DNA from: Ophelia neglecta
Taxonomy: Eukaryota
Assembly (NCBI GenBank): GCA_965285935.1
Contig: OZ260664.1
Location: 80,662,001 to 80,726,000, forward strand
Direction of reading: 5' to 3'
Length of the DNA: 64,000 bases
The position numbers and the translations under genes were made by a program. The notes under the pieces are model-generated. The model searched no databases and was not told where the DNA came from. It worked only from the letters and a program-made list of their open reading frames with translations. Positions 1-64,000 of this stretch are shown piece after piece (positions within the stretch are counted from its first letter, which is position 1; every line of letters starts with the position of its first letter).

Positions 1-2248
1 AAAGTCGGAGACAGAGTGAGCATTAGCGGTATTAAGTGTGGTGTTCTGCATTTCGTTGGAAAAACCAAGTTTGCTGAGGGTGACTGGTGTGGGATCGAGT
101 TAGACGATCCAGAAGGCAAACACGGTGGAGTAGTTGATGGGGTGGAGTATTTCTCCTGTGGCCCTCTCCATGGTATTTTCGCACCCTTGTGTAAAGTGGT
201 GGCTATAAGTGATGTAAAGGGCAGTGTAGCTTCCTCTGTGTCACCAGCCAGCAGCTGTAATAGTGCCCAGGAACAACGTAGCCCATCTCCAGGCAAGTCA
301 CACAGACTGCCTCAACTTAAAGCCAGGGCTAGGAGTGCATCACCCCAGGCCTCAGAGGACAGCGGAGACACTTCAGGGGGTGATAGAAAGAGTTTATCAC
401 CACCTACAAAGAAGCCTTCCAAACTTAGCAGACCCAAGGCAGCAATAGTTGGAAAGTCAAATTCAGGCGCAGCCTTTAGTCCTTTTCAAGAAGAATCAAA
501 TGTGTGTTCAGATTCTCCCCAAGACAGGTCATTGCCAACTTCAAGGGATAACACCAAGTTGGAGGCATCTAAGTCAAAGTTAGCAAAGCTATCAAGTCAG
601 GGAAGGTCTTTACCTCAAAGGCCAGGGACAAGAAGCTCCCAGGACAGTAATAATAACCAGCCTGCAAGTGCCATACCCCAATCTGGGATTGCCAAACCCA
701 AGTCGCAACTTAAACAACCTCAGTATGGCAAAGCTCAGGTGAAGAATACAGACTTGGGCAAAACCTTTACCATTAAATCAAAAGCACACAGCCAAGATGA
801 AGAGGACTCGGTCCCTGATATAGTGTCACCATGTCGAGTAGACCCACACACTGCCTTGACCTTGGCTTATGACCTCGAGGGAAGTGGGTCAGATTCTGAG
901 TTTGGTAAACAGTTGAGTTCTGTTCCCACTAGGGGGAATTATGAATCCCAACATCCTCTTCCTGATCTCGTGTCACCTTCAACTCGGATAGCGAAAACTC
1001 TCTCCTCCGATGATGATTTTCTCTTTGATGACACGCCAGATGCTCTGTTTACTTCTCAGATAAGCACTGTCTCCAGTATTGGCATCCTCACTGAAGAGGA
1101 ATTGGCACAAAATAGTCTTTTGCCTGATGAAGAATTTCTTACCGGTGAAATGGAATATGATTATTCCGGCATTGAAGTTCTTGTACCAGAAGGCAGAGAC
1201 CTGGATAAAACGTTTGAAGCCAATGGCAATCAGACAGTAACAGGAGATGACACTCCTCTCAAGGAGGGAGATAGGTCAATGACAGAGTCAAGTGAGATGT
1301 CGGACTCTAATGATACAATGGAGAAAGAGATTGACAATGAGATTTCTGGTATATCTACCCCGGATGTTGACTTCCCCTCCTCAGCTAGTAAAGAAGGATC
1401 CAGCCCAGAGCCAGACCATGACCAAGGAGAGCCTGATCTTGCTTACCAGGATGCCTTGACTAAAAAGAAAAAATTTAACTCACCTAGCAAGGAAGACGGG
1501 ACTGCCGGAGAAAAGATGGCATCTCCTGTCAAGGAAAATGGCAATGGCTTTAAGCAAAAACAGAATAGCTTTGATTCAGAGAATGATAATACAGAGCTTG
1601 TGTGTGTAACAGGAGAAACGGCTTCCGACACTGTTGTAGTCATGAGAGAGAAGAAGGTAAATCCTGTTTCCACAGACTCTGAAACTTCTCCTGAGGATTT
1701 TCCAAAACGCATGAGAACAAGTGCTGACTTCGACGATGTGGACACAGCGAGTATGACCGCTTCTTTTGAACTGGCAAAAACTGCCGTGTCACAATATGCA
1801 CAACTAGTCAAGGCAGCGGAGGAGGAGAAAAGAAAGTCAATGGAAAAAGATGTAAAGAGAGCTTCTCAAAATCTAGAGGATGTTTTAGAGCAGAGCGATG
1901 AGGGAAGTGAGAGTGATGCCACTGATACTGTTACTACTATTGACAGAAAGCGGTATTCCTATGGCTCAGAGGACACATTGGACACCGGAGATTTTGGATC
2001 ACAGGCAGTTAGTCCAGATGGTACTTGTCCCACTGAACCAATGGATACTGTATCCCAAAGTGAACTTGATGAAGAGACTGATCAGCTAATAGCGGATCTG
2101 CAAGCTGGCCACCAGCGCAGCGAGAGACCTGTATCTATGATCTCTACAGGTAGCGCTGACACTGGAATAGTGGCTGACTTCTCTCATACCGCTGGGTCTA
2201 GGAAGGAAAGGCCTGTGTCCTTGATCTCAACGTCTAGTGTGGATACAG
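1..2248 (+). CDS. MTUS1: MTUS-like gene large exon (5' end upstream of window): CAP-Gly domain (~1-195) then S/P/K-rich and acidic disordered region
   Basis: Frame 1 open from base 1: KVGDRVSISGIKCGVLHFVGKTKFAEGDWCGIELDDPEGKHGGVVDGVEYFSC...HGIFAP is a CAP-Gly signature; donor CAG|GTAGGA at 2248/2249, phase 1. Confidence 0.9.
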
Positions 2249-5200
2249 GTAGGAAAGTCAATGATGCTCTACTTGAAATACATAATGTTTATTGATTAAA
2301 GTACTGGTGTTGCATGTAAAAGCACTGTTCATGTTGAAATATGTCATTTTTCAAGCAGTGAAGTGAACAGTGTCAATAATAAATTCTTAAAAGCCTTCTT
2401 GTTTTCTAGAATAAAGCTCCATTATGTTCTTTTGACTTTTCCGTGATTTACAATTACTAGTATATACTCAAGCCTTCAATTGAATCTTAAAGGGGAAGAT
2501 TGATTTTACAATGTTTTTCTTAACAGTCTCCTTTAATTCTGTGTGTTGGACAATGTTAGCTGTTGATTTCAGAATGATTAGTTTGCTATCTTGTCACCTA
2601 ACAATAAACCACCCAGAGTACTCACAATGCTTACTTAACAAACTGCAGCTACTAAAAGCCATCAGTTTATTGATTGTATATTCATCATCCTGAGGAGGAA
2701 CTCCATGGGATTTGGTGTCCCACTCATTCTCTGGCTCAGTGAAGATTTCATCTGGCAGAAGTGAGCCATAGGAAAATTGACTGAGCCAATGGCTTTCCTA
2801 TGTATTGATCAATATTTTATTTCACAAAGAATACCTACTGTACATGTACATGCATACTTCAAAAGGGCACGACATTCCCTTCATTTGCCCCTCCATTGAA
2901 TCTATTATTTACATCAGCAGACAGTGCCACAAGAGATCAGCGTTTTTCGGTAGCAACAGACATCATATCATCACTATGGTAAATGGTCATAAAATGGCTG
3001 ACGCTGAATTCCTCATAACTGTGGCAGCACTCAATACAGAGTCATTCTTCTACAAGATGGTTCAGGTCATGCACGCTCAAGCAGACTGATCATGCCAAGT
3101 CTCTGCCACCATTGGAAGGCCCTTACAGCAGGTGCAGGCAACAAGTCGACAAGGCCCCATCCTCAGTTTAATTACTCTATACAACTTAAAGTAAAATGTC
3201 TTGCTGTTTTATATTGGATGCTGAAAATTGAGAAAATTGAGCCACTTAGAAGCCTTCTGCCTAATGGTTAGAGCGCAACACCATTTAGCAATGTTTTGAG
3301 TGAGCAAGTAAATTGAGGATTCTTTTGATTCCATATTCAGAGTAGCCATGGAAAAAATGTCGGACTGATCACTATATATATTGAGCTATTGCTAGAGCTG
3401 TGAAATGAGAGGCACTTGAGCATCTTTTCCCATTGTACCAAAATTGGCAAATCTAACTTGGACCATGCAAGCTGGCTCTTCTGATAATTGTCTTGTCTAA
3501 ATGCTGTACATGCTTTCAGCAGAGAGCTGGACGAATATTGCTTGTATTGACTAGGTGTGAGTGGCATGCCAATTGACATCCCTCAGGGAATGAAGCAAGC
3601 TCTTGGCTAACATCTTTTGTACAGATTTCATTTGTCCACCCAGCTTGGCTTGGACCATTGGTGCTTGCCTGTAATCTTGTTGTCTAGTAGCAAAATGGCC
3701 AGATATATTCTTATGTTGGTTGCCAATCTTGATCACAGATATTGGATACAACCAGGTAAACTATAGTCCAGTTGTCCCCCCCCCCCACCCGGGCTGAAGG
3801 CGACGAGCAGGAAAATTTATGGGACATGCCCAGAGCATATTTTACTGTGTGTAGCAACAAGACCAACACAGCTCCAAGCCAAGCTGGTAAACTGAGGCAA
3901 TTAATGCCAAGTGACCTCAACTCATAGGGGTCCATTGCTTTTGGTGGACAGCAATGGCCTTATTCAATGTAAAGGTTATTAAAACTGCTATGGTGGTGTG
4001 TTTACATGGTTGTCCCCATATCTCTATTGCTGCATCCAATGCTCTTTGATCTCTGTAGGTGAGGCCTGTTGGAGCAGTCAGGATTGATTTAGTTTACCAG
4101 CAGGACAAGCTATGGTCAGCCTGTGAGTCTGTGATGATAAAGTGGCAGGGAGAAATCAGTGGCCCGCTGTCGCTGGGTGACATGCCGTCTTGAGCTGCTC
4201 TGCCTTCCTGCTCAGGATGTCTTATGACCAACAGAGCGCCTTATTGCCATTCCACTCTAGTCCAGCCTAAGAAGTAGTCCTATTTGGTTACCATTCGGCA
4301 TTGATTTCTTGGACACTAGTGAAGATATTGTATTGCTGGCCTGACTGTTGTGAATAACATTTGGGATAACATTGGTAGTGACCCATACGAACATGGACAT
4401 TTATGGATTTTCATGATTTAGGAATATTATACTTAACTGTCAATAGGTAATTTTATTTATGCTGGAATAATAGCAGTGTGAATGTTTTCTTTATATCCTG
4501 GTGATTATACAAAGGAAGACTGTTTCTAAATAGCATATCTAGGGCACACTGTTTAGAGTCTAAGCATGTTTTCATGTGATGTTTATAGTATTGCTCAGTG
4601 TTGTTATTTGGTCATATAAGATTCATATTTTATGACCTGACATCCACCAAAATGCCAGAACAGTCAAATGAGGCTTTTTAGGTGATCCAAGTTGAACACA
4701 GGGTAATTTATTGAAGGTGCAGAATAGGAATGTGCTGTTGCATTTACTAGCACAGATGTTAGGCAGGAGAAAGCACTGGTTGCACTCAGCCACTTTCTGC
4801 ATTTCACAATAAATGCTTTCATCGGGAGCCAGGAGTTACCCAGTATATTATTTAGCACTCCCAAGAGCCTTGGCCACATCAGTTGCATGCTTCAGATACC
4901 CACTGTTGGACATGGAATTCCACATGGCTTCCGTAATCCTAAATTCTCTCGAGAGGCAATAAAAAACAGAATTCCTTGGAAAACTCAATAAGTGATTTCA
5001 TTCCAAGCAGTTTTTTATGATGTTTTATAGGTTCAGACTTCAGTTTTGAAGATTGTGCCAGCTTTGGGAGTTCTGGCTACATTCATTTGTTTGCCAGTGT
5101 TAATTTTAATATTTTCTAATGAATATGTATCTTGGATAGTTTACTTTTGGTAACTACTAATAATGCTCAAATCATGTGGCTGTTAACATTATACACGTAT

Positions 5201-8200
5201 GCGTGATCAATAACTGGTGTTTATCATGTGAGAATGCCATTTATAGAAGCTTTTAATTATTGACCCTTAAACCCCAGCTGTGCATTTCAAGCAATTGAAC
5301 TGAATTGACACATTCTGAGAGATTTGATCAATACTACATATTATCATGTATATGTACATATATGTGAAATATGTAATCACAGAGACTGTTTTATTTTATT
5401 TATGGGAATATCCTTCCCATACTCTTTGTACAAGAGATGAATGTTGTATGTGTTATGGCTCTCAGGCAATACTCACTTATGTTTTGCAGATTGTTCACTT
5501 ACATGTGTGTTCCTTTGCTCAACCCATCTAATAAAATGTACAGTACAGTTCATTAGAAATGACCCTAGATTAAGGCCATTATCAACTAGTTTTAAATTTT
5601 TAATAATTGTTTGAATTATTTATATATAACAGGCAAAAAGAAGGTGAGGCAAGGCATTTGGTACGATGTTGCCTTTATAGTCATAATTGTTTTCCCAGCT
5701 TAGAAATGCTTTTGTGGTATGACTAGATTGTCCAGGAAAATTAAGCCAGAAAAATAAATGTATATCTACTACCTCAATACCAGTGTCCAAGATGAAAAGT
5801 CCAATTTCTCAGTACTAACTGCAGGTTTTTGAGTACACAGCTCCGTTCTCTTCGCCTGTAGCAGTGATGTGGAGAAGCTATGCGATAAGCATTAGCCTCT
5901 GCTGCAAAGGATACAGGTTTTGATCAAGGGAAGGTGAACAACCTGTCACACAAGAGGTGACTGGCGGTTACTGCTTACTACATGTACTTAATCTACTAAG
6001 GAATTCTGATAGAAATTATATTTCAAGGTATTTTAGTTTTCAGAACTTCTCGAGATACAGTAATAGTGTCTGGTTGCTCAGTGACTTTAAATAGCCACTG
6101 TAGGGTGGATACGCACAAAGCCCGTACTATTATCTAGTGATTTTTTATGGATAAATAATGAAATACTATAAGTCTTTGATTTTGCAGAAGGAATATTAAG
6201 CACACTATTCAATTATTTTCTTGGTGGGGAATTTCACAATTTTAAACCCATAAGGCATGTTTAGATACAAGTACAATTTATATCTGTGAGATAAATTGGG
6301 CAAGTTTTATTGTTTTGTGATCTGGCAGGAGATTAATTCTTTTCATGGTAGATTAATTTAAGGAAATTAAACATGTAAATAATCATTCGCAATTTCTCAA
6401 TGTATGTATCAGAACAATTTCCATGACTAATAACCCCGGTTAAAAAACTCAATCCAGGACTGCCGCTATAAGTTGATAACTCTGCTTCTCCCCGATCAGA
6501 TTGAAAACATTGCCGGCTTCAGTGGTAGATAGGGTACATTTTTTAGTCCAGTACTAGACTAAGCTCATAATTGAGTTGAAAATTATGTAACTAGTTGGGT
6601 GTAATTATTTTTTTTGGGGGGGGGGGATAGGAACACATTTGGCAGAACTAAACTACAAAACTCTTGAAAATGGTACACATGATTATTTCGATAAAGAGGA
6701 GATGTATTGGCTGGAATTTTAGAAATAAGCTTGAAATAAGATTTTTGTTTGCTGCGCGATTTTCGGATTCTGCGCAGTGGAGCAGACGGCATAATATTGC
6801 GGTCTTTATCTGAAAAAGGCCCTATGTAATGTTCATCAGCATGGGCTATGCTGATGAGGTTCTGGAGACAAGATCCATTTACGTATTTTAACTTGTCAAT
6901 TATAGACCCAAATGCCAATATATAATTTGCAGTTAGCTGGCATATTAAGGTAAATAATTCTGCCTTATTTTCGATAAAAAGTTAATTAAGGGAAAGATAA
7001 GTGTTTTAATGCATGGGGCTATTAAATTGGCCAGTTGAACCATCAAAAACTTTGAATTTCTGGTTATGCATGTAAATCCTGGAAAAGAAATACATACCCT
7101 TTTAAGACGAAGTCAAAATCAGAAACTTTACTTGCTTACTCAAGTTCTAAATAACACACCCACCATTCTCATGTAATTGCCCCCCCCCCACGCCCCCCCA
7201 TGCTCTGTTTTGGCAGCATGCATTTGTAAACTTTGCACATCACCTAATTACCTGACTAATCATTATATTGAAAGACATCCTAGTACTTGACTTGTGTTTT
7301 AAGTTTATTGTGCTGTCATTATGATAAGAATAGAGTGTGTCTTAGACTAAAACCATCATTCTATGTTTGCTGTTGTTTTTTAACCCTCTTGCACATCACC
7401 CAGAAATGACACAAACAAGCCCACTTGATTTCTTATAATAAATAGAAACTAGATAAGATCACCTTCAAATCATTCATATATATGTTCGCGGATTCACTTC
7501 TCCCAACCTATGTAGTGGCTATAGCTTTATGGTTTCTCCCGACAGGCTACGTGCCGGACACAGACTCGGAGATAGGCACGCTGACCACTAACTCTCCCCT
7601 GGATGTGACCTCACCGCCAGGGCTGAGGTCATCTCCCTCCCCACCCCGGGATCACTTCCGGCTGGATACCACTACTAACATCTCTCACAGCTCTCACAGG
7701 CAAACTTCAGGTGGGTGTTGGTCTCTCGTCTTTTGCATGCTAGCTTCTCAGCCTATTCTCTTCTCTGAACTATTCTCTGCTCTTTTCATCCTCGAACCAT
7801 CCAACATTTACTGTAAGTGTATGTGTAGATCTATATGTGAACTTCTGTGTTTGTTATTATAGAAATTAGTTGTTTCTTGTTATAGAAATTGCCTCTTTCT
7901 GTAGTTCTACTTGTTCTATGCTAAGTATTGTGATGAAAGAAAAATCTTTTATTTAATAAAAAGATATACTTGTATATCTAGATATTCATAAGTGCTTGTG
8001 CAAAAACCTGCATGGTCTGGGAATATAATTGTTCACAATATTTTTAATTCCCAATAGTTTATGGTTTCAGAAATCCTTGATCAAGTGGGGAAATGTGTAC
8101 TTGTTTCTGATTTCATGTTCTATTTGTTATAACTGATGAATGTATTAACTAAAGAACATATCATGAAATTTAAAGTGGAACCTATGAGCCAAATGTCTTG

Positions 8201-11200
8201 TCCCATTTAACTACAAAAACTGAACAATATAAATTGGAACCTGTGTAATAAGATCACCTGTCTACTAAGGTCACTAATTAACACCCCGATCCCCATTTAT
8301 GTATGTGTTAACTGACCTGCCTATTAAGGTCATCTACATAACATGGTCAGTTTTTTCTAGTCCCTTGACTGACCTGATTAGACAGGTTTCACTGTTTGTA
8401 ATATTCATGTCCTGCCGACAATAAATTATCAAATTATAATTCTGTCTGCCTCTCAGACAGTTTGAAATGAATAGAATATCAACTGTTTAAGCTTGTTTAC
8501 ATCATTTTCAATATGAAAATATATCTACATGTGTGGAATTGCTGTTCTTGAAAATATTACATTTTGCTGTTTTTCTTGTTGGTTGAGGGCTGATGGGATG
8601 CAGGAGTTGCCTCATGTGGCTGACATTCTTTGGTAATCTCCTCGGCAGATTGCAGATCGTTCCTAACCTAATTTAACTCTCTCCAGATTTACCTTCTTGG
8701 CAATGTCTGACATTGCAAACTCAAGCAAATTCTGAGGTTATTTGCCTTCCTCCATAGAATGTCAGCTTGTGACGCAAATCATTACCAAAAAGTTTAAAAT
8801 CTTGCTTCTATACATGTAGGTAGCAATAAAATATGGCAGATAACAGTTTTACTGGGCTTTTTTGCCTTCCTCCAATAATCAACCATGATATTCATTGCTA
8901 AAGAGATGGAGTGATTATGACAGCTCAACTGTTATCATCAAGGTCTATAGCAATCAACTGAAGGAACTTTTTCGGTATTCCGCCCTGCGCCTTGAACTAC
9001 ATGTACATGTATACAGTTAACAAATGAGTGCAGAAGCAATGGCTTGTGAGATATTTAGGATTAAGACACATTCTTGTAAATGAGACTGGCAGCTCCCTGC
9101 TTAGCTCAATCTATTGTGTTATAAATGTCATCCAAGTTGAGTCCCTTATACTGATACACATAACAGCCATTTTTCTGTCTAGAGATGGTTTGAGAGAATA
9201 AGCAGCCTTAGATTTTTTGTGAATGTTGCCTCAGCTAGGTTGGAAAAACCTAAGAAAACACCAAGTAATATATTTAAAGGAACCATCTCTAAGAAAGTCT
9301 TGGTGTAAAGAAATCTGTGCAGAAGTTAATCCTTGCCCAGATAGTCAAATTAATCTGGACTTATTTTTGTCCCTGTGTTATCAGCCGTAAAGTGCCTTGA
9401 GACCCTGTGTAAACAGTTCATAGAAATCAGAAGTCAAATCACTGTCTTGGTGGGTGGCAAGCCAAACAGCTAGGAGCTTAAATTAATTGTCATCTCCTTC
9501 CTTGAAGATTGGAGAAAGTACATACATTTATAGTTATAGCTATTATTACAGTCCCTGTGGTTCTATTCAGATTAATTCTCTGGTGTTTTTTACTTTTTGG
9601 GCTGTGATAGGAATCTTTTAATATATACATGTATGATAAAGGAAAACATCTGGAGTTTGCCATAGGTATACAGGTGGTATTATTGCTAATGTGAAGTTGT
9701 GTTTTGTGGCAGCTGTAATAATTGATTGATTTTACCAAGATGTTCCAGTGTATGTTGTGACATATTAAGCTTATGTGATCATTTTGTCAGAGCCAATAGT
9801 CTGTGTCGCCTTAACCTCAGGCCACAACAGCTAGCTAGACCTTGTACTTGTCACTTGATTACAGATACATATACAGCATGTTCAATGATTAATGTAAATA
9901 TGATGCTAGGCAAACAAGTACATGTCTTGTCAACACTCTCAGTAGTACCTGGGCGTAATTCAGTAGTACCTGGGCCGAACTGTATATATTTTTCTGTGGA
10001 AAGAAAACAAATAGTCAACCTTTTTTTGAGTATGTTATGGCAGTTCTAAGGAGATTAATGTAGACCTAGGGGAATATATTGATTGGGCATATCTCTCTAA
10101 AGCACACTTTATCCAATTATTGAATAAAACTTGAGGACTTCATGTGATCTGTTCAAATATCTGCCTCAATACATTTTGTAAGTCTGTATCTAACAAATTG
10201 ATTAAAAAACCAGTGAAGTGCCTATGTTGGAATATTATCCTGCTGCATTTATGTATTGTCATATTCAGATCAGACTTTGGATAGTTTTTATTGAAATCCA
10301 GTGGATTGAAATCATATCAGTTGTTCAGGAAGCCATAATTGGATTCATTCTGCCAGAGACTTTGGAGAAGGAATATTGGCCAGGCAAATTTTTGCCCAAT
10401 GTAACATTGCTAGCATATTGATTGGCGCTGTTTAGTTTTTATAGACTTTCTTATCTAATGAGGTGAAGGCTGTTCAGCAGTTATACAGAATAATGACACT
10501 AGAGCCTTAAACTTAACAAGGCAATAACATGTTATAGGGGGACACTTGAGGCCCAGCCATGACCATCAAGATTATATCTCTCATTTGATAAATATCTCCC
10601 TCTCTAGCTTAATATTATGTACCTAATTGACCCCTTTAAGTAATGCTTTGACCCTCAGTAATATGATTTACATAACATTGCCCCACAATTGATAAATTAC
10701 ATGTATATATGACTGTACTTCATCCCAAGAACACTACACTTTAGAAGGACATTTTTAGGAATAATTACTCTACATCTTTTCATCTGTCCCTGACAGATAT
10801 TGAACTTCCAACTATCTGGGTGGAAAAAAATGAGGAATCTATATTTGATTCTGTCGTTCTCTGTGTTTTCTGCGCCCCAGGGTATCGTTGCCATAGCAGG
10901 GGACACCTTTTGTTTTGGCTGTAACTTGGAGAACTTTATCATAGGGTTAGGGTGTCAGTAACCATCTTTCTCACAGTCATATTGTGTATCTAGGTCTGGG
11001 GAAAGTGTATGGTACAAGATTGAAGACTGCCGCCTCATGTCTAGAAATGAAGATGTCAAAGATTGTTAGTATGATATTGTAAAAAGTATCATAACTGCTA
11101 TGGGTAAAGTGACGGGGAGGAAGTGATATAGCCACAGTATCAAATTATTACAATTTTATGACAATTTTTTGACAGTCAGAATATCTTGAGTTCCCATAGA

Positions 11201-14200
11201 AAAAACTAAACAAGAAAGCACCTTTTTAAGTCAAATGTGATGCCATTATTTGAGTAAGAGGGCTTTCAAACTGCATTGAGACTGTGCAAGAAAAGACTCC
11301 TTGCAATTTCCACTGTACCATACTCACTGACCTTAACCCACTTTTCAAAGATACATACCTCCCTTAAAACGTCTGCTAGTTCAGATTGTAGTTGATTTTC
11401 AAGTCTTTTTGGAAGAAAAAATGGATTACGTAGGATATTTTTGGAAGTGCTTGTACCTTCTTGATTTTAGCAGTTGGTCATTTATAATGTATTTGGAAAT
11501 AGTACACTGTATTTGTGATGGTTTTGTGAGATAAGAACTTGAAGTCAACCAATCTGATGGACATTTTAATTTCCTATCTGTTTAGATAGTTGAAGGCATG
11601 CATTTGTAAATACCTTGTTTACTGACTTTTTCATATTTTAACTATTTAATTAAACTAGCAAAGCTGTTTATGGGAATTCAAATAGACAGTCAGCCTTCAG
11701 TTTCTGTGAGTGGCCAGAGCTATAAACATTGATGTGTTATTGATGAGATTTCTGCTGGAAGTCTGCATGATAAATGAAGATGGATGACCACCAACAGCTT
11801 ACTTTTAATAACTCTCAACCATAGTCAATTTATCTTACCAATATTTACATCACAAGATAAGTATGATTCTTGTGGGTGAAACATGAGTAGAACGGGTACA
11901 GCCTTTATGATCATACTGTTGTACAAATGATGCCAATTTTCATAATAGGTCAAACATAATTATCATTTTTAAAAACGTCTTTGGTTTCTATTTTAATAAA
12001 GATTTCCAATAATATATACTTATAGGATTGAATTCAATAGCATATTCCTTTTTGACAACAAATATTGTTATAGGATTTTTATAATCACATGGATAAGAAA
12101 GGGTGGCTGGTTTAAACAATTGTAGGCAGGTTTACACTGAGTGTCTGAGTCATTGTTTCCACATGAGCAATATATTTAATGTATTTCTACTGGTAGAGTG
12201 AGAAACAGTTGTTTGGAGCAGTTTCCATTCAGTAAGATTTATATTAAGCTACAAGGGTTCTCTCTAGAACATGCCGTGCACAAAAGACATATTAATCATA
12301 AGCTGTATACAACATTGTGAAATGTCATGTTTTGAAAAAGTGTCTGCCTATTTCTGGAATTTGTTCATTTTTTCATTCTTTGATACTCAATATATTTTAG
12401 GTTCTGCAAGGAAATATAGTGGAGGTCTCAATTTAAATACTTAGCTTGCATCTAAATTGGCTGATTTGTTGTAAAGTACAGTTGTTTTCTCATTCCACCT
12501 CTGTGATGAGAATGGTTTCTTGGCGACCTGGAGGGAGTGAATCTTAAAATGCAGATAGCGGAGTGGGGGTTAATTGGTACCCAGTGTTCAGGATCACATC
12601 CTGTCTACTGTGTGGACCCAGAAAACCAATTTTCTGTCTGTTTCCTAGAGGTTTGTTCAGATAAAAATGTGAATCATGAAGTGACACGTCATTGGTCATG
12701 GCTCTGGATGTCCTCATTGATCTCACAAATCCAAGTCATTTGTTTTCAAGGACAGTGCTGGTGGCCTGGTGGCTTACTGGTTCTTCACCATTTGATCCAC
12801 ACGGTCCAATTTCATCGTTGCCTTCCTATTGGATGCATAGTACTGCCATTCTTCCTCTTGCCTAGTGGAATTAGAACTGTAATATGTCAAGTTAAAGTAA
12901 TTAAACCAGGATATTTTTTATTAATTCATAATGATTTAAATGAGAATATCCTTGCATTTCAGTTTTCTCCTAGTGATATCTGTCCACTAGTATTATAGGC
13001 ATTTGAAAAAAAAACCTTCCAATAATTAGAATAGATCACTCTTTTTCATGAAACATTATTGTCCTATTATCCAAAATGAGCCTTCTAGGGATCCCTGCAA
13101 ATTATTTTAGTGAAATAAGTCATGCAGTGCCTATAGATCAGGGTAACTCATCTTGGTAAACCTACTTCCATAACCTCTTTTATCTCCAACACCTTGTTTT
13201 GGGTGAATATACGTGACGAGCTGCCAGGTTATTGGGGAAGAAAATAGATAAATCTTCGTAGGAACTGCTTGGCTGCCAGATAAGCCGGCTCCCAGCCACT
13301 CCCAGCATTTTGGGGTTTATAGTTGAACACAACAATTGTTCTGCTGAGGTCTAGCAAATCTTGGGGCTTTGCCATGACTCATACAATGGGTACAGGTATG
13401 AAGTTAGATGAAAAATGGAAGCAAAACTACAGCTCCCTATCACAAGGGAAAGTGGTTTTCTGAGGAAAAAACTAAAGCTCATGTCTAATGCTTAAATCTA
13501 GGCATTGTGTGCTACAAGCTTCTTCAATCTTAGTCTTTCTTGTCATATGCATAATGCATGTGGCTAAATCTATTTTGTGCCAGGCTAAATCTATTCTGCT
13601 GTGGCCTGAATTGTTATTCTAATGAGCTGTACTGGGAAGAAAAGGCGAGGAGCAATTGTATGCAATTTTACATGAACTCTCCACTGCCTCCAGTATGCAG
13701 TGGACGAGGGCTGACAGTGGATGAGGGCCGACTGTGGCTGAGGGCAGACAGGCTGACTCACCAATGAGTAACCTGTTGCTTGATGAGGGAGCCATCCATG
13801 ATAAGGTCAAGATAATCTGTTGCTATGACATCTTTCCATGCCTTCTCTACACTGACAAGCTTTACTGCTGTGTAAATATATTCAGTCCTCACTTGCTTTT
13901 ATGAGGCTATGTGTTGTGGAGGTTTGGAGAGATATATTATCAGATCAGGTTGTATTGCACAAATCACAAACATTTTTTATTTAATAGATCAGTTGATTTC
14001 TGAGAAGAAATATCGTTCAAAAATAATACAAACCGGTACAGTATTACATACTCCTGCATGGGAAATGTAAAGCATGATTTGTGGTATTGAATGATATCAT
14101 GATATTCAATAAAGTGTTTATTGGCTGCAATAAATCATTCAGATAACTTGGTTAATATTGCTGTCATTGTTTAATGTATCAATGCATGTGGTAGATTCAT

Positions 14201-17200
14201 GTTGGCAGGACATATTTGATGAAGCCCACCATACTGCTGAGTAGTACTGTTCAGTAGGAATGTAGAAGATGAAAAAAAATCCTCTGAACCAATTTGTTTC
14301 TAGGATTCAGTAGATAAACATTGAGACTGAATGATGCTTCCCTATTGGGAGACAGTTAGTCAGACGGCAGTTCGGCTCCGATATTGATCATTCTTGCTGT
14401 TCTCAGCGCCACAAAAACACAAGAGTCGGTGTTATGTTCATCACTCGGGATGGAGCTGGACTGGCTGGGAGCTTTTCAAAATCCCTTGAGATTGAAACAT
14501 TATTGATATCATTTGTATAGAAAATATTTGCTGTTTTGTTGTTGTTTATAAACGCAGTGTACTCAGGTGCCATGCTGGAATGATTGATAGAGCTATTCTG
14601 CTATCATTAATTTTGAACTTTATTTTCACAATGCTTTACTAAGGGTATATTATGTACAGATCTATTTATATATACACACGTATCCCAGTCCTATAATCAT
14701 TATACTTGATTATTAATTTATTGACCACAGGTGCCCAGGTATTTATAGGCAGTAGTTGTAAATACTGTCAAAATGGAAGGCAATATCAGGTGAATGATCA
14801 CCTAGATGTACATTAGATGTTCATTAAGTGATGTGCCTGTCACTAACCACCAGTACTGTATATTACCACTACAACGGGTATACTTGGCAAAAAATTAAAA
14901 TTTTCACCAAGCGTCATTTACATTTTCAAGAGGAGCCTGCTTGGGCTTTTTAAGAAACTGATAATTTTTTAGCACACTCTCTAAGTTATTTCCTAAAATA
15001 TTTACCCTTTAACTTTGTCTGTTTTAATCTGGATGGATACCAGCGTACAGGTTATTCCCATAGTCTTGAAGGAGTTTCAGAGTTCCCCATGGATCTTAGT
15101 ATAATCCTTAATTTCCTCATTATTAGCAATGCTGATGCTTTCTTTGGAGGTTTATTATAATTGAAACATGTTCCATCTGGTATCTTTGAGCTTTAGCTAA
15201 ATTTATAAATGAATTTGGAATGAAACTTTGAATATTGGCCTTCAAAACACACAAGCTGATTTCTGCTGGTCGCAGACAACTCCGTTAAAATGCTCCTTCC
15301 TTCTAGTTCCCTGCAGTGTTCAGGAAATAAATCCGACATGCTGACAGATTCTGTGCCTGCCGGATAAAATGGCCATTCTGTCGGTTCACCTGTCGGTTGA
15401 AGATGTAGATGCAAAGTTCTTCTGCGAGGCCACCTTCTTTCTCTTACGGGCAGCATGTGTCTGTCCATTGCGAGTCACCTAGGGCGTAATTTGCCAAAAC
15501 TACTTACTGGTTGCAACGCCTGTTAGTGTTCAGTTTCAAGCGATTTGTGTTTTGGTTTTGTTAAGCACTTTTTCCGGCACAGACTGTTTACATTACATTC
15601 CAACGTGTTGAATGAGGTTCAGCAGGTTTTTACTATCAAAGCAGCTAGAATAATTTCATTTAAAGGAAGCATTTTCTAAAGATACTGTTCAAATGTCTGC
15701 AATGTGACAATCCACCACATTGCCGACAATGATATCATAGAAGGTATATATCACTTCAGTCAGTAGCCCTCAAATATGTTCTAGCCCTTACCTAGCTAGA
15801 AAGCCCCTTGAACAATGCAGCAATATTTCACCAGTTATATTTATCATTAGACAAGTTTATTTCACCTTTCTTGTCCTTATTATCTCATTTTGTGAACCTT
15901 ATGTGAGATGATAAAATGATGTGTTGTTTTACTTATTTTACTGAAACTTACTACTGTGCCTGCTTGACGTTATTGCCTGGGTGTAGAATATTGCAAAATA
16001 TATTGCAAAATATGTACATTTATCCAGAGTCCCCATTATGTTGTGTATAAACAACTCATATTGATTTTTCAAGGGATGCATTGCACATTATTATAACTGT
16101 GTACTTGGTTGTTGATTTATTTTGGTTGATTACTTTCCCGTTCTGTTGTATTCTTTTCAGTAGATAGAGTATCGGGAGCTCTTTATAACTGTCAGAATCA
16201 CGCCCAGACGTCCTGGGAGCTTTCTCTTATTTCACCAATCAACTCCATGTCATCTCAGACAAATTACAATCCAGTGATATTTTCCTAAGCCTATTCATCT
16301 GACATGTTTTCACAATGTCTCATTGGTCATCACCTCTCTCATTGCAATGATTGAGGGATCACATGGTCAGCATCAAGTTGATTGTAAGCTTAAAATGTCA
16401 GCTACGGGTAGAAACAGTTTGAAATCTGAACAATTCGCCCTTTTCTATGACGTAGGTAGTACAATTCAATTCTCTATTTGGTGCAGAGCCTGAAAGGCTG
16501 ATGGTAAAATCAATAGAAGAACCTATTTACTATGATGGATGTTTACCGCCCAGTCATTATACTATCCCATGTCTGGGCCCACCTGATTTACCATCATTTA
16601 ATCATAGGCTCCAGACAGGAATTTGTAACTAATGTACAAGAATGCTGACCACTCGGAAGGGCACGGTCAGCCGATATGAATTCCCATTGTAATATATTAG
16701 AGCTATTGTGCATGGGGTGCCCTGTACGTCTTCAACCTCACATACATGATTGATATAAAATGAATCAATAATTTGTGCTACAGGGCATGTTATTGCCATA
16801 CTATTGACATGCAGGTTTTATGCATGTATGGCACACACTCAAGGACATTATTACCAGACTTCATTTATTGGAATGACTTGACCTTCCTAGAAGTGAGGGC
16901 AGACACCCAATGCTGCCTCCTGGTGATCAAATATGTAGGTTCATTTATTACCTATACAACTGCTTTGTACAAGTGCAGATGAACAAAACCTGCCGCAGTC
17001 GGAGACGTTAGTGTTACCATGCACAATGTGATCTCACGCTTTGTTTCATTTTTCATTTAAACACAGTTTTCATCAGAACTGCAGTTCTGCAGCACAGATG
17101 TACACATTCTAGCAATTGTTGGCACTGATATATTTTCTATAGTAGATTTTGTGCTCTGTACAATGCTAACCTGACATGTATATGACAACCGCAGTAAAGA

Positions 17201-20200
17201 TTGTCTGAAGTTTAGTTTATACAATAAAAATATGTTGCTTTGAACAGCACTTGTTTGTTTGATGGAACAAAATGCATTTTTAATGGTTGTCACTCTACAT
17301 AACGATGTATTGTGGAGATTTAGCCGCCTGCAAGTGTATCAGGTTTATAATATCAGAATGTTTGCCTTTCCTTGATGGATATGTTAGTTAATGCTAGTTA
17401 TATATTTGTCCTAGTCACTAATCCATTTGCCCTGTGTCCATTTGGATGTCAATATTGAACAGATTTATTTCTGTTTAGTTGGTTTCAATGATATACGTAG
17501 CCAGGCTCTTTTGTGTTAGACATTTTCTGGGAGAGGACTTGTGTTCTAACTTCTAACATAGGGGATTGCTTTTGAATTTGAAGTTTTCTTTGAAGATTCA
17601 GTAATAATCAGGACATTGGGCACTGCCGTGAGTACTAAATACTGGGACCACCACAATAAACCACACCTGTTCTCTGCTGTATATTTGAAGTTGGTCAAAT
17701 TAAAATTTGAAAGAGACAAGAAATATATTAGAGTGTACGTCAGCTGGAACCACAAAGCAGAGAGGTGTTAAAACTAATTAGATATTTGTGGCTGAAAGGT
17801 TTGTCTGCCAAACACAGTAGTTTTTTTAGATAATAAGTCATCCTCTACCATTGTGATGTTGTGATAGTTTTGTTCTATAGTAATTATTTTCCGTCCCCAT
17901 TTGTATTTTCTCTGACATAAGTGGTGTTTTTTCCCCCGTGGTTGACGAGAGCTCGTGTTGAAGACAGTCACTTGCCCTTTCATTCTCTCTGATGTCAGAG
18001 TCATCCTAATGTGATCAGTTGTGTCATCACTTGTGCTTTTTATACCTCAATTTGTTATTTGATAACCTATCATTACAGCTGAACCTTGGAGAGAGCTAGA
18101 TGTTATTATGTGCTATTTTTCTTTCTAGCTGTCAAGCCTAAGCAGCTAGCTGAGAGTGACTCGGACCTATACCTGAGTGATGGTACCATGATGGCCGACT
18201 CAGAAGTAGACAGAGAAGAAACAGACAGGTAAACTTTGATGTTAAACATCAGTCAGTATCCAAGTTTTATTGTGTTAAGGTTTGGCCTGTATTTAACTAC
18301 ACATTACAATCGGTTACCATGTTCCTGAGTTTGACATTGTCTTGTTTTGTTCAGGGAGGAGGTGGTGACAGACAAAGAATGTGAGGAGACCAGTGGCACA
18401 GAGAGCCAGCAGGACGAGGAGAGGGATCTGCGAGGGGAGGCAGACAGCAGTGAAGAGAGCGGCAATGAGGTGGTGACAGTAGAGGATCTCAGGGTAAGAA
18501 GAGAAACTTAGATAAGGGGGGGGGGGGGGGGAAAAATTGAAAAATTTGGTAGCTGTATCCACAGGTGTGGTATATAGGCCTGGGAAATTTGTTTTAGATG
18601 GGAGGCGCTTCACTAGTGACCATACTACCTCCCCTTCAGCAATATCATGACAGGATTGCACAAAAAGGGTCTGAGCTATGGGTCTGAAATTGACAGGGAG
18701 GAATCATTATAGGCATAACATGAACTCATTTACTTTTTGAGTTTTACTTTACTTTAATTTCCATAGTAATGCAAAATAAAAGGGTGCAATCTTCAAAAAA
18801 AAGTCAAAACTTTTTGCTTTCTCACCATTTTGACCAATTTCCAGTGTTTGGAGGAAAAAAAATTCGGGGGGGGGGGGGGGGTTGGGGCAGGGTCTTGGTC
18901 TTGGCGCGATCTGTTAATAGTTTGTGAACTTTTTTTGTTTGCTTTTCTTGCCATTTCATGCAATTTCCAATGTTTTAAGCAAATATGGGGGTTGGTGGGG
19001 GGGGGGGGGGTCTGCATCTTGGTGCGATTGGCAGATTTTAGGCAATTTTGCTTTTCTCATCTTTTCTCGCCATTTCAGTGTTCCGAGCAAAATACTATTT
19101 TTAGGGGGTATGGGACCCACTCTTGCTTTGACTTTTCCAGGAGTGGTTTGGTTGGCAACAGACATATTAATTCTTCCTTTTATTTGGTGGGGGTTCCTAA
19201 ACCCCTTGTTAAAGTTGATTATCTTCATGGAGTTGCCATTGGTATAATTCTCCTGAACTTTGTTTTATAGGCCACGACTCCGCGGCAGGAGCTAGATGAG
19301 AGTGTGAGATCTCAAGAACCGACAGGGGATACTCCTGAAGGCTACCTGGTAGACCTGCCTTCAGCTGACCCCCAAGTCTCCCTGGAAGCCAAGCTGAGTG
19401 AGGCTGACATTGTTAGAGTCTTGGATTTTACACATGTCGAGCCAGATGACAATATGACCCTTCACAATCAAAACGAGGACATAGTTCCTGTGAAAGAAAG
19501 AGAAGCAGAACCTACAAATAAGCCTGTGGAAAAGAATGAACCCCCAGCTACCAATGTTACTGATAGTCAGGACTTGGAGGAAGGAGAGTTCAAGATTAAA
19601 ATGGAACAGCAGGAAAGTCCAAAAGAAGTCTCAAAGGAGGAAGATTGTAGGAAAGACTCTGAAAAGCAGGCCCATAAGTTGTCCACTGCCAAGAAGACTT
19701 CAAAACCAATTTCTAGAAAAGCTGACCTATCATCAGAAAAGACTGATGTAAAGAAGAAGGCAGAGACAGCAAAAAGAACTAATTCAAAAAATACTTCAAC
19801 CCGGATTGTTGATTTCATTAAAAAGCCCCAGGTGGCCAAGACTAAGGATGAAATTGAAAATTCAGAAGCAGTGAAGAACCCTAAACTTACGAAAAATGCA
19901 ACCAACCGTAAGATGTCAAATTCAAGCCTTGAGAAATCTCCCACTAAAACAGCCGTTGATAAGCTGTCTAAACTCTCCAGTCCTCGAGATGCTAAAATGT
20001 CCAAGGGCAAACTGGAGATCAGTAGTAACCAACGTACAGTAGAGGTCAGGCCAGTCATAGTGCAACTCACCAGGCCGGCAGCAGTCAAACGCCACCCTCC
20101 GAAAAGTAAATGGGAAAACATAATGTCACAGATTGACAACAACAAAGAGAAACCCAAACCCGAGGCAGCTAAGCCCAACCGGCCTTCCTCCGCCAATAAC

Positions 20201-23200
20201 AAACCCGCCAGCACATCAGGGTCGTCTTCAGGAGCCATCGCCTCCAGACGCATCAGTTCAGGGAACGTGCCCACCAGCGCACCAGACAAACCCAAACGTA
20301 AATCTTCTATGCCTGCCCGGCTACTACCACCCAAATCGGTGATGATTAAAAGAGCGTCGCCTGAGCCATCGAGTCGGAAGAGTTCCTCCTCAGATGTGAG
20401 TGGGCAGGACCAGAGAACGTATGGTGTGCCGTTATCCAGGGGGAGACCAGCATCTGCATGTAAGTATGTTGCGCACTTGAAAATTGCCCGCTGAATGTTA
20501 CAATAAAAGAAGAAATAGTACTTGTTTGTGTAGCTTAAAATGCAACCTACTTGAAATTGTAAAAGTGCAATTTTAATTTGGTAATCATTTTGAACATGAT
20601 GGTGTTTTCACAGCGAGACCATCGAATCGCACAACCACAACCCTCAGGAAAGTTGACCGATCTTCAAGTGTGGGATCTGACTCGCAGGTAATATTTATAG
20701 ATGAATCTAGTCCAGATATTATGTAACTCAGATACCTACAGCACTACTAACAAAGTATCCAAAGTGACTTTCTCCAGCTAGAAATTAACTAAACGTAGGA
20801 AAAAAAGATAAGCGTAGTATTAATAATCTGAGGCAACCACCTGTTGGCTTAGTGACAGTGGAAGTAGTATTAATGTAAGAGGCCAGATAACAAGAACTAG
20901 ACCCATCTGCTAAAGTCTGCATGTAGTTGTGTTGAATACTACTGCTGTATTAATTTTGCATGTTTCAGCCTATTGGAAGAACTTTGAATGTGAGTGGGGT
21001 GACTTAATGTTTGTTGATTTGTTAATTATGCAAAAATGTTTTGATATAATATTCTTTTAACCCTTTATCTCCTAGATGGTCCCTCAATTATAGTAGATCT
21101 CAGATAAATGGTTAATGCAATCAAGTTTTGTTGTAAAGCATGTTTGTTGGTACTTAGTTAAATTTCAGAAAAATTGAATTGTTTATATCACATTTAATTG
21201 GTATGTTTTCACCATAAGTTATTTTATTACATTCCAGATGATTTTATATGATTTAATTTTGATAATTAATTGTTGCACTTTTCAAAGTTATACACCATGC
21301 CCACACAGCTTACTTGATGTTCAGTAATACTGTTTGATGATGATCAGTTTTCATATGAATGTTTTTTTTACTAAGTTTGCTTTTTGTCAGTAGTATGTGT
21401 GGCTTATGCTTTCCTTTTGCCTGTTTTGTTGTGTTATAGGAGAGTTCAGCCTCCGATTCCAGTATATCACAGGTTTCTATGGTTTCTCAGGGATCTCTGA
21501 GCAATCGGTCGCCCCAACAGGGTACCCCTCGTCAGTCTACCCCAGAGCCCAAACGCAGCATAGCCAAGAGGAAGTCTCTCATTGAGCCTCCCAGAACCTC
21601 CGTCTCCAAGATAGGTAAGGAATAATCCATCAATAGGAAATAAACATCCTCTAGTGGGGCATGGCAAAAAGATAATTCTCATTGAACATTCGAAAAACTC
21701 TATCTCCCAGGCAGATGAGGAATAAGCTAACAAAAATTAAGTTAAATGTCCTCCTTAATATCCCTCCTGTAGAAAGAAAAGCCCATCAGTATATATATGG
21801 CTGGTAACTGGAGTCAAAGTCCACAAATATTAAATTTTGAAATCATTCCTTTGAATACTCCCAGTTTAGCAAAAACTCCTGCCTCACATTAATCAACTCC
21901 ATTTTCAACTTGTCTTACAGGGGTATCTTTTAAATTTGTATCTTTTCGGAAAGGGAGGCATCACTTGTTTTTTTAGAGAAATTGTTGGTGAATTCCTATA
22001 CATATTTCTGCTGTAGATCTGTAGCATTGCGCATTGTGTAGAGTTGCCAGTAGGGAGGCCACCTATCAGGAATGTTCTGTACTTACACTGAAGTGCTTGT
22101 CAGTTTTTGTATAGAAGATACCACAGACAATTTCTGAACCCTGGAGTAAAAAACATTGTTTTTCAATGCCTGTGTCTGTTATTTGAATTCAAAATAGTAT
22201 CCTACCCTACATACGTATTATTAAAGGTGTAATGATGTATATAAGGATGTAGTTTTGTGTTTTGATCCAGAGCCAAGAAGATCGAGTTTAGTAGCTCCAG
22301 GGTCCAGTCGTATGGCCCTGGCTAAGTCACCAAGGACACCAGGCTCCCAAGCAGCCAGCCCAGCCAAGAAACCTTCCCTTACCAAAGGTCAGTGTATCCA
22401 GCTTGTCTCTGGCACACAGTCAACCTACATCCCACTGCTCTCCATCATCCATCTTACTCCCAGGGACAAACAGAAAGCTGTGTGGATTCTCTGCCACATG
22501 GATCATATACAGTGGCATAATATTGTATAATTTAATGCCTAGTGTACTTGCAGTTTTGTTTGAAAATAAAAAACAATTAGTGCAAGAAAAAGTTAATTTA
22601 GGAAATATATTTGGGAAAGAGATAGGAGCAGAAATATCTTGAGTAAGAAGGTATTTATGTTGGAGAGCATTTGGAGGTTAACTTTGTGCCAGTGTACATG
22701 ACAAATTCTGGGAGTATGGTGAATATAACCAGCAGATATCAAGCATTGCTATCCATCTATCATATTGGTGGTTGGGGACCCAAATGTTTTTGGCTTGTAC
22801 CCCTAGGGCTTTGGCAAGAGGGTTAATTGAGGGGACATTTTTTCTTATCTAAGTCAGCATTACATTGCATGATGAAAGAGGCACTTTCCTGGTGGTGAAA
22901 AACTAGCATTTACAGCCGATACTGAACTATGTGGTATGTGGGGAGGGTTAGATTTACCAGATCCTCAGGTCACCGGAGCATCCCCTCCAAACGCCAGTCA
23001 CCAATGACAGACATCATAATTGGAATAGTCAACAAATGCTGGGCCGGCTGAGGCTGCTGAGGCACGTGTTGTGGAATGCCTCAGGGAGCAAGCAGGTATG
23101 GTCGTCTGCGGTCTTCATCTGTCCTTGACGGTCTGAGTTTTACTGAGCCCTGATCTAAGGCTAGTCTGCCACAGTCCTGAGTTTTATAAGATCTAAGTTT

Positions 23201-26200
23201 ACCAGACAGAGTTGAGAGTTGATGGCTAAGAACAGACATGGCTTATTAATCCCAGATGGGAATTTCCAGTGGAAAACTCCACATGCTTTTTAGAGTGAGC
23301 TCTGTTTTAAGGCTTTTAATCAGCCTATTAAATTAGCTTGTCACATAGTAAATTGTATATTTATTTGCACATGAGAGGAATGTGAGGTACTCTACTTTTT
23401 ATGAAGAAAAAAGAAAAAGCCACAAACTACAGTTATTTAACCCCAAACAGATTTGCATAGTTAATAGTATGATCAGACATATGTTTATGTGCACCATTTT
23501 TTGCCCAACTCCAGATGGCATAAATAGCGCCACAGAACATATATTTCCATCCCCCATATAGCTGTTTTGATCTGTCCAGAATGTATACATAAACATACTC
23601 CATTATGCTATTGAGTAGATTTCCAGACACTGGCAGTATCAGTATGCATGTAAATGGTTTTCTTTATGTAGTGAAGGTGATGCTGGGGATACCCTGTAGA
23701 AATGTCCATGTGCCACAGTGGCTGCCAGTGGCCGGGTTTATAGGCTGTGGCAGGCTTGATATCCTCAACTTTGTCATAGGTTATCAGGAGTTGTGATATT
23801 AGATCCTCTGCGTAATGTAGAAGTGTAGACCTGTTTCACTCACCCTAAACAAACCAAGGCTGCAAATTGAGAAAAATAGCAGAAAAACACCTGTAATTTC
23901 ACCCACCATTGCTGTCGATTTATGTATTGAGGTTATCAGCATGTGTTTGACTTGATAACTATCTGGCAGTGTAGAATGTCAAAAAGAAGTGTATTCACAA
24001 ATGCTACTACAGTTTAATATGCTATATGTTTTAGATTTAGAATTTATTTTTCCTGTAATAGCTTAGGAAAAGCAAAAAAATACAAGCTTGTGAAATAAAG
24101 TGCATCCCTGGTTTAAATTGTGGCATGCGGTGCTGTTTTTATAAACATGTACTTGGGCTTATTAAAGTGATTTATTTAGGCACACACCCATACTTATGAT
24201 TTATTTGTTGTTTAACGGTTGATACAATTATACCATTAAGGTGGAAAATGGTTTTGTCAGTGTTTTCTGTGCAATTATAGTTGGCCATGTTTTCTCTACC
24301 CTATGGCAATGCTTGTAAATTGTTGGCAGCAAAAATGACCATTTTAGTGAGAGTTGGCCTCCTGGTTGTATATGATAGATTGGAGCCAATGATAAAGATT
24401 GTCACACTTGATGAGCTCCAAACACAACTAATACACTCAGGTATGTCTTCAGGGGTTTATTGGCAATATTAGTGCCAAGGACACCACTCACTTGGCTAAC
24501 TATATAAGTAAAAAAAAAGTTGACAGGCAACCAAACCACTCAAAGAATATAGAAAGTCAGAGTTTTTGTTACTTCCACCATACAGAGTAACTATATACAG
24601 CAGGTAAATGCCAGCATGCAAACCATGCTACGAGCTGCAAAAAACAACCAATTCCACTGGTACTCTGTCTAAATCCTGAAGCAACGCTTTAACATAATTT
24701 ATTTTGTATGCCGATGGGATGTCTTCATCGGCCAGTTAGGGCTGATTAGTGAACTCAGCGGACTGATTAAAGAACTCAGTGTATTTTCCTGGCATTTACG
24801 TCTGTTGGCGGGCAATTAGAGCAGGCACTTCACAATGCACTGGTTGTTGAATCAGAAACCGTGTGAGATAGGTGATGATACACAGTGAGAGGGATGGAGC
24901 CATACTCCGGCTACAAACACCACTTCAGCTGTGAATATTTGTCAACAGCCAGTACCAGGAGAGCAGTGCTCAATGCTGGCCTGCGCTGCATGTTTGACAC
25001 AGCAGAATAGCAGGATTACCAATCACTGGTGTGGGCGTCTGGGATGGAAAGTACTTACTGCAGTCTCGGGGTATGAGGCTCTGACTTGGAGACTGACAGG
25101 AGCCTAGACAGAAGATGTGTCTAACCAGAAATGTCAGAAGTGGCCATACACTAGACTGGAAACTACAGCCTCCAACACAGTAATAATACTAGTGTTATGT
25201 TCTATATGAACCTGATTGTGATTATCTAGACGTAGTCCAGACACAGGAAGGGTGAGCACTCAAGGACTCAGCTATCCACCATTAAAAACAAATAATCAGA
25301 TGGACTGCAAAATATACTCTGAACCACCGATTGTAGAAAGTGATTTTTTTGTGTTGGTTCGGGGCAAAATTGTGACTCAAACTGATCGATAAAGTAAGCC
25401 GTGGCTTGTTGTGGAAAAAACAGTTGCTCAAATCCAGTATCAGCAGTCTGCCTGAATTCAAACATGCTTTCGGCTGGCAGAGCCGTCCGTGAGGTTGTGG
25501 CCAGTGGCATGCAGTAGGCACCTGACTATAAACCAGTACTTTGTAAAGGACGCCTTTAAATGTATGAGATACCTGGAAGACTGATCAAAAACACTTGACC
25601 CTGTCAACTCCTGGTTCCTCTGAGTGATCATCACTACACTGAGTTATACCTACCTCACACAGACACCAGGACCCTGTACCTATATGTCAAGGTGGAGTAT
25701 TCAACTGGATTTAGATATGGATCTAAACCAAAGTTTGTCCCATAATAATCCTGGTGACATCGCCCTGGATTTGGAGACGGTAGATGATCTGGGGTTTGCT
25801 GAGGTGTTTGCCCATCTGTCACAAGCCAGTCGAATGCTTCTGGAGGAAATCGAAGGTAATCAATTCTACTGGTGTTTTCTTTGTGGTATCAAGTGTAACA
25901 TCATCATTAACAATTATGTTGAAGTGTTTTCATTTCTAACAGCCTGGAGCAGTTTTTTCCTCAAGACCAATGCTACCTTTAGGAATTGATTTGGTAATTT
26001 GAATTTTTTCCGCATAAACATTGACACTGAGCATAGACGTATTATTGTCAAAGCACCCTGACTGCTCATATGTTATCTTTTAACTACAATTTTATGTTTT
26101 TATGTGCCTCTTTTAAAGTCTGTATTAAGAGGGCAAAAAATGATATGAGTAAACTGAGGTGATGTACTTTTACCAGGGGCTGTGCCACATAGACTGTATT

Positions 26201-29200
26201 ACCGTATTTGTTAAGAGGGGTTTTCTTCATAGCAGTATCACATAAAATTTATGGCATTTGTCAATGAGATTAATAACTGCCCTCTATGTGTACTGGTTGG
26301 TTACTGGCATATTAGCCCTGGAATGCATTTACAAAACCCTAAGAAGTATCCAGGAGATGAGGGTTAAAGGTCATACACCGATGCCTCATCTGCCCTAAGG
26401 AGATGTATCCCACCGTTCTTTGAGGAGATTCATGTTTTTTGAGGAGATTCGTGTTCTTTGAGCTGAATCTTGTTCTATAAAATGTTTCTTTCCTGGTAAT
26501 TGAGTCCTGTCTCAGACTGTCTGATGTAACTTTCTGTCCAGCATTTCCTGTAATTGAGTAATGGCAACTGCTGCCAGCTGAGATTTCCGCCACTTACATC
26601 TTGAGAAAAAACCTCATTCTTACTTCCATAGCAATGCTCCAAATAGAAAGGAAGGAATTTAATATAAATCTTAACGGAAAAAAGACAAAGCATCTCTATT
26701 CTAGGTTACATTCAATGGCAAGAGGGAGATCTGCTGGCAAAGAGAAGGCAAAGGATTGGATATAAATCACAGGCAACAAGGCAAAAAGTCTCTAGTCCTG
26801 GGTTAAATTTAATGGCAGGAATGTGTTTCCCCGGCATTTATTTATTGGCGTGAACGTAGACTGCGTTAACCATCCCTGCGTGTCAGTGATCAAGTATTTT
26901 TAGTTTGCCAATCAATTTTTAATTGAGTATTGTAGTCAGTGTAAACTATGCTGGGAATAAGAATTCAGTGTTTTTGGTGATTATCTTAGCTTAATAAAAA
27001 TTAAATGGTATTATTGCCACGGAGTAGCACATTTGTAGTGAAATGTGTCTCGGTATTCTAGGTGATGAGTGAGCCAGCTATGATATATACTGGTACTGAC
27101 AACTTTTGATTTGATTTCCTGGGCCACATTGATCCTCAGTTAGATTGTAAACTGGGCTTGGATTTCAGGTCTGCTTTTATTTCCTAAAGCTCTTAAACAC
27201 AACATCCAGCCAACAAATTGTAGCAGACAGTTTGCTTGTAAATTAGATGAATTATTGTAGGCTGGGTTGTCAATTTAAATTGGTAGTTTTGAAAAAGATA
27301 GCACAAGAAAAGTTAAATTTTGTTTACTAATTAAATATAGGTATCAACTGCACTAGTACCAACCAATGTCATTTTGTTACTAGTTTGTTTGTTCTATTCA
27401 CCATTAAACTATTGTGTATGTCAGAGCAGTATTAATCATACAGCCTTAATCTATGTACCTCCAAACATGTACCTCTCCATTACTTGGTAGCCAAACTGAC
27501 TTTTCTCGATCCTGTATTGAGCTACTTACCCTGCTCACAGTGGCAGTACACGAGGTACATGTTATAGCCGGTGATCTTAGCAGGTAACCTGTTGCCGTCT
27601 GTAAGCAGGGTACCATCTACTATAAGCCGATGGATGTCAAACTGATTGGAAGTAACAACATTTAGTTAGCCCCATGACTCACATGGAAAGTATGTCCAGC
27701 ATGTCTTTGTATCTGACTAATTATTGATTACTTTAACAGGCGTTTCCCCGGAAATTCTAGGAAGAGACTTATAGGTATCCCAGCATGCTCTCTGATCTAG
27801 CCCTGACATATAACTAGCCACAGCTGTGCCTTCCTGGAGTTGACTTACAGCGGCACATTGGTCATCAAACGCAACATTTTAAAATCTGTTGCCCATTAGT
27901 TAGTTACTTGTAATCTAGCTGAGAAAAGTAAAATGATAGGAGGTATCTTTTGGAGACTTTGAAGTGTTTTTGACGGCCGTCTGCATGTGTCCACTCACAC
28001 CTGGCAGATCAGGTTTCCTGCTTGATTTTCTTGTGTGTTTTTTATCAATCTGTCATACTTTATGATCATGAACAAAGTGTTACATTTAATTTGCAAGAAC
28101 TCTAAAAAGACAGCTGTGCCTTGCTGCATGTAACAAACTTTGACATCAAGAAAGGCTATGCATGTATATGTACATGGATATAACTTAAGTAACCTGTTAT
28201 TAGATTGCAATCTCATTTAAGTCACTCATTATTCCATTTGAGGCATTGTGGTAAACTTTATGCTGGTTTGCTTCTACCTACAGCATAATATGATTGGATA
28301 ACTTGGCTAGATGTTGATTGCAGGTTCCTAATTAATATGTTTGACGTAGCATGCCAACCCTTAAACACTTCTTGTTGTCAGGATTTGATAATTCGTTGGT
28401 TTACACATGGAGGCATTCTGGTATTTTACAAACTCTAAATTTTATTCTTGGGATATGAGTGAAATAGTCAGTTATAAAGTTGCGATCCATTTTCTTCTGC
28501 TGGTGATAATGTGGAAATTTCTTGCCTGTGGTTTATCGAAAAGTCACACAAACGGTATGTATTGTTCTATGTGTTATGGATCATATAGATATCTTTTTCT
28601 GCAGGGAACATATGGAGGAAAATGTAAAACAGTCTCATGTTTTCACCAAGTTTCTGAAGTTTGTACAATTTGAAGAACTAACTTCCTTTGACTAGGTTGA
28701 AAGCTGCCTGGATACACCTCCTTGGTACACTGCCCTAACTCAGTGTACCTGTGGCACACATGCCAGTCGTTAGCTCATGTGGCTCTAATATCTGGTGTTC
28801 ATCGAGAGCTTTCTGCTGTCAAACTTCGGTAGGTTTAATAAGCCACCATCTCTGAACATCAACATCTATGGCGCTGTACTGTCTGATTCATTTCAAAGAC
28901 CTCAAAATTACCTAAAAATACACCTGGAATATTGTCTTTTATATTTGCAAATCCAGTAATTATCAAAGTGGAAAATTCAAATTTTAATTGGAAATTTATT
29001 GGTAGCAATTGAAAAATTCAGCCTTAATCATATATCTTTTAGGAAATATCTGTGCACTGGTGTTAATCAAAAATAATTATATTGAATGATTTAATAAATC
29101 AACTTGAGGTATTAAGGTTAGTGGGTTTCTTATCTATGTGAGTTGTCCATGTAAAGAGGGTCATATATTGTATTAGCTGGGATATCATAATCCCAGGTGT

Positions 29201-32200
29201 GAGGTTAGCCGGCCCAGCCTGAGGCTTATCTACTGTACCTGGAGTGAGGGAAAAACCAACAACATAAAACTGTATAGTGCTTGACAAAGCATGGGAACAC
29301 TCAAATATTAATAATAGTTAAACCTTGATAAAGTACAGTACATTAGTTAATACATGTACACTTACCTCTACAAGTAAAACTGGCATATTCTTGTGTTTTC
29401 AGATGTGTCACGGAGAAAAATTTATACACAGGTTTTTTCCTGTTATTATTAGGTCTTAGGTCTACAACCTTGAAGTGTGTCTTTTTTTTTACCAGAAGCG
29501 TGAATGTTTTTTATCAATTTTAGTGCAGACTGTTTTATTTCTCTGTACATCTGGATCAAAATGATAATTTTAAGCAGACTATGTGCATGTATGCATGTTT
29601 CTAGTTAGTTCAATGTGGCAGGCAGTCGTGCTCAATTTCATTGAGGATATGGAAGTTTTTATCAAAGATTGCAACTTGTTTGTACTTTTTATACTTAGAT
29701 AAACTAAGCTATTTTTATATAGTTTTCAGATGGTCCCTGTTAGTACAAATTATTGTAGTGAACCAGATCACCACATCTCTATTTTAGACTCTGTGTAATT
29801 TACTTTCATCCCTCCCCCCTTCTCCCTTCCCCCTCCCAAAGTGTGCAGAGTCACCACACCCCCAGTCCAAGGTTTGATATAAGGGCACTATGGTGTGTTG
29901 AGGTGAAGCGTGTTGAGGTTGACCGGTAGCCAGTCTGGAGACTGAGTAGTTCCTGGCATGACTCCACCCTAACTCTATGAGACTGGGGAGGACTGCTACG
30001 ATGAGAGGGGCCCTGTGGTAGCCAATCAGAGTAGTTCCCGACACCTCCTTATCCCCCCCCCTCTTCCCCTTTGAGACTTGGGTGGACTGGTATGTTGAGA
30101 CGGGCCCTGTGGTGACCAGCCAGGGGCCCTGATGTGCTCCTGCTGGAGTGCTCCACAGTGCAGGTTCCAGGATCACATCTGTGCTCTATCTAACTGTTTT
30201 GCTTCAACATGTGTTACATAGGTAAGCATGTGCAACGAACTCCCAGCACACACTATAGAGCTATAAAACACATCAAACCGTGAGTGTATATGGCCGCAGG
30301 TCCAGTTTGGCTTTGTCAACTAAAGCATGCAGTCATGGAATGCTCTGTTACCAGGATATAATCATGATAATTAGCCAGATATATTTATTCCTCAGTGGAA
30401 TGCTACAAACCTATCAATTCTAGACTATCTGATCAGCACGGCAAGTCAATTTATTTATAGTGAATGAGTGGAGGAAAATTATTCCATTTATTACCAGTGA
30501 GAAAACCAGGATTTATAGTATCGAGTTTGGGGAAAATTGTGATACACTGCAAACAATAGTGATATGATTTTCTCATCGCTTAACATTCATACATTTGTGT
30601 TCAGGATCTGTGCATTTTCAACATATTGTTTCAGGTTGGATCAATTTATCTTGGCAGGTTGTACTTTTTACTGTGCCTAGTGTTGCATGGAAACATCAGT
30701 AGTTCCATGCTGATGTGTGAGGCTTGATGGGAAATAGGTAGACTGCTATAGGAGCATCTAAAACACTGAGTGTCGAAAACTGAAAAATGTACTGGTGATT
30801 GTGGCCAATTAATAGGAAGACTGGCTGGGATGTATGGTGACCAGTCTGGCAATTTTCTGTCAAAATCTCTGTAAAGGTCCTTTGTATAAGGTTTAAGTGT
30901 AGATGTCTGTAGAAATAACATCCATGCTACTGGGATTGTGGTAGTTACAATAAGGGGAATCTGATGGCCGAACATTGACAATAGGAGCTTGCCGTGTGAA
31001 CTCACAGGGAAAATTATAGCCCATGGTAGGATCATAGTGTAAGGGATATACCAATAGACTGGTGGATCGTTGATGTATGTGTTACATTTGTAAACAGTCT
31101 GACATGAAGTGAAGACAGTGTTAAAACTGTGTACCATTTGGTATATTTTGACATATCCAATGTATGTCCGAGACACATTACACTGTGGGGTCAGCAGTTT
31201 TTTTCACTCCGCCGTGAAAACATTTTGTCTGTTGATCAATGATCATTGATAGATGGCCAGGGCGTTATTCACAGGCCGTAGAAAGCTAGTCAGATCATAT
31301 TTATAATGTATGCTTGGTTGATTTAGTACAAATATATATATTATTAGTGTAATTTAGATATATTTAACACATAAAGGCATGTTCATGTTTTAAAAGGGGT
31401 AAAGTTCTCCTATACATGGATGAAGTTTACACATCATATGGACATTCCTGTCATAGTGCCTGACGACCTCTGGGATTATAGGTGGTCCTGTCAGCAGTAA
31501 ACCATATCACCTTTCAGCAGAAAAGTGCGGAAAATTGGCCTTAATAGTATGTTAAACTGCAGATCCCGCTATATGTCTCTGTTCTGAAGGAGTTTTTGAG
31601 GAGTGAGTTATTTAGTAATGTAAACATTAAGCTGAGCAGGAGTGATTAGCCATTGAGCAGTAGGGATTAAATCATGGAGAAAGTCACACAGGAAGCATAT
31701 CACTTCAACAAGTACCAAATGAAAACTTAACTCTCCAAATTACATGTACTTGTGTCTTGAGACGCTACAAGGGTCAAAGGTCATTCTAGAACAAGTAAAC
31801 TAAAGGTGGATTATATCTACTTGTAGTTTTACCCTGTGAGATGCTGGCACCACATCTTCTATGGGACTGGAATGTACACTATATATTCACCGGCTGATAT
31901 ATCATGAAGCTGAACATGGAGTACATGTATTCTAAGCCAACAAATTGGCATGTTTTTTCCCTGTGAATACCACAAGTTTTCTTGACTTTGTTTTGACTTG
32001 GGAGTGGTTCAACTCAGCAGACCAGCGATGATCACTCAGCGGTACGGGACCAGCGAGTTACTCATGGATTGGTTTTACCAATTCTAAATCTGGATAAAGT
32101 CAGAACAACATAGCAACAGACAACAAGGATATTGTTAGTCAGTAAAAGTCAAAATCTATCCTCCAATGCCCAAAAGTATCAAATATTGATAAACACACAC

Positions 32201-35200
32201 AGTAGCCATTATTAGATTTGGATCACAGGCTGTCACACAATAAGCTGGGGAGTAAAGTGTGAAATCTATAATTTAGTGTGTTAGTCAACATCTGATTGGT
32301 CATTTACATTCACCAGCAGAGTTATGTATTACATAGGGAAGTGAATATGATGTATAATGATGTACTATTGGGTTCTTAGCCATGCAGAACCTATCGAGGC
32401 ACCATGCCTGATATGTGACAGGTGATTCTGATTTGTTTTCATGATAAATTGGCTCTTAAGATGTGTTTAGGATGAAGAAAGTTGAAAATACGCTTACCAC
32501 TTTGCGATTTGCCCCCACATCCTGGGAGGAAACTGCAGAATTTCAATTTGATCACAAGATCATCAAAGATACTAGTGATTTAAAAACAAAATTGGATAAA
32601 TTTTGACTGGAGTTCCTCCAAGGCTCCTATATAAGACAGTGTTGCTTAGCAACATATTCATAAAAAGCAGGTGTTCTGCACTTGACCGCTAGATTAAGAT
32701 ATACATGTACTTCACAATCGTTGGATACTTGTAAATAAGTGTGGATTCCTGTTCAGACAAGATGTACACACAACTGAAGAAGATATCTCTCCCTGAGATC
32801 AAATTGAAATTAGCATTGAAAGGAGTACAAAGGCGATTCCAATATTGTGTTCTAGGTGGCAAGGTGAAAGGTAAGCATCCAAACTATTTTGATTATTTGG
32901 ATTCTTTCAAATATCAACATTATTTATCATTAAAAAGACATTCACTAAGGCTAGTGGCTGTCAATTGGTCTTTACTAGTGATTGTGTTATTATTTATCAT
33001 TTATTCCAACAGCACTGTTCTGAACCTTTTTTTCTTCAGATTCACTTACAAATTTTATTCAGACCAATAGACTCAAAATTTGCATAATTTACGATTGTCT
33101 TTCAATATGATTAGTAAAATGAAAAATTGAAGAAAAAAAATTCGACCAGAAAATCAGTCCAGTGGGGATCCCATGCCTTTACACAATGCAATGTCGTGAT
33201 GTGGTTAGTAGATATGATGGCAGATACATGTATTTATAACACAACAAGCACGTGATGCCTGGCCCTAAACAGAAAACAGACCATAAGAACAAAGTGCAGG
33301 GAACTTCCTCATTTTCTTGTGCAAAAATATGAGATTTGTTTTTGGGAACAAGTCAGTTGATAATTGTCCCACAAACATACATTTACAGTATATACCTGTA
33401 TTGTGAATGGGAGATAGTGTCATAATTAATGTAAATTTTCAACAATTTTCAACTTGAACAAGTTACTTTAAGTGGCCTGAGAAGCTCATTGTCCCATAAA
33501 CAGTTCATATTGATGTTAGTGGGAGAATGACCATCATGACTATATAGAGATGACTTCTGTCCTAACTCTTATCTCACAGTTTTATTCTTTTGGCATGGGA
33601 AAAGTACGGTCATAGGATGGTCCTTTCCCCAAAGAACGTTGTCTAACTAAATGTGTTCTGTTTGTACAGCGATTCCTGGTAAATCTAAGTAGTATTTAAG
33701 TTTTCTTGACTTAGTCTTATTTATGATAAAAATGAATCTAGTCAGTCTGGGCAGCATGGGCTGTATACTGCTTGGAGAAAAGAGTGAATATCTTTATTTT
33801 TTACTGGGTCAGCAGTTCATATATGGCATTTCCTTCTCAGAACTTCACAAGCAGAGGGTGTAGTTGTATACATACTGGTTATATACATAACATACATTGT
33901 ATACATACTGTGTTAATGCTGATACTGAAGGGTGTGAACTTGTTATCAGGACCAAGTCAATTACTCACAGGAATTACATATACACTGTACATACATGTAT
34001 ATTAAAGTAGTCAGCAGTTCCTGTCATGGAAATCATGCTTTCACCAATCCACTCAATATAATTTCAAGGATGTAGATTCAAAGGTCCAATCCTTTGTCCG
34101 ATTCCGATATACCACCGATCAATTCAATCATTCAAGCAGCCAGTAATTGTCAGTTTGCACAATGCCTTGTGAGACAGCTGTCATCCTCAGATATACATGT
34201 TTGTGTACATCCCACACAGCTGGCTGTAGCATGGCTGTTCAGGGGGCTCCAGATCTTCTCATCTCTTTTATAATGTATATAATAATAATAATAATAATCA
34301 TCATTTTATTCAAGAACATAGATATTGCTACAGAGATATTACATAAATATAAAGAAAATGACACCGAGAAGCAGACTCTGCTTATATGGGACTCTGTAAG
34401 AAAAAAATGAACATACTGTTTACAAACCATGGCAGACAGGATTTAACTACTATAAAAATTATCATCATTATCAGTGATTGAGTTCATGGCCATACTGTAT
34501 TCATATTGAAGGACTGAAAGGAGTGAATTCAAATTTAAAGAAAACAGCCTTGAGTTCAACATTGGCAGGCTCACTGTTCTGTGAATGAAATCACTTTATT
34601 AAACTGACAAGAATTATTTATTCATTGTATATTTTTTTTGACTTTGTAATTGAAAGAGTATGACTCACGGTAGATTTGACAATTGATAGTTTTGAAGGCC
34701 CTGACATATGTCTTGTAGCATGAAGTTGGCATTTTGCTTCCAACATGCGATGGTTTAGCTGATAATAAAGGTAGTGGCTCCCCATTGATTTGCTCCCTGT
34801 CTAGTTATATTGAATCACCTTGGAGGCTCTTGAACCATTGTCCCAGATTTCTCATGGCTGATGTATACATCAGCAAGGTATTGTAGAATTAAAGTCCCAT
34901 GTAATGTCTTGAGGCCCTTGGCTGTAAGTCTTCTTAGGGTCTTGGAGGCAGATATGGGGATGGATAGCTTGTGTAGGTTTTTGTGACTGAACATGGATAA
35001 TTGTGACTGTGTGATATACCTGGGCCTTTAGCTTGTAATTAGCAGGAATGTTATCAGCAGTTTAGGAACATGGATCTAAAGCTGTCAGTTTTTTCCTTCA
35101 AGTTTTATCTGTGACTATCCAGAGAACAATAATGGTGACATACCGGTATCTGAGAGGGGATCTGACTGTGAGTCTCAACACAACATGTTCAAATACTAAA

Positions 35201-38200
35201 AATCCTCTAGGTACCTTATTCTTAGACGACAGATTTGCCATGCTACCAAGCTAGGTAGGACATTTGGCTTTGATCCTAAGGGTCAATTTCACACCTGGAT
35301 CTGGTTTTATTGAGAAGGTAAAAACCTGAACTTGCAAGTTAACTGTTGTTAAGTGCAAGATGTTGGTATAAAAAAGAAGCTGTCATTAAAGGCGAGAATG
35401 TTACTGGATGTGAAATGATAGTGGAGACTTGCCCATGAAATTGCTGTGATTGTTCATACCCAGCTGCTAACAGACAGTGGAGAAAGACTGTAAAAGATGA
35501 TTGTTTTCCTATCAAAACTCATTTGTCAGTTTCTTTAAATATAGAAACATAGATAAGAGAATGACTTAAGAAATGGGCTCGCAGTTAAGTTCCCTGTTTA
35601 GGAGAAAGGAGGATGATGTTGTGGAGGTTTCTTGTTCAGAGAGTGGCCCTGAGGCTGATGGGTTTGTGGAGTGTGAGGAGACCAGCCATGATGACTGTCT
35701 TGTGTCCTGGGAGTCCCTACTCAGGCAGGGCTACAGGGATAGTCTGGCTGAAGACACCAGTGCGGGCCAGGAAGGAAGCACTGAGGGCTACCGGGATAGT
35801 CTGGCTGAAGACAGCAGTGCTGGCCAGGATGAAGGCACTCAGTCTGAGTCTAGTATGTCTTTTTCTGTGGATTCTCTGGCAGATAACTGTGACATTAAGC
35901 GAGACACTTGGCCATCGCCTTTGGCTCCGTGTCAGCTTCCAGAGCTGGTAACTTCCAACTGGAGCTCTTCTCAGCTTCACACTGGTAAGACTTCAAACTT
36001 CATTCTGTATTACCAGGGTAGATCATCTTCACACTGGTTATACTTTAAAGTTCATTTTGTATTAGATCATCTTCACACTGGTTATACTTCAAACTTCATT
36101 CTGTATTACCAGGGTAGATCATCTTCACACTGGTTATAGTTTAAAGTTCATTTTGTATTAGATCATCTTCTCAATGTTTAGACTTCAAAATTCATTCTGT
36201 ATTAGATCATCTTCACACTGGTTATACTTCAAACTTCATTCTGTATTACCCGGGTAGATCATCTTCACACTGGTTATACTTTAAAGTTCATTTTGTATTA
36301 GATCATCTTCTCAATGTTAAGACTTCAAAATTCATTCTGTATTAGATCATTTTCACACTGGTAAGACTTCAAACTTCATTCTGTATTACCAGGGTAGATC
36401 ATCTTCACACTGGTAATACTTTAAAGTTCATTTTGTATTAGATCATCTTCACACTGGTTATACTTGAAACTTCAGTCTGTATTACCAGGGTAGATCATCT
36501 TCACACTGGTTATACTTTAAAGTTCATTTTGTATTAGATCATCTTCTCAATGTTTAGACTTCAAAATTCATTCTGTATTAGATCATCTTCACACTGGTTA
36601 TACTTCAAACTTCATTCTGTATTACCAGGGTAGATCATCTTCACACTGGTTATACTTTAAAGTTCATTTTGTATTAGATCATCTTCTCAATGTTAAGACT
36701 TCAAAATTCATTCTGTATTAGATCATCTTCACACTGGTAAGACTTCAAACTTCATTCTGTATTACCAGGGTAGATCATCTTCACACTGGTAATACTTTAA
36801 AGTTCATTTTGTATTAGATCATCTTGACACTGGTTATACTTCAAACTTCATTCTGTATTACCAGGGTAGATCATCTTCACACTGGTTATACTTTAAAGTT
36901 CATTTTGTATTAGATCATCTTCTCAATGTTTAGACTTCAAAATTCATTCTGTATTAGATCATCTTCACACTGGTTATACTTCAAACTTCATTCTGTATTA
37001 CCAGGGTAGATCATCTTCACACTGGTTATACTTTAAAGTTCATTTTGTATTAGATCATCTTCTCAATGTTAAGACTTCAAAATTCATTCTGTATTAGATC
37101 ATCTTCACACTGGTAAGACTTCAAACTTCATTCTGTATTTCCAGGGTAGATCATCTTCAAACTGGTTATACTTTAAAGTTCATTTTGTATTAGATCATCT
37201 TCTCAATGTTAAGACTTCAAAATTCATTCTGTATTAGATCATCTTCACACTGGTTATACTTCAAACTTCATTCTGTATTACCAGGGTAGATCATCTTCAC
37301 ACTGGTTATACTTTAAAGTTCATTTTGTATTAGATCATCTTCACACTGGTTATACTTCAAACTTCATTCTGTATTACCAGGGTAGATCATCTTCACACTG
37401 GTTATAGTTTAAAGTTCATTTTGTATTAGATCATCTTCTCAATGTTTAGACTTCAAAATTCATTCTGTATTAGATCATCTTCACACTGGTTATACTTCAA
37501 ACTTCATTCTGTATTTCCAGGGTAGATCATCTTCAAACTGGTTATACTTTAAAGTTCATTTTGTATTAGATCATCTTCTCAATGTTAAGACTTCAAAATT
37601 CATTCTGTATTAGATCATCTTCACACTGGTTATACTTCAAACTTCATTCTGTATTACCAGGGTAGATCATCTTCACACTGGTTATACTTCAAACTTCATT
37701 CTGTATTACCAGGGTAGATCATCTTCACACTGGTTATACTTTAAAGTTCATTTTGTATTAGATCATCTTCTCAATGTTTAGACTTCAAAATTCATTCTGT
37801 ATTAGATCATCTTCACACTGGTTATACTTCAAACTTCATTCTGTATTTCCAGGGTAGATCATCTTCACACTGGTTATACTTTAAAGTTCATTTTGTATTA
37901 GATCATCTTCTCAATGTTAAGACTTCAAAATTCATTCTGTATTAAATCAACTTCACACTGGTTATACTTCAAACTTCATTCTGTATTACCAGGGTAGATC
38001 ATCTTCACACTGGTTATACTTTAAAGTTCATTTTGTATTAGATCATCTTCACACTGGTTATACTTGAAACTTCAGTCTGTATTACCAGGGTAGATCATCT
38101 TCACACTGGTTATACTTCAAAATTCATTCTGTATTAGATCAACTTCACACTGGTTATACTTCAAACTTCATTCTGTATTACCAGGGTAGATCATCTTCAC

Positions 38201-41200
38201 ACTGGTTATACTTTAAAGTTCATTTTCTATTAGATCATCTTCTCAATGTTAAGACTTCAAAATTCATTCTGTATTAGATCATCTTCACACTGGTTAGACT
38301 TCAAACTTCCTTCTTTATTTAGATCATTTTCACACTGGTAATACGTCAAACTTCATTTTGTATTGGAGTGATGTTCCAGTGAAGGGTTTAATTGTTTTCA
38401 ATTCCTGGCAGTTGCCTTACAGCGTGTTATGTGTTATTGGAATTTGACTGTGTACAGCTCTTATAAAGCAGGCTGTAAGCTCACCTAATATTTGTTTATC
38501 TGTGTGGCTCGTGTAATGATCTGATTGACTGGGTTGGCATGATCCAATATTTTTCAAAGTTTGATTTAGACATGTGCTGCATATTACCATGACCCATTGA
38601 ATGATCCATAGATTTGTGTTAGGGGTTCCAGGGCTATATCTAAACAGGTACACTGTGCTTATCTAAGAACGGCCATGTTTTAATAGATATTGTGAATTTA
38701 ATTCAGGTAATCCTGTTCAGTTCTTCTTTAAAGTTACCAAAATGATGCGATACAAGGAAGCTAAGATTTGAAGGGTTTAAACGCAATAAGCTAATTAATT
38801 GCCAATTTCTCTAGATATACACAATGGCTTAATCAGTATTGGCTGGGTCATTTACTGGGCTGTTTTTCTACCCCCTCCCCCAACTCGTGACTGGTGTTCA
38901 AACTATATTAACTGGGTGTCTATCAACACCACTACATCTCAAGGTAGCTTTGTAAGGGTCCATGGAAGAGAAACAGAATCAGGCACTATTTCACATGTCA
39001 CATAAACTATGCATGGCATTGACTTTTTCAAATGCAATAAAATGAATTCATTGCTTTGAGCAATTTGCATGATAATGAAAAACTGCACAGACACTTTGAA
39101 AAGCCCACCAGCAACCAGTTGGTAATTGCCTTTAAGTTTTCAGGACCCCATTTTCTCACACAAGTAGACTCCAAGGAATGACAGTCTCATCGCACCTATT
39201 ACAATCTCTTTTAAACTGTACACTCTATTAAAATATAATTGGCAGACCCAGGGAAAGGTGGAAATAAGGGTTTCCCAGTCTTTTTTAAACTGCATTGTGC
39301 ACATAAAAATAGAATGCACTAATATTTCATAGAGCTAGTCAGGTGGCAGATGTATTGGAATGTATATGTCTTAAACTAATGGTACAAATTTTGTAACCAG
39401 TCATTATGTATATATTTAGAATGAGGTTTTCTTTGATTTTGAGCTGCGTTTATGTTTTTTATCAAACCTGTTTTTAATATGAAATATATATATATACATA
39501 TAGAATCTGTGCCATACTTGAGTGTTAGCTATGCCAAGCCAGGTGCACCTGTTTCACTCCTGGATGTAAATCATATTGGTACTAGAATCACTAAGTCAAA
39601 AACCTGATGATATTTGTAGTGGTCTGCCAGCATGCACAGAGCAGAGCACAGAGCAGACGGCTGAAAACACAAGGCACTTCTACCGAGCTAAGAATCAATG
39701 ATACAGCACAGCCATTGAGGCTGAAAAAATAAACAATACTGACCAAAAGCAGGAGGGCCAATGTGTTTTATGCTCCTTATATTGTTATCTTATCTTGATT
39801 CTACTACCTACAGGCTAGCTGATAAATCTTCCTGAACAGTTTAAGGTGCATGGCTTTCCAAGTCTTGCGTGGCTGCTCAAGTCTTCCGTCAGACCTGTCA
39901 CATGGCAGACCGGTCACACGCTCTGTCAGAACAGGTTTAACAGATTACATTTAGTGATTGAGGATTATGGTGGCCTGATGGCAGTTAAGGGAGACATAGG
40001 TAATACAATAGCAAAGAGCGCCTCATTGGCAGTTCAAGAGTTGTGGAGTGAACCAAGCGTGACCTCAACCACCAAGATACAGCATGTTGTGGGTTTACTG
40101 GGCCTTGGCAGGTCTCTGTATCAAAAAGACCGTTTACCAGCTCTCAGCCCCCACACACCTACAGGGTGTCTACCACAGTCCAGGCACACACACTCTCTAC
40201 CACACAGCGCAATGAGCTGCTCTCTGGCCAAGGGCTGGATGAACCCCCCAGACCTGCTACAGCTAAGGGACCCTGAGTCCCTGCAGGGACCCCAGGGAGT
40301 TGGTGGAGTACATCTCTGGGGCATGACCCCCTGGCATGGGTACAAAGAATTCAGGGAGGACTTGGTGGGAAAGTGTAGTCGATTCATTAGTGATTATGTA
40401 TTCAGCCATCATTCAGGTGAGCAGGTTTATGTCAGTCTTATAGATATTGATGGAACAATATGTTTTTTTAAATATAAAATCTACATTTAATAGAAGCAAT
40501 GCCCCTGGTATGCTTGACACATTCAGGAATTACCAGATCTGAATAATGCAGACATGAGAATTTTCCACGGATTCGCGGATTTCCGAGTTTTTTGCCCCCC
40601 TTTGAAACCCCCCGGCACGCCCCTGGCATGCCCATGCCTCGGCTGGCATTTTAAGAGTTTTTCAAAGTTTCCCATTCTCATTCCTGATAATACTATGAAT
40701 AGAATGAGAACAAAAGGAGATTTGCTTTCCAAATCCTTCAATATGTGTTCAAACTTTGTAATTATACACACAGTTGAATATTAACATTGAATTATTCGAA
40801 ATAAGTCTTGGAATCCTTATTCTTTGTTCCTGAAGTGCAATTTACAGACCTGCCTTTTGACCTAATCAGGCTGCAATTTGAATTAAATATTTCCTAGGGT
40901 CCTTAAGGGGATCTGTTGTTTCAGAGTCAGGAATGAGGATTTGATTAAGCTGGTAATATGATAATATAAATCAATGGATTAGTCCTACCTGACCTAACAG
41001 GTTGTTCTGCCTGGTGTTGGATTACACACCACAAATATGAAATGTACTAGTCTATTTAAACGTTGTATACACAGTTGGTTGTGAATAACACTAAAACTTA
41101 GGATATTAAGTACAAACTCTGCTGTAATATATAGTATATAAATAAGGTACTATCAAAAGTATTAACACACAACACAATTCTTGATTGCACCAGCCACCAC

Positions 41201-44200
41201 CTTTTTTTTACAATTTCAGTACCGGCCGTAATTCAGTTTAAATGGCTGAAAAAAGTAGAAATTTTATGCCCACTGCAAAGGTTAGAAAAGTGTTTCACAT
41301 AAGCCATCCCTGAAAGTGGTTACCGAATCTGGTGGGTGGTCACTGAGTATGGTTAGCCGCCGGTGGTAACTGAGTCCTGTGGGTGGACACTAAGTATGGT
41401 CAGCCACCAGTGGTTACTGAGTCCTGTGGGTGGTCACTGAGTGTGGTCAGTCTCCGGTAGTCACTGAGTCCTGTGGGGGGTCACTGAGTATGGTAAGACA
41501 TCATTGGTTACTGAGTCCTGTGGGTGGTCACTGAGTATGGTCCATGGTCACTGAGTGGGGCTCATGATATGGTCGGCCATTGGTGGTGTCTGAGTATGGA
41601 TGGGTAAGGTTGGTGGCAAAGGTTCTAACATCAGTCTGCATGGTCTGTGCTAAAGGCTTCAGCAGCATGGGTTGAAATAAACCTATATCAGTCTGTGAAA
41701 TGCTCAAGGGGTGTCATTATCAAATAATAGTCCCACTGAGAAATGAGGGGTCTAAATTTCAGTTTGTTTGGGAAAATATAGATTCTGGCAGACGCACAAA
41801 AAACTGTGTAATAGATGTTGTTTCTCTGGCTATCTGTCAATGACATGGCCACTGAAGCAGGAGAATTTGGAGGGAAGGATGCCCTGCAGTGTTATAATAT
41901 AGATGTTTAAATTGTGTCTCTTTGTATTTAATACTCAGGCTTTGTTGTTTGGATAACTACAAGTAGTCTCCTTCACTGGGCTGGAAAGACTAAATAATAA
42001 TTAGAGGGTATCAGTTCTCTGGCAATAGATGAATTGCATGTGAACATGGAATGCTTGACTTTAACTTTTAGGTAGATGACTTTATCAAATAAATTGAATG
42101 CTTGGGTTTAGTTACTGGTCAATTAAGGTAAATATGTCTACCAGTAAATGGCAACTCTGACATGAGGAAGTATTTTGCTGAGGCCAAAATCCTGTCACTG
42201 GTTCCAATGGTCCCTTGACCTGACAATAGTCATTATATTTACATCATATTCAACCTGAAAATGACCAATAGACCTAACTTTATTTAAACATGTATATTTT
42301 ACAGACCAGACAAGAAATAAGGCAGGAAGGCCCAGCAAGAACCACCTGAAACACACCAACCAACCGGATCTAGTCAGCAATGCCATCGACAGCTCCCAGG
42401 CTTCGGAGGAGATCTCCCGTCTGGAGGCCCTGTGTGAGTCTCGCACCAAGGAACTCAACTATATCAAGCTGCAGCTGAAACAGAAGAACACCGGCTTCGA
42501 GGCCATGGCCATCCTGGTCAAATACCTCACGCAGGAGGTGAGCATGGCTGCGTTTACATCTCAGACCCTGTGGCAATAAATATTAACACTTACCTCAAAA
42601 CTGTTAGGTAAACGGTACAAAATATTAGCCCTTTCTGATTTAAAGTCTAAAGGCATATGTTTGAGAAATGTCACAGACAATGTTAGGCTAGAATAGAAGC
42701 AAAATAGGTATTTTTGTTCATGTTTCTAAAGCAAAGTGATAAAAATATGCAGAAAGAGCAGGAATCTATGGTAGACATCTTGCTGTAGATATAGACTGTA
42801 GATAAACCACATGACATGTGGTAAATGGTGGTAGTGTATAGGATTTCTTGGATTACAACATGAGTTTTATCAAATTTAAGGCGATACTAGTTCTAAACCA
42901 ATGAATGTCCCAAATGCTAAGTTTGTACCAGCTTTAGTAAGTTGTTCAGTAAAACGTTCTAACTTTATGGTTGTTATTAAACATCAACTTGTTTGTAATA
43001 TATGTATATCTATACCCCCTGTGTGAGCAGTCAATGAAACAGCCATGAATAATTATCTGTGAGCAGTATCTCCTTTGATCTGCGGCCTTTTTTTTTACAT
43101 ACAAAATGTTGATTTAGAAGAAAACATATTCACTATGCTGGGGTAAAATCAATATTTCTTTGTAGTATAACCCAGTTGAAGTTTCTCAGATGAAAATTAA
43201 ATGTCCTGAAATTTACCTTTGAGTCACCAAACAGATTCAACACCACAACAAGCTTTAATGTAGTAAAGCTGCTAGTTTTTGTCTGCTTTTTTCAAAATAT
43301 GTCATTAGACTGGATTAACGAGTTGAAAATATTGACTTAATGGCGTGTATGAGAAGTGATTTTCTAGATATATAATAAAAACCTTGACTGTTTACCCATG
43401 TTTTCAGCTGGATGCCTTCTCCTGTCCTGTAGTAACAGCCCAGCTTCAAGAAACCAAGGAGCAGCTGGTTAAAGCCAAACAACACTTAGGTATGTAAAGT
43501 ACTACCTCAAAATCAAACCGTTTTCAAAGTCCTTGGCGGTATTTTTTCAATAGTTTTGCTGTTCCTGTGCAACTATTCAAGCATTCTGTCCTTAGCTGCC
43601 CTTATCCTGACTGTAGATGAATGATATCTTGAGTGTGCCATTTTGCAAACGACAGGAAATTGCCTCTAGATTGTGATGAATTTTATACTAAACATCACGA
43701 CTGGTATTTACAAGCATTTTTCTCCCATAGAATCTCATCAAAATCACTTTATACACATAAAGCAAATAGAATTTATGTAAAAGATGTACACCTAGTTGGA
43801 TTACTGTCTGTTGGTGATAGTCAATTAGCAGATTTTACAGCTGGTCTCCACATTGTTATCAAGTGACAAATATTTGTGGTGAAAATTCCAGTATGATGAC
43901 AAAAAAAGTATATGCATTCCATGATAATCTATGGCTGGTGCTTGGACTGCACAGGTATGCCATTTAAAGTGAATGAACTTTACCTCTCATGCAGCATGAC
44001 TGGCAGTGGTCATCACTGACCAGCCCTGAGAACGGATTGTAAACTGACTTTAGTAAAAAAGAAATCATGATACTTTATTCTTATATCTTAATTTAATCAG
44101 TCTATCATTCATAGGACGATGAATTTTGTGTCCAGTTACATTTGGTATTTGGACAACTTTCTGAGTTTTTTTTTTAATCTAGAAGAGTACAATATGTGCA

Positions 44201-47200
44201 CTATTTTGCATATAAATGCAACTAGTTTTGGGCTAGTTAGTATAAGTTAAGTGGTCTCACATCTTCAACCAAACTACTTGTACCGCTAAACATGTTAAGA
44301 ATATTTACAAGGAAATGTTGACACAAATGAATGCCTCTGTGAAGCTAGAAGTTTCTATTGCCAACAAGTACAAGGTTGATAGGTGTTCAAAGTCAATAGA
44401 ACACTCACAGATTGACCTTGTGAGTTCACCACCACATTCCCACTTTAAAACTCTTCAATGGCAATTAGCACGCTTCATTAAGAACCTTCATTTATTTATA
44501 GTCATATGCTGGTATACCTGGTATGCCGTTTGTCCTAAAGTAAAATCAAAATATGTACTTTAATAACGGAAAACAAACTAAACAATATTTATTATTTTTT
44601 AATTATAATGTAGCAATCACTTATTGATCAGAGATCAGGTATGAGTAACTGTGGTGCCTTAATGACTTGGTAAGTTAGAGAAGTTGTATGTAATTTGGGC
44701 CTTGTCCAAGTGCAGGTCCCTGCTAATGTGTTTTGTAATGTGCCAGTGGCACAGAGGTGAACTGAGATGGGCACCTCACATGAAGTGTTTACCGTTCTGC
44801 TGTCAGCCATTGCTCTGCTCTGTATAAAGCTAATCAGAACCATATTACCCAGCCTCTCAGTAAATATACTGGAAATAGATGAAAACTTTATAGAAATGAG
44901 AATGCTGAATTTTAAAGTTCTTCGGCTTAAAATTATATACCTGGTGTTGATTCTGGGCACCAATCAGGTCATCATGTATCATGGCAAAAAAAAATTCTCC
45001 ACTGGGCATTACCAATTAAATTTATTTTTCCACTGCAAAATCTGTCATTTACCGACGATTTATGCAGAACATAACAAAAATTAATTTTATTCTATAAAAG
45101 ACCCTTGTTGTCTGGCCATTGGTTCCATTCCACCTGTCAGAGATGAGAAAATATCATTCTTAGTCTGACAGGTGGAAATCAACAAATGATAGGCTGAAAA
45201 TATCAGCCCTGATTTCTGATTCATACTACACTTTACAATGCAGGAGTTCCCAGTAAGTTCTTTTAAGACTGACTCTGTTTTATTAAATTGGTTCATGATC
45301 TCTGAATTGCATAAAACTGGATGTTGATGATGATTTTTAGATGTGACCATGAGACAGCGAGATGCACTGATAGATGAAATCCAGTGTCTCAAGCAGCAGC
45401 ACCAAGACGAGACGGATAAGTTAGAAAATGACCACAAGGAGGCGCTGTCCTCCCTAGAAGAGCGTCTGAAGAAAGAGAGGGAGGATGCCGTCAATGAAGG
45501 TAGGCAAATGGTATTCATGCAGGGTGACTGGGGAGGCAGAGAGGCATGAGCATAGTTATCTCTCATTGAGTCTTAAAAGCTCATTGCCAAATCAACAAGG
45601 GCGGAATGTTTATGACCAAATCTATCACAATAGATATACTGATGTATTTGAAACATGTCTCACTGAATCATTCTGTGGGAGGTTTAAAGCTCAATCCCTG
45701 GTGAACTAGGGTTAACCAAGCATATGTATAATGTAACTGGAAGTCTGTGTGCAGGTGTGTGTTTGGGGGGGGGGGGGAATTCTGGGAATGTAATAGGTCT
45801 GCTGGTCAGTTCCTTTGGCCACCAAGTAAAGGATGTTACTCACACTATATTCTACTGTGTGTGGATTTGTAGGTAAAATGTTTCCTCAGCAATACATATA
45901 TGGTGCTTGTAGGAGTGATACACACTTAATACATATCTACATTCAAAGAACATGCCTAATAATTTGTAAATTATGCTTTATCCTTTTTCACTGGTACATC
46001 AACTGTTTTTTGACAATTTGAGATCTGTCTTGTTCCAGTTGTTGATAGGCACTCCAAAGAAGTGACCACATTGAAATCTTACCATGAACGAAATGTAAGT
46101 AGCTTGTTAATCTGGATTTGAAAACAGTAATGTACTACTATCACAACTGTTGCAGTAATTGTAAGTAGTTTTTTTTTTTTTTGAGAATTTTCAAGTGCAA
46201 CAACTCATGACCTTACTCAGTTCCCAGAAAATAGAGAAAGCATTAATTTGTTCTATGACTTTACCTAATACAAATTCATCAATCTTTAGTGTTTTTTTTC
46301 ATTTCAGTTGGCTGAAACCAAACTTGAACATGAAAAATTAATGGGTGAAAAGGAAAAAGAGCACCAAGAAGCTTTAACAAAAGCTGATCAAGACTATAAA
46401 CAAAAACTAGCTGGTAGGTATAATACATAATGTCCTGAGAAGTGCTTATAGAGGTTTAAGAAATGTATTCATTTGTCAGTGTGCCTAATCTGGAATAACT
46501 TTCAGTTCTTTCAAGTTAAGTTGTCTTTGAATCTGTTGAAGTACTTGTATTACATGTGTGATATTTTGTTTTATTTTCATGTCAATAAATGTCATCTTGT
46601 ATATGAAGAACGCTGGGAGGTAGTTCTTCAAGACAGGCATAGGTTCATTGACATTAATATGATAATAAGATTAGCATCAGTTACAGTTTGCAATTCATGC
46701 CTGGAACTTAGGCAATAAACCTGCCAGTGATTCCTTAGCAAATCCCCCGTCTGCCAGTGTTTGGTAAAGTACAGGGTCACAGGGATAAGACCACTGCTAA
46801 ACTCCAGAATGTGTTGACATAATCCACTGCCATCTTGACACAAAAAGTTTCTTACACAAAGGATAAATTAGCATATCGTTACAGTATTTCATTCAATGGC
46901 GCCGAAGAGTTTAAATAAAATATATGCAAAAGATTGAAAGATGCAAGCCAAATGTATGTAATCAACAGAATACCAGACCTAGTATTTGTCTGTCTGAGCT
47001 CAGCTATTTGACAAGTCTTTGACAATAAATAGACATGTTTTTGGTATAAGGCTGAAGCACTGTTGATTTTATTGGTTTATGTGTAGTAATTATTTTGGAC
47101 ACTTTGTAGGGATAGAATGTGGGATTATAGTCTAAAATGTACAAGGGTCCCCAAACTACTATATCAGGCCACTTGTAAATTTATGGTTCTCTAAATGTAG

Positions 47201-50200
47201 AATGATATCACTAATATCATATTTTAGTCGTTTATCATTTTGTATGATGACGTTCATACCTAAATTAAACATCCTAATCGAATGTGAACTGCTTCAAAAT
47301 CTTAATCTGGGGATACTATCAGGATGACACTATATATATTAGGTGATAATACAGTTTGCCAGGTAATTGGAAATTGTCAAGTGTGCTTGAGAACATATTT
47401 ATTTCAAGAGGCAGGTAAAAAAATGTCCAATGTATGGCTTACTTCTCCCATCAAATTATGATCACATGTACCAGTATTACACCAAGAGATAAGATATGTA
47501 CATATAAAAATTTAACGTGGACTTTAAATTTAAATTGTACTTTCCTGGGAATAAGTCAGGTTCTTAATTGATTCCCATAATGATATTATATTGTAAGGGA
47601 CCTGCTAAGTGCTTTTCAAAACATTTGATTGGCCATATAAGCACTCTAAACCTGAACGAGTCGGGACCTCGGGTAAATGATCACTGTATAGGGGAATGTC
47701 TCTGTTGACTTTCTATTATATTGACTGTCAGTTCATTGCAGAGCTATCATAGGGCTCTAGCCTGTGCTTGTGGTGAATATTAATTCCTACATTTTCATGG
47801 ATATGAACAGCATGGTTCAAAAGTGAGTGCCCAGTTAGAGCGGCCTCCTGCCGGCTTGGCTGTTCATGTGAGTTGATTGAATGGAGAGGGCTTGTATGTA
47901 GTATAATTGGGCAGATATAACTGTGTACTCAGCCACAGAAGTCCTTTCATGGAAAGGGCCCACACAGTCAACAGGTACCTGCTGGTGGATTTGTGTTCAG
48001 GTCACACCAGCCTTGAGCAGTACATGATCAGGCGTAGGATAGACATCGACTTGATCGTTGTATATTTAGCTTTTAACCACACCAAGTATTTGTGCTCTCA
48101 ATGAAGTTATGGAGCTAAAAGCAGAAGGCCAACTTGCCAATCCATATAAGTCGGATTACCGTGCAAGCTTCGGCAGTACGAGAAGTCCTGCCGTGGGGAT
48201 ATGTCGTTAAACAAACTGTGAGTTTGTGGCTGGATGCTAGCCGGTAGGAGTAGACAGGTGTCGTGTACACCAGTGAACATTTGACGTCAGCCCACAGAAC
48301 TACCTCAATCATTCAGGATAAAACTGTCAGCTTTTGTGTTGTGCTTCTTAAACAATTGTCAAAAATGGCATGCACTAATACCAATGGGACTAGTAAATTC
48401 CTTATCATTTTTCAAGCCATGAGAGGTAAGCTACGTATAGTTGATGATTTTAGGTTTTTATCTTGTTATATATGGTGTTGCGTTGTTCACTTTTCAGGTT
48501 TATTTGTACTCTGTGAGGATGCTATTTGTCTTAATCAGGAGTTAGCCAATGATGAGCCAAGTTTGTGTTTTATCTTGTTCATTTATGCCATTTTCACGCT
48601 TTGGACTTTGACCATTTTCACTATTCACCCATAACCAACCTCCCTTTCTCAGTTTTATTTATTCAAATTGTGCACTGCAAATATATATTTACATGTTCAT
48701 TGTACAATTGTCATAGCTTGTAGGGGTATGATTGGGATAAAAAAAATCACTAACGTAATGATTAATGGAAAGTGAACATTAAATAGTAGTATTGTAATTT
48801 TTCTGTAATTTGTAGTTACATGTAAGTTGTAAAAAAACAGAGATAATTATTCTCTCGTATTAGTTACACTCACTAGAAAAAGGTGTAGCTAGAATTTAAC
48901 TAGTGTGTAATAAACACTCGTGATTTCAGTAAATTTCAGGCTAACTAAGCTGTTAATAAGCTAGTAATTAAGCTATTAATTAGAATACAATCAAATTTGA
49001 GTCTTATAAGTGATCACAAATCAGGCTTTATAATTATTATGACATAATGCTTGCACTTAGAATTCCATGCAATTTTACTGAGTGTTGAATATTCTCAATT
49101 TTTGTCATTCTCTGTAATAATTAACGAAGGTTTCTGTAAATGAATTGTAACATCAAAATAATACATATTATTCTTGAAGGCTATTAGCCTTACAATTAAG
49201 GTTTTTATTTATAATATGCTGACTTACATTTGGCAAAGAAGCTCGAAATGCCGTCAAGTTTTGTGGGGTTGGGTGCGACATTTGTACCGTCATAGAAATA
49301 GAAAAGAAATATTGACACAAGTCAAATTTGAATTTGAAGCCTAAAGATAACATAGAATAGTTCAAACATGCTAGCCCTTTTACAAAGCTGATTTTAAGGC
49401 TTAAACAAATATTTTAGAAACCCTAGACACAAACAAAATTGAAATACACAAATTATATTGTAAAGGTATTTGATAGATTGCCAAAAATGTCGCAAATATC
49501 TGCTTTTTAATGTCTTGAGAGACGTGTACATGTAGAGTTATTTAGTGGTAAACCATTTTCTATTGCCTCTACCCCGTTGTGTTTACTATTACTGAAAAGT
49601 TAACAAGATTTGAGTATCAAGTCCTTTGGTAACTGATCATTTTGGCTGTGGCTTATCATGTTGGTTTATGTGTTTAACACTTGTTGGTGGTGGTAGAGGA
49701 AACTTACTCTTGTAAGGCTTATTTATTTCTTTGCTATGAATTAACACCTCATGTTGGTCAGGGGGCATGGCAAACTTTGTTTTTTATTATCATTCTGTGC
49801 AAATATGTTTTTAATATATCTGTCCTATTGAAAATTGAAGTATTATTTGTAAATATGCTATCTTCACACTGTATCTGTGTCGTACTTTGTTCAAGTCTTC
49901 AGACTGTGAAAATATCCTTTAATATTTCAATCTAAAAGAATGAATATACTAGTGATCTGATCAAAGATCACAGATATTTGGAGTAAAAGAAAGCAACATG
50001 TTACCCCTATGTGTGACAAAATATATGTACTTAGTGTACTTTCTCTGGAGGTACTTGATAAGTAGATTTGAATGGATTTGTTTGCCAATCAGCTGTCATT
50101 AAGTGTTACCAGTGCTTATAAACATCTCATCCATCTTCAGTTTAAGTAAAGGGTTAAACATGTACATTAACTTTTATAAAAACAACATTGATTTATGGCT

Positions 50201-51746
50201 CAATGAGTTTTACATCAAATTTGATGAGAAGAAAGTGTGTTTAGTTTAGTTCATCATGAAGTATTGGTCTTTATTTCTTGCAGAGCTACAAAAGAAACAT
50301 GAAACACAGTTAGAAGAAATCACGGTGCGATTTGAACACATCAAAGTCACCCTCTCCGTAAGTCCCTTTTTTCTTGCATTGTAAAACATAACAAAAACAT
50401 ACATAATTCACATGGAGTTAAATTTTGGAATTGCATTGTAATAAACTATGTTGGGTGGCATTATATATACAAATTTAGTTTGCACACTTTTTCTTTAAAG
50501 CATATTTATATTCTATAGGAATAAACTTGGTCAGTCTTTGAAAATGGCACATGTCAAGTACTGAGGTATTGCCAGGAATTTATACTGGTGTTTTTACCCT
50601 CCTTGCATCTTCATGAAATAAGTTCAAGCCAATGATATTGTCTGTAACAAGAGCAAAACATCTCAGTATATAGGTTGATGTTAATTCTTCTGGTATCTGT
50701 TTGTGTGTTTAGGAGAAAGTGGAGTACCTCCGTAACGAGTGTGAGGAGATGAGGCGAAGAGAGAAGACCTACATGGAGGCTTGTAAACGAGACACAGAAC
50801 GTAAAGTCCAGGTGGCCCTCACACCCTACAAACACATACAGCAGGAGATTGAGAGTCTGAAGGCGGTTCTCGAGCTGAGAAACCAGGAAATCCGAGAGCT
50901 ACGTCTGCAGAAAGCCGCGGTAGAGAAGCAGCTGGAGCAGCTTCCTGTGGCCAGGGACCAGGTGACCAGACTACAGCAGAAGGTGGAAAACCTGGAGGCC
51001 ATCTTAGACATCAAGTCAGACTATGAAAAGTAAGGCAGCTCGGGGTATTTCAATTGAGAAATTGCCACTGTTTTGCTACTTATCAGCGGACAGAAGCATG
51101 CATCACAGTCGAGAGTGATGTTGTCTTTTTATGTACTTATTTTTATTAGCATTTGATGTGATAATGGTGATGGATTTTTCCAATGGATGTTATATGTGTT
51201 AACACAATCCCTAAACTTAGTGACAAGCCATAATGCACCTACCTCTCTATGATTTGTGGTTACGTAATTATGAATCTCAATTTTTAGGCAAAAAGCTAAT
51301 TTATCATATTTATTTCATCTTTCAGGCAATTGGCTGAGAAACACCATGGGTTGATTCGTAGGTATGACAGGGAATCTAAGGCTAACAAACGGTTATCAAT
51401 GGACAATGAAGAGTTGGCCTGGCGACTCAGCCAGAGCGCTGACTCTCCAGACATGTTCCGGCGGTCAATAAGTCACTCCCCCACCCAGGGAGAGACCCCC
51501 ACCACAGACCCTCTCAGGCGCCGGAAATCACCCCTCCCTCCCCAATCCCCACGATCTCCTAACGGCATGATGTCACGCTCCGCAGACTTTGACAGATCTC
51601 CCGCATACGGCGGAAAAAGAACTCTAACACCAATAACGCCGACAGATAAAAGTCCTCCCAGGACAAGCTTAAAGCGATCTGGTACCTATGAACTGCTGGA
51701 TCAGGAGTTTAGTGACGAGGAAAAACTACCACAGTCTGATGTGTGA
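1..51746 (+). CDS. MTUS1: MTUS1/MTUS2 (ATIP/TIP150)-family microtubule-associated protein with N-terminal CAP-Gly; 5'-partial; long isoform exons 1-2248, 7546-7710, 18129-18228, 18355-18493, 19271-20459, 20614-20687, 21440-21614, 22271-22387, 42305-42537, 43408-43489, 45341-45499, 46039-46094, 46308-46413, 50284-50357, 50713-51029, 51326-51746
   Basis: All 15 introns are GT-AG with matching phases. Exons sum to 5655 nt (1885 codons including stop) with no internal stop. C-terminal motifs QEIESLKAVLELRN, ESKANKRLSMDNEELAWRL and GFEAMAILVKYL match the MTUS1/MTUS2/CCDC69 coiled coil as I recall it (human QELESLKAVLEIKN, ESKVNKRLSMENEELLWKL, FEALTVVIQHL). Probably a co-orthologue of MTUS1 and MTUS2. 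Confidence 0.85.
7546..7710 (+). CDS. MTUS1: MTUS-like exon (G-YVPDTDSEIGTLTTNSPLDVTSPP...QTS)
   Basis: Acceptor ttctcccgacag|GC, donor CAG|GTGGGT; phase 1 to phase 1; GC-rich coding-like composition. Confidence 0.8.
8231..8395. mobile_element. Degenerate MITE-like element (~165 bp) with imperfect terminal inverted repeats
   Basis: Left AAATTGGAACCTGTGTAAT versus reverse complement of right end ACAGTGAAACCTGTCTAAT; internal repeated ACCTG..TA.TAAGGTCA motif; non-coding. Confidence 0.5.
18129..18228 (+). CDS. MTUS1: MTUS-like exon (AVKPKQLAESDSDLYLSDGTMMADSEVDREETDR)
   Basis: Acceptor tttttctttctag|CT, donor CAG|GTAAAC; phase 1 to phase 2. Confidence 0.8.
18355..18493 (+). CDS. MTUS1: MTUS-like acidic exon (EEVVTDKECEETSGTESQQDEE...VEDLR)
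   Basis: Acceptor ttgttttgttcag|G, donor AGG|GTAAGA; phase 2 to phase 0. Confidence 0.82.
18813..19110. repeat. Degenerate ~110-125-bp tandem repeat with poly-G tracts (probable repeat/TE remnant)
   Basis: TTTGCTTT(T)CT..CCATTT...(CAATTTC)CA.TGTT motif at ~18813, ~18938 and ~19047; the first two are followed by long G-runs and TCTTGG.GCGAT. Confidence 0.55.
19271..20459 (+). CDS. MTUS1: MTUS-like large exon, acidic then K/S/P-rich basic region (putative microtubule-binding)
   Basis: Acceptor ttttgttttatag|GCC, in frame with ORF 19304-20494; donor CAT|GTAAGT; phase 0 to phase 1. Confidence 0.88.
20614..20687 (+). CDS. MTUS1: MTUS-like exon (SRPSNRTTTTLRKVDRSSSVGSDSQ)
   Basis: Acceptor gttttcacag|CG, donor CAG|GTAATA; phase 1 to phase 0. 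Confidence 0.8.
21440..21614 (+). CDS. MTUS1: MTUS-like exon (ESSASDSSISQVSMVSQ...KRKSLIEPPRTSVSKI)
   Basis: Acceptor ttgtgttatag|GAG, donor TAG|GTAAGG; phase 0 to phase 1. Confidence 0.82.
22271..22387 (+). CDS. MTUS1: MTUS-like exon (EPRRSSLVAPGSSRMALAKSPRTPGSQAASPAKKPSLTK)
   Basis: Acceptor gttttgatccag|AG, donor AAG|GTCAGT; phase 1 to phase 1. Confidence 0.82.
25684..25855 (+). CDS. Candidate alternative first coding exon A (MSRWSIQLDLDMDLNQ...ASRMLLEEIE)
   Basis: ATG at 25684, 57 codons + 1 nt, donor AAG|GTAATC in phase 1, compatible with acceptor 42305; coding-like composition. Confidence 0.5.
28407..28554 (+). CDS. Candidate alternative first coding exon B with hydrophobic segment (…VAIHFLLLVIMWKFLACGL…)
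   Basis: ATG at 28407, 49 codons + 1 nt, donor ACG|GTATGT in phase 1; ~19-aa hydrophobic stretch. Confidence 0.4.
32628..32667 (+). promoter_or_regulatory. Putative internal promoter: TATA-like TATATAAG (32628-32635), RFX X-box GTTGCTTAGCAAC (32641-32653), CATAAAAAG (32659-32667)
   Basis: Near-perfect palindromic X-box and TATA-like boxes ~100-130 nt upstream of ATG 32762. Confidence 0.45.
32762..32870 (+). CDS. MTUS1: Candidate alternative first coding exon C, ATIP1/MTSG1-like N-terminus (MYTQLKKISLPEIKLKLALKGVQRRFQYCVLGGKVK)
   Basis: ATG at 32762, 36 codons + 1 nt, consensus donor AAG|GTAAGC in phase 1; KISLPEIKLKLALKGVQRRF aligns ungapped with the recalled human ATIP1 KFSLSTIHIRLTAKGLLRNL. 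Confidence 0.7.
35573..35984 (+). CDS. Candidate alternative first coding exon D, N-myristoylation-like start (MGSQLSSLFRRKEDD...)
   Basis: ATG in gaaATGG context, 137 codons + 1 nt, donor CTG|GTAAGA in phase 1; GC-rich acidic coding composition; internal 57-nt in-frame duplication. Confidence 0.65.
35975..38364. repeat. Higher-order minisatellite of 44-bp monomers and 52-bp variants (GATCATCTTCACACTGGTTATACTTCAAACTTCATTCTGTATTA[CCAGGGTA]), ~50 monomers
   Basis: Read directly: monomer types A (52 bp), B (44 bp) and C (44 bp), arranged AB/ABC with a 376-bp super-period in the 5' half. Confidence 0.97.
40212..40416 (+). CDS. Candidate alternative first coding exon E (MSCSLAKGWMNPPDLLQ...SDYVFSHHS; may start further upstream at ATG 39978)
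   Basis: In ORF 39846-40490; consensus donor CAG|GTGAGC at 40416/40417 in phase 1; GC-rich island. Confidence 0.5.
41316..41600. repeat. 47-bp minisatellite (~5-6 degenerate copies; GAGTCCTGTGGGTGGTCACTGAGTATGGTCAGCCACCGGTGGTTACT)
   Basis: GAGTCCTGT recurs at 41372, 41419, 41466 and 41513 (period 47). Confidence 0.9.
42305..42537 (+). CDS. MTUS1: MTUS-like core exon (DQTRNK...EISRLEALCESRTKELNYIKLQLKQKNTGFEAMAILVKYLTQE), start of the coiled coil
   Basis: Acceptor atattttacag|AC, donor GAG|GTGAGC; phase 1 to phase 0; MTUS-family motif. Confidence 0.92.
43408..43489 (+). CDS. MTUS1: MTUS-like exon (LDAFSCPVVTAQLQETKEQLVKAKQHL)
   Basis: Acceptor gttttcag|CTG, donor TAG|GTATGT; phase 0 to phase 1. 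Confidence 0.88.
45341..45499 (+). CDS. MTUS1: MTUS-like coiled-coil exon (DVTMRQRDALIDEIQCLK...EDAVNE)
   Basis: Acceptor atttttag|AT, donor AAG|GTAGGC; phase 1 to phase 1. Confidence 0.88.
46039..46094 (+). CDS. MTUS1: MTUS-like exon (VVDRHSKEVTTLKSYHERN)
   Basis: Acceptor tcttgttccag|TT, donor AAT|GTAAGT; phase 1 to phase 0. Confidence 0.85.
46308..46413 (+). CDS. MTUS1: MTUS-like exon (LAETKLEHEKLMGEKEKEHQEALTKADQDYKQKLA)
   Basis: Acceptor ttttttcatttcag|TTG, donor CTG|GTAGGT; phase 0 to phase 1. Confidence 0.87.
48365..48425 (+). CDS. Candidate downstream alternative first exon (MACTNTNGTSKFLIIFQAMR) for a ~290-aa short isoform
   Basis: aaaaATGG context, 20 codons + 1 nt, donor GAG|GTAAGC in phase 1 matching acceptor 50284; CRE palindrome TGACGTCA at 48282-48289. 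Confidence 0.35.
50284..50357 (+). CDS. MTUS1: MTUS-like exon (ELQKKHETQLEEITVRFEHIKVTLS)
   Basis: Acceptor tttcttgcag|AG, donor TCC|GTAAGT; phase 1 to phase 0. Confidence 0.87.
50713..51029 (+). CDS. MTUS1: MTUS-like coiled-coil exon (EKVEYLRNEC...QQEIESLKAVLELRNQE...DYEK)
   Basis: Acceptor tgtgtttag|GAG, donor AAA|GTAAGG; phase 0 to phase 2; conserved ESLKAVLE motif. Confidence 0.93.
51326..51746 (+). CDS. MTUS1: MTUS-like last coding exon (…RESKANKRLSMDNEELAWRL…S/P-rich tail…PQSDV*)
   Basis: Acceptor tcatctttcag|G; conserved NKRLSM[DE]NEEL.W motif; stop TGA followed by TAA. Confidence 0.93.
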
Positions 51747-51791
51747 TAAGGGTGAACAGCAAACCATTGAATTGTGTGTGTTTCACCATGG

Positions 51792-51903
51792 ATTATTGCT
51801 AAACAGTGCAAACTAACCTGATTCCGAAGCAGACGTATGTTTACAGCTGAATTATAGCTAAACAGTGGAAACTAACATGATTCTGAGCCAGGCTTATGTT
51901 TAG
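51792..51903. repeat. Imperfect 59-bp tandem duplication in the MTUS-like 3' UTR
   Basis: ATTATTGCTAAACAGTGCAAACTAACCTGATTCCG… (51792) versus ATTATAGCTAAACAGTGGAAACTAACATGATTCTG… (51851). Confidence 0.75.
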
Positions 51904-53949
51904 TGAAATATCAGTGAAAGTCTACAATCTGTCAGTCCTCTTCAGGGAAGAGCCTCAGTCACAGGATGACAGACGGGGGATAGCTGCAATGACCTGCAGA
52001 GTGAAAGGTTCTCAACTCTACCTGCTACACTGGATAAAACAGGACCTTGGGTACCACTGTGGGGCGCCACTGTGGGACTCCTAGCATGATGGTGGAGATT
52101 CCTCATCAAAGGGCCACAGGTTTTAAGCATTATCATACCCTGGGGCTGGGAAGATTAAATTCAGGCACCAAATGAATACAAAAGGATATTGGTTCAATAT
52201 CCAGAGATTGAAGTAACAAAACCTAACCTTGATACAGTTTTTGTTAGACTGGAACTTTTACTGGCAACTTTTATGTTAAAAAGTAACAGTTCTTGAGAAA
52301 ACAGATATATTAACTACCTAGATAGGGCTTTGTGTGTATGAAAAGTAATATCATATGATACTTAAGACATGAGAGATGATCCTTAAGGTTTAAAATGTTA
52401 AGTAAGGTGCATTGAAATGGCTCTTATGAAGATATGTCTTTACTACATAAGGCGTTGATGTTTTGCCATATGCAAATTACCCACATTGTACCTTCACTAT
52501 TGATATATTCACTCTGACCTTAATGTTGTCATTTTTTCATTCATAAATACCATAAAAGTTGTTGTATGCAATATGTCACCATGTAATTATGCAATATAGG
52601 ATAAAATGTCTACTTATTGTGTCATTGAAGGGTGTTCATCAGTGTCATCCATTTGCTTACTAGCAATGCGTTTTTAATTAGATGAATTGGCCATATTTAA
52701 GTTTGTCGGTTTGTCACTTCATGTAAGAGAGCTGTGCTCGGCTAATTCTGACCGCTGGCAGTTGATTTTTCTTGATAGGCAGCTTCCTCCTTCCACACGT
52801 TTTCATTGGTTCACATATCTTGCCTTTTACAAATTCACCATGAAAGCCAGTCCCTACAAGTCAACGTTGTTTACTGGAAATGCAGTCAAACATTTCTAAT
52901 ATGAAATTCCTCTTAATTCACAGAGCTTGCTTGAAATTAGTAATATTAACAAGTGACCTTTTTGAGAGAAGAGTTGGTATAATTAAACTTTTAAATTGCC
53001 ACAGGTAATGTTGCACGTTTTTCCTGTAAGACGTACTAACCGTTATCCAGTAGTGTATATCGGGCCTTCCGCGTCACTCCGTGTTATGTAATGATCTGTA
53101 CTCATAGATTGGTGTCCTGCAAAACTGTACTGCGTCGATAGTGTATCTCAGCCCTTGTTAATGTAAATGTGTCTGTTAACAGGTATATATATATATATAT
53201 ATTTAAGATATGGTGCTTTATTTGTACACTTGCTAATTCATGTTATTTTGTACAGTGTAGGGCAGTTGCTATACGTGTAGTCTGTTTGGTAGTTGTAGTA
53301 GAAATCGTTGAACTTGTTGACAACAAAAACTATATTTCTGTAGTTTAATTAAGAACAGAATATTTCATACACCACTTTAAGAAGTAATAGTGCCTCATTG
53401 GGCTTTCCTTCCAAACATCTTTTGCTCGGATGTTTCCTGTGTTTTCACATGCATGTAACCATACAGAGACAGTGACACTACTAATCCCATGTGTATTCTG
53501 ATAGTGGTAAACATGCAGAAGCTTGTTCCTGGAGTATTTTCCCACTTCCTTTTTTCCTTCAAGACAATGTTTCATATCCTAGCCAAACAAACTGGGCGTC
53601 TCTTAGGTAGAGACTCTTTATGTAAAGAATAGCCCCATGTTATTGTAGATCTACAGCTACCGTGAAATAGATGCGACAGGTTGTACTACATTTGTGGTGT
53701 AATTTAATATACCATGCACAGTTCCTACACCATATTTTTAACGAGTGTTTTGTCCAGGTTGACCAAACAAACCAATCAGATTATCTGTAACACATGTTCA
53801 GCAGAGATAACCTGTTCAACTTATAGCTCTAAGTGTGTTTCAAATTGAATTAACAATAACAAATAAGTTGTTTTAATGTAGTTAACTTTCAATTCCAGAA
53901 AAATATAAGCTGTAATATTGATCTTATAGTTTAAGGCATGTCTTGACTT

Positions 53950-54001
53950 AATAAAATGATCTCTTCAAATATTGCATAAACTTTCTGTAAACTAAAATAA
54001 A
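53950..54001 (+). promoter_or_regulatory. Candidate polyadenylation signals for the MTUS-like gene (AATAAA at 53950-53955 and 53996-54001)
   Basis: First AATAAA hexamers I found downstream of the stop codon; no transcript data. Confidence 0.35.
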
Positions 54002-55342
54002 TGGATGAACTTACCATTTAGGTTATTTTAAGGTAAACATTGTACTTACACTGGAATGAGAATACTAGTTAAGTTTGAGTCAATAGGTTTAATTATTGAA
54101 CAATTAACTCTTATTTATGAAATTTGTCATTATTTGACTTAATTAAATGCATGAGATTTATGCAACATTTACCTATGGTATGTTTTGTATTTATTTTTTG
54201 TCATTTGTATTTTCATCAAATTGATATTTTATGGTTCATACAGGTACCCTCTATTGAGGATAATGTGCTATTTATTTATACAACAAGAGACTTTGTGGTT
54301 TGAACTTCAATCAGATCTTTGCCCAGCAGTGTTATCATACAGTGTAGACATATTTCAATATTCTATACGAAAATCTTAACTAGTTTCACATCATCCATAA
54401 ATTATTGCTAAGGTCATTATAAAATGTATCTCATAATGAATCTAGTACCAATTACAATTTTATAAAAATGCTGGTAATACTAGTTTGATTAGTAAGTGCA
54501 AGCTATACTTGTATGTACATTAATTGAGTATCTTGTAAGCTTGGGAACTAGGGCCTTTATCTCCAACCTTCCTTCATAGCAGAGTGTATGTAGCCCTGCA
54601 CTCTCCCTCGGGTCATGTGGTGATAGGAGTGCAAAAAGCATTGACATCTGCTATGAAGGGAAATCTGCAGCATATCCAAATCAGATTTTGAAAAATTAAG
54701 AGGAAATTATGTAAAGTGACCAAAACATGAAGGATTTTGCATTTTGATGTTTTTCATAGGACACATCTCCTTTGTTAATTCACCAAAGAGAAAAATGCTA
54801 TTCGCTTTTTATGGAATTCTACTTTCAAGGAAATAAATGTAAATATGTTTACTTGCATAATTAGTTATTTTTTTCTCTATAATATGCTTTAATTAAAAAA
54901 AAAGTTATCAAATCAAAGAAAACAAGCCTCAGAAAAGGAATCCATCCTGTATCATAGGAATTATTATTATATAGAGTACAACTTCTCTGAAAGATCAGTC
55001 AACACATGTAACACCTCAGTATCTGTGACTTAAGGGGGCACTGGCCTCTTGAAGATTAAAAAAATCTCATTTCTGGATAGAAAATATCAAAGTTATATGT
55101 ATAAATAGGCTATTTAATTACTATAGATCTATATATAGTTTTTTTTTTAAATAAAGCCTTTAACATGTAGACTTTGTGGGCCTACCCAAAACAAGAATTT
55201 GGCTACTTAGCTACTCTTCCTGTTGGGATGTCTGTGTGCTGTGACTGGTTGAGAGCTTATCAGCATGCACATGTACACAATATGCTTGTCCACTACTACC
55301 TATGTATAACTAGTTCTACATAGGTAGCAGCGTACAGGTGCT

Positions 55343-57168
55343 TTGTGTACCTGTGAGCAGCATGTCAGTTACAGGCCTTCCTTCCCTTACCTAGTCTGCA
55401 TGCACAGCCAAACAGGAAGAGAACAGGCGCCTTGTGTACCTGTGAGCAGCATGTCAGTTACAGGCCTTCCTTCCCTTACCTAGTCTGCATGCACAGCCAA
55501 ACAGGAAGTGAACAGGCGCCTTGCGTACCTGTGAGCAGCATGTCAGTCACTGACAAGGAAGTGGACAGGCACCTCATGTGCCTGCAAGGATTATGCCCAG
55601 CACAAGCCTTCATTCCCTTTACCTGCTCAGGAAGCACACAGCCAAACAGGAAGTGGACAGGCACCTCTTGGGACTGCCAGGAACATTTCAGGCACAGACC
55701 TATCTCCCCTTCATCTGTTTAGCATTCACAGCCAAACAGGAAGTGGACAGGCACCTCATGTTGTGGACAGGCACCCTGTGTACCTTCGAGCAGTCTGCCT
55801 GTCACAGGCTAGGAATTAGACAGGCACTTTGAGAACCTTTTGAGGAGCATGCCAGTCACAGGCCTTCCTTCCTTTTCCTGTTCAGGAAGCACACAGCCAA
55901 ACAGGAAGTGGACAGGCAGTTTGTGTACCTGTGTGCAGTGTGCCAGTCACCGGCCTGGAAGTGGGCATGCGCCTCATGTACCTGTGAACAGCATGCCAGT
56001 CACCGGCCTGGATGTGGACGGGTGCCTCGTGTACCTGTGAACAGCATGCCAGTCACCGGCCTGGAAGTGGACATGCGCCTCGTGTACCTGTGAACAGCAT
56101 GCCAGTCACCGGCCTGGAAGTGGCCAGGTGCCTCGTGTACCTGTGAACAGCATGGCAGTCACCGGCCTGGAAGTGGCCAGGTGCCTCGTGTACCTGTGAA
56201 CAGCATGCCAGTCACCGGCCTGGAAGTGGACATGCGCCTCGTGTACCTGTGAACAGCATGCCAGTCACTGGCCTTGAAGTGGCCAGGTGCCTCGTGTACC
56301 TGTGAACAGCATGCCAGTCACCGGCCTGGAAGTGGCCAGGTGCCTCGTGTACCTGTGAACAGCATGGCAGTCACCGGCCTGGAAGTGGCCAGGTGCCTCG
56401 TGTACCTGTGAACAGCATGCCAGTCACCGGCCTGGAAGTGGCCAGGTGCCTCGTGTACCTGTGAACAGCATGGCAGTCACCGGCCTGGAAGTGGCCAGGT
56501 GCCTCGTGTACCTGTGAACAGCATGCCAGTCACCGGCCTGGTAGTGGACGGGTGCCTCATGTACCTGTGAACAGCATGCCAGTCACCGGCCTGGAAGTGG
56601 AGGGGTGCCTCGTGTACCTGTGAACAGCATGCCAGTCACTGGCCTTGAAGTGGCCAGGTGCCTAGTGTACCTGTGAACAGCATGCCAGTCACCGGCTGGA
56701 AGTGGACGGGTGCCTCGTGTACCTGTGAACAGTATGCCAGTCACCGGACTTGAAGTGGAAATGCTCCTCGTGTACCTGTGAACAGCATGCCAGTCACCGG
56801 CCTGGTAGTGGACGGGTGCCTCGTGTACCTGTGAACAGCATGCCAGTCACTGGCCTTGAAGTGGCCAGGTGCCTCGTGTACCTGTGAACAGCATGCCAGT
56901 CACCGGACTGGAAGTGGACGGGTGCCTCGTGTACCTGTGAACAGTATGCCAGTCACCGGACTTGAAGTGGAAATGCTCCTCGTGTACCTGTGAACAGCAT
57001 GCCAGTCACCGGCCTGGAAGTGGACATGCGCCTCGTGTACCTGTGAACAGCATGCCAGTCACCGGCCTGGAAGTGGCCAGGTGCCTCGTGTACCTGTGAA
57101 CAGCATGCCAGTCACCGGACTTCCTTCCCTTTACCTGCTCAGCATGCACAGGCAAACAGGAGGTAAGG
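55343..57168. repeat. Tandem array: ~23 copies of a 53-bp unit (GTGCCTCGTGTACCTGTGAACAGCATGCCAGTCACCGGCCTGGAAGTGGCCAG) embedded in degenerate ~89-bp related units
   Basis: GTACC recurs at 55925, 55978, 56031 and on to 57090 (period 53); GTAC at 55347 and 55436 (period 89). Confidence 0.96.
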
Positions 57169-60100
57169 GTTTTTTAGTAGGTAAGCAGATTGCACAGCCC
57201 CTCCAAAGAGTGAAAGAAAATTATTTTTACTAAACTTTTTTTTTTCAGATTTGAAAAAAAGAGTTGTATATCCTGAACTTTTCATATGAATCACAAGCTT
57301 TTACACACATTATAAGTTGATAAAATCTTAAAATTTGCAGATTTTTGGCAACAACTACAACAAATTCCAAAATGAGCATGCAAGAAAATTAAGCATGAAA
57401 AAAAAATTGCCCTTTCAAAACGAAGAAAGTGAAGTCTTATCTGTGTACTGGCAAAAAGTTCCCCTGTGGAGGGGGGGGGGGATAGGTGGTAGGGGTGTGT
57501 GTATAAATAAAAGCCCAACAATGCCCATACCAATCTACCCCAAGCTATAAGCTGATTGCAATACTCCTACAACTATTTAAGATACCATGTAAACATTATA
57601 CTTACACTGGAGTGAAATCTTCAGAGAATACAAGTTAAGTTAGGTCATAAGTGAAAAGATGATTATATTATTATGAATCATTTATGAATTCTGAGGCTGT
57701 AAGTGAGCAGAGAATGTGACTTGGAAAACTTGGATAAATAATGTGTTGGCCCGGGGCATGCCATTTCCAGTAAGATGTAACATGGTTCATCAATGTGACC
57801 AGATCACCAAGTTTTTGATCACATTTCTGTCAACAAAAAAAAGAAAAAAATGTCATTTTATGCAAAAGTGCCAATTTAATTCTGTGACAACATTTTACCA
57901 TAACAGTATCTTTTTAAATAACAAACATCAGTAAACAGGTAGTATATTATATTTATTTGGCAAATAACAGGGTACAACTAAGTTAAACTGTTAAAACGGC
58001 CCAGAACATATAAAGGAAGAAAGCAACTGATATGACTATGGTTTTCAAACAGACAGATATTCTTGTCAATCAACAAATACACTTCAAACTGTTGTCATAA
58101 ACACTGAACTTTTATAAATAGGTTCAATCTAATACAAGAAACATTGGACAAAATTGAGCTTGAAAAAACACAGAAATTAATTTAAATTCTAAGCAATACA
58201 CACATATCAGTAAAATTAAGGGTGACCATTTTAAAACATGGTGCACTTCATATCTGGTATCAATCTACTACCAAAGCTCACCATACTCCCGACTACAATT
58301 TAATATATATCTACTGCATATATTCATTGCTAAATCAACTCAAATATAATATTAACTCCAAGAGTCTTGCATATCCTACTTCAATGCCCTATGCAGGTAT
58401 TATGCACATAGGTCAGGATTTAAACTAGATCTGAAGTAATATATCTCCCAGGGATCATTCAGTTTCCAGTCAGATTATATGTTCATATGTTAACAGATTG
58501 TCTCAAACTTTCTCCAGGCATTCTCTTGCTGTAGTCCCTTGCAAAGCTAAATAATATATCTACAATAAAATTGAACTGTCCACTTTATGAAGGTAGAAGT
58601 AGTGTTAACATGAAATTTTCACTGTATCCATTTTTTGTAGAACAGGCCTTATCTGATTTCTTGCGCCATTCAATCACCATCAAATACTAATGGTGAAGGT
58701 AATGTTCACAGCACTTTTTTCAAATTCTTGAGTCAAGGAAATGAGTTGAGGTAAGGGGGGTCCCCATTCCCACTTGGAAAAATAGACAAATCTGAATCAC
58801 AGCAATCTGGGTTTTTAATTTCATAAGGAGTAAGCTATTTTACACATCCAAATCAATTGAAAGAATGAATCCCTACTCAGGGAAAACAAAACAAGTTGAT
58901 CAGGACTTCCAAGGTCACGTTAATGAAATTCCTTGATCCTGAATCAAGGACAACTGATAAATTAACGGTTAAGTTCCCAGATCATGGCCAATTAAAAAGG
59001 CCATTCCCAAGGGTCAGTAATACCCCTGACAGCCCTGCTAAAATCCATGGAAAACTGCCATGCTTTACTAATACTACTACCCATTTCATCCACTTTTTTT
59101 TCACACTCTAACAGTCAATTCCAATCACATATGTTACACTTTCGCAACAATTAAAATTATAAACAATGTACCGGTGTACATGGATTACATACAACCAAGT
59201 ATTTTCAATCAAGTATTACAACTCTCTTCATTCAATTTGTGATGCAAATACGGCTACATAATTGTTATTTCTATTTTTCAATTTAATAGTGTTATATATT
59301 AGTTTTCAGGTTACATATATACTTGTTAATTCTTCTTCTCTTTTGTCTCCTTTATGTATATTTGTGCTATTGTGCATGAAGCTTCTCATTGTTCTTGTCA
59401 GACATGGTCTGAGCTGACACAGACACATGAACAGACAGCAGACCCTGTTCTTGTAATACAACACCCAGAGGGGAAAGCATTCAAATCTTACACTTTCATC
59501 TTTTCAAAAATGCTTGGCCCTGTATAAATTAACATGACCTTAATACTGAGCAAGCTTAAATAAGTTCACAGATCACATTAAGTGTGGAAAAGTGTCATCA
59601 TAGTTAACAGGCACAGAGTAGGCCATAGTTCTTATCAATAATAATTGGCAATTACTTATTGGCCCGGATATAATATTAAGTGAAATAAATAAACAAGAAA
59701 TAAATTTGTTTGGATTTGACAGAAAGCAGCTACACCACTTGCAGCATACAAACTGTGTCATTATGTGAAAGTGCTCATGGTGGGGGTCTCTTCTTAGAAA
59801 TATTATGGGAGTACACAACATTACAAGTGTATGATATCTGCAACCAAATTACTGTACTTCTCATTTTAAGCTTGAAATGGTAAAATAAACTAAAATTTTG
59901 AATATTTGATTCAAATTTATTTGATTTTGTTGTTGACCATCACCAAAAAATTAATCTTTGTGTAGCATGGAATTGTGATTTTATGTACCTTGAATCGTTG
60001 ATTGCCCTAAACTGTAAAATGCAATAATTATTTCTCATTTACTATGAAGTGATTTATTTTACTTGATTTGTAAAAGAAAATTCTTATTTTTAGTGAATTT

Positions 60101-60479
60101 TTTCTTTGCTTTCATGCATCTGCTCACCAAACCTCCTTTTTATTTATTTTTTGTTTCCCATGAACTGTGATCAAATATCCAAGAACCCCCCCCCCCCCTG
60201 CTTTTCCTTGTGTCTGTATAAAATATCATATTCTAACTATTTTGTTTTGCATCATTTTTTTTTGAAAAATTGGGGGAAATATACAAAATTTGACAGAATC
60301 TATTATCGACACTTTGTAAAACTGATCGCCAAAGACAAAGAAGCCTGCTTTCTGATATATTGTATCCTGTACAATTAAATGGTTCATCACATAATTATCA
60401 CATCAAAATACATTAGACTTAGCTAAAGCAGACCAGCAGCATCATAGTTCAGTTTGACACAAATTCTTCTCATGGTCAA

Positions 60480-60686
60480 CTAGATCCACATGGGCTCCCA
60501 TTCCTCCTCCTCATCATCATCATCGTTGTCATTCATCACCACACCTTGGAAGAGTTGGTTGAAGCATTTGGAGCTGGTGCTGTTAAAATGGGAGTAGGGA
60601 TCCCCGCGACTCAGGCTGGCCATACATAGCCAGCAGAAGTACGAACGACACTTGGTACAAGTCATCTTGTTGCAACCATCAACTTT
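60480..60686 (-). CDS. RNF14: RNF14 coding exon 6 (RING2 with catalytic Cys in GCNKM)
   Basis: [21 protein letters not shown]...DPYSHF...EWEPMWI*. Confidence 0.94.
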   Translation of the reverse strand, partial: [68 protein letters not shown]

Positions 60687-63600
60687 CTGAAAAGTTGGAA
60701 CCAATATTTTATTTATATGGCAAAAGTACTAAGAATGTTTTTTGAATGTTAGAGTGAGTCATATTAAACAAATATGGAAGACTGGCCAACATGTGTTGAA
60801 AAAAAAAAGCTGCCTCCTCCAACATGACAGCAATTATTGTAAAATTCATTAAGATTTGACAAAGTGAAATTATACAGTCAGCTATTTAACATCAATAAAC
60901 TCATTCAAAAATTGACTGAATGATCTAATTGTTTGGTAGGTCAGACTGTAGGAGTTGATGTGGGCAGAGTAGAGTTTGTCCTTGGTATTAACATATGCAT
61001 AATAAGCCCATAGAGCGGATTGTTACCTGTATATGAGTTCCACAGTGAGGACACTGTTTGCTGTACTCTGCCAGCCAGTCCTGGGTAAAGCTGTCCTCTA
61101 TGATATGAGTGATCACCTTACGGCCATATCTCTTCTCCATCAACTTCTTATGTGCCTCAGTGGCATTAACAAACTCATCTCGCAGTTTCTTCACTTCATC
61201 TGAAGGTTAATACACAGTGATGAATTTGGTTCAATAAGACTCAATAGTGTTTTCTTACTAAAACATTTATTGACAATTTATAATCATCCCAAAGCTGTTT
61301 AAAAAGGATATCTGGCAATTCATTTTCAGTTAACTTTAAAAAGTAGCTTGTTATGACCATGGTCAATTCAGTTGAACACCTCATTATGTTAAATAAAAAT
61401 ATCTTCTACTAGATTTTTAAAATGGAAGATGCGTTTCATTGCAATATAATTTTTATTGGTTTGATCATATAAAAGTCAGACTTACCAGCCTTGATCTTAC
61501 ACGGGGACACCCCATGGTAGACCATCTTGCAGTAAATACAAAAGACGTAATTACACATAGGACAACTTCCCACATTGTTGTCCACCATGACAGCACATGC
61601 ACACGCCTTGCGTGGACAGTACATGATGTCAGCCATCGTATCCAGGGACGACTGGAGCAGCAGACGGTCATAGCGCGCAAACAACTCAGCACTCACAAGC
61701 TCCTTTACCTGAAAGCAACCACACAAAACAAGAATCAATTGACAGCTGTTACACTTATAATAGGCTACGACATCAGTTTTACAAGAAGACATGTGTTTCT
61801 ATTTATTAAAATGAGAAAGCTAATACCCCCTTACTATCAAAATACTACTTTTTAATTCTGCCCTTTCTCTGTAGCAAATAGAACATTCTCATTATCAAAA
61901 GTCTTCATTTCTTAATTCTCATTGCTAAAATAGTCTAGGCCTATTTGTCAGTTCTCATATTAATTATAATCCACCCCCTTGAAGAGCCTCAGATTAGAGT
62001 TTACCTGAGCAGGGTGAGCCTGGGACTCACACTTATTACTGGGACAGGTCAGACACTTGACACTGCCGTCATTGATCTGAATCTCAAAATAGCCTTTCAT
62101 ACACTCCTTACAGTAGACGTGATTACAGCCGGTGAACTGCAGACACAACTCGCCCAGCTTCTCCTGGAAGCACACCTGACAGGTAAACAGAGTAGTCCTG
62201 AACACAAACAAATGCTGGTCCTTATTGTGCTCCAACAGGGTCGGCAAAAGTAAAGACTGCGATGCTATGTCCTGTACGGCGCGTGGGTCATGTGACTGGT
62301 CCCCATCATTCGATTGGCTTTCTTGGTCAGTTGAGCTGTTAGTATCACAAAGCTTGTTAGTGTCCTTAGCACCAATGTTATCAGTAGTGTCGGAGCAGTC
62401 TGCTTTACTTTTTTTGCGTTTGGTTCTGTGCTCCACCACTGACGACAGATCCAATGGTGATTTTATACCCAGGAAATCGGCACATTCATCTTTGAGAAAA
62501 CTGGTCCACAAAAACAGGACAACCTCGCCTTGGTTCTCCTCCCATAGCTCATCTAAATGTTTGCATAGTCTTGACAACTGCAAAAGAAACATATGACATG
62601 AACCTCCAGTAGATGTTGGTACCTTTATTTATGTATCTTATGAACCAAATATTAAAAATATTTTCCAGTGTTTTGACACATAGGGCCTAATAATAATACA
62701 CTCTATAGAGATTACCAAAATATATAGGAAAAACTGTATAAAAATGAAAGAACATTTTGAGGTTCTCTCTTGATAATACCCAAGAGCAATGGGCAACCAC
62801 TGTGTGTAGTTTTCAGGATTTTAAATAAAAATGGCAGCAATTGCCAGCCAAGGTCCTGAAGATTACAATGAAAAAGGTACTATATTAGCATATATAGCCT
62901 AAAGTCTATACAAACTCTTTCCTAGCTTGTTCATTCTTTATTTCAAGTGGAGGCCAAGAGTTTTTATTTTTGCTGTAGGCACAGATATTCTGAGAGCAGG
63001 TAACTTATAGATTTTGTGAGCTGAGTTTTAAAGATTAGCTGACTTTTTCAGCTATACGCTTGTAGTGTTGTCCACCTAAGGTCCACAGAGTCCATACCCA
63101 GACTTGTCCTATATTCTCAGACTGCCCTACTGTCAACACTGTATGCCACACCTGGCACACTTACTCTAAATGACAATTCAGCTGATAACAGATCATAAGT
63201 TTAATTTAGAAATTCACCTGACTGCCCCCAGTTAGGCTCTCAGATATCCAAATAGCGGTTCAAGTGGCTTATCCCATTTATTACAGTACGTTTTTTCACA
63301 ACATGAGACATGGCATGAGTTGTTTGTTTACACTCATTTCATTGGTTCAGACTTGAGCATAATTTCAATACACTGCCATAAAAGGGTTGTGTCATCCATG
63401 TCACTGACAGCTTCCTCACCATCAGGAAACTTCATATTAGTCAAGAGGGGAGTGATTTACATAATCTTAGCTTAAGCCTAATATAACTTTATATGTATTG
63501 TAGGATCATACCTGGGATTTGGTGAGCCATTTACATGAGAGGGTAAAACATGGTGGACGAGTAGAGGGGTAGTCACTAGGTAGCTGGAATAGTAACACAA

Positions 63601-63954
63601 CAGGTGGCAAATGATGGACCTCTTGGCAGTCACCTGAAATTAAGATGAATATTCATAAGTTCATGTACAGGCTAAAACACATCCCCAGCTTTACAAATTC
63701 TGTGCATTAAGACAGCTAACTTACCCTTGTTAGCACCCACTGAGATGACAAATGGTTGGGGCAGGTCTAGGTGAGTCAGTTAACTTACCCTTGTTAGCAC
63801 CCACTGAGATGACAAATGGTTGGGGCAGGTCTAGATGTGCAGCAAACTGACCCTCGGGCCGGCCATCCTCCCCAGTCTGACAAGTGAATATAACGTTCTC
63901 ATATATGCTATCCAACGCCATAATTTCATCTTCTTGTGCTTCGGCATCACTCAT
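60480..63954 (-). CDS. RNF14: E3 ubiquitin-protein ligase RNF14 (RWD-RING1-IBR-RING2); exons 63954-63789, 63633-63512, 62577-62005, 61708-61486, 61199-61027, 60686-60480; 487 aa
   Basis: MSDAEAQEDEIMALDSIY start; RWD LPSDYPSTRPP...CKWL; RING1 CQVCFQEKLG..C..F..CNHVYCKECM; IBR YCPRKAC...CPMCNYVFCIYCKMVYHGVSPC; RING2 [30 protein letters not shown]; acidic tail; all GT-AG with matching phases, 1464 nt total. Confidence 0.96.
61027..61199 (-). CDS. RNF14: RNF14 coding exon 5
   Basis: DEVKKLRDEF...LMEKRYGRKVI...[11 protein letters not shown]; phase 1 to phase 0. Confidence 0.93.
61486..61708 (-). CDS. RNF14: RNF14 coding exon 4 (IBR)
   Basis: VKELVSAELFARYDRLLLQSSLD...SPCKIKA; phase 0 to phase 1. 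Confidence 0.94.
62005..62577 (-). CDS. RNF14: RNF14 coding exon 3 (RWD end, linker, RING1)
   Basis: LSRLCKHLDELWEE...HPAQ; phase 0 to phase 0. Confidence 0.94.
63512..63633 (-). CDS. RNF14: RNF14 coding exon 2 (RWD YPxxxP)
   Basis: GDCQEVHHLPPVVLLFQLPSDYPSTRPPCFTLSCKWLTKSQ; phase 1 to phase 0. Confidence 0.92.
63717..63834. repeat. Perfect 54-bp direct duplication (63717-63770 and 63781-63834) of the RNF14 exon-1 end plus its splice donor
   Basis: TAACTTACCCTTGTTAGCACCCACTGAGATGACAAATGGTTGGGGCAGGTCTAG occurs twice, 64 nt apart. Confidence 0.95.
63789..63954 (-). CDS. RNF14: RNF14 coding exon 1 (RWD N-terminal half)
   Basis: ATG at 63954; donor AGG|GTAAGT, phase 1; upstream acceptor ccttttcag at 63969 implies a non-coding exon beyond the window. 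Confidence 0.9.
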
Positions 63955-64000
63955 TTTGTCTCATGCAGCTGAAAAGGAGAGCTCATAGATACAGAAAGTG

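Follow-up and report, generated by a model that had tools for sequence, protein, structure and literature searches.

A candidate alternative first exon for a short MTUS-family isoform within a 19.9-kb intron of Ophelia neglecta

A single intronic segment of an MTUS-family gene in Ophelia neglecta, at plus-strand positions 35573-35984, may be the alternative first exon of a short, possibly myristoylated isoform, a reading that we favor tentatively and with somewhat less than even confidence, its transcription, splicing and lipidation being predicted from sequence features. The segment most likely is a real protein-coding 5' exon, which would be transcribed, spliced to 42305 and perhaps lipidated. 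An earlier note on this DNA had proposed a cassette of five alternative first exons in the same intron; our results support that proposal in part, with one plausible leader in place of the cassette. All positions are those of the window, the whole 64,000-nucleotide stretch that was analyzed.

The gene in the window belongs to the MTUS1/MTUS2/CCDC69 family (PF27558). Its last exon matched 101 family proteins in a protein search, the matches carry PF27558 and MTUS names, and the family signature, a coiled coil at the C-terminus that contains the block ...ESKANKRLSM.NEEL..., is present. The gene is single-copy, and the genome holds no paralogue. With homology searches run exon by exon, the core exons showed 64-83% identity (tblastn/tblastx) to P0131, a transcript-derived protein, and to transcript L004 of a related species. 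The species behind run ERR550532 shares 80% nucleotide identity in the core. The following gene features were identified:

1..2292, plus strand: large coding exon from the 5' part of the long isoform, 764 codons open, truncated at the window start
~4-198, plus strand: CAP-Gly domain in the large 5' exon (Pfam PF01302, E=3.3e-22)
7542..7604, plus strand: small conserved long-isoform exon (edges approximate), sharing 76-95% identity with the long forms of six species
19271..22387, plus strand: upstream exons of the long isoform (tblastn; tblastx to the relative's L004; direct reading)
~19664-20455, 20613-20711, 21443-21610, plus strand: homology blocks among the upstream exons (tblastn/tblastx)
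22271-22387, plus strand: last upstream exon, ending AAG|GTCAGT in phase 1
22388..42304, plus strand: 19.9-kb intron holding the candidate leaders, its flanking exons joined in L004
42305..42537, plus strand: first exon of the common core, with a phase-1 acceptor, beginning (D)QTRNK, the conserved DQNRNK junction
43408..51746, plus strand: whole span of the remaining core exons (tblastn/tblastx to P0131/L004 and splice-site reading)
43408-43489, 45341-45499, 50276-50357, 50713-51029, 51326-51746, plus strand: core exons
~46020-46100, ~46308-46412, plus strand: core blocks, borders approximate (the phases of two middle exon borders could not be reconciled)

The acceptor at 42305 reads ttttacag|AC CAG ACA... 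and requires one upstream base, that is, phase 1; in transcript L004 the counterpart of exon 22271-22387 is spliced to it. The core amounts to 476 aa in the relative's transcript, and here its last exon (51326-51746) closes with a stop codon at 51744-51746, giving a protein that ends in QSDV. By tblastn, the large 5' exon matched proteins combining CAP-Gly and MTUS regions from gastropods and one sea cucumber. To our knowledge, vertebrate MTUS1/2 lack a CAP-Gly domain, unlike the long isoform here. Protein collections searched with the last exon, P0041, the core-exon frame, a core alignment and a 188-aa ORF contained no Ophelia neglecta proteins, and a scan with the core exon returned only the distant contig L030, which does not contain the 19.9-kb intron.

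Direct reading confirmed the mechanics of the five proposed segments: each starts with ATG, stays open and ends at a GT donor in phase 1, with one base left over before the GT, matching the acceptor at 42305. We scored their codon usage with a model trained on ~1,550 codons of the same MTUS-family gene, and z compares the codon score with that of random open sequence of matched composition. The segments, a further candidate and an adjoining repeat are:

24287..24440, plus strand: sixth candidate, outside the earlier list, donor CAG|GTATGT in phase 1; scores like intron
25684..25855, plus strand: leader 1, acidic, 57 codons (172 nt), z 1.48; weak coding signal, weak donor AAG|GTAATC
28407..28554, plus strand: leader 2, hydrophobic, 49 codons (148 nt), -0.40 bits per codon, z -0.46, GC 0.35; donor ACG|GTATGT
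32762..32870, plus strand: leader 3, basic, 36 codons (109 nt), z -0.15; good donor AAG|GTAAGC, lacking coding signal
35573..35984, plus strand: leader 4, starting MGSQLSS, 137 codons (412 nt); donor CTG|GTAAGA in phase 1
35971..38364, plus strand: minisatellite starting where the leader 4 exon meets its donor
39978..40416, plus strand: leader 5, GC-rich, previously started at ATG 40212 (205 nt) and here extended to an earlier in-frame ATG at 39978; best donor, CAG|GTGAGC

A SINE-like repeat lies just downstream of leader 5, at 40543-40696.

The gene's homology-confirmed exons score 0.37-0.62 bits per codon, and five long open segments of the intron score -0.18 to -0.40. Among the five proposed leaders, exon-like codon usage was found only in 35573-35984 (0.44 bits per codon, z 3.35). 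Leader 1 outscores all 64 intronic ATG-ORFs of equal length, and the codon usage of leader 5 lies below the prediction from its composition (z -1.24 and -1.45). Segment 28407-28554 most likely arose as a random ORF of AT-rich intron; for this segment, 24287-24440, 32762-32870 and 40212-40416, coincidence probably explains an open frame ahead of a GT.

For any exon, a phase-1 donor would arise by coincidence one time in three, and the 19.9-kb intron contains 32 distinct GTR phase-1 donors, each following an ATG-initiated open frame of 100 nt or more. Donors were scored with a generic 5' splice-site matrix, and the expectation for each strand and phase class was derived from a further 35 kb of non-coding DNA elsewhere in the window. 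Using thresholds set after the data had been seen, we counted, for phase 1 on the plus strand with at least 100 nt open, 7 sites scoring at least 2 against 1.9 expected (Poisson P 0.003) and 4 sites scoring at least 4 against 0.85 expected (P 0.011). The excess is sensitive to the minimum length chosen: at 60 nt it vanishes (7 against 4.75 expected, P 0.2).

The start of 35573-35984 has an in-frame stop directly upstream of the ATG, an A at -3 and a G at +4, and its frame contains an in-frame 57-bp duplication at 35727-35839. Read directly, and as a motif only, G-S-Q-L-S-S matches the N-myristoylation consensus G-{EDRKHPFYW}-x(2)-[STAGCN]-{P}, a match that we estimate for ~1% of random ATG-ORFs. 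The earlier description of a myristoyl-like leader holds in that the MGSQLSS motif is present in a segment that scores like a real exon.

Short isoforms in other lophotrochozoans, seen in public transcript assemblies and gene models, carry leaders of 16-170 aa joined at the same DQNRNK junction. In the transcripts each leader is preceded by an in-frame stop; that of L006 starts MGACHGK, and L005, L007 and L008/L009 have a common basic leader of ~25 aa. The Batillaria/Nucella and Patella/Lottia gene models also have short leaders at DQNRNK, and the closer relative L004 provides the long form only. The junction is shared with the gene studied here, but the leaders are unlike any of the five segments: comparisons of the five with all fetched relatives by blastp and tblastn in both directions gave only noise, the nearest relative with a known 5' end having only ~45-60% core identity, and the window contained no match to an HMM built on the conserved 25-aa leader. 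Among the lophotrochozoan assemblies and models seen, no species had several leaders.

We tentatively read 35573-35984 as a contributor to the MTUS gene because its phase and donor match the core acceptor, its codon usage is exon-like, a stop lies upstream and the ATG context is good, and also because of the candidate excess (7 against 1.9) and the relatives' short leaders at DQNRNK. Under this preferred reading, the single-copy gene would produce its long isoform from the CAP-Gly exon across the 19.9-kb intron into the coiled-coil core, and 35573-35984 would be transcribed from a start site of its own, its phase-1 donor being spliced to the phase-1 acceptor at 42305 to give a short isoform of ~610-630 aa. 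The N-terminal glycine (MGSQLSS, then RRK) could then be myristoylated, so that the coiled-coil core would be held at a membrane as in vertebrate CCDC69. A membrane-held short form is suggested because MGSQLSS fits the consensus and because CCDC69 is myristoylated on Gly2 and membrane-anchored; CCDC69 is reported to have no invertebrate homologue (PMC11621681). A short MTUS-family coiled-coil protein that likewise starts with MG, CCDC69 is encoded in vertebrates by a gene of its own and has a short N-terminus; in the present case MGSQLSS stands at the front of an acidic leader of 137 residues within the single MTUS gene. Against an MTUS leader stand the lack of a homologue in relatives, the lack of a promoter sign and the UMAD1-like Atlas features of the segment. 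CpG o/e is 0.1-0.5 throughout, with neither a CpG island nor a clear core promoter; searches of all leaders against PDB and a Pfam copy lacking the UMA family PF28191 and a metagenome scan with 35573-35984 gave no match.

An alternative that we consider fairly unlikely is that no segment is used, all of them being chance pairs of ORF and donor, with 35573-35984 the eroding remnant of an earlier exon or gene fragment. Chance alone would give about two such pairs, the 32 looser ones are present, coding signal is absent or weak in four of the five, the leaders are conserved nowhere, and open stretches of 140-220 codons also occur in other non-coding parts of the window. The minisatellite, which keeps the GTAAGAC donor in four units at a 376-bp period, has grown from the donor of 35573-35984 and suggests relaxed constraint. 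Against this reading stand the exon-like codon score of 35573-35984 (z 3.35), its uninterrupted frame of 137 codons, its intact donor and its good start context, together with the phase-1 excess on the sense strand.

We regard it as unlikely that 35573-35984 is coding but belongs to, or derives from, a separate UMAD1-related gene nested in the intron, with a coincidental phase-1 fit to the MTUS acceptor. Among named Atlas clusters, UMAD1/UMA-domain proteins lie closest (0.87, 180-184 of 256 features), and the first 50 residues alone led to UMAD1 again; both Atlas scores are below 0.9 and are leads only. UMAD1 is a small ESCRT-I subunit with a UMA domain. Its human form contains FFRK...EADGFV...DVPFTLAP...WYDFTLE, and 35573-35984 has LFRRK (residues 8-12), EADGFV (27-32) and DTWPSPLAP (111-119) in matching order. 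EADGFV has 11 occurrences in the genome and only at this site the N-terminal context of 35573-35984. Acidic-DGFV motifs recur across unrelated proteins, which counts against the connection. The likeness consists of Atlas features and three ordered short motifs. The numbering of the human sequence agrees with UMAD1 residues V89/P90/F91, Y125, F127 and E130 (PMC10445733), and the UMAD1 group has been described as metazoan-wide, with an N-terminal extension of its own (PMC2881412). The hallmark of the UMA domain is a VPF-type motif with a C-terminal Y-x-F..E whose Glu is near-invariant (PMC10445733, PMC2881412); 35573-35984 differs from UMAD1 in lacking VPF (it has SPL/WPS) and the C-terminal YDFxLE half.

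No convincing second exon was found downstream of 35573-35984 in the window. FFDFELR at 39429 was rejected for its wrong phase and AT-rich sequence, and DLPF... at 40848 was rejected with ~2 such matches expected by chance. The only WYDFxLE site in the genome is on contig C12, in a terminal exon reading (D)APF...WYDFLLESLLN, and the 230 kb upstream of it hold no similar N-terminal exon; a 12-residue match to 35573-35984 beside this exon falls in its polypyrimidine tract and was discarded.

Improbable in our judgment is that one invertebrate MTUS gene uses promoter choice to separate roles which in vertebrates are spread over paralogues, making a CAP-Gly microtubule-end form and a CCDC69-like myristoylated membrane form, the leader of the latter being a captured UMAD1-type exon. 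Capture is conceivable because a phase-1 donor leaving G fits both acceptors, G|AT at the C12 UMA exon and G|AC at the MTUS core, each completing Asp. Returning to the preferred reading, use of 35573-35984 would mean that a pre-duplication MTUS gene makes both microtubule-bound and membrane-anchored forms. A CCDC69-type function would then predate vertebrates, contrary to the reported absence of an invertebrate homologue, and the gene would offer a simple system for testing the rerouting of a microtubule regulator by an N-terminal label.

In human MTUS1, several 5' exons and promoters are combined with common 3' exons encoding the same C-terminal coiled coil (PMC3566609), and the human ATIP facts on which the cassette proposal drew are correct (PMC3566609; PMC11621681). 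ATIP1, ATIP3 and ATIP4 belong to the same family (PF27558) as the gene studied here, for which one extra 5' exon appears credible. That four or five segments are genuine alternative first exons sending one core to different cell sites is very improbable, with three of the five scoring like or below intron and neither conservation of the leaders nor a promoter signal found. In its favor, the sense-strand phase-1 excess leaves room for up to ~five real members, each of the five occurs only once in the genome and is no repeat, lineage-specific leaders are the rule in relatives, and young exons may lack codon bias. The cassette proposal is upheld in its phases, its donors and the coding signal of 35573-35984, and falls short in the coding signal of three others; since 28407-28554, 32762-32870 and 40212-40416 lack such signal, the idea that this locus encodes the whole repertoire fails, and the result stands as a prediction for one exon.

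The ATIP1-like match of 32762-32870 is at noise level: 9/21 identities and 21.2 bits to fish P0117/P0118 are tied by a minus-strand match at 31136-31095 and nearly equaled by 34175-34261, and none of the five segments is a homologue of the human ATIP1 leader. For an ATIP4-like transmembrane leader we looked for an uninterrupted run of ~20-24 hydrophobic residues, flanked by charge, in a real exon. The stretch put forward in 28407-28554, VAIHFLLLVIMWKFLACGL, is interrupted by H and K and lies in sequence with a GC of 0.35 and an intron-like codon score; its hydrophobic character is what AT-rich intron reads as.

On its + strand the window (G000:C7:80662001-80726000; assembly size 762 Mb) carries one gene, which by its sequence is a member of the MTUS1/MTUS2/CCDC69 family and is single copy in the genome. 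The two ends of the gene lie as follows.

1-2292, + strand: 5' exon of the long isoform, 764 codons; the window start falls inside the exon
51326-51746, + strand: last exon, reading ...ESKANKRLSMDNEELAWRL...QSDV*

The last exon matched 101 family proteins in a protein search, Pfam PF27558 was found on proteins retrieved by word-index searches, and word-index matches named MTUS1 or MTUS2 came from Lingula, Lineus, gastropods, scallop, Ptychodera and vertebrates; no O. neglecta protein was found in the collections searched with the last exon, by word index or by exact look-up. The closest named kin are just 45-63% identical to the gene, and P0131, the transcript-derived protein of a relative (Logan run ERR550532, locus L004; core length 476 aa), is 64-83% identical. 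Spliced models were searched exon by exon, and splice-site reading gave no consistent phase at two middle exon borders of the core. The first 66 residues of the 5' exon (~4-198) form a CAP-Gly domain (PF01302, E 3e-22), an architecture shared with gene models from several gastropods and one sea cucumber; CAP-Gly is not known to be part of vertebrate MTUS1/2.

Blocks 20141-20455, 20613-20711, 21443-21610 and 22267-22383 of the window align collinearly with the L004 transcript, which then runs straight on from 42304; this jump confirms both the intron of 19.9 kb and its acceptor at 42305. This acceptor requires one base from the upstream exon (phase 1). The earlier note had proposed that five segments within the intron are alternative first exons feeding the core. 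Direct reading bears out their form (an ATG, an open frame, 3n+1 length and GT after the final base), and each is single copy in the genome. A mere fit of ATG, GT and phase is weak evidence, however, since 32 different GTR donors in the intron follow an ATG-ORF of 100 nt or more in phase 1. Donor strength was rated on a generic matrix, with every strand and phase as controls; the expected counts come from non-coding sequence elsewhere in the window (35 kb).

Counts of ATG-to-GT candidates in the intron
Minimum 100 nt, donor score at least 2: 7 on the + strand in phase 1; 2, 2, 3, 4, 4 in other classes; 1.9 expected; P 0.003
Minimum 100 nt, donor score at least 4: 4 on the + strand in phase 1; 0, 0, 1, 1, 0 in other classes; 0.85 expected; P 0.011
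Minimum 60 nt, donor score at least 2: 7 on the + strand in phase 1; 8, 4, 6, 7, 5 in other classes; 4.75 expected; P 0.2

The excess of + strand phase-1 candidates is suggestive but depends on the cut-off. At a minimum of 100 nt and a score of at least 2, about 2 of the 7, which also take in 24287-24440 and 27453-27570, are expected by chance; the earlier note had itself cautioned that a few would be. Coding signal was measured with a codon log-odds model (~1,550 codons of the gene's homology-confirmed exons versus intronic triplets), which gave 0.37-0.62 bits per codon for homology-confirmed exons and -0.18 to -0.40 for five long open intronic segments, and which favours acidic and serine-rich sequence because of its small size and its training on a single gene.

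Coding signal of the segments (+ strand; bits per codon; z against composition-matched open sequence)
25684-25855: proposed leader; 0.18; z 1.48; exceeds 64 of 64 intronic ATG-ORFs of equal length
28407-28554: proposed leader; -0.40; z -0.46; GC 0.35
32762-32870: proposed leader; -0.07; z -0.15
35573-35984: proposed leader; 0.44; z 3.35; reached by 0 of 5,000 random sequences
40212-40416: proposed leader; -0.03; z -1.24 (-1.45 from start 39978)
24287-24440: sixth phase-1 segment, absent from the earlier list, with donor CAG/GTATGT and a form like the five; scores like intron, -0.12; z 0.31

The features described are real; the cassette of five first exons is not supported. 35573-35984 is a credible coding exon, 25684-25855 is a possible leader, and the other segments are most likely chance pairs. 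The label 'ATIP1-like' given to 32762-32870 is not supported; over 21 residues it aligns in near-identical register from the Met with fish ATIP1-type N-termini (P0117, P0118, P0120), but the 21-bit score is tied by a minus-strand match at 31136-31095 and almost by 34175-34261, placing the resemblance at noise level. Nor is a transmembrane reading of 28407-28554, the most AT-rich and least coding-like segment, whose hydrophobic stretch contains H and K. The background invoked on human MTUS1 and CCDC69 agrees with the literature: MTUS1 uses alternative splicing and promoters, its isoforms share a 395-aa C-terminus, and the ATIP4 membrane span is an in-silico proposal only (PMC3566609); CCDC69 carries myristate on Gly2 and is anchored at membranes, and the paper describing this states that invertebrates lack a homologue (PMC11621681). 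Alternative promoters in the vertebrate family and short invertebrate isoforms in public data are already known.

Segment 35573-35984 opens with MGSQLSS, which fits the N-myristoylation consensus as the earlier note had read it, followed by RRK; a stop lies directly upstream, with A in position -3 and G in position +4 of the ATG. The reading under which the MTUS gene uses this segment as an alternative first exon, to make a myristoylated short isoform, is tentative and somewhat doubtful on present evidence. On a rival reading the segment may come from a UMAD1-type gene, as a fragment or by capture. Its protein Atlas neighbours are UMAD1/UMA-domain clusters (0.87, 180-184 of 256 features), and its first 50 residues alone return UMAD1 again (0.78), both scores being under the tool's threshold and counting as leads only. 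Human UMAD1 carries FFRK, EADGFV, DVPFTLAP and WYDFTLE in that order; the segment has LFRRK, EADGFV and DTWPSPLAP in matching order but lacks VPF and YDFxLE. The human numbering agrees with the published mutants V89/P90/F91, Y125, F127 and E130 (PMC10445733), and the UMAD1 group is described as present across Metazoa, with an N-terminal extension of its own (PMC2881412). Against this origin, scans downstream of the segment found no fitting second exon. The sole WYDFxLE site in the genome (G000:C12:20929860-20929960, minus strand; L021, L026) lies in a terminal exon whose acceptor is phase 1 and which reads (D)APFGNENEGGMQQMAWYDFLLESLLN*; the site is separate from MVB12, on contig C2, and the exon probably encodes the UMA domain of the UMAD1 orthologue. 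The 230 kb upstream of this exon yielded neither an N-terminal exon similar to 35573-35984 nor that gene's own 5' exons.

In relatives, the core exon opens with a conserved DQNRNK block, and the sequence upstream is lineage-specific. Other lophotrochozoan transcript contigs have short leaders joined exactly at DQNRNK, so short isoforms with their own 5' exons are widespread outside vertebrates.

L005:49-123, L007:796-873, L008:85-165: basic leader of ~25 aa, M..RRxRP...F[ED]KLFSRxD, after an in-frame stop; common to L005, L007 and L008/L009
L006:213-260: leader starting MGACHGK, after an in-frame stop; the one such isoform with an MG start

No match to any of these leaders was found in the window, and an HMM built from the shared ~25-aa leader found none either. 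Among the isoforms compared, those of Ptychodera and Lingula vary by cassette exons or truncation, not by first exons.

CpG is depleted throughout the 64-kb window (observed/expected 0.29), in exons as in introns, and there is no CpG island at any leader or elsewhere in it. The intron's true repeats, two short interspersed elements (34276-34407 and 40543-40696), have dozens of copies genome-wide, 83-96% identical. A minisatellite (35971-38364) extends from the exon/donor junction of 35573-35984; CACACTG/GTAAGAC is kept in just 4 of its ~36 units, 376 bp apart, and the later three donor-bearing units either do not keep the phase of the ATG frame or follow in-frame stops. A 53-bp unit is repeated ~23 times at 55904-57118 (also 55334-55547), beyond the stop codon, either within the 3' UTR or a little past the gene. 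The C-terminal QSDV (51732-51746) resembles, in sequence, a PDZ-ligand tail; an [EQ]SD[VI] or ESTV C-terminus is common to many lophotrochozoan homologues and absent from the fish homologues seen.

Follow-up and report, generated by a model that had tools for sequence, protein, structure and literature searches.

A probable ATIP1-type alternative first exon in an intron of a spiralian MTUS1/MTUS2/CCDC69-family gene

ATIP1 is known from studies of its partnership with the angiotensin AT2 receptor and of its role as a 'mitochondrial tumour suppressor'. To our knowledge, its specific first exon has so far been treated as a vertebrate feature. In human MTUS1 the ATIP1-specific exon is exon 8 and is served by an internal promoter, P3 (PMC2706840, PMC3566609). 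In the mouse, exon 1 of Mtus1A acts as a mitochondrial targeting sequence, and deletion of residues 1-24 did not abolish mitochondrial localisation (PMC5015389). An exon related to this leader was predicted at 32762-32870 of the 64-kb stretch of DNA analysed here (the window), and the comparisons below make it likely that this is a real internal alternative first exon, homologous to the ATIP1-specific leader exon. The mitochondrial targeting description that the original prediction gave for the ATIP1 leader has published support from exon 1 of mouse Mtus1A (PMC5015389).

Vertebrate MTUS1 short isoforms were obtained only by a word search that took the C-terminal part of a scorpion (Centruroides) protein as its seed, a representative search with exon 50713-51030 of the window having retrieved MTUS2 and not these isoforms. 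The non-human vertebrate short isoforms (435-447 aa) all start with one strongly conserved leader of 40-41 residues, and the 33 distinct leaders among them are nearly invariant from manta ray to birds. The human ATIP1 N-terminus on which the prediction was built agrees with all 33; the 8 identities over 20 residues claimed against it are also found, as counted by eye only.

A second class of leaders in the family is of the myristoylation type, beginning with MG, as described for the MTUS2 short isoform and CCDC69 (PMC11621681). These, together with the MGCSGSK isoforms of vertebrate MTUS1, are like the window leader in being short and in having alternative first exons within this gene family as their source; unlike it, they carry the motif MGxxxS, and their splice junction in vertebrates lies further downstream. 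A separate candidate of this MG type, distinct from the exon at 32762-32870, is present in the window at 35573.

The window contains most of a spiralian gene whose CAP-Gly domain, at the N-terminus, and long disordered exons are joined to a C-terminal coiled coil of the MTUS1/MTUS2/CCDC69 family. Exon 50713-51030 pulled out 157 family members in the representative search, named by their sources as MTUS1, MTUS2 or CAP-Gly linker-like, and the C-terminal module that defines the family is recognizable by the blocks ...ESLKAVLE... and ...NKRLSM-NEEL-W.... Search queries were single exons and never a spliced model. The exon product of a close relative carries a precomputed Pfam assignment, PF27558 (MTUS1_CCDC69_CC2); the coiled-coil module of the host gene gave no match in our local Pfam copy. 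The presence of CAP-Gly is a difference from vertebrate MTUS1, which is not known to have such a domain.

The exons bordering the host intron are listed in Table 1. The canonical upstream exon ends at base 22387 with the donor AAAG|GTCAGT, and the junction 22387-42305 is used in a transcript of the close relative, P0160 (...TPSK|DQNRNK...). The acceptor at 42304/42305 reads ...tttacag|AC, and the exon that follows is open in one frame only, a frame that needs one upstream base ([D]QTRNKAGRPSK...GFEAMAILVKYLTQE|gtgagc). The homologous common exon has an identical start and phase in a fish, Capitella, Lingula, Ostrea, Saccoglossus and Glandiceps.

Table 1. Features of the host intron in the window and leader exons at the hemichordate loci
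Feature	Position	Strand	Description
Canonical upstream exon, 3' part, of the long (CAP-Gly-containing) isoform	22255..22387	+	rival user of acceptor 42304/42305
Host intron, 19,917 nt	22388..42304	+	last isoform-variable upstream exon on one side, first common coiled-coil exon on the other
TATA-like octamer TATATAAG, perhaps a core promoter element of an internal start site	32628..32635	+	127-134 nt before the ATG
Candidate alternative first coding exon (leader)	32762..32870	+	ATG, 36 codons + 1 base, phase 1
Leader splice donor GTAAGC after AAG	32871..32876	+	8/9 positions of the MAG|GTRAGT consensus
First common exon	42305..42540	+	phase-1 acceptor, QPDLV motif, coiled-coil start, GFEA motif; would receive the leader
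Saccoglossus kowalevskii leader exon, 124 nt, phase 1	L008:59791-59914		vertebrate-type leader match, E 2e-5
Glandiceps talaboti leader exon, 118 nt, phase 1	L010:72654-72771		vertebrate-type leader match, E 4e-4

The candidate exon has the sequence that was predicted: 109 nt from an ATG at 32762-32764 to the final exon base 32870, closed by AAG|GTAAGC with the GT at 32871-32872. Its phase is the one that acceptor 42305 requires, and in the whole intron only four GTRAG donors in phase 1 follow an ATG-started ORF, the one at 32870 among them. The exon is placed on the coding strand, within the intron directly before the first exon common to all isoforms, as are the leader exons of a fish, Saccoglossus and Glandiceps, and in each case a Met-started frame of about 40 codons ends at a phase-1 donor (109 nt in the window, 121 in the fish, 124 and 118 nt in the hemichordates). 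A repeat check showed the leader region to be without repeats. The encoded peptide of 36 residues is strongly basic (net charge +8) with one acidic residue, and a Pfam search of the leader peptides gave no match.

The leader resembles that of vertebrate ATIP1/Mtus1A in several further respects. Both are basic and almost without acidic residues, both begin with Met in an internal first exon just before the first common exon, of 36 codons in the window versus 40-41 in vertebrates, and both end in phase 1, with the exon that follows in the fish starting at the homologous position. The core [KR]-[FIL]-[SN]-L-x-x-[ILV]-x-[LV]-[KR]-L-x-x-[KR]-G is shared in equal register from Met. The prediction that the leader would be spliced a similar distance before the FEA motif was borne out: counting on the leader concatenated with the next exon, the F of GFEA is residue 101 in the window short-isoform model, compared with 100-105 in five vertebrate short isoforms and about 112 and 105 in the two hemichordates. 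On the other side, nothing in the window leader clearly corresponds to the C-terminal half of the vertebrate one (...LSGxKKSTVVF...), and identity between the window and vertebrate leaders amounts to only ~30% of residues.

An HMM built from the 33 distinct non-human vertebrate leaders was scanned against the six-frame window. The top match was the 32762-32870 ORF, with 11.9 bits and E 0.024; 8% of simulated windows attain this score, so that on the bare score the match is borderline (empirical p ~0.08). The window simulations used relaxed filters, under which the real matches were confirmed to be still recovered. With a profile of hemichordates plus vertebrates the window leader was again the top match, at 12.7 bits, and with the default profile of vertebrates plus Saccoglossus it scored 10.6 bits, slightly below 11.9. 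In the reverse direction, the best match of the window leader in 383 kb of other real loci was the fish leader exon. Weak HMM matches were also seen nearby at 34076-34270 (plus strand, gapped) and at 34818-35027 (minus strand, an exact RLTAKGL in a stop-free stretch), and in Capitella at 10474-10530; these three were rejected for having no Met, lying on the wrong strand or having a stop just before.

Open frames that begin with ATG and run into a suitable donor are not rare in such introns: the real 19,917-nt intron has six at four donors, and simulated introns average 4.2. In a joint test on candidates with an ATG, an open frame, a GTRAG donor and phase 1, the leader peptide scored 14.7 bits, compared with a maximum of 9.0 among 1800 simulated introns, and candidates with at least 10 bits occurred in 0/1800 (p < 6e-4). 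The HMM match is significant when coding strand, correct intron, Met register, GTRAG donor and phase 1 are counted with it as independent requirements; the similarity is weak on score alone and strong when taken together with the exon features. The profile check suggested with the original prediction accordingly held in its top rank and in the joint test, with only the bare score remaining borderline. As the ORF was originally picked for its ATIP1 resemblance, a selection effect bears on tests of the window peptide alone; the intron-wide simulation, the Capitella results and the hemichordate results are free of it.

The orthologous intron of Capitella (2.4 kb) contains a Met-started ORF, L003:11491-11598, that aligns with the window leader without gaps from Met, with 12/36 identities. 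The two are reciprocal best matches (13.2 and 12.4 bits), and the reciprocal scores were attained by 0/300 and 0/150 simulated loci. A strong phase-1 donor for the Capitella ORF was not found, the best being CTG|GTCGGT and GAG|GTTTAC. A candidate counterpart was thus seen in Capitella, and none was found in the orthologous intron of the starfish Patiria, Lingula, the oyster Ostrea, the snail Batillaria or Limulus. The contig of the close relative of the window animal (L001) begins 1.7 kb before a later exon, so that the leader region lies outside it. Runs of N within loci L005, L008 and L011 were kept unaltered. A metagenome scan with the leader gave no match, and one with the first common exon gave a single match, an intronless arthropod-like ORF (L007).

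A different kind of comparison is offered by the mollusc entry Patella vulgata MTUS-like isoform X6 (RefSeq XP_050415055.2, P0285), an annotated short isoform in which an alternative first exon is joined to the identical common exon ([D]QNRNR...). Short-isoform architecture therefore exists in a spiralian. The Patella leader itself has only 18 residues and no detectable similarity to the window leader beyond basic composition and an RG[I] element.

The hemichordate leader exons (Table 1) are, as judged from their sequences, unmistakable. Both sit in the orthologous intron on the coding strand. They share with the window leader the intron, strand, phase 1 and core motif, and their host gene also has CAP-Gly; they differ from it in a two-residue insertion within the core and in being far closer to the vertebrate leaders by their E values. 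In the alignment of Glandiceps ...ISLSGIQLKIRLATKG... with window ...ISLPEIKLK--LALKG..., 10/15 aligned residues are identical (by our own count on the alignment). The RefSeq isoforms returned for the Saccoglossus and Glandiceps genes are of 1590-1792 aa, and among those returned none is short and none has the leader exon.

The two-residue insertion explains why simple searches with the Saccoglossus leader alone, or with a hemichordate-only HMM, did not single out the window leader. For the same reason the window match was lost with a deuterostome HMM in which every column was a match state, since the insertion then costs deletions. A spiralian-only HMM run against the 87-kb Glandiceps locus had the Glandiceps leader as its top match, and in an alignment of ten leader sequences M1, L10, L17 and G21 are invariant, in equal register from Met.

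Profile-profile comparison with hhalign gave P 5.7e-5 for the spiralian pair versus the vertebrate leaders, with 0/400 column shuffles attaining the score. For the pair versus hemichordates plus vertebrates the score was 24.4 (P 1.7e-5, probability 78.5%, 0/150 shuffles), whilst Capitella alone versus the deuterostome leaders gave P 0.002 with 0/120 shuffles, the real score being 16.4 and the null maximum 16.1. For the window leader, hhalign probabilities were 66-80%, and 78-80% against the deuterostome leaders, with P from 1.5e-5 to 5.7e-5, and no shuffle attained the observed score. Taken over all these tests, the sequence match is moderate rather than strong. The proposal that the leader is ancient gains independent backing from the two hemichordate exons and from the reciprocal-best Met-started ORF of Capitella.

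Searches of the protein collection returned the canonical form of the gene. Among proteins of 61-194 aa, words from the leader ORF did not lead to a leader-bearing product or to a transcript spliced at the donor of 32870, and neither did a word search with the family profile (8000 candidates, 10 matches, no vertebrates), in which coiled-coil words crowded out the rest. A single full-length relative came from the collection, P0160, a Logan transcript in a one-member cluster, and it carries the canonical upstream exon.

How much of this could have arisen without an exon at all? The window might hold nothing here except a random ORF and donor in a long AT-rich intron, noise chosen by a reader who knew ATIP1. 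Such combinations number ~4-6 in an intron this long, the HMM match reaches no more than p ~0.08 over the window, the weak matches at 34818-35027 (minus) and 34076-34270 (plus) lie close by, and the protein-collection searches yielded no leader-bearing transcript, all of which speaks for noise. It would not explain why the joint simulation reached p < 6e-4, why the best reciprocal partner begins with Met and lies in the orthologous intron of Capitella, or why the searches that started from the spiralian side picked out true leader exons, that of a fish as the best of 383 kb and that of Glandiceps, with the spiralian-only profile, as the best of 87 kb. We regard chance as quite improbable.

The resemblance could instead be convergent, with a real first exon conserved in some spiralians (the window animal and Capitella) and an independent origin of its likeness to deuterostome ATIP1, that is, two short basic leaders at one convenient entry point into the gene. 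The Patella isoform lends this some force, since a different 18-residue basic leader at the identical junction means that unrelated first exons can arise there; every leader is basic and almost without acidic residues, five negative loci make for a patchy taxonomic distribution, and the link between window and Capitella is statistically firmer than that of Capitella alone to deuterostomes, where the real score barely passes its null. Basic composition does not, however, account for the profile-profile scores, which shuffles that keep composition never attain, nor for the match in position and in register from Met with four residues invariant in ten sequences, nor for the similar length and phase of the leader exons. 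Moreover, the positions at which Capitella and the window agree with the vertebrate consensus differ in part, as common descent predicts. Convergence is thus unlikely in our judgement, and common descent of the leader exons remains the preferred reading: the exon at 32762-32870 is probably a genuine, ancient ATIP1-type first exon that would be expressed.

Under common descent, an internal promoter would start transcription, perhaps with the TATA-like octamer ~130 nt upstream as one of its elements; matches to TATAWAAG are few on the plus strand (5 in 64 kb), and as this one was spotted post hoc it is weak evidence. The 109-nt coding part would be spliced in phase 1 from 32870 to 42305, giving a short isoform of roughly 490-500 residues in which a 36-residue basic leader precedes the coiled coil and the CAP-Gly and disordered parts are left out, an architecture that would equal that of vertebrate ATIP1/Mtus1A. 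By analogy with mouse Mtus1A, the leader would bring the coiled-coil module to an organelle, for which mitochondria are the documented example. Since the mouse protein without residues 1-24 could still localise to mitochondria, the part demonstrated as required for targeting is not the core conserved here. If the leader exon exists in both hemichordates and spiralians, its best-conserved stretch (residues 6-24) points to a function left unexplained by the deletions made in the mouse, and invertebrate models could be used to study it. On the practical side, profile scans of MTUS introns can recover first exons of 109-124 nt that are absent from the RefSeq isoforms returned for Saccoglossus and Glandiceps.

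The evidence for the leader exon is strong in hemichordates and moderate in spiralians. If it exists in both and is related to the ATIP1 leader, the short isoform would be far older than the angiotensin receptor in its name. A wider reading, on which we are evenly divided, is that the short isoform with its internal promoter and leader is ancestral to bilaterians and has persisted in annelid-like spiralians, hemichordates and vertebrates for >500 million years. ATIP1 would then predate the vertebrate angiotensin system, and its original role would have lain with the leader rather than the receptor, in taking a microtubule-regulating coiled coil to an organelle or to mitochondria.

On the + strand the host gene has a CAP-Gly exon; 3′ of it come large exons rich in Ser and Lys, and after these the coiled-coil exons, which end at 51746. 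Exons were searched singly. With exon 50713-51030 as query, 157 relatives were returned, named MTUS1, MTUS2 or CAP-Gly linker-like at source, from gastropods, bivalves, Lingula, Lineus, Capitella, hemichordates, echinoderms, amphioxus and chelicerates. The closest were ENA contig L001 (85% identity) and Logan transcript P0160, in which the canonical upstream exon is joined to the same acceptor (...TPSK|DQNRNK...). Since the window has the donor for this junction, the candidate leader lies inside a 19,917-nt intron directly 5′ of the first common exon. Besides the window gene, an N-terminal CAP-Gly was seen in the MTUS-type genes of Capitella (L003:1063-1269), Ostrea, Saccoglossus, Glandiceps and Patiria, and was judged from its name for the amphioxus protein; to our knowledge it is absent from vertebrate MTUS1 and MTUS2, hence the inconsistent database names of the invertebrate genes ('restin homolog', 'CLIP1-like', 'MTUS1 homolog', 'daf-12-interacting protein 1-like'). 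The ORFs of a neighbouring gene at 60480-63954 (-) resemble, by eye, an RWD domain and RING/IBR zinc fingers (RNF14-like E3 ligase).

The length and donor of the candidate exon are as originally predicted. Its peptide is basic (net +8), its ATG has A at position -3, and a repeat search found none at the leader. The exon from acceptor 42305 is readable only with one base supplied from upstream. A short upstream ORF (32706-32735, +; ATG plus nine codons, then a stop) would lie inside the putative 5′ UTR. Word searches with the leader ORF (proteins 61-194 aa) and searches with the family profile found no leader-bearing transcript.

Coordinates of the candidate leader exon, its surroundings and its hemichordate counterparts
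Feature	Position	Strand	Details
CAP-Gly exon	16 to about 2260-2295	+	Pfam E 6e-20
Canonical upstream donor	last exon base 22387	+	AAAG|GTCAGT; matches P0160 junction
TATA-like TATATAAG	32628-32635	+	TATAWAAG occurs five times on this strand in 64 kb; noticed post hoc
Candidate leader exon	32762-32870	+	ATG at 32762, 36 codons, 109 nt, phase 1
Leader donor	last exon base 32870	+	AAG|GTAAGC
Second ATG/GTRAG/phase-1 candidate first exon	35573-35672	+	starts MGSQLSS..., donor AGT|GTGAGG
First common exon	42305-42540	+	encodes [D]QTRNKAGRPSK...QPDLV...GFEAMAILVKYLTQE
Saccoglossus leader exon	L008:59791-59914		Met at 59791, 124 nt, donor TTG|GTATGG, phase 1
Glandiceps leader exon	L010:72654-72771		Met at 72654, 118 nt, CTG|GTATGG, phase 1; arrangement as in Saccoglossus

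The vertebrate leaders were collected by a word search that took the C-terminal region of a Centruroides (scorpion) homologue as seed and yielded numerous MTUS1 short isoforms (435-447 aa) from vertebrates other than human. The 33 distinct leaders, nearly invariant over their first 40-41 residues from manta ray to birds, agree with the ATIP1 N-terminus given in the prediction. The leader exon of the fish Enoplosus is 121 nt long and phase 1, and the next exon starts [V]DKNKPKASSR..., in place and phase as at window 42305. ATIP isoforms have their C-terminal 395 residues in common (PMC3566609), and the ATIP1 exon is flanked by an internal promoter (PMC2706840).

Of all 3465 stop-free six-frame segments in the window, the leader segment was the best match to a vertebrate-leader HMM (11.9 bits, E 0.024; runner-up 7.8 bits), with HMM positions 6-26 aligned to leader residues 7-27. 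This score was reached in 8% of simulated windows and is therefore not significant alone. The match also coincides with an ATG/open-frame/GTRAG/phase-1 candidate, of which the host intron has only six. Across 1800 simulations of the intron, averaging 4.2 candidates, none scored above 9.0 bits against the observed 14.7, giving p < 6e-4 for score and exon structure jointly. In the reverse search of 383 kb of other real loci, the best match to the window leader was the fish leader exon. Two weak profile matches, at 34818-35027 (-; exact RLTAKGL, wrong strand) and 34076-34270 (+; gapped ...SSSDIHV...LFRGLQIFSS..., without Met), were treated as noise. Oddly, the three best vertebrate-profile matches of the 64 kb fall within 2.3 kb of one another.

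Other features of the intron were also noted. The second candidate first exon has an N-myristoylation-like start, and MG-type leaders occur in vertebrate MTUS1 (MGCSGSK...), MTUS2 and CCDC69, but its peptide had no homologue in the other loci. Repeats begin 3′ of it at about 35727, and a long tandem or satellite-like array (about 35920-38300, +; start-to-start spacings 44, 52 and 96 nt) yields repeated pseudo-ORFs (...HTGYTSNFILYYQGRSSSHWLYFKV...). Between 36 and 38 kb, GC falls to 0.31 and GC skew becomes negative.

The orthologous intron of Capitella teleta is 2.4 kb and contains an ORF, started by a Met at L003 11491, in which 12/36 residues are identical to the window leader in an alignment without gaps from Met. 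The two are reciprocal best matches across whole six-frame loci (13.2 and 12.4 bits, reached by 0/300 and 0/150 simulated loci); the phase-1 donors of the Capitella ORF are weak. In Saccoglossus kowalevskii the vertebrate HMM has its top match (21.8 bits, E 2e-5) within the intron directly 5′ of the first common exon. The Glandiceps talaboti leader scored E 4e-4 with the vertebrate HMM and 5.5e-8 when searched with that of Saccoglossus, and the Glandiceps exon was the top match in 87 kb for an HMM of window and Capitella only. For both hemichordate genes, every RefSeq isoform returned is a long one (1590-1792 aa) that cannot start at the leader exon.

That the candidate is a chance ORF is quite improbable: the lone HMM score would allow it, and the joint simulation and the Capitella reciprocity argue against it. 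A real exon with a convergent resemblance to the ATIP1 leader is also unlikely, if a little less so. The taxonomic distribution is patchy, since searches of the orthologous introns from Batillaria, Lingula, Ostrea, Patiria and Limulus gave no counterpart, and in Patella vulgata isoform X6 (P0285) another basic leader, of 18 residues, occupies the same junction. Hemichordate-only queries did not recover the window leader, owing to a two-residue insertion, and one mixed profile (vertebrates plus Saccoglossus) scored it slightly lower. Set against this, MAFFT aligned all ten leaders coherently, with M1, L10, L17 and G21 invariant, and hhalign matched the spiralian pair (window leader and Capitella ORF) to vertebrates (P 5.7e-5, probability 66%; 0/400 shuffles reaching the score), to hemichordates (P 0.0035; 1/150) and to both together (score 24.4, P 1.7e-5, probability 78.5%; 0/150); Capitella alone gave P 0.002 (0/120, null maximum close). 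With the joint simulation, the Capitella match and the hemichordate exons, these comparisons support the predicted reading, and the candidate is probably a genuine exon and a homologue of the ATIP1 leader.

Annotated mollusc alternative first exons, phase 1 and joined to the same first common exon, carry differing leaders of 18 (Patella) and 42 residues (Batillaria, L004:10001-10127); the Batillaria end (...SDSRKEYVIIREP) is faintly like the vertebrate one (...SGCKKSTVVFQTV).

Most likely, an internal promoter serves the candidate leader as first exon; the product would be a short isoform without CAP-Gly and disordered regions, beginning with the basic leader. In mouse Mtus1A, exon 1 acts as a mitochondrial targeting sequence: the protein stayed mitochondrial when 17 or 24 residues were deleted, and became cytosolic when 27 or 33 were (PMC5015389). 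The core conserved here (residues 7-27) overlaps only partly with the part necessary in mouse, so that we infer by analogy only that the window leader may target mitochondria. The clearest finding is the pair of ATIP1-type leader exons predicted from sequence in two hemichordates; with such an exon already in hemichordates, the isoform would predate the vertebrates.
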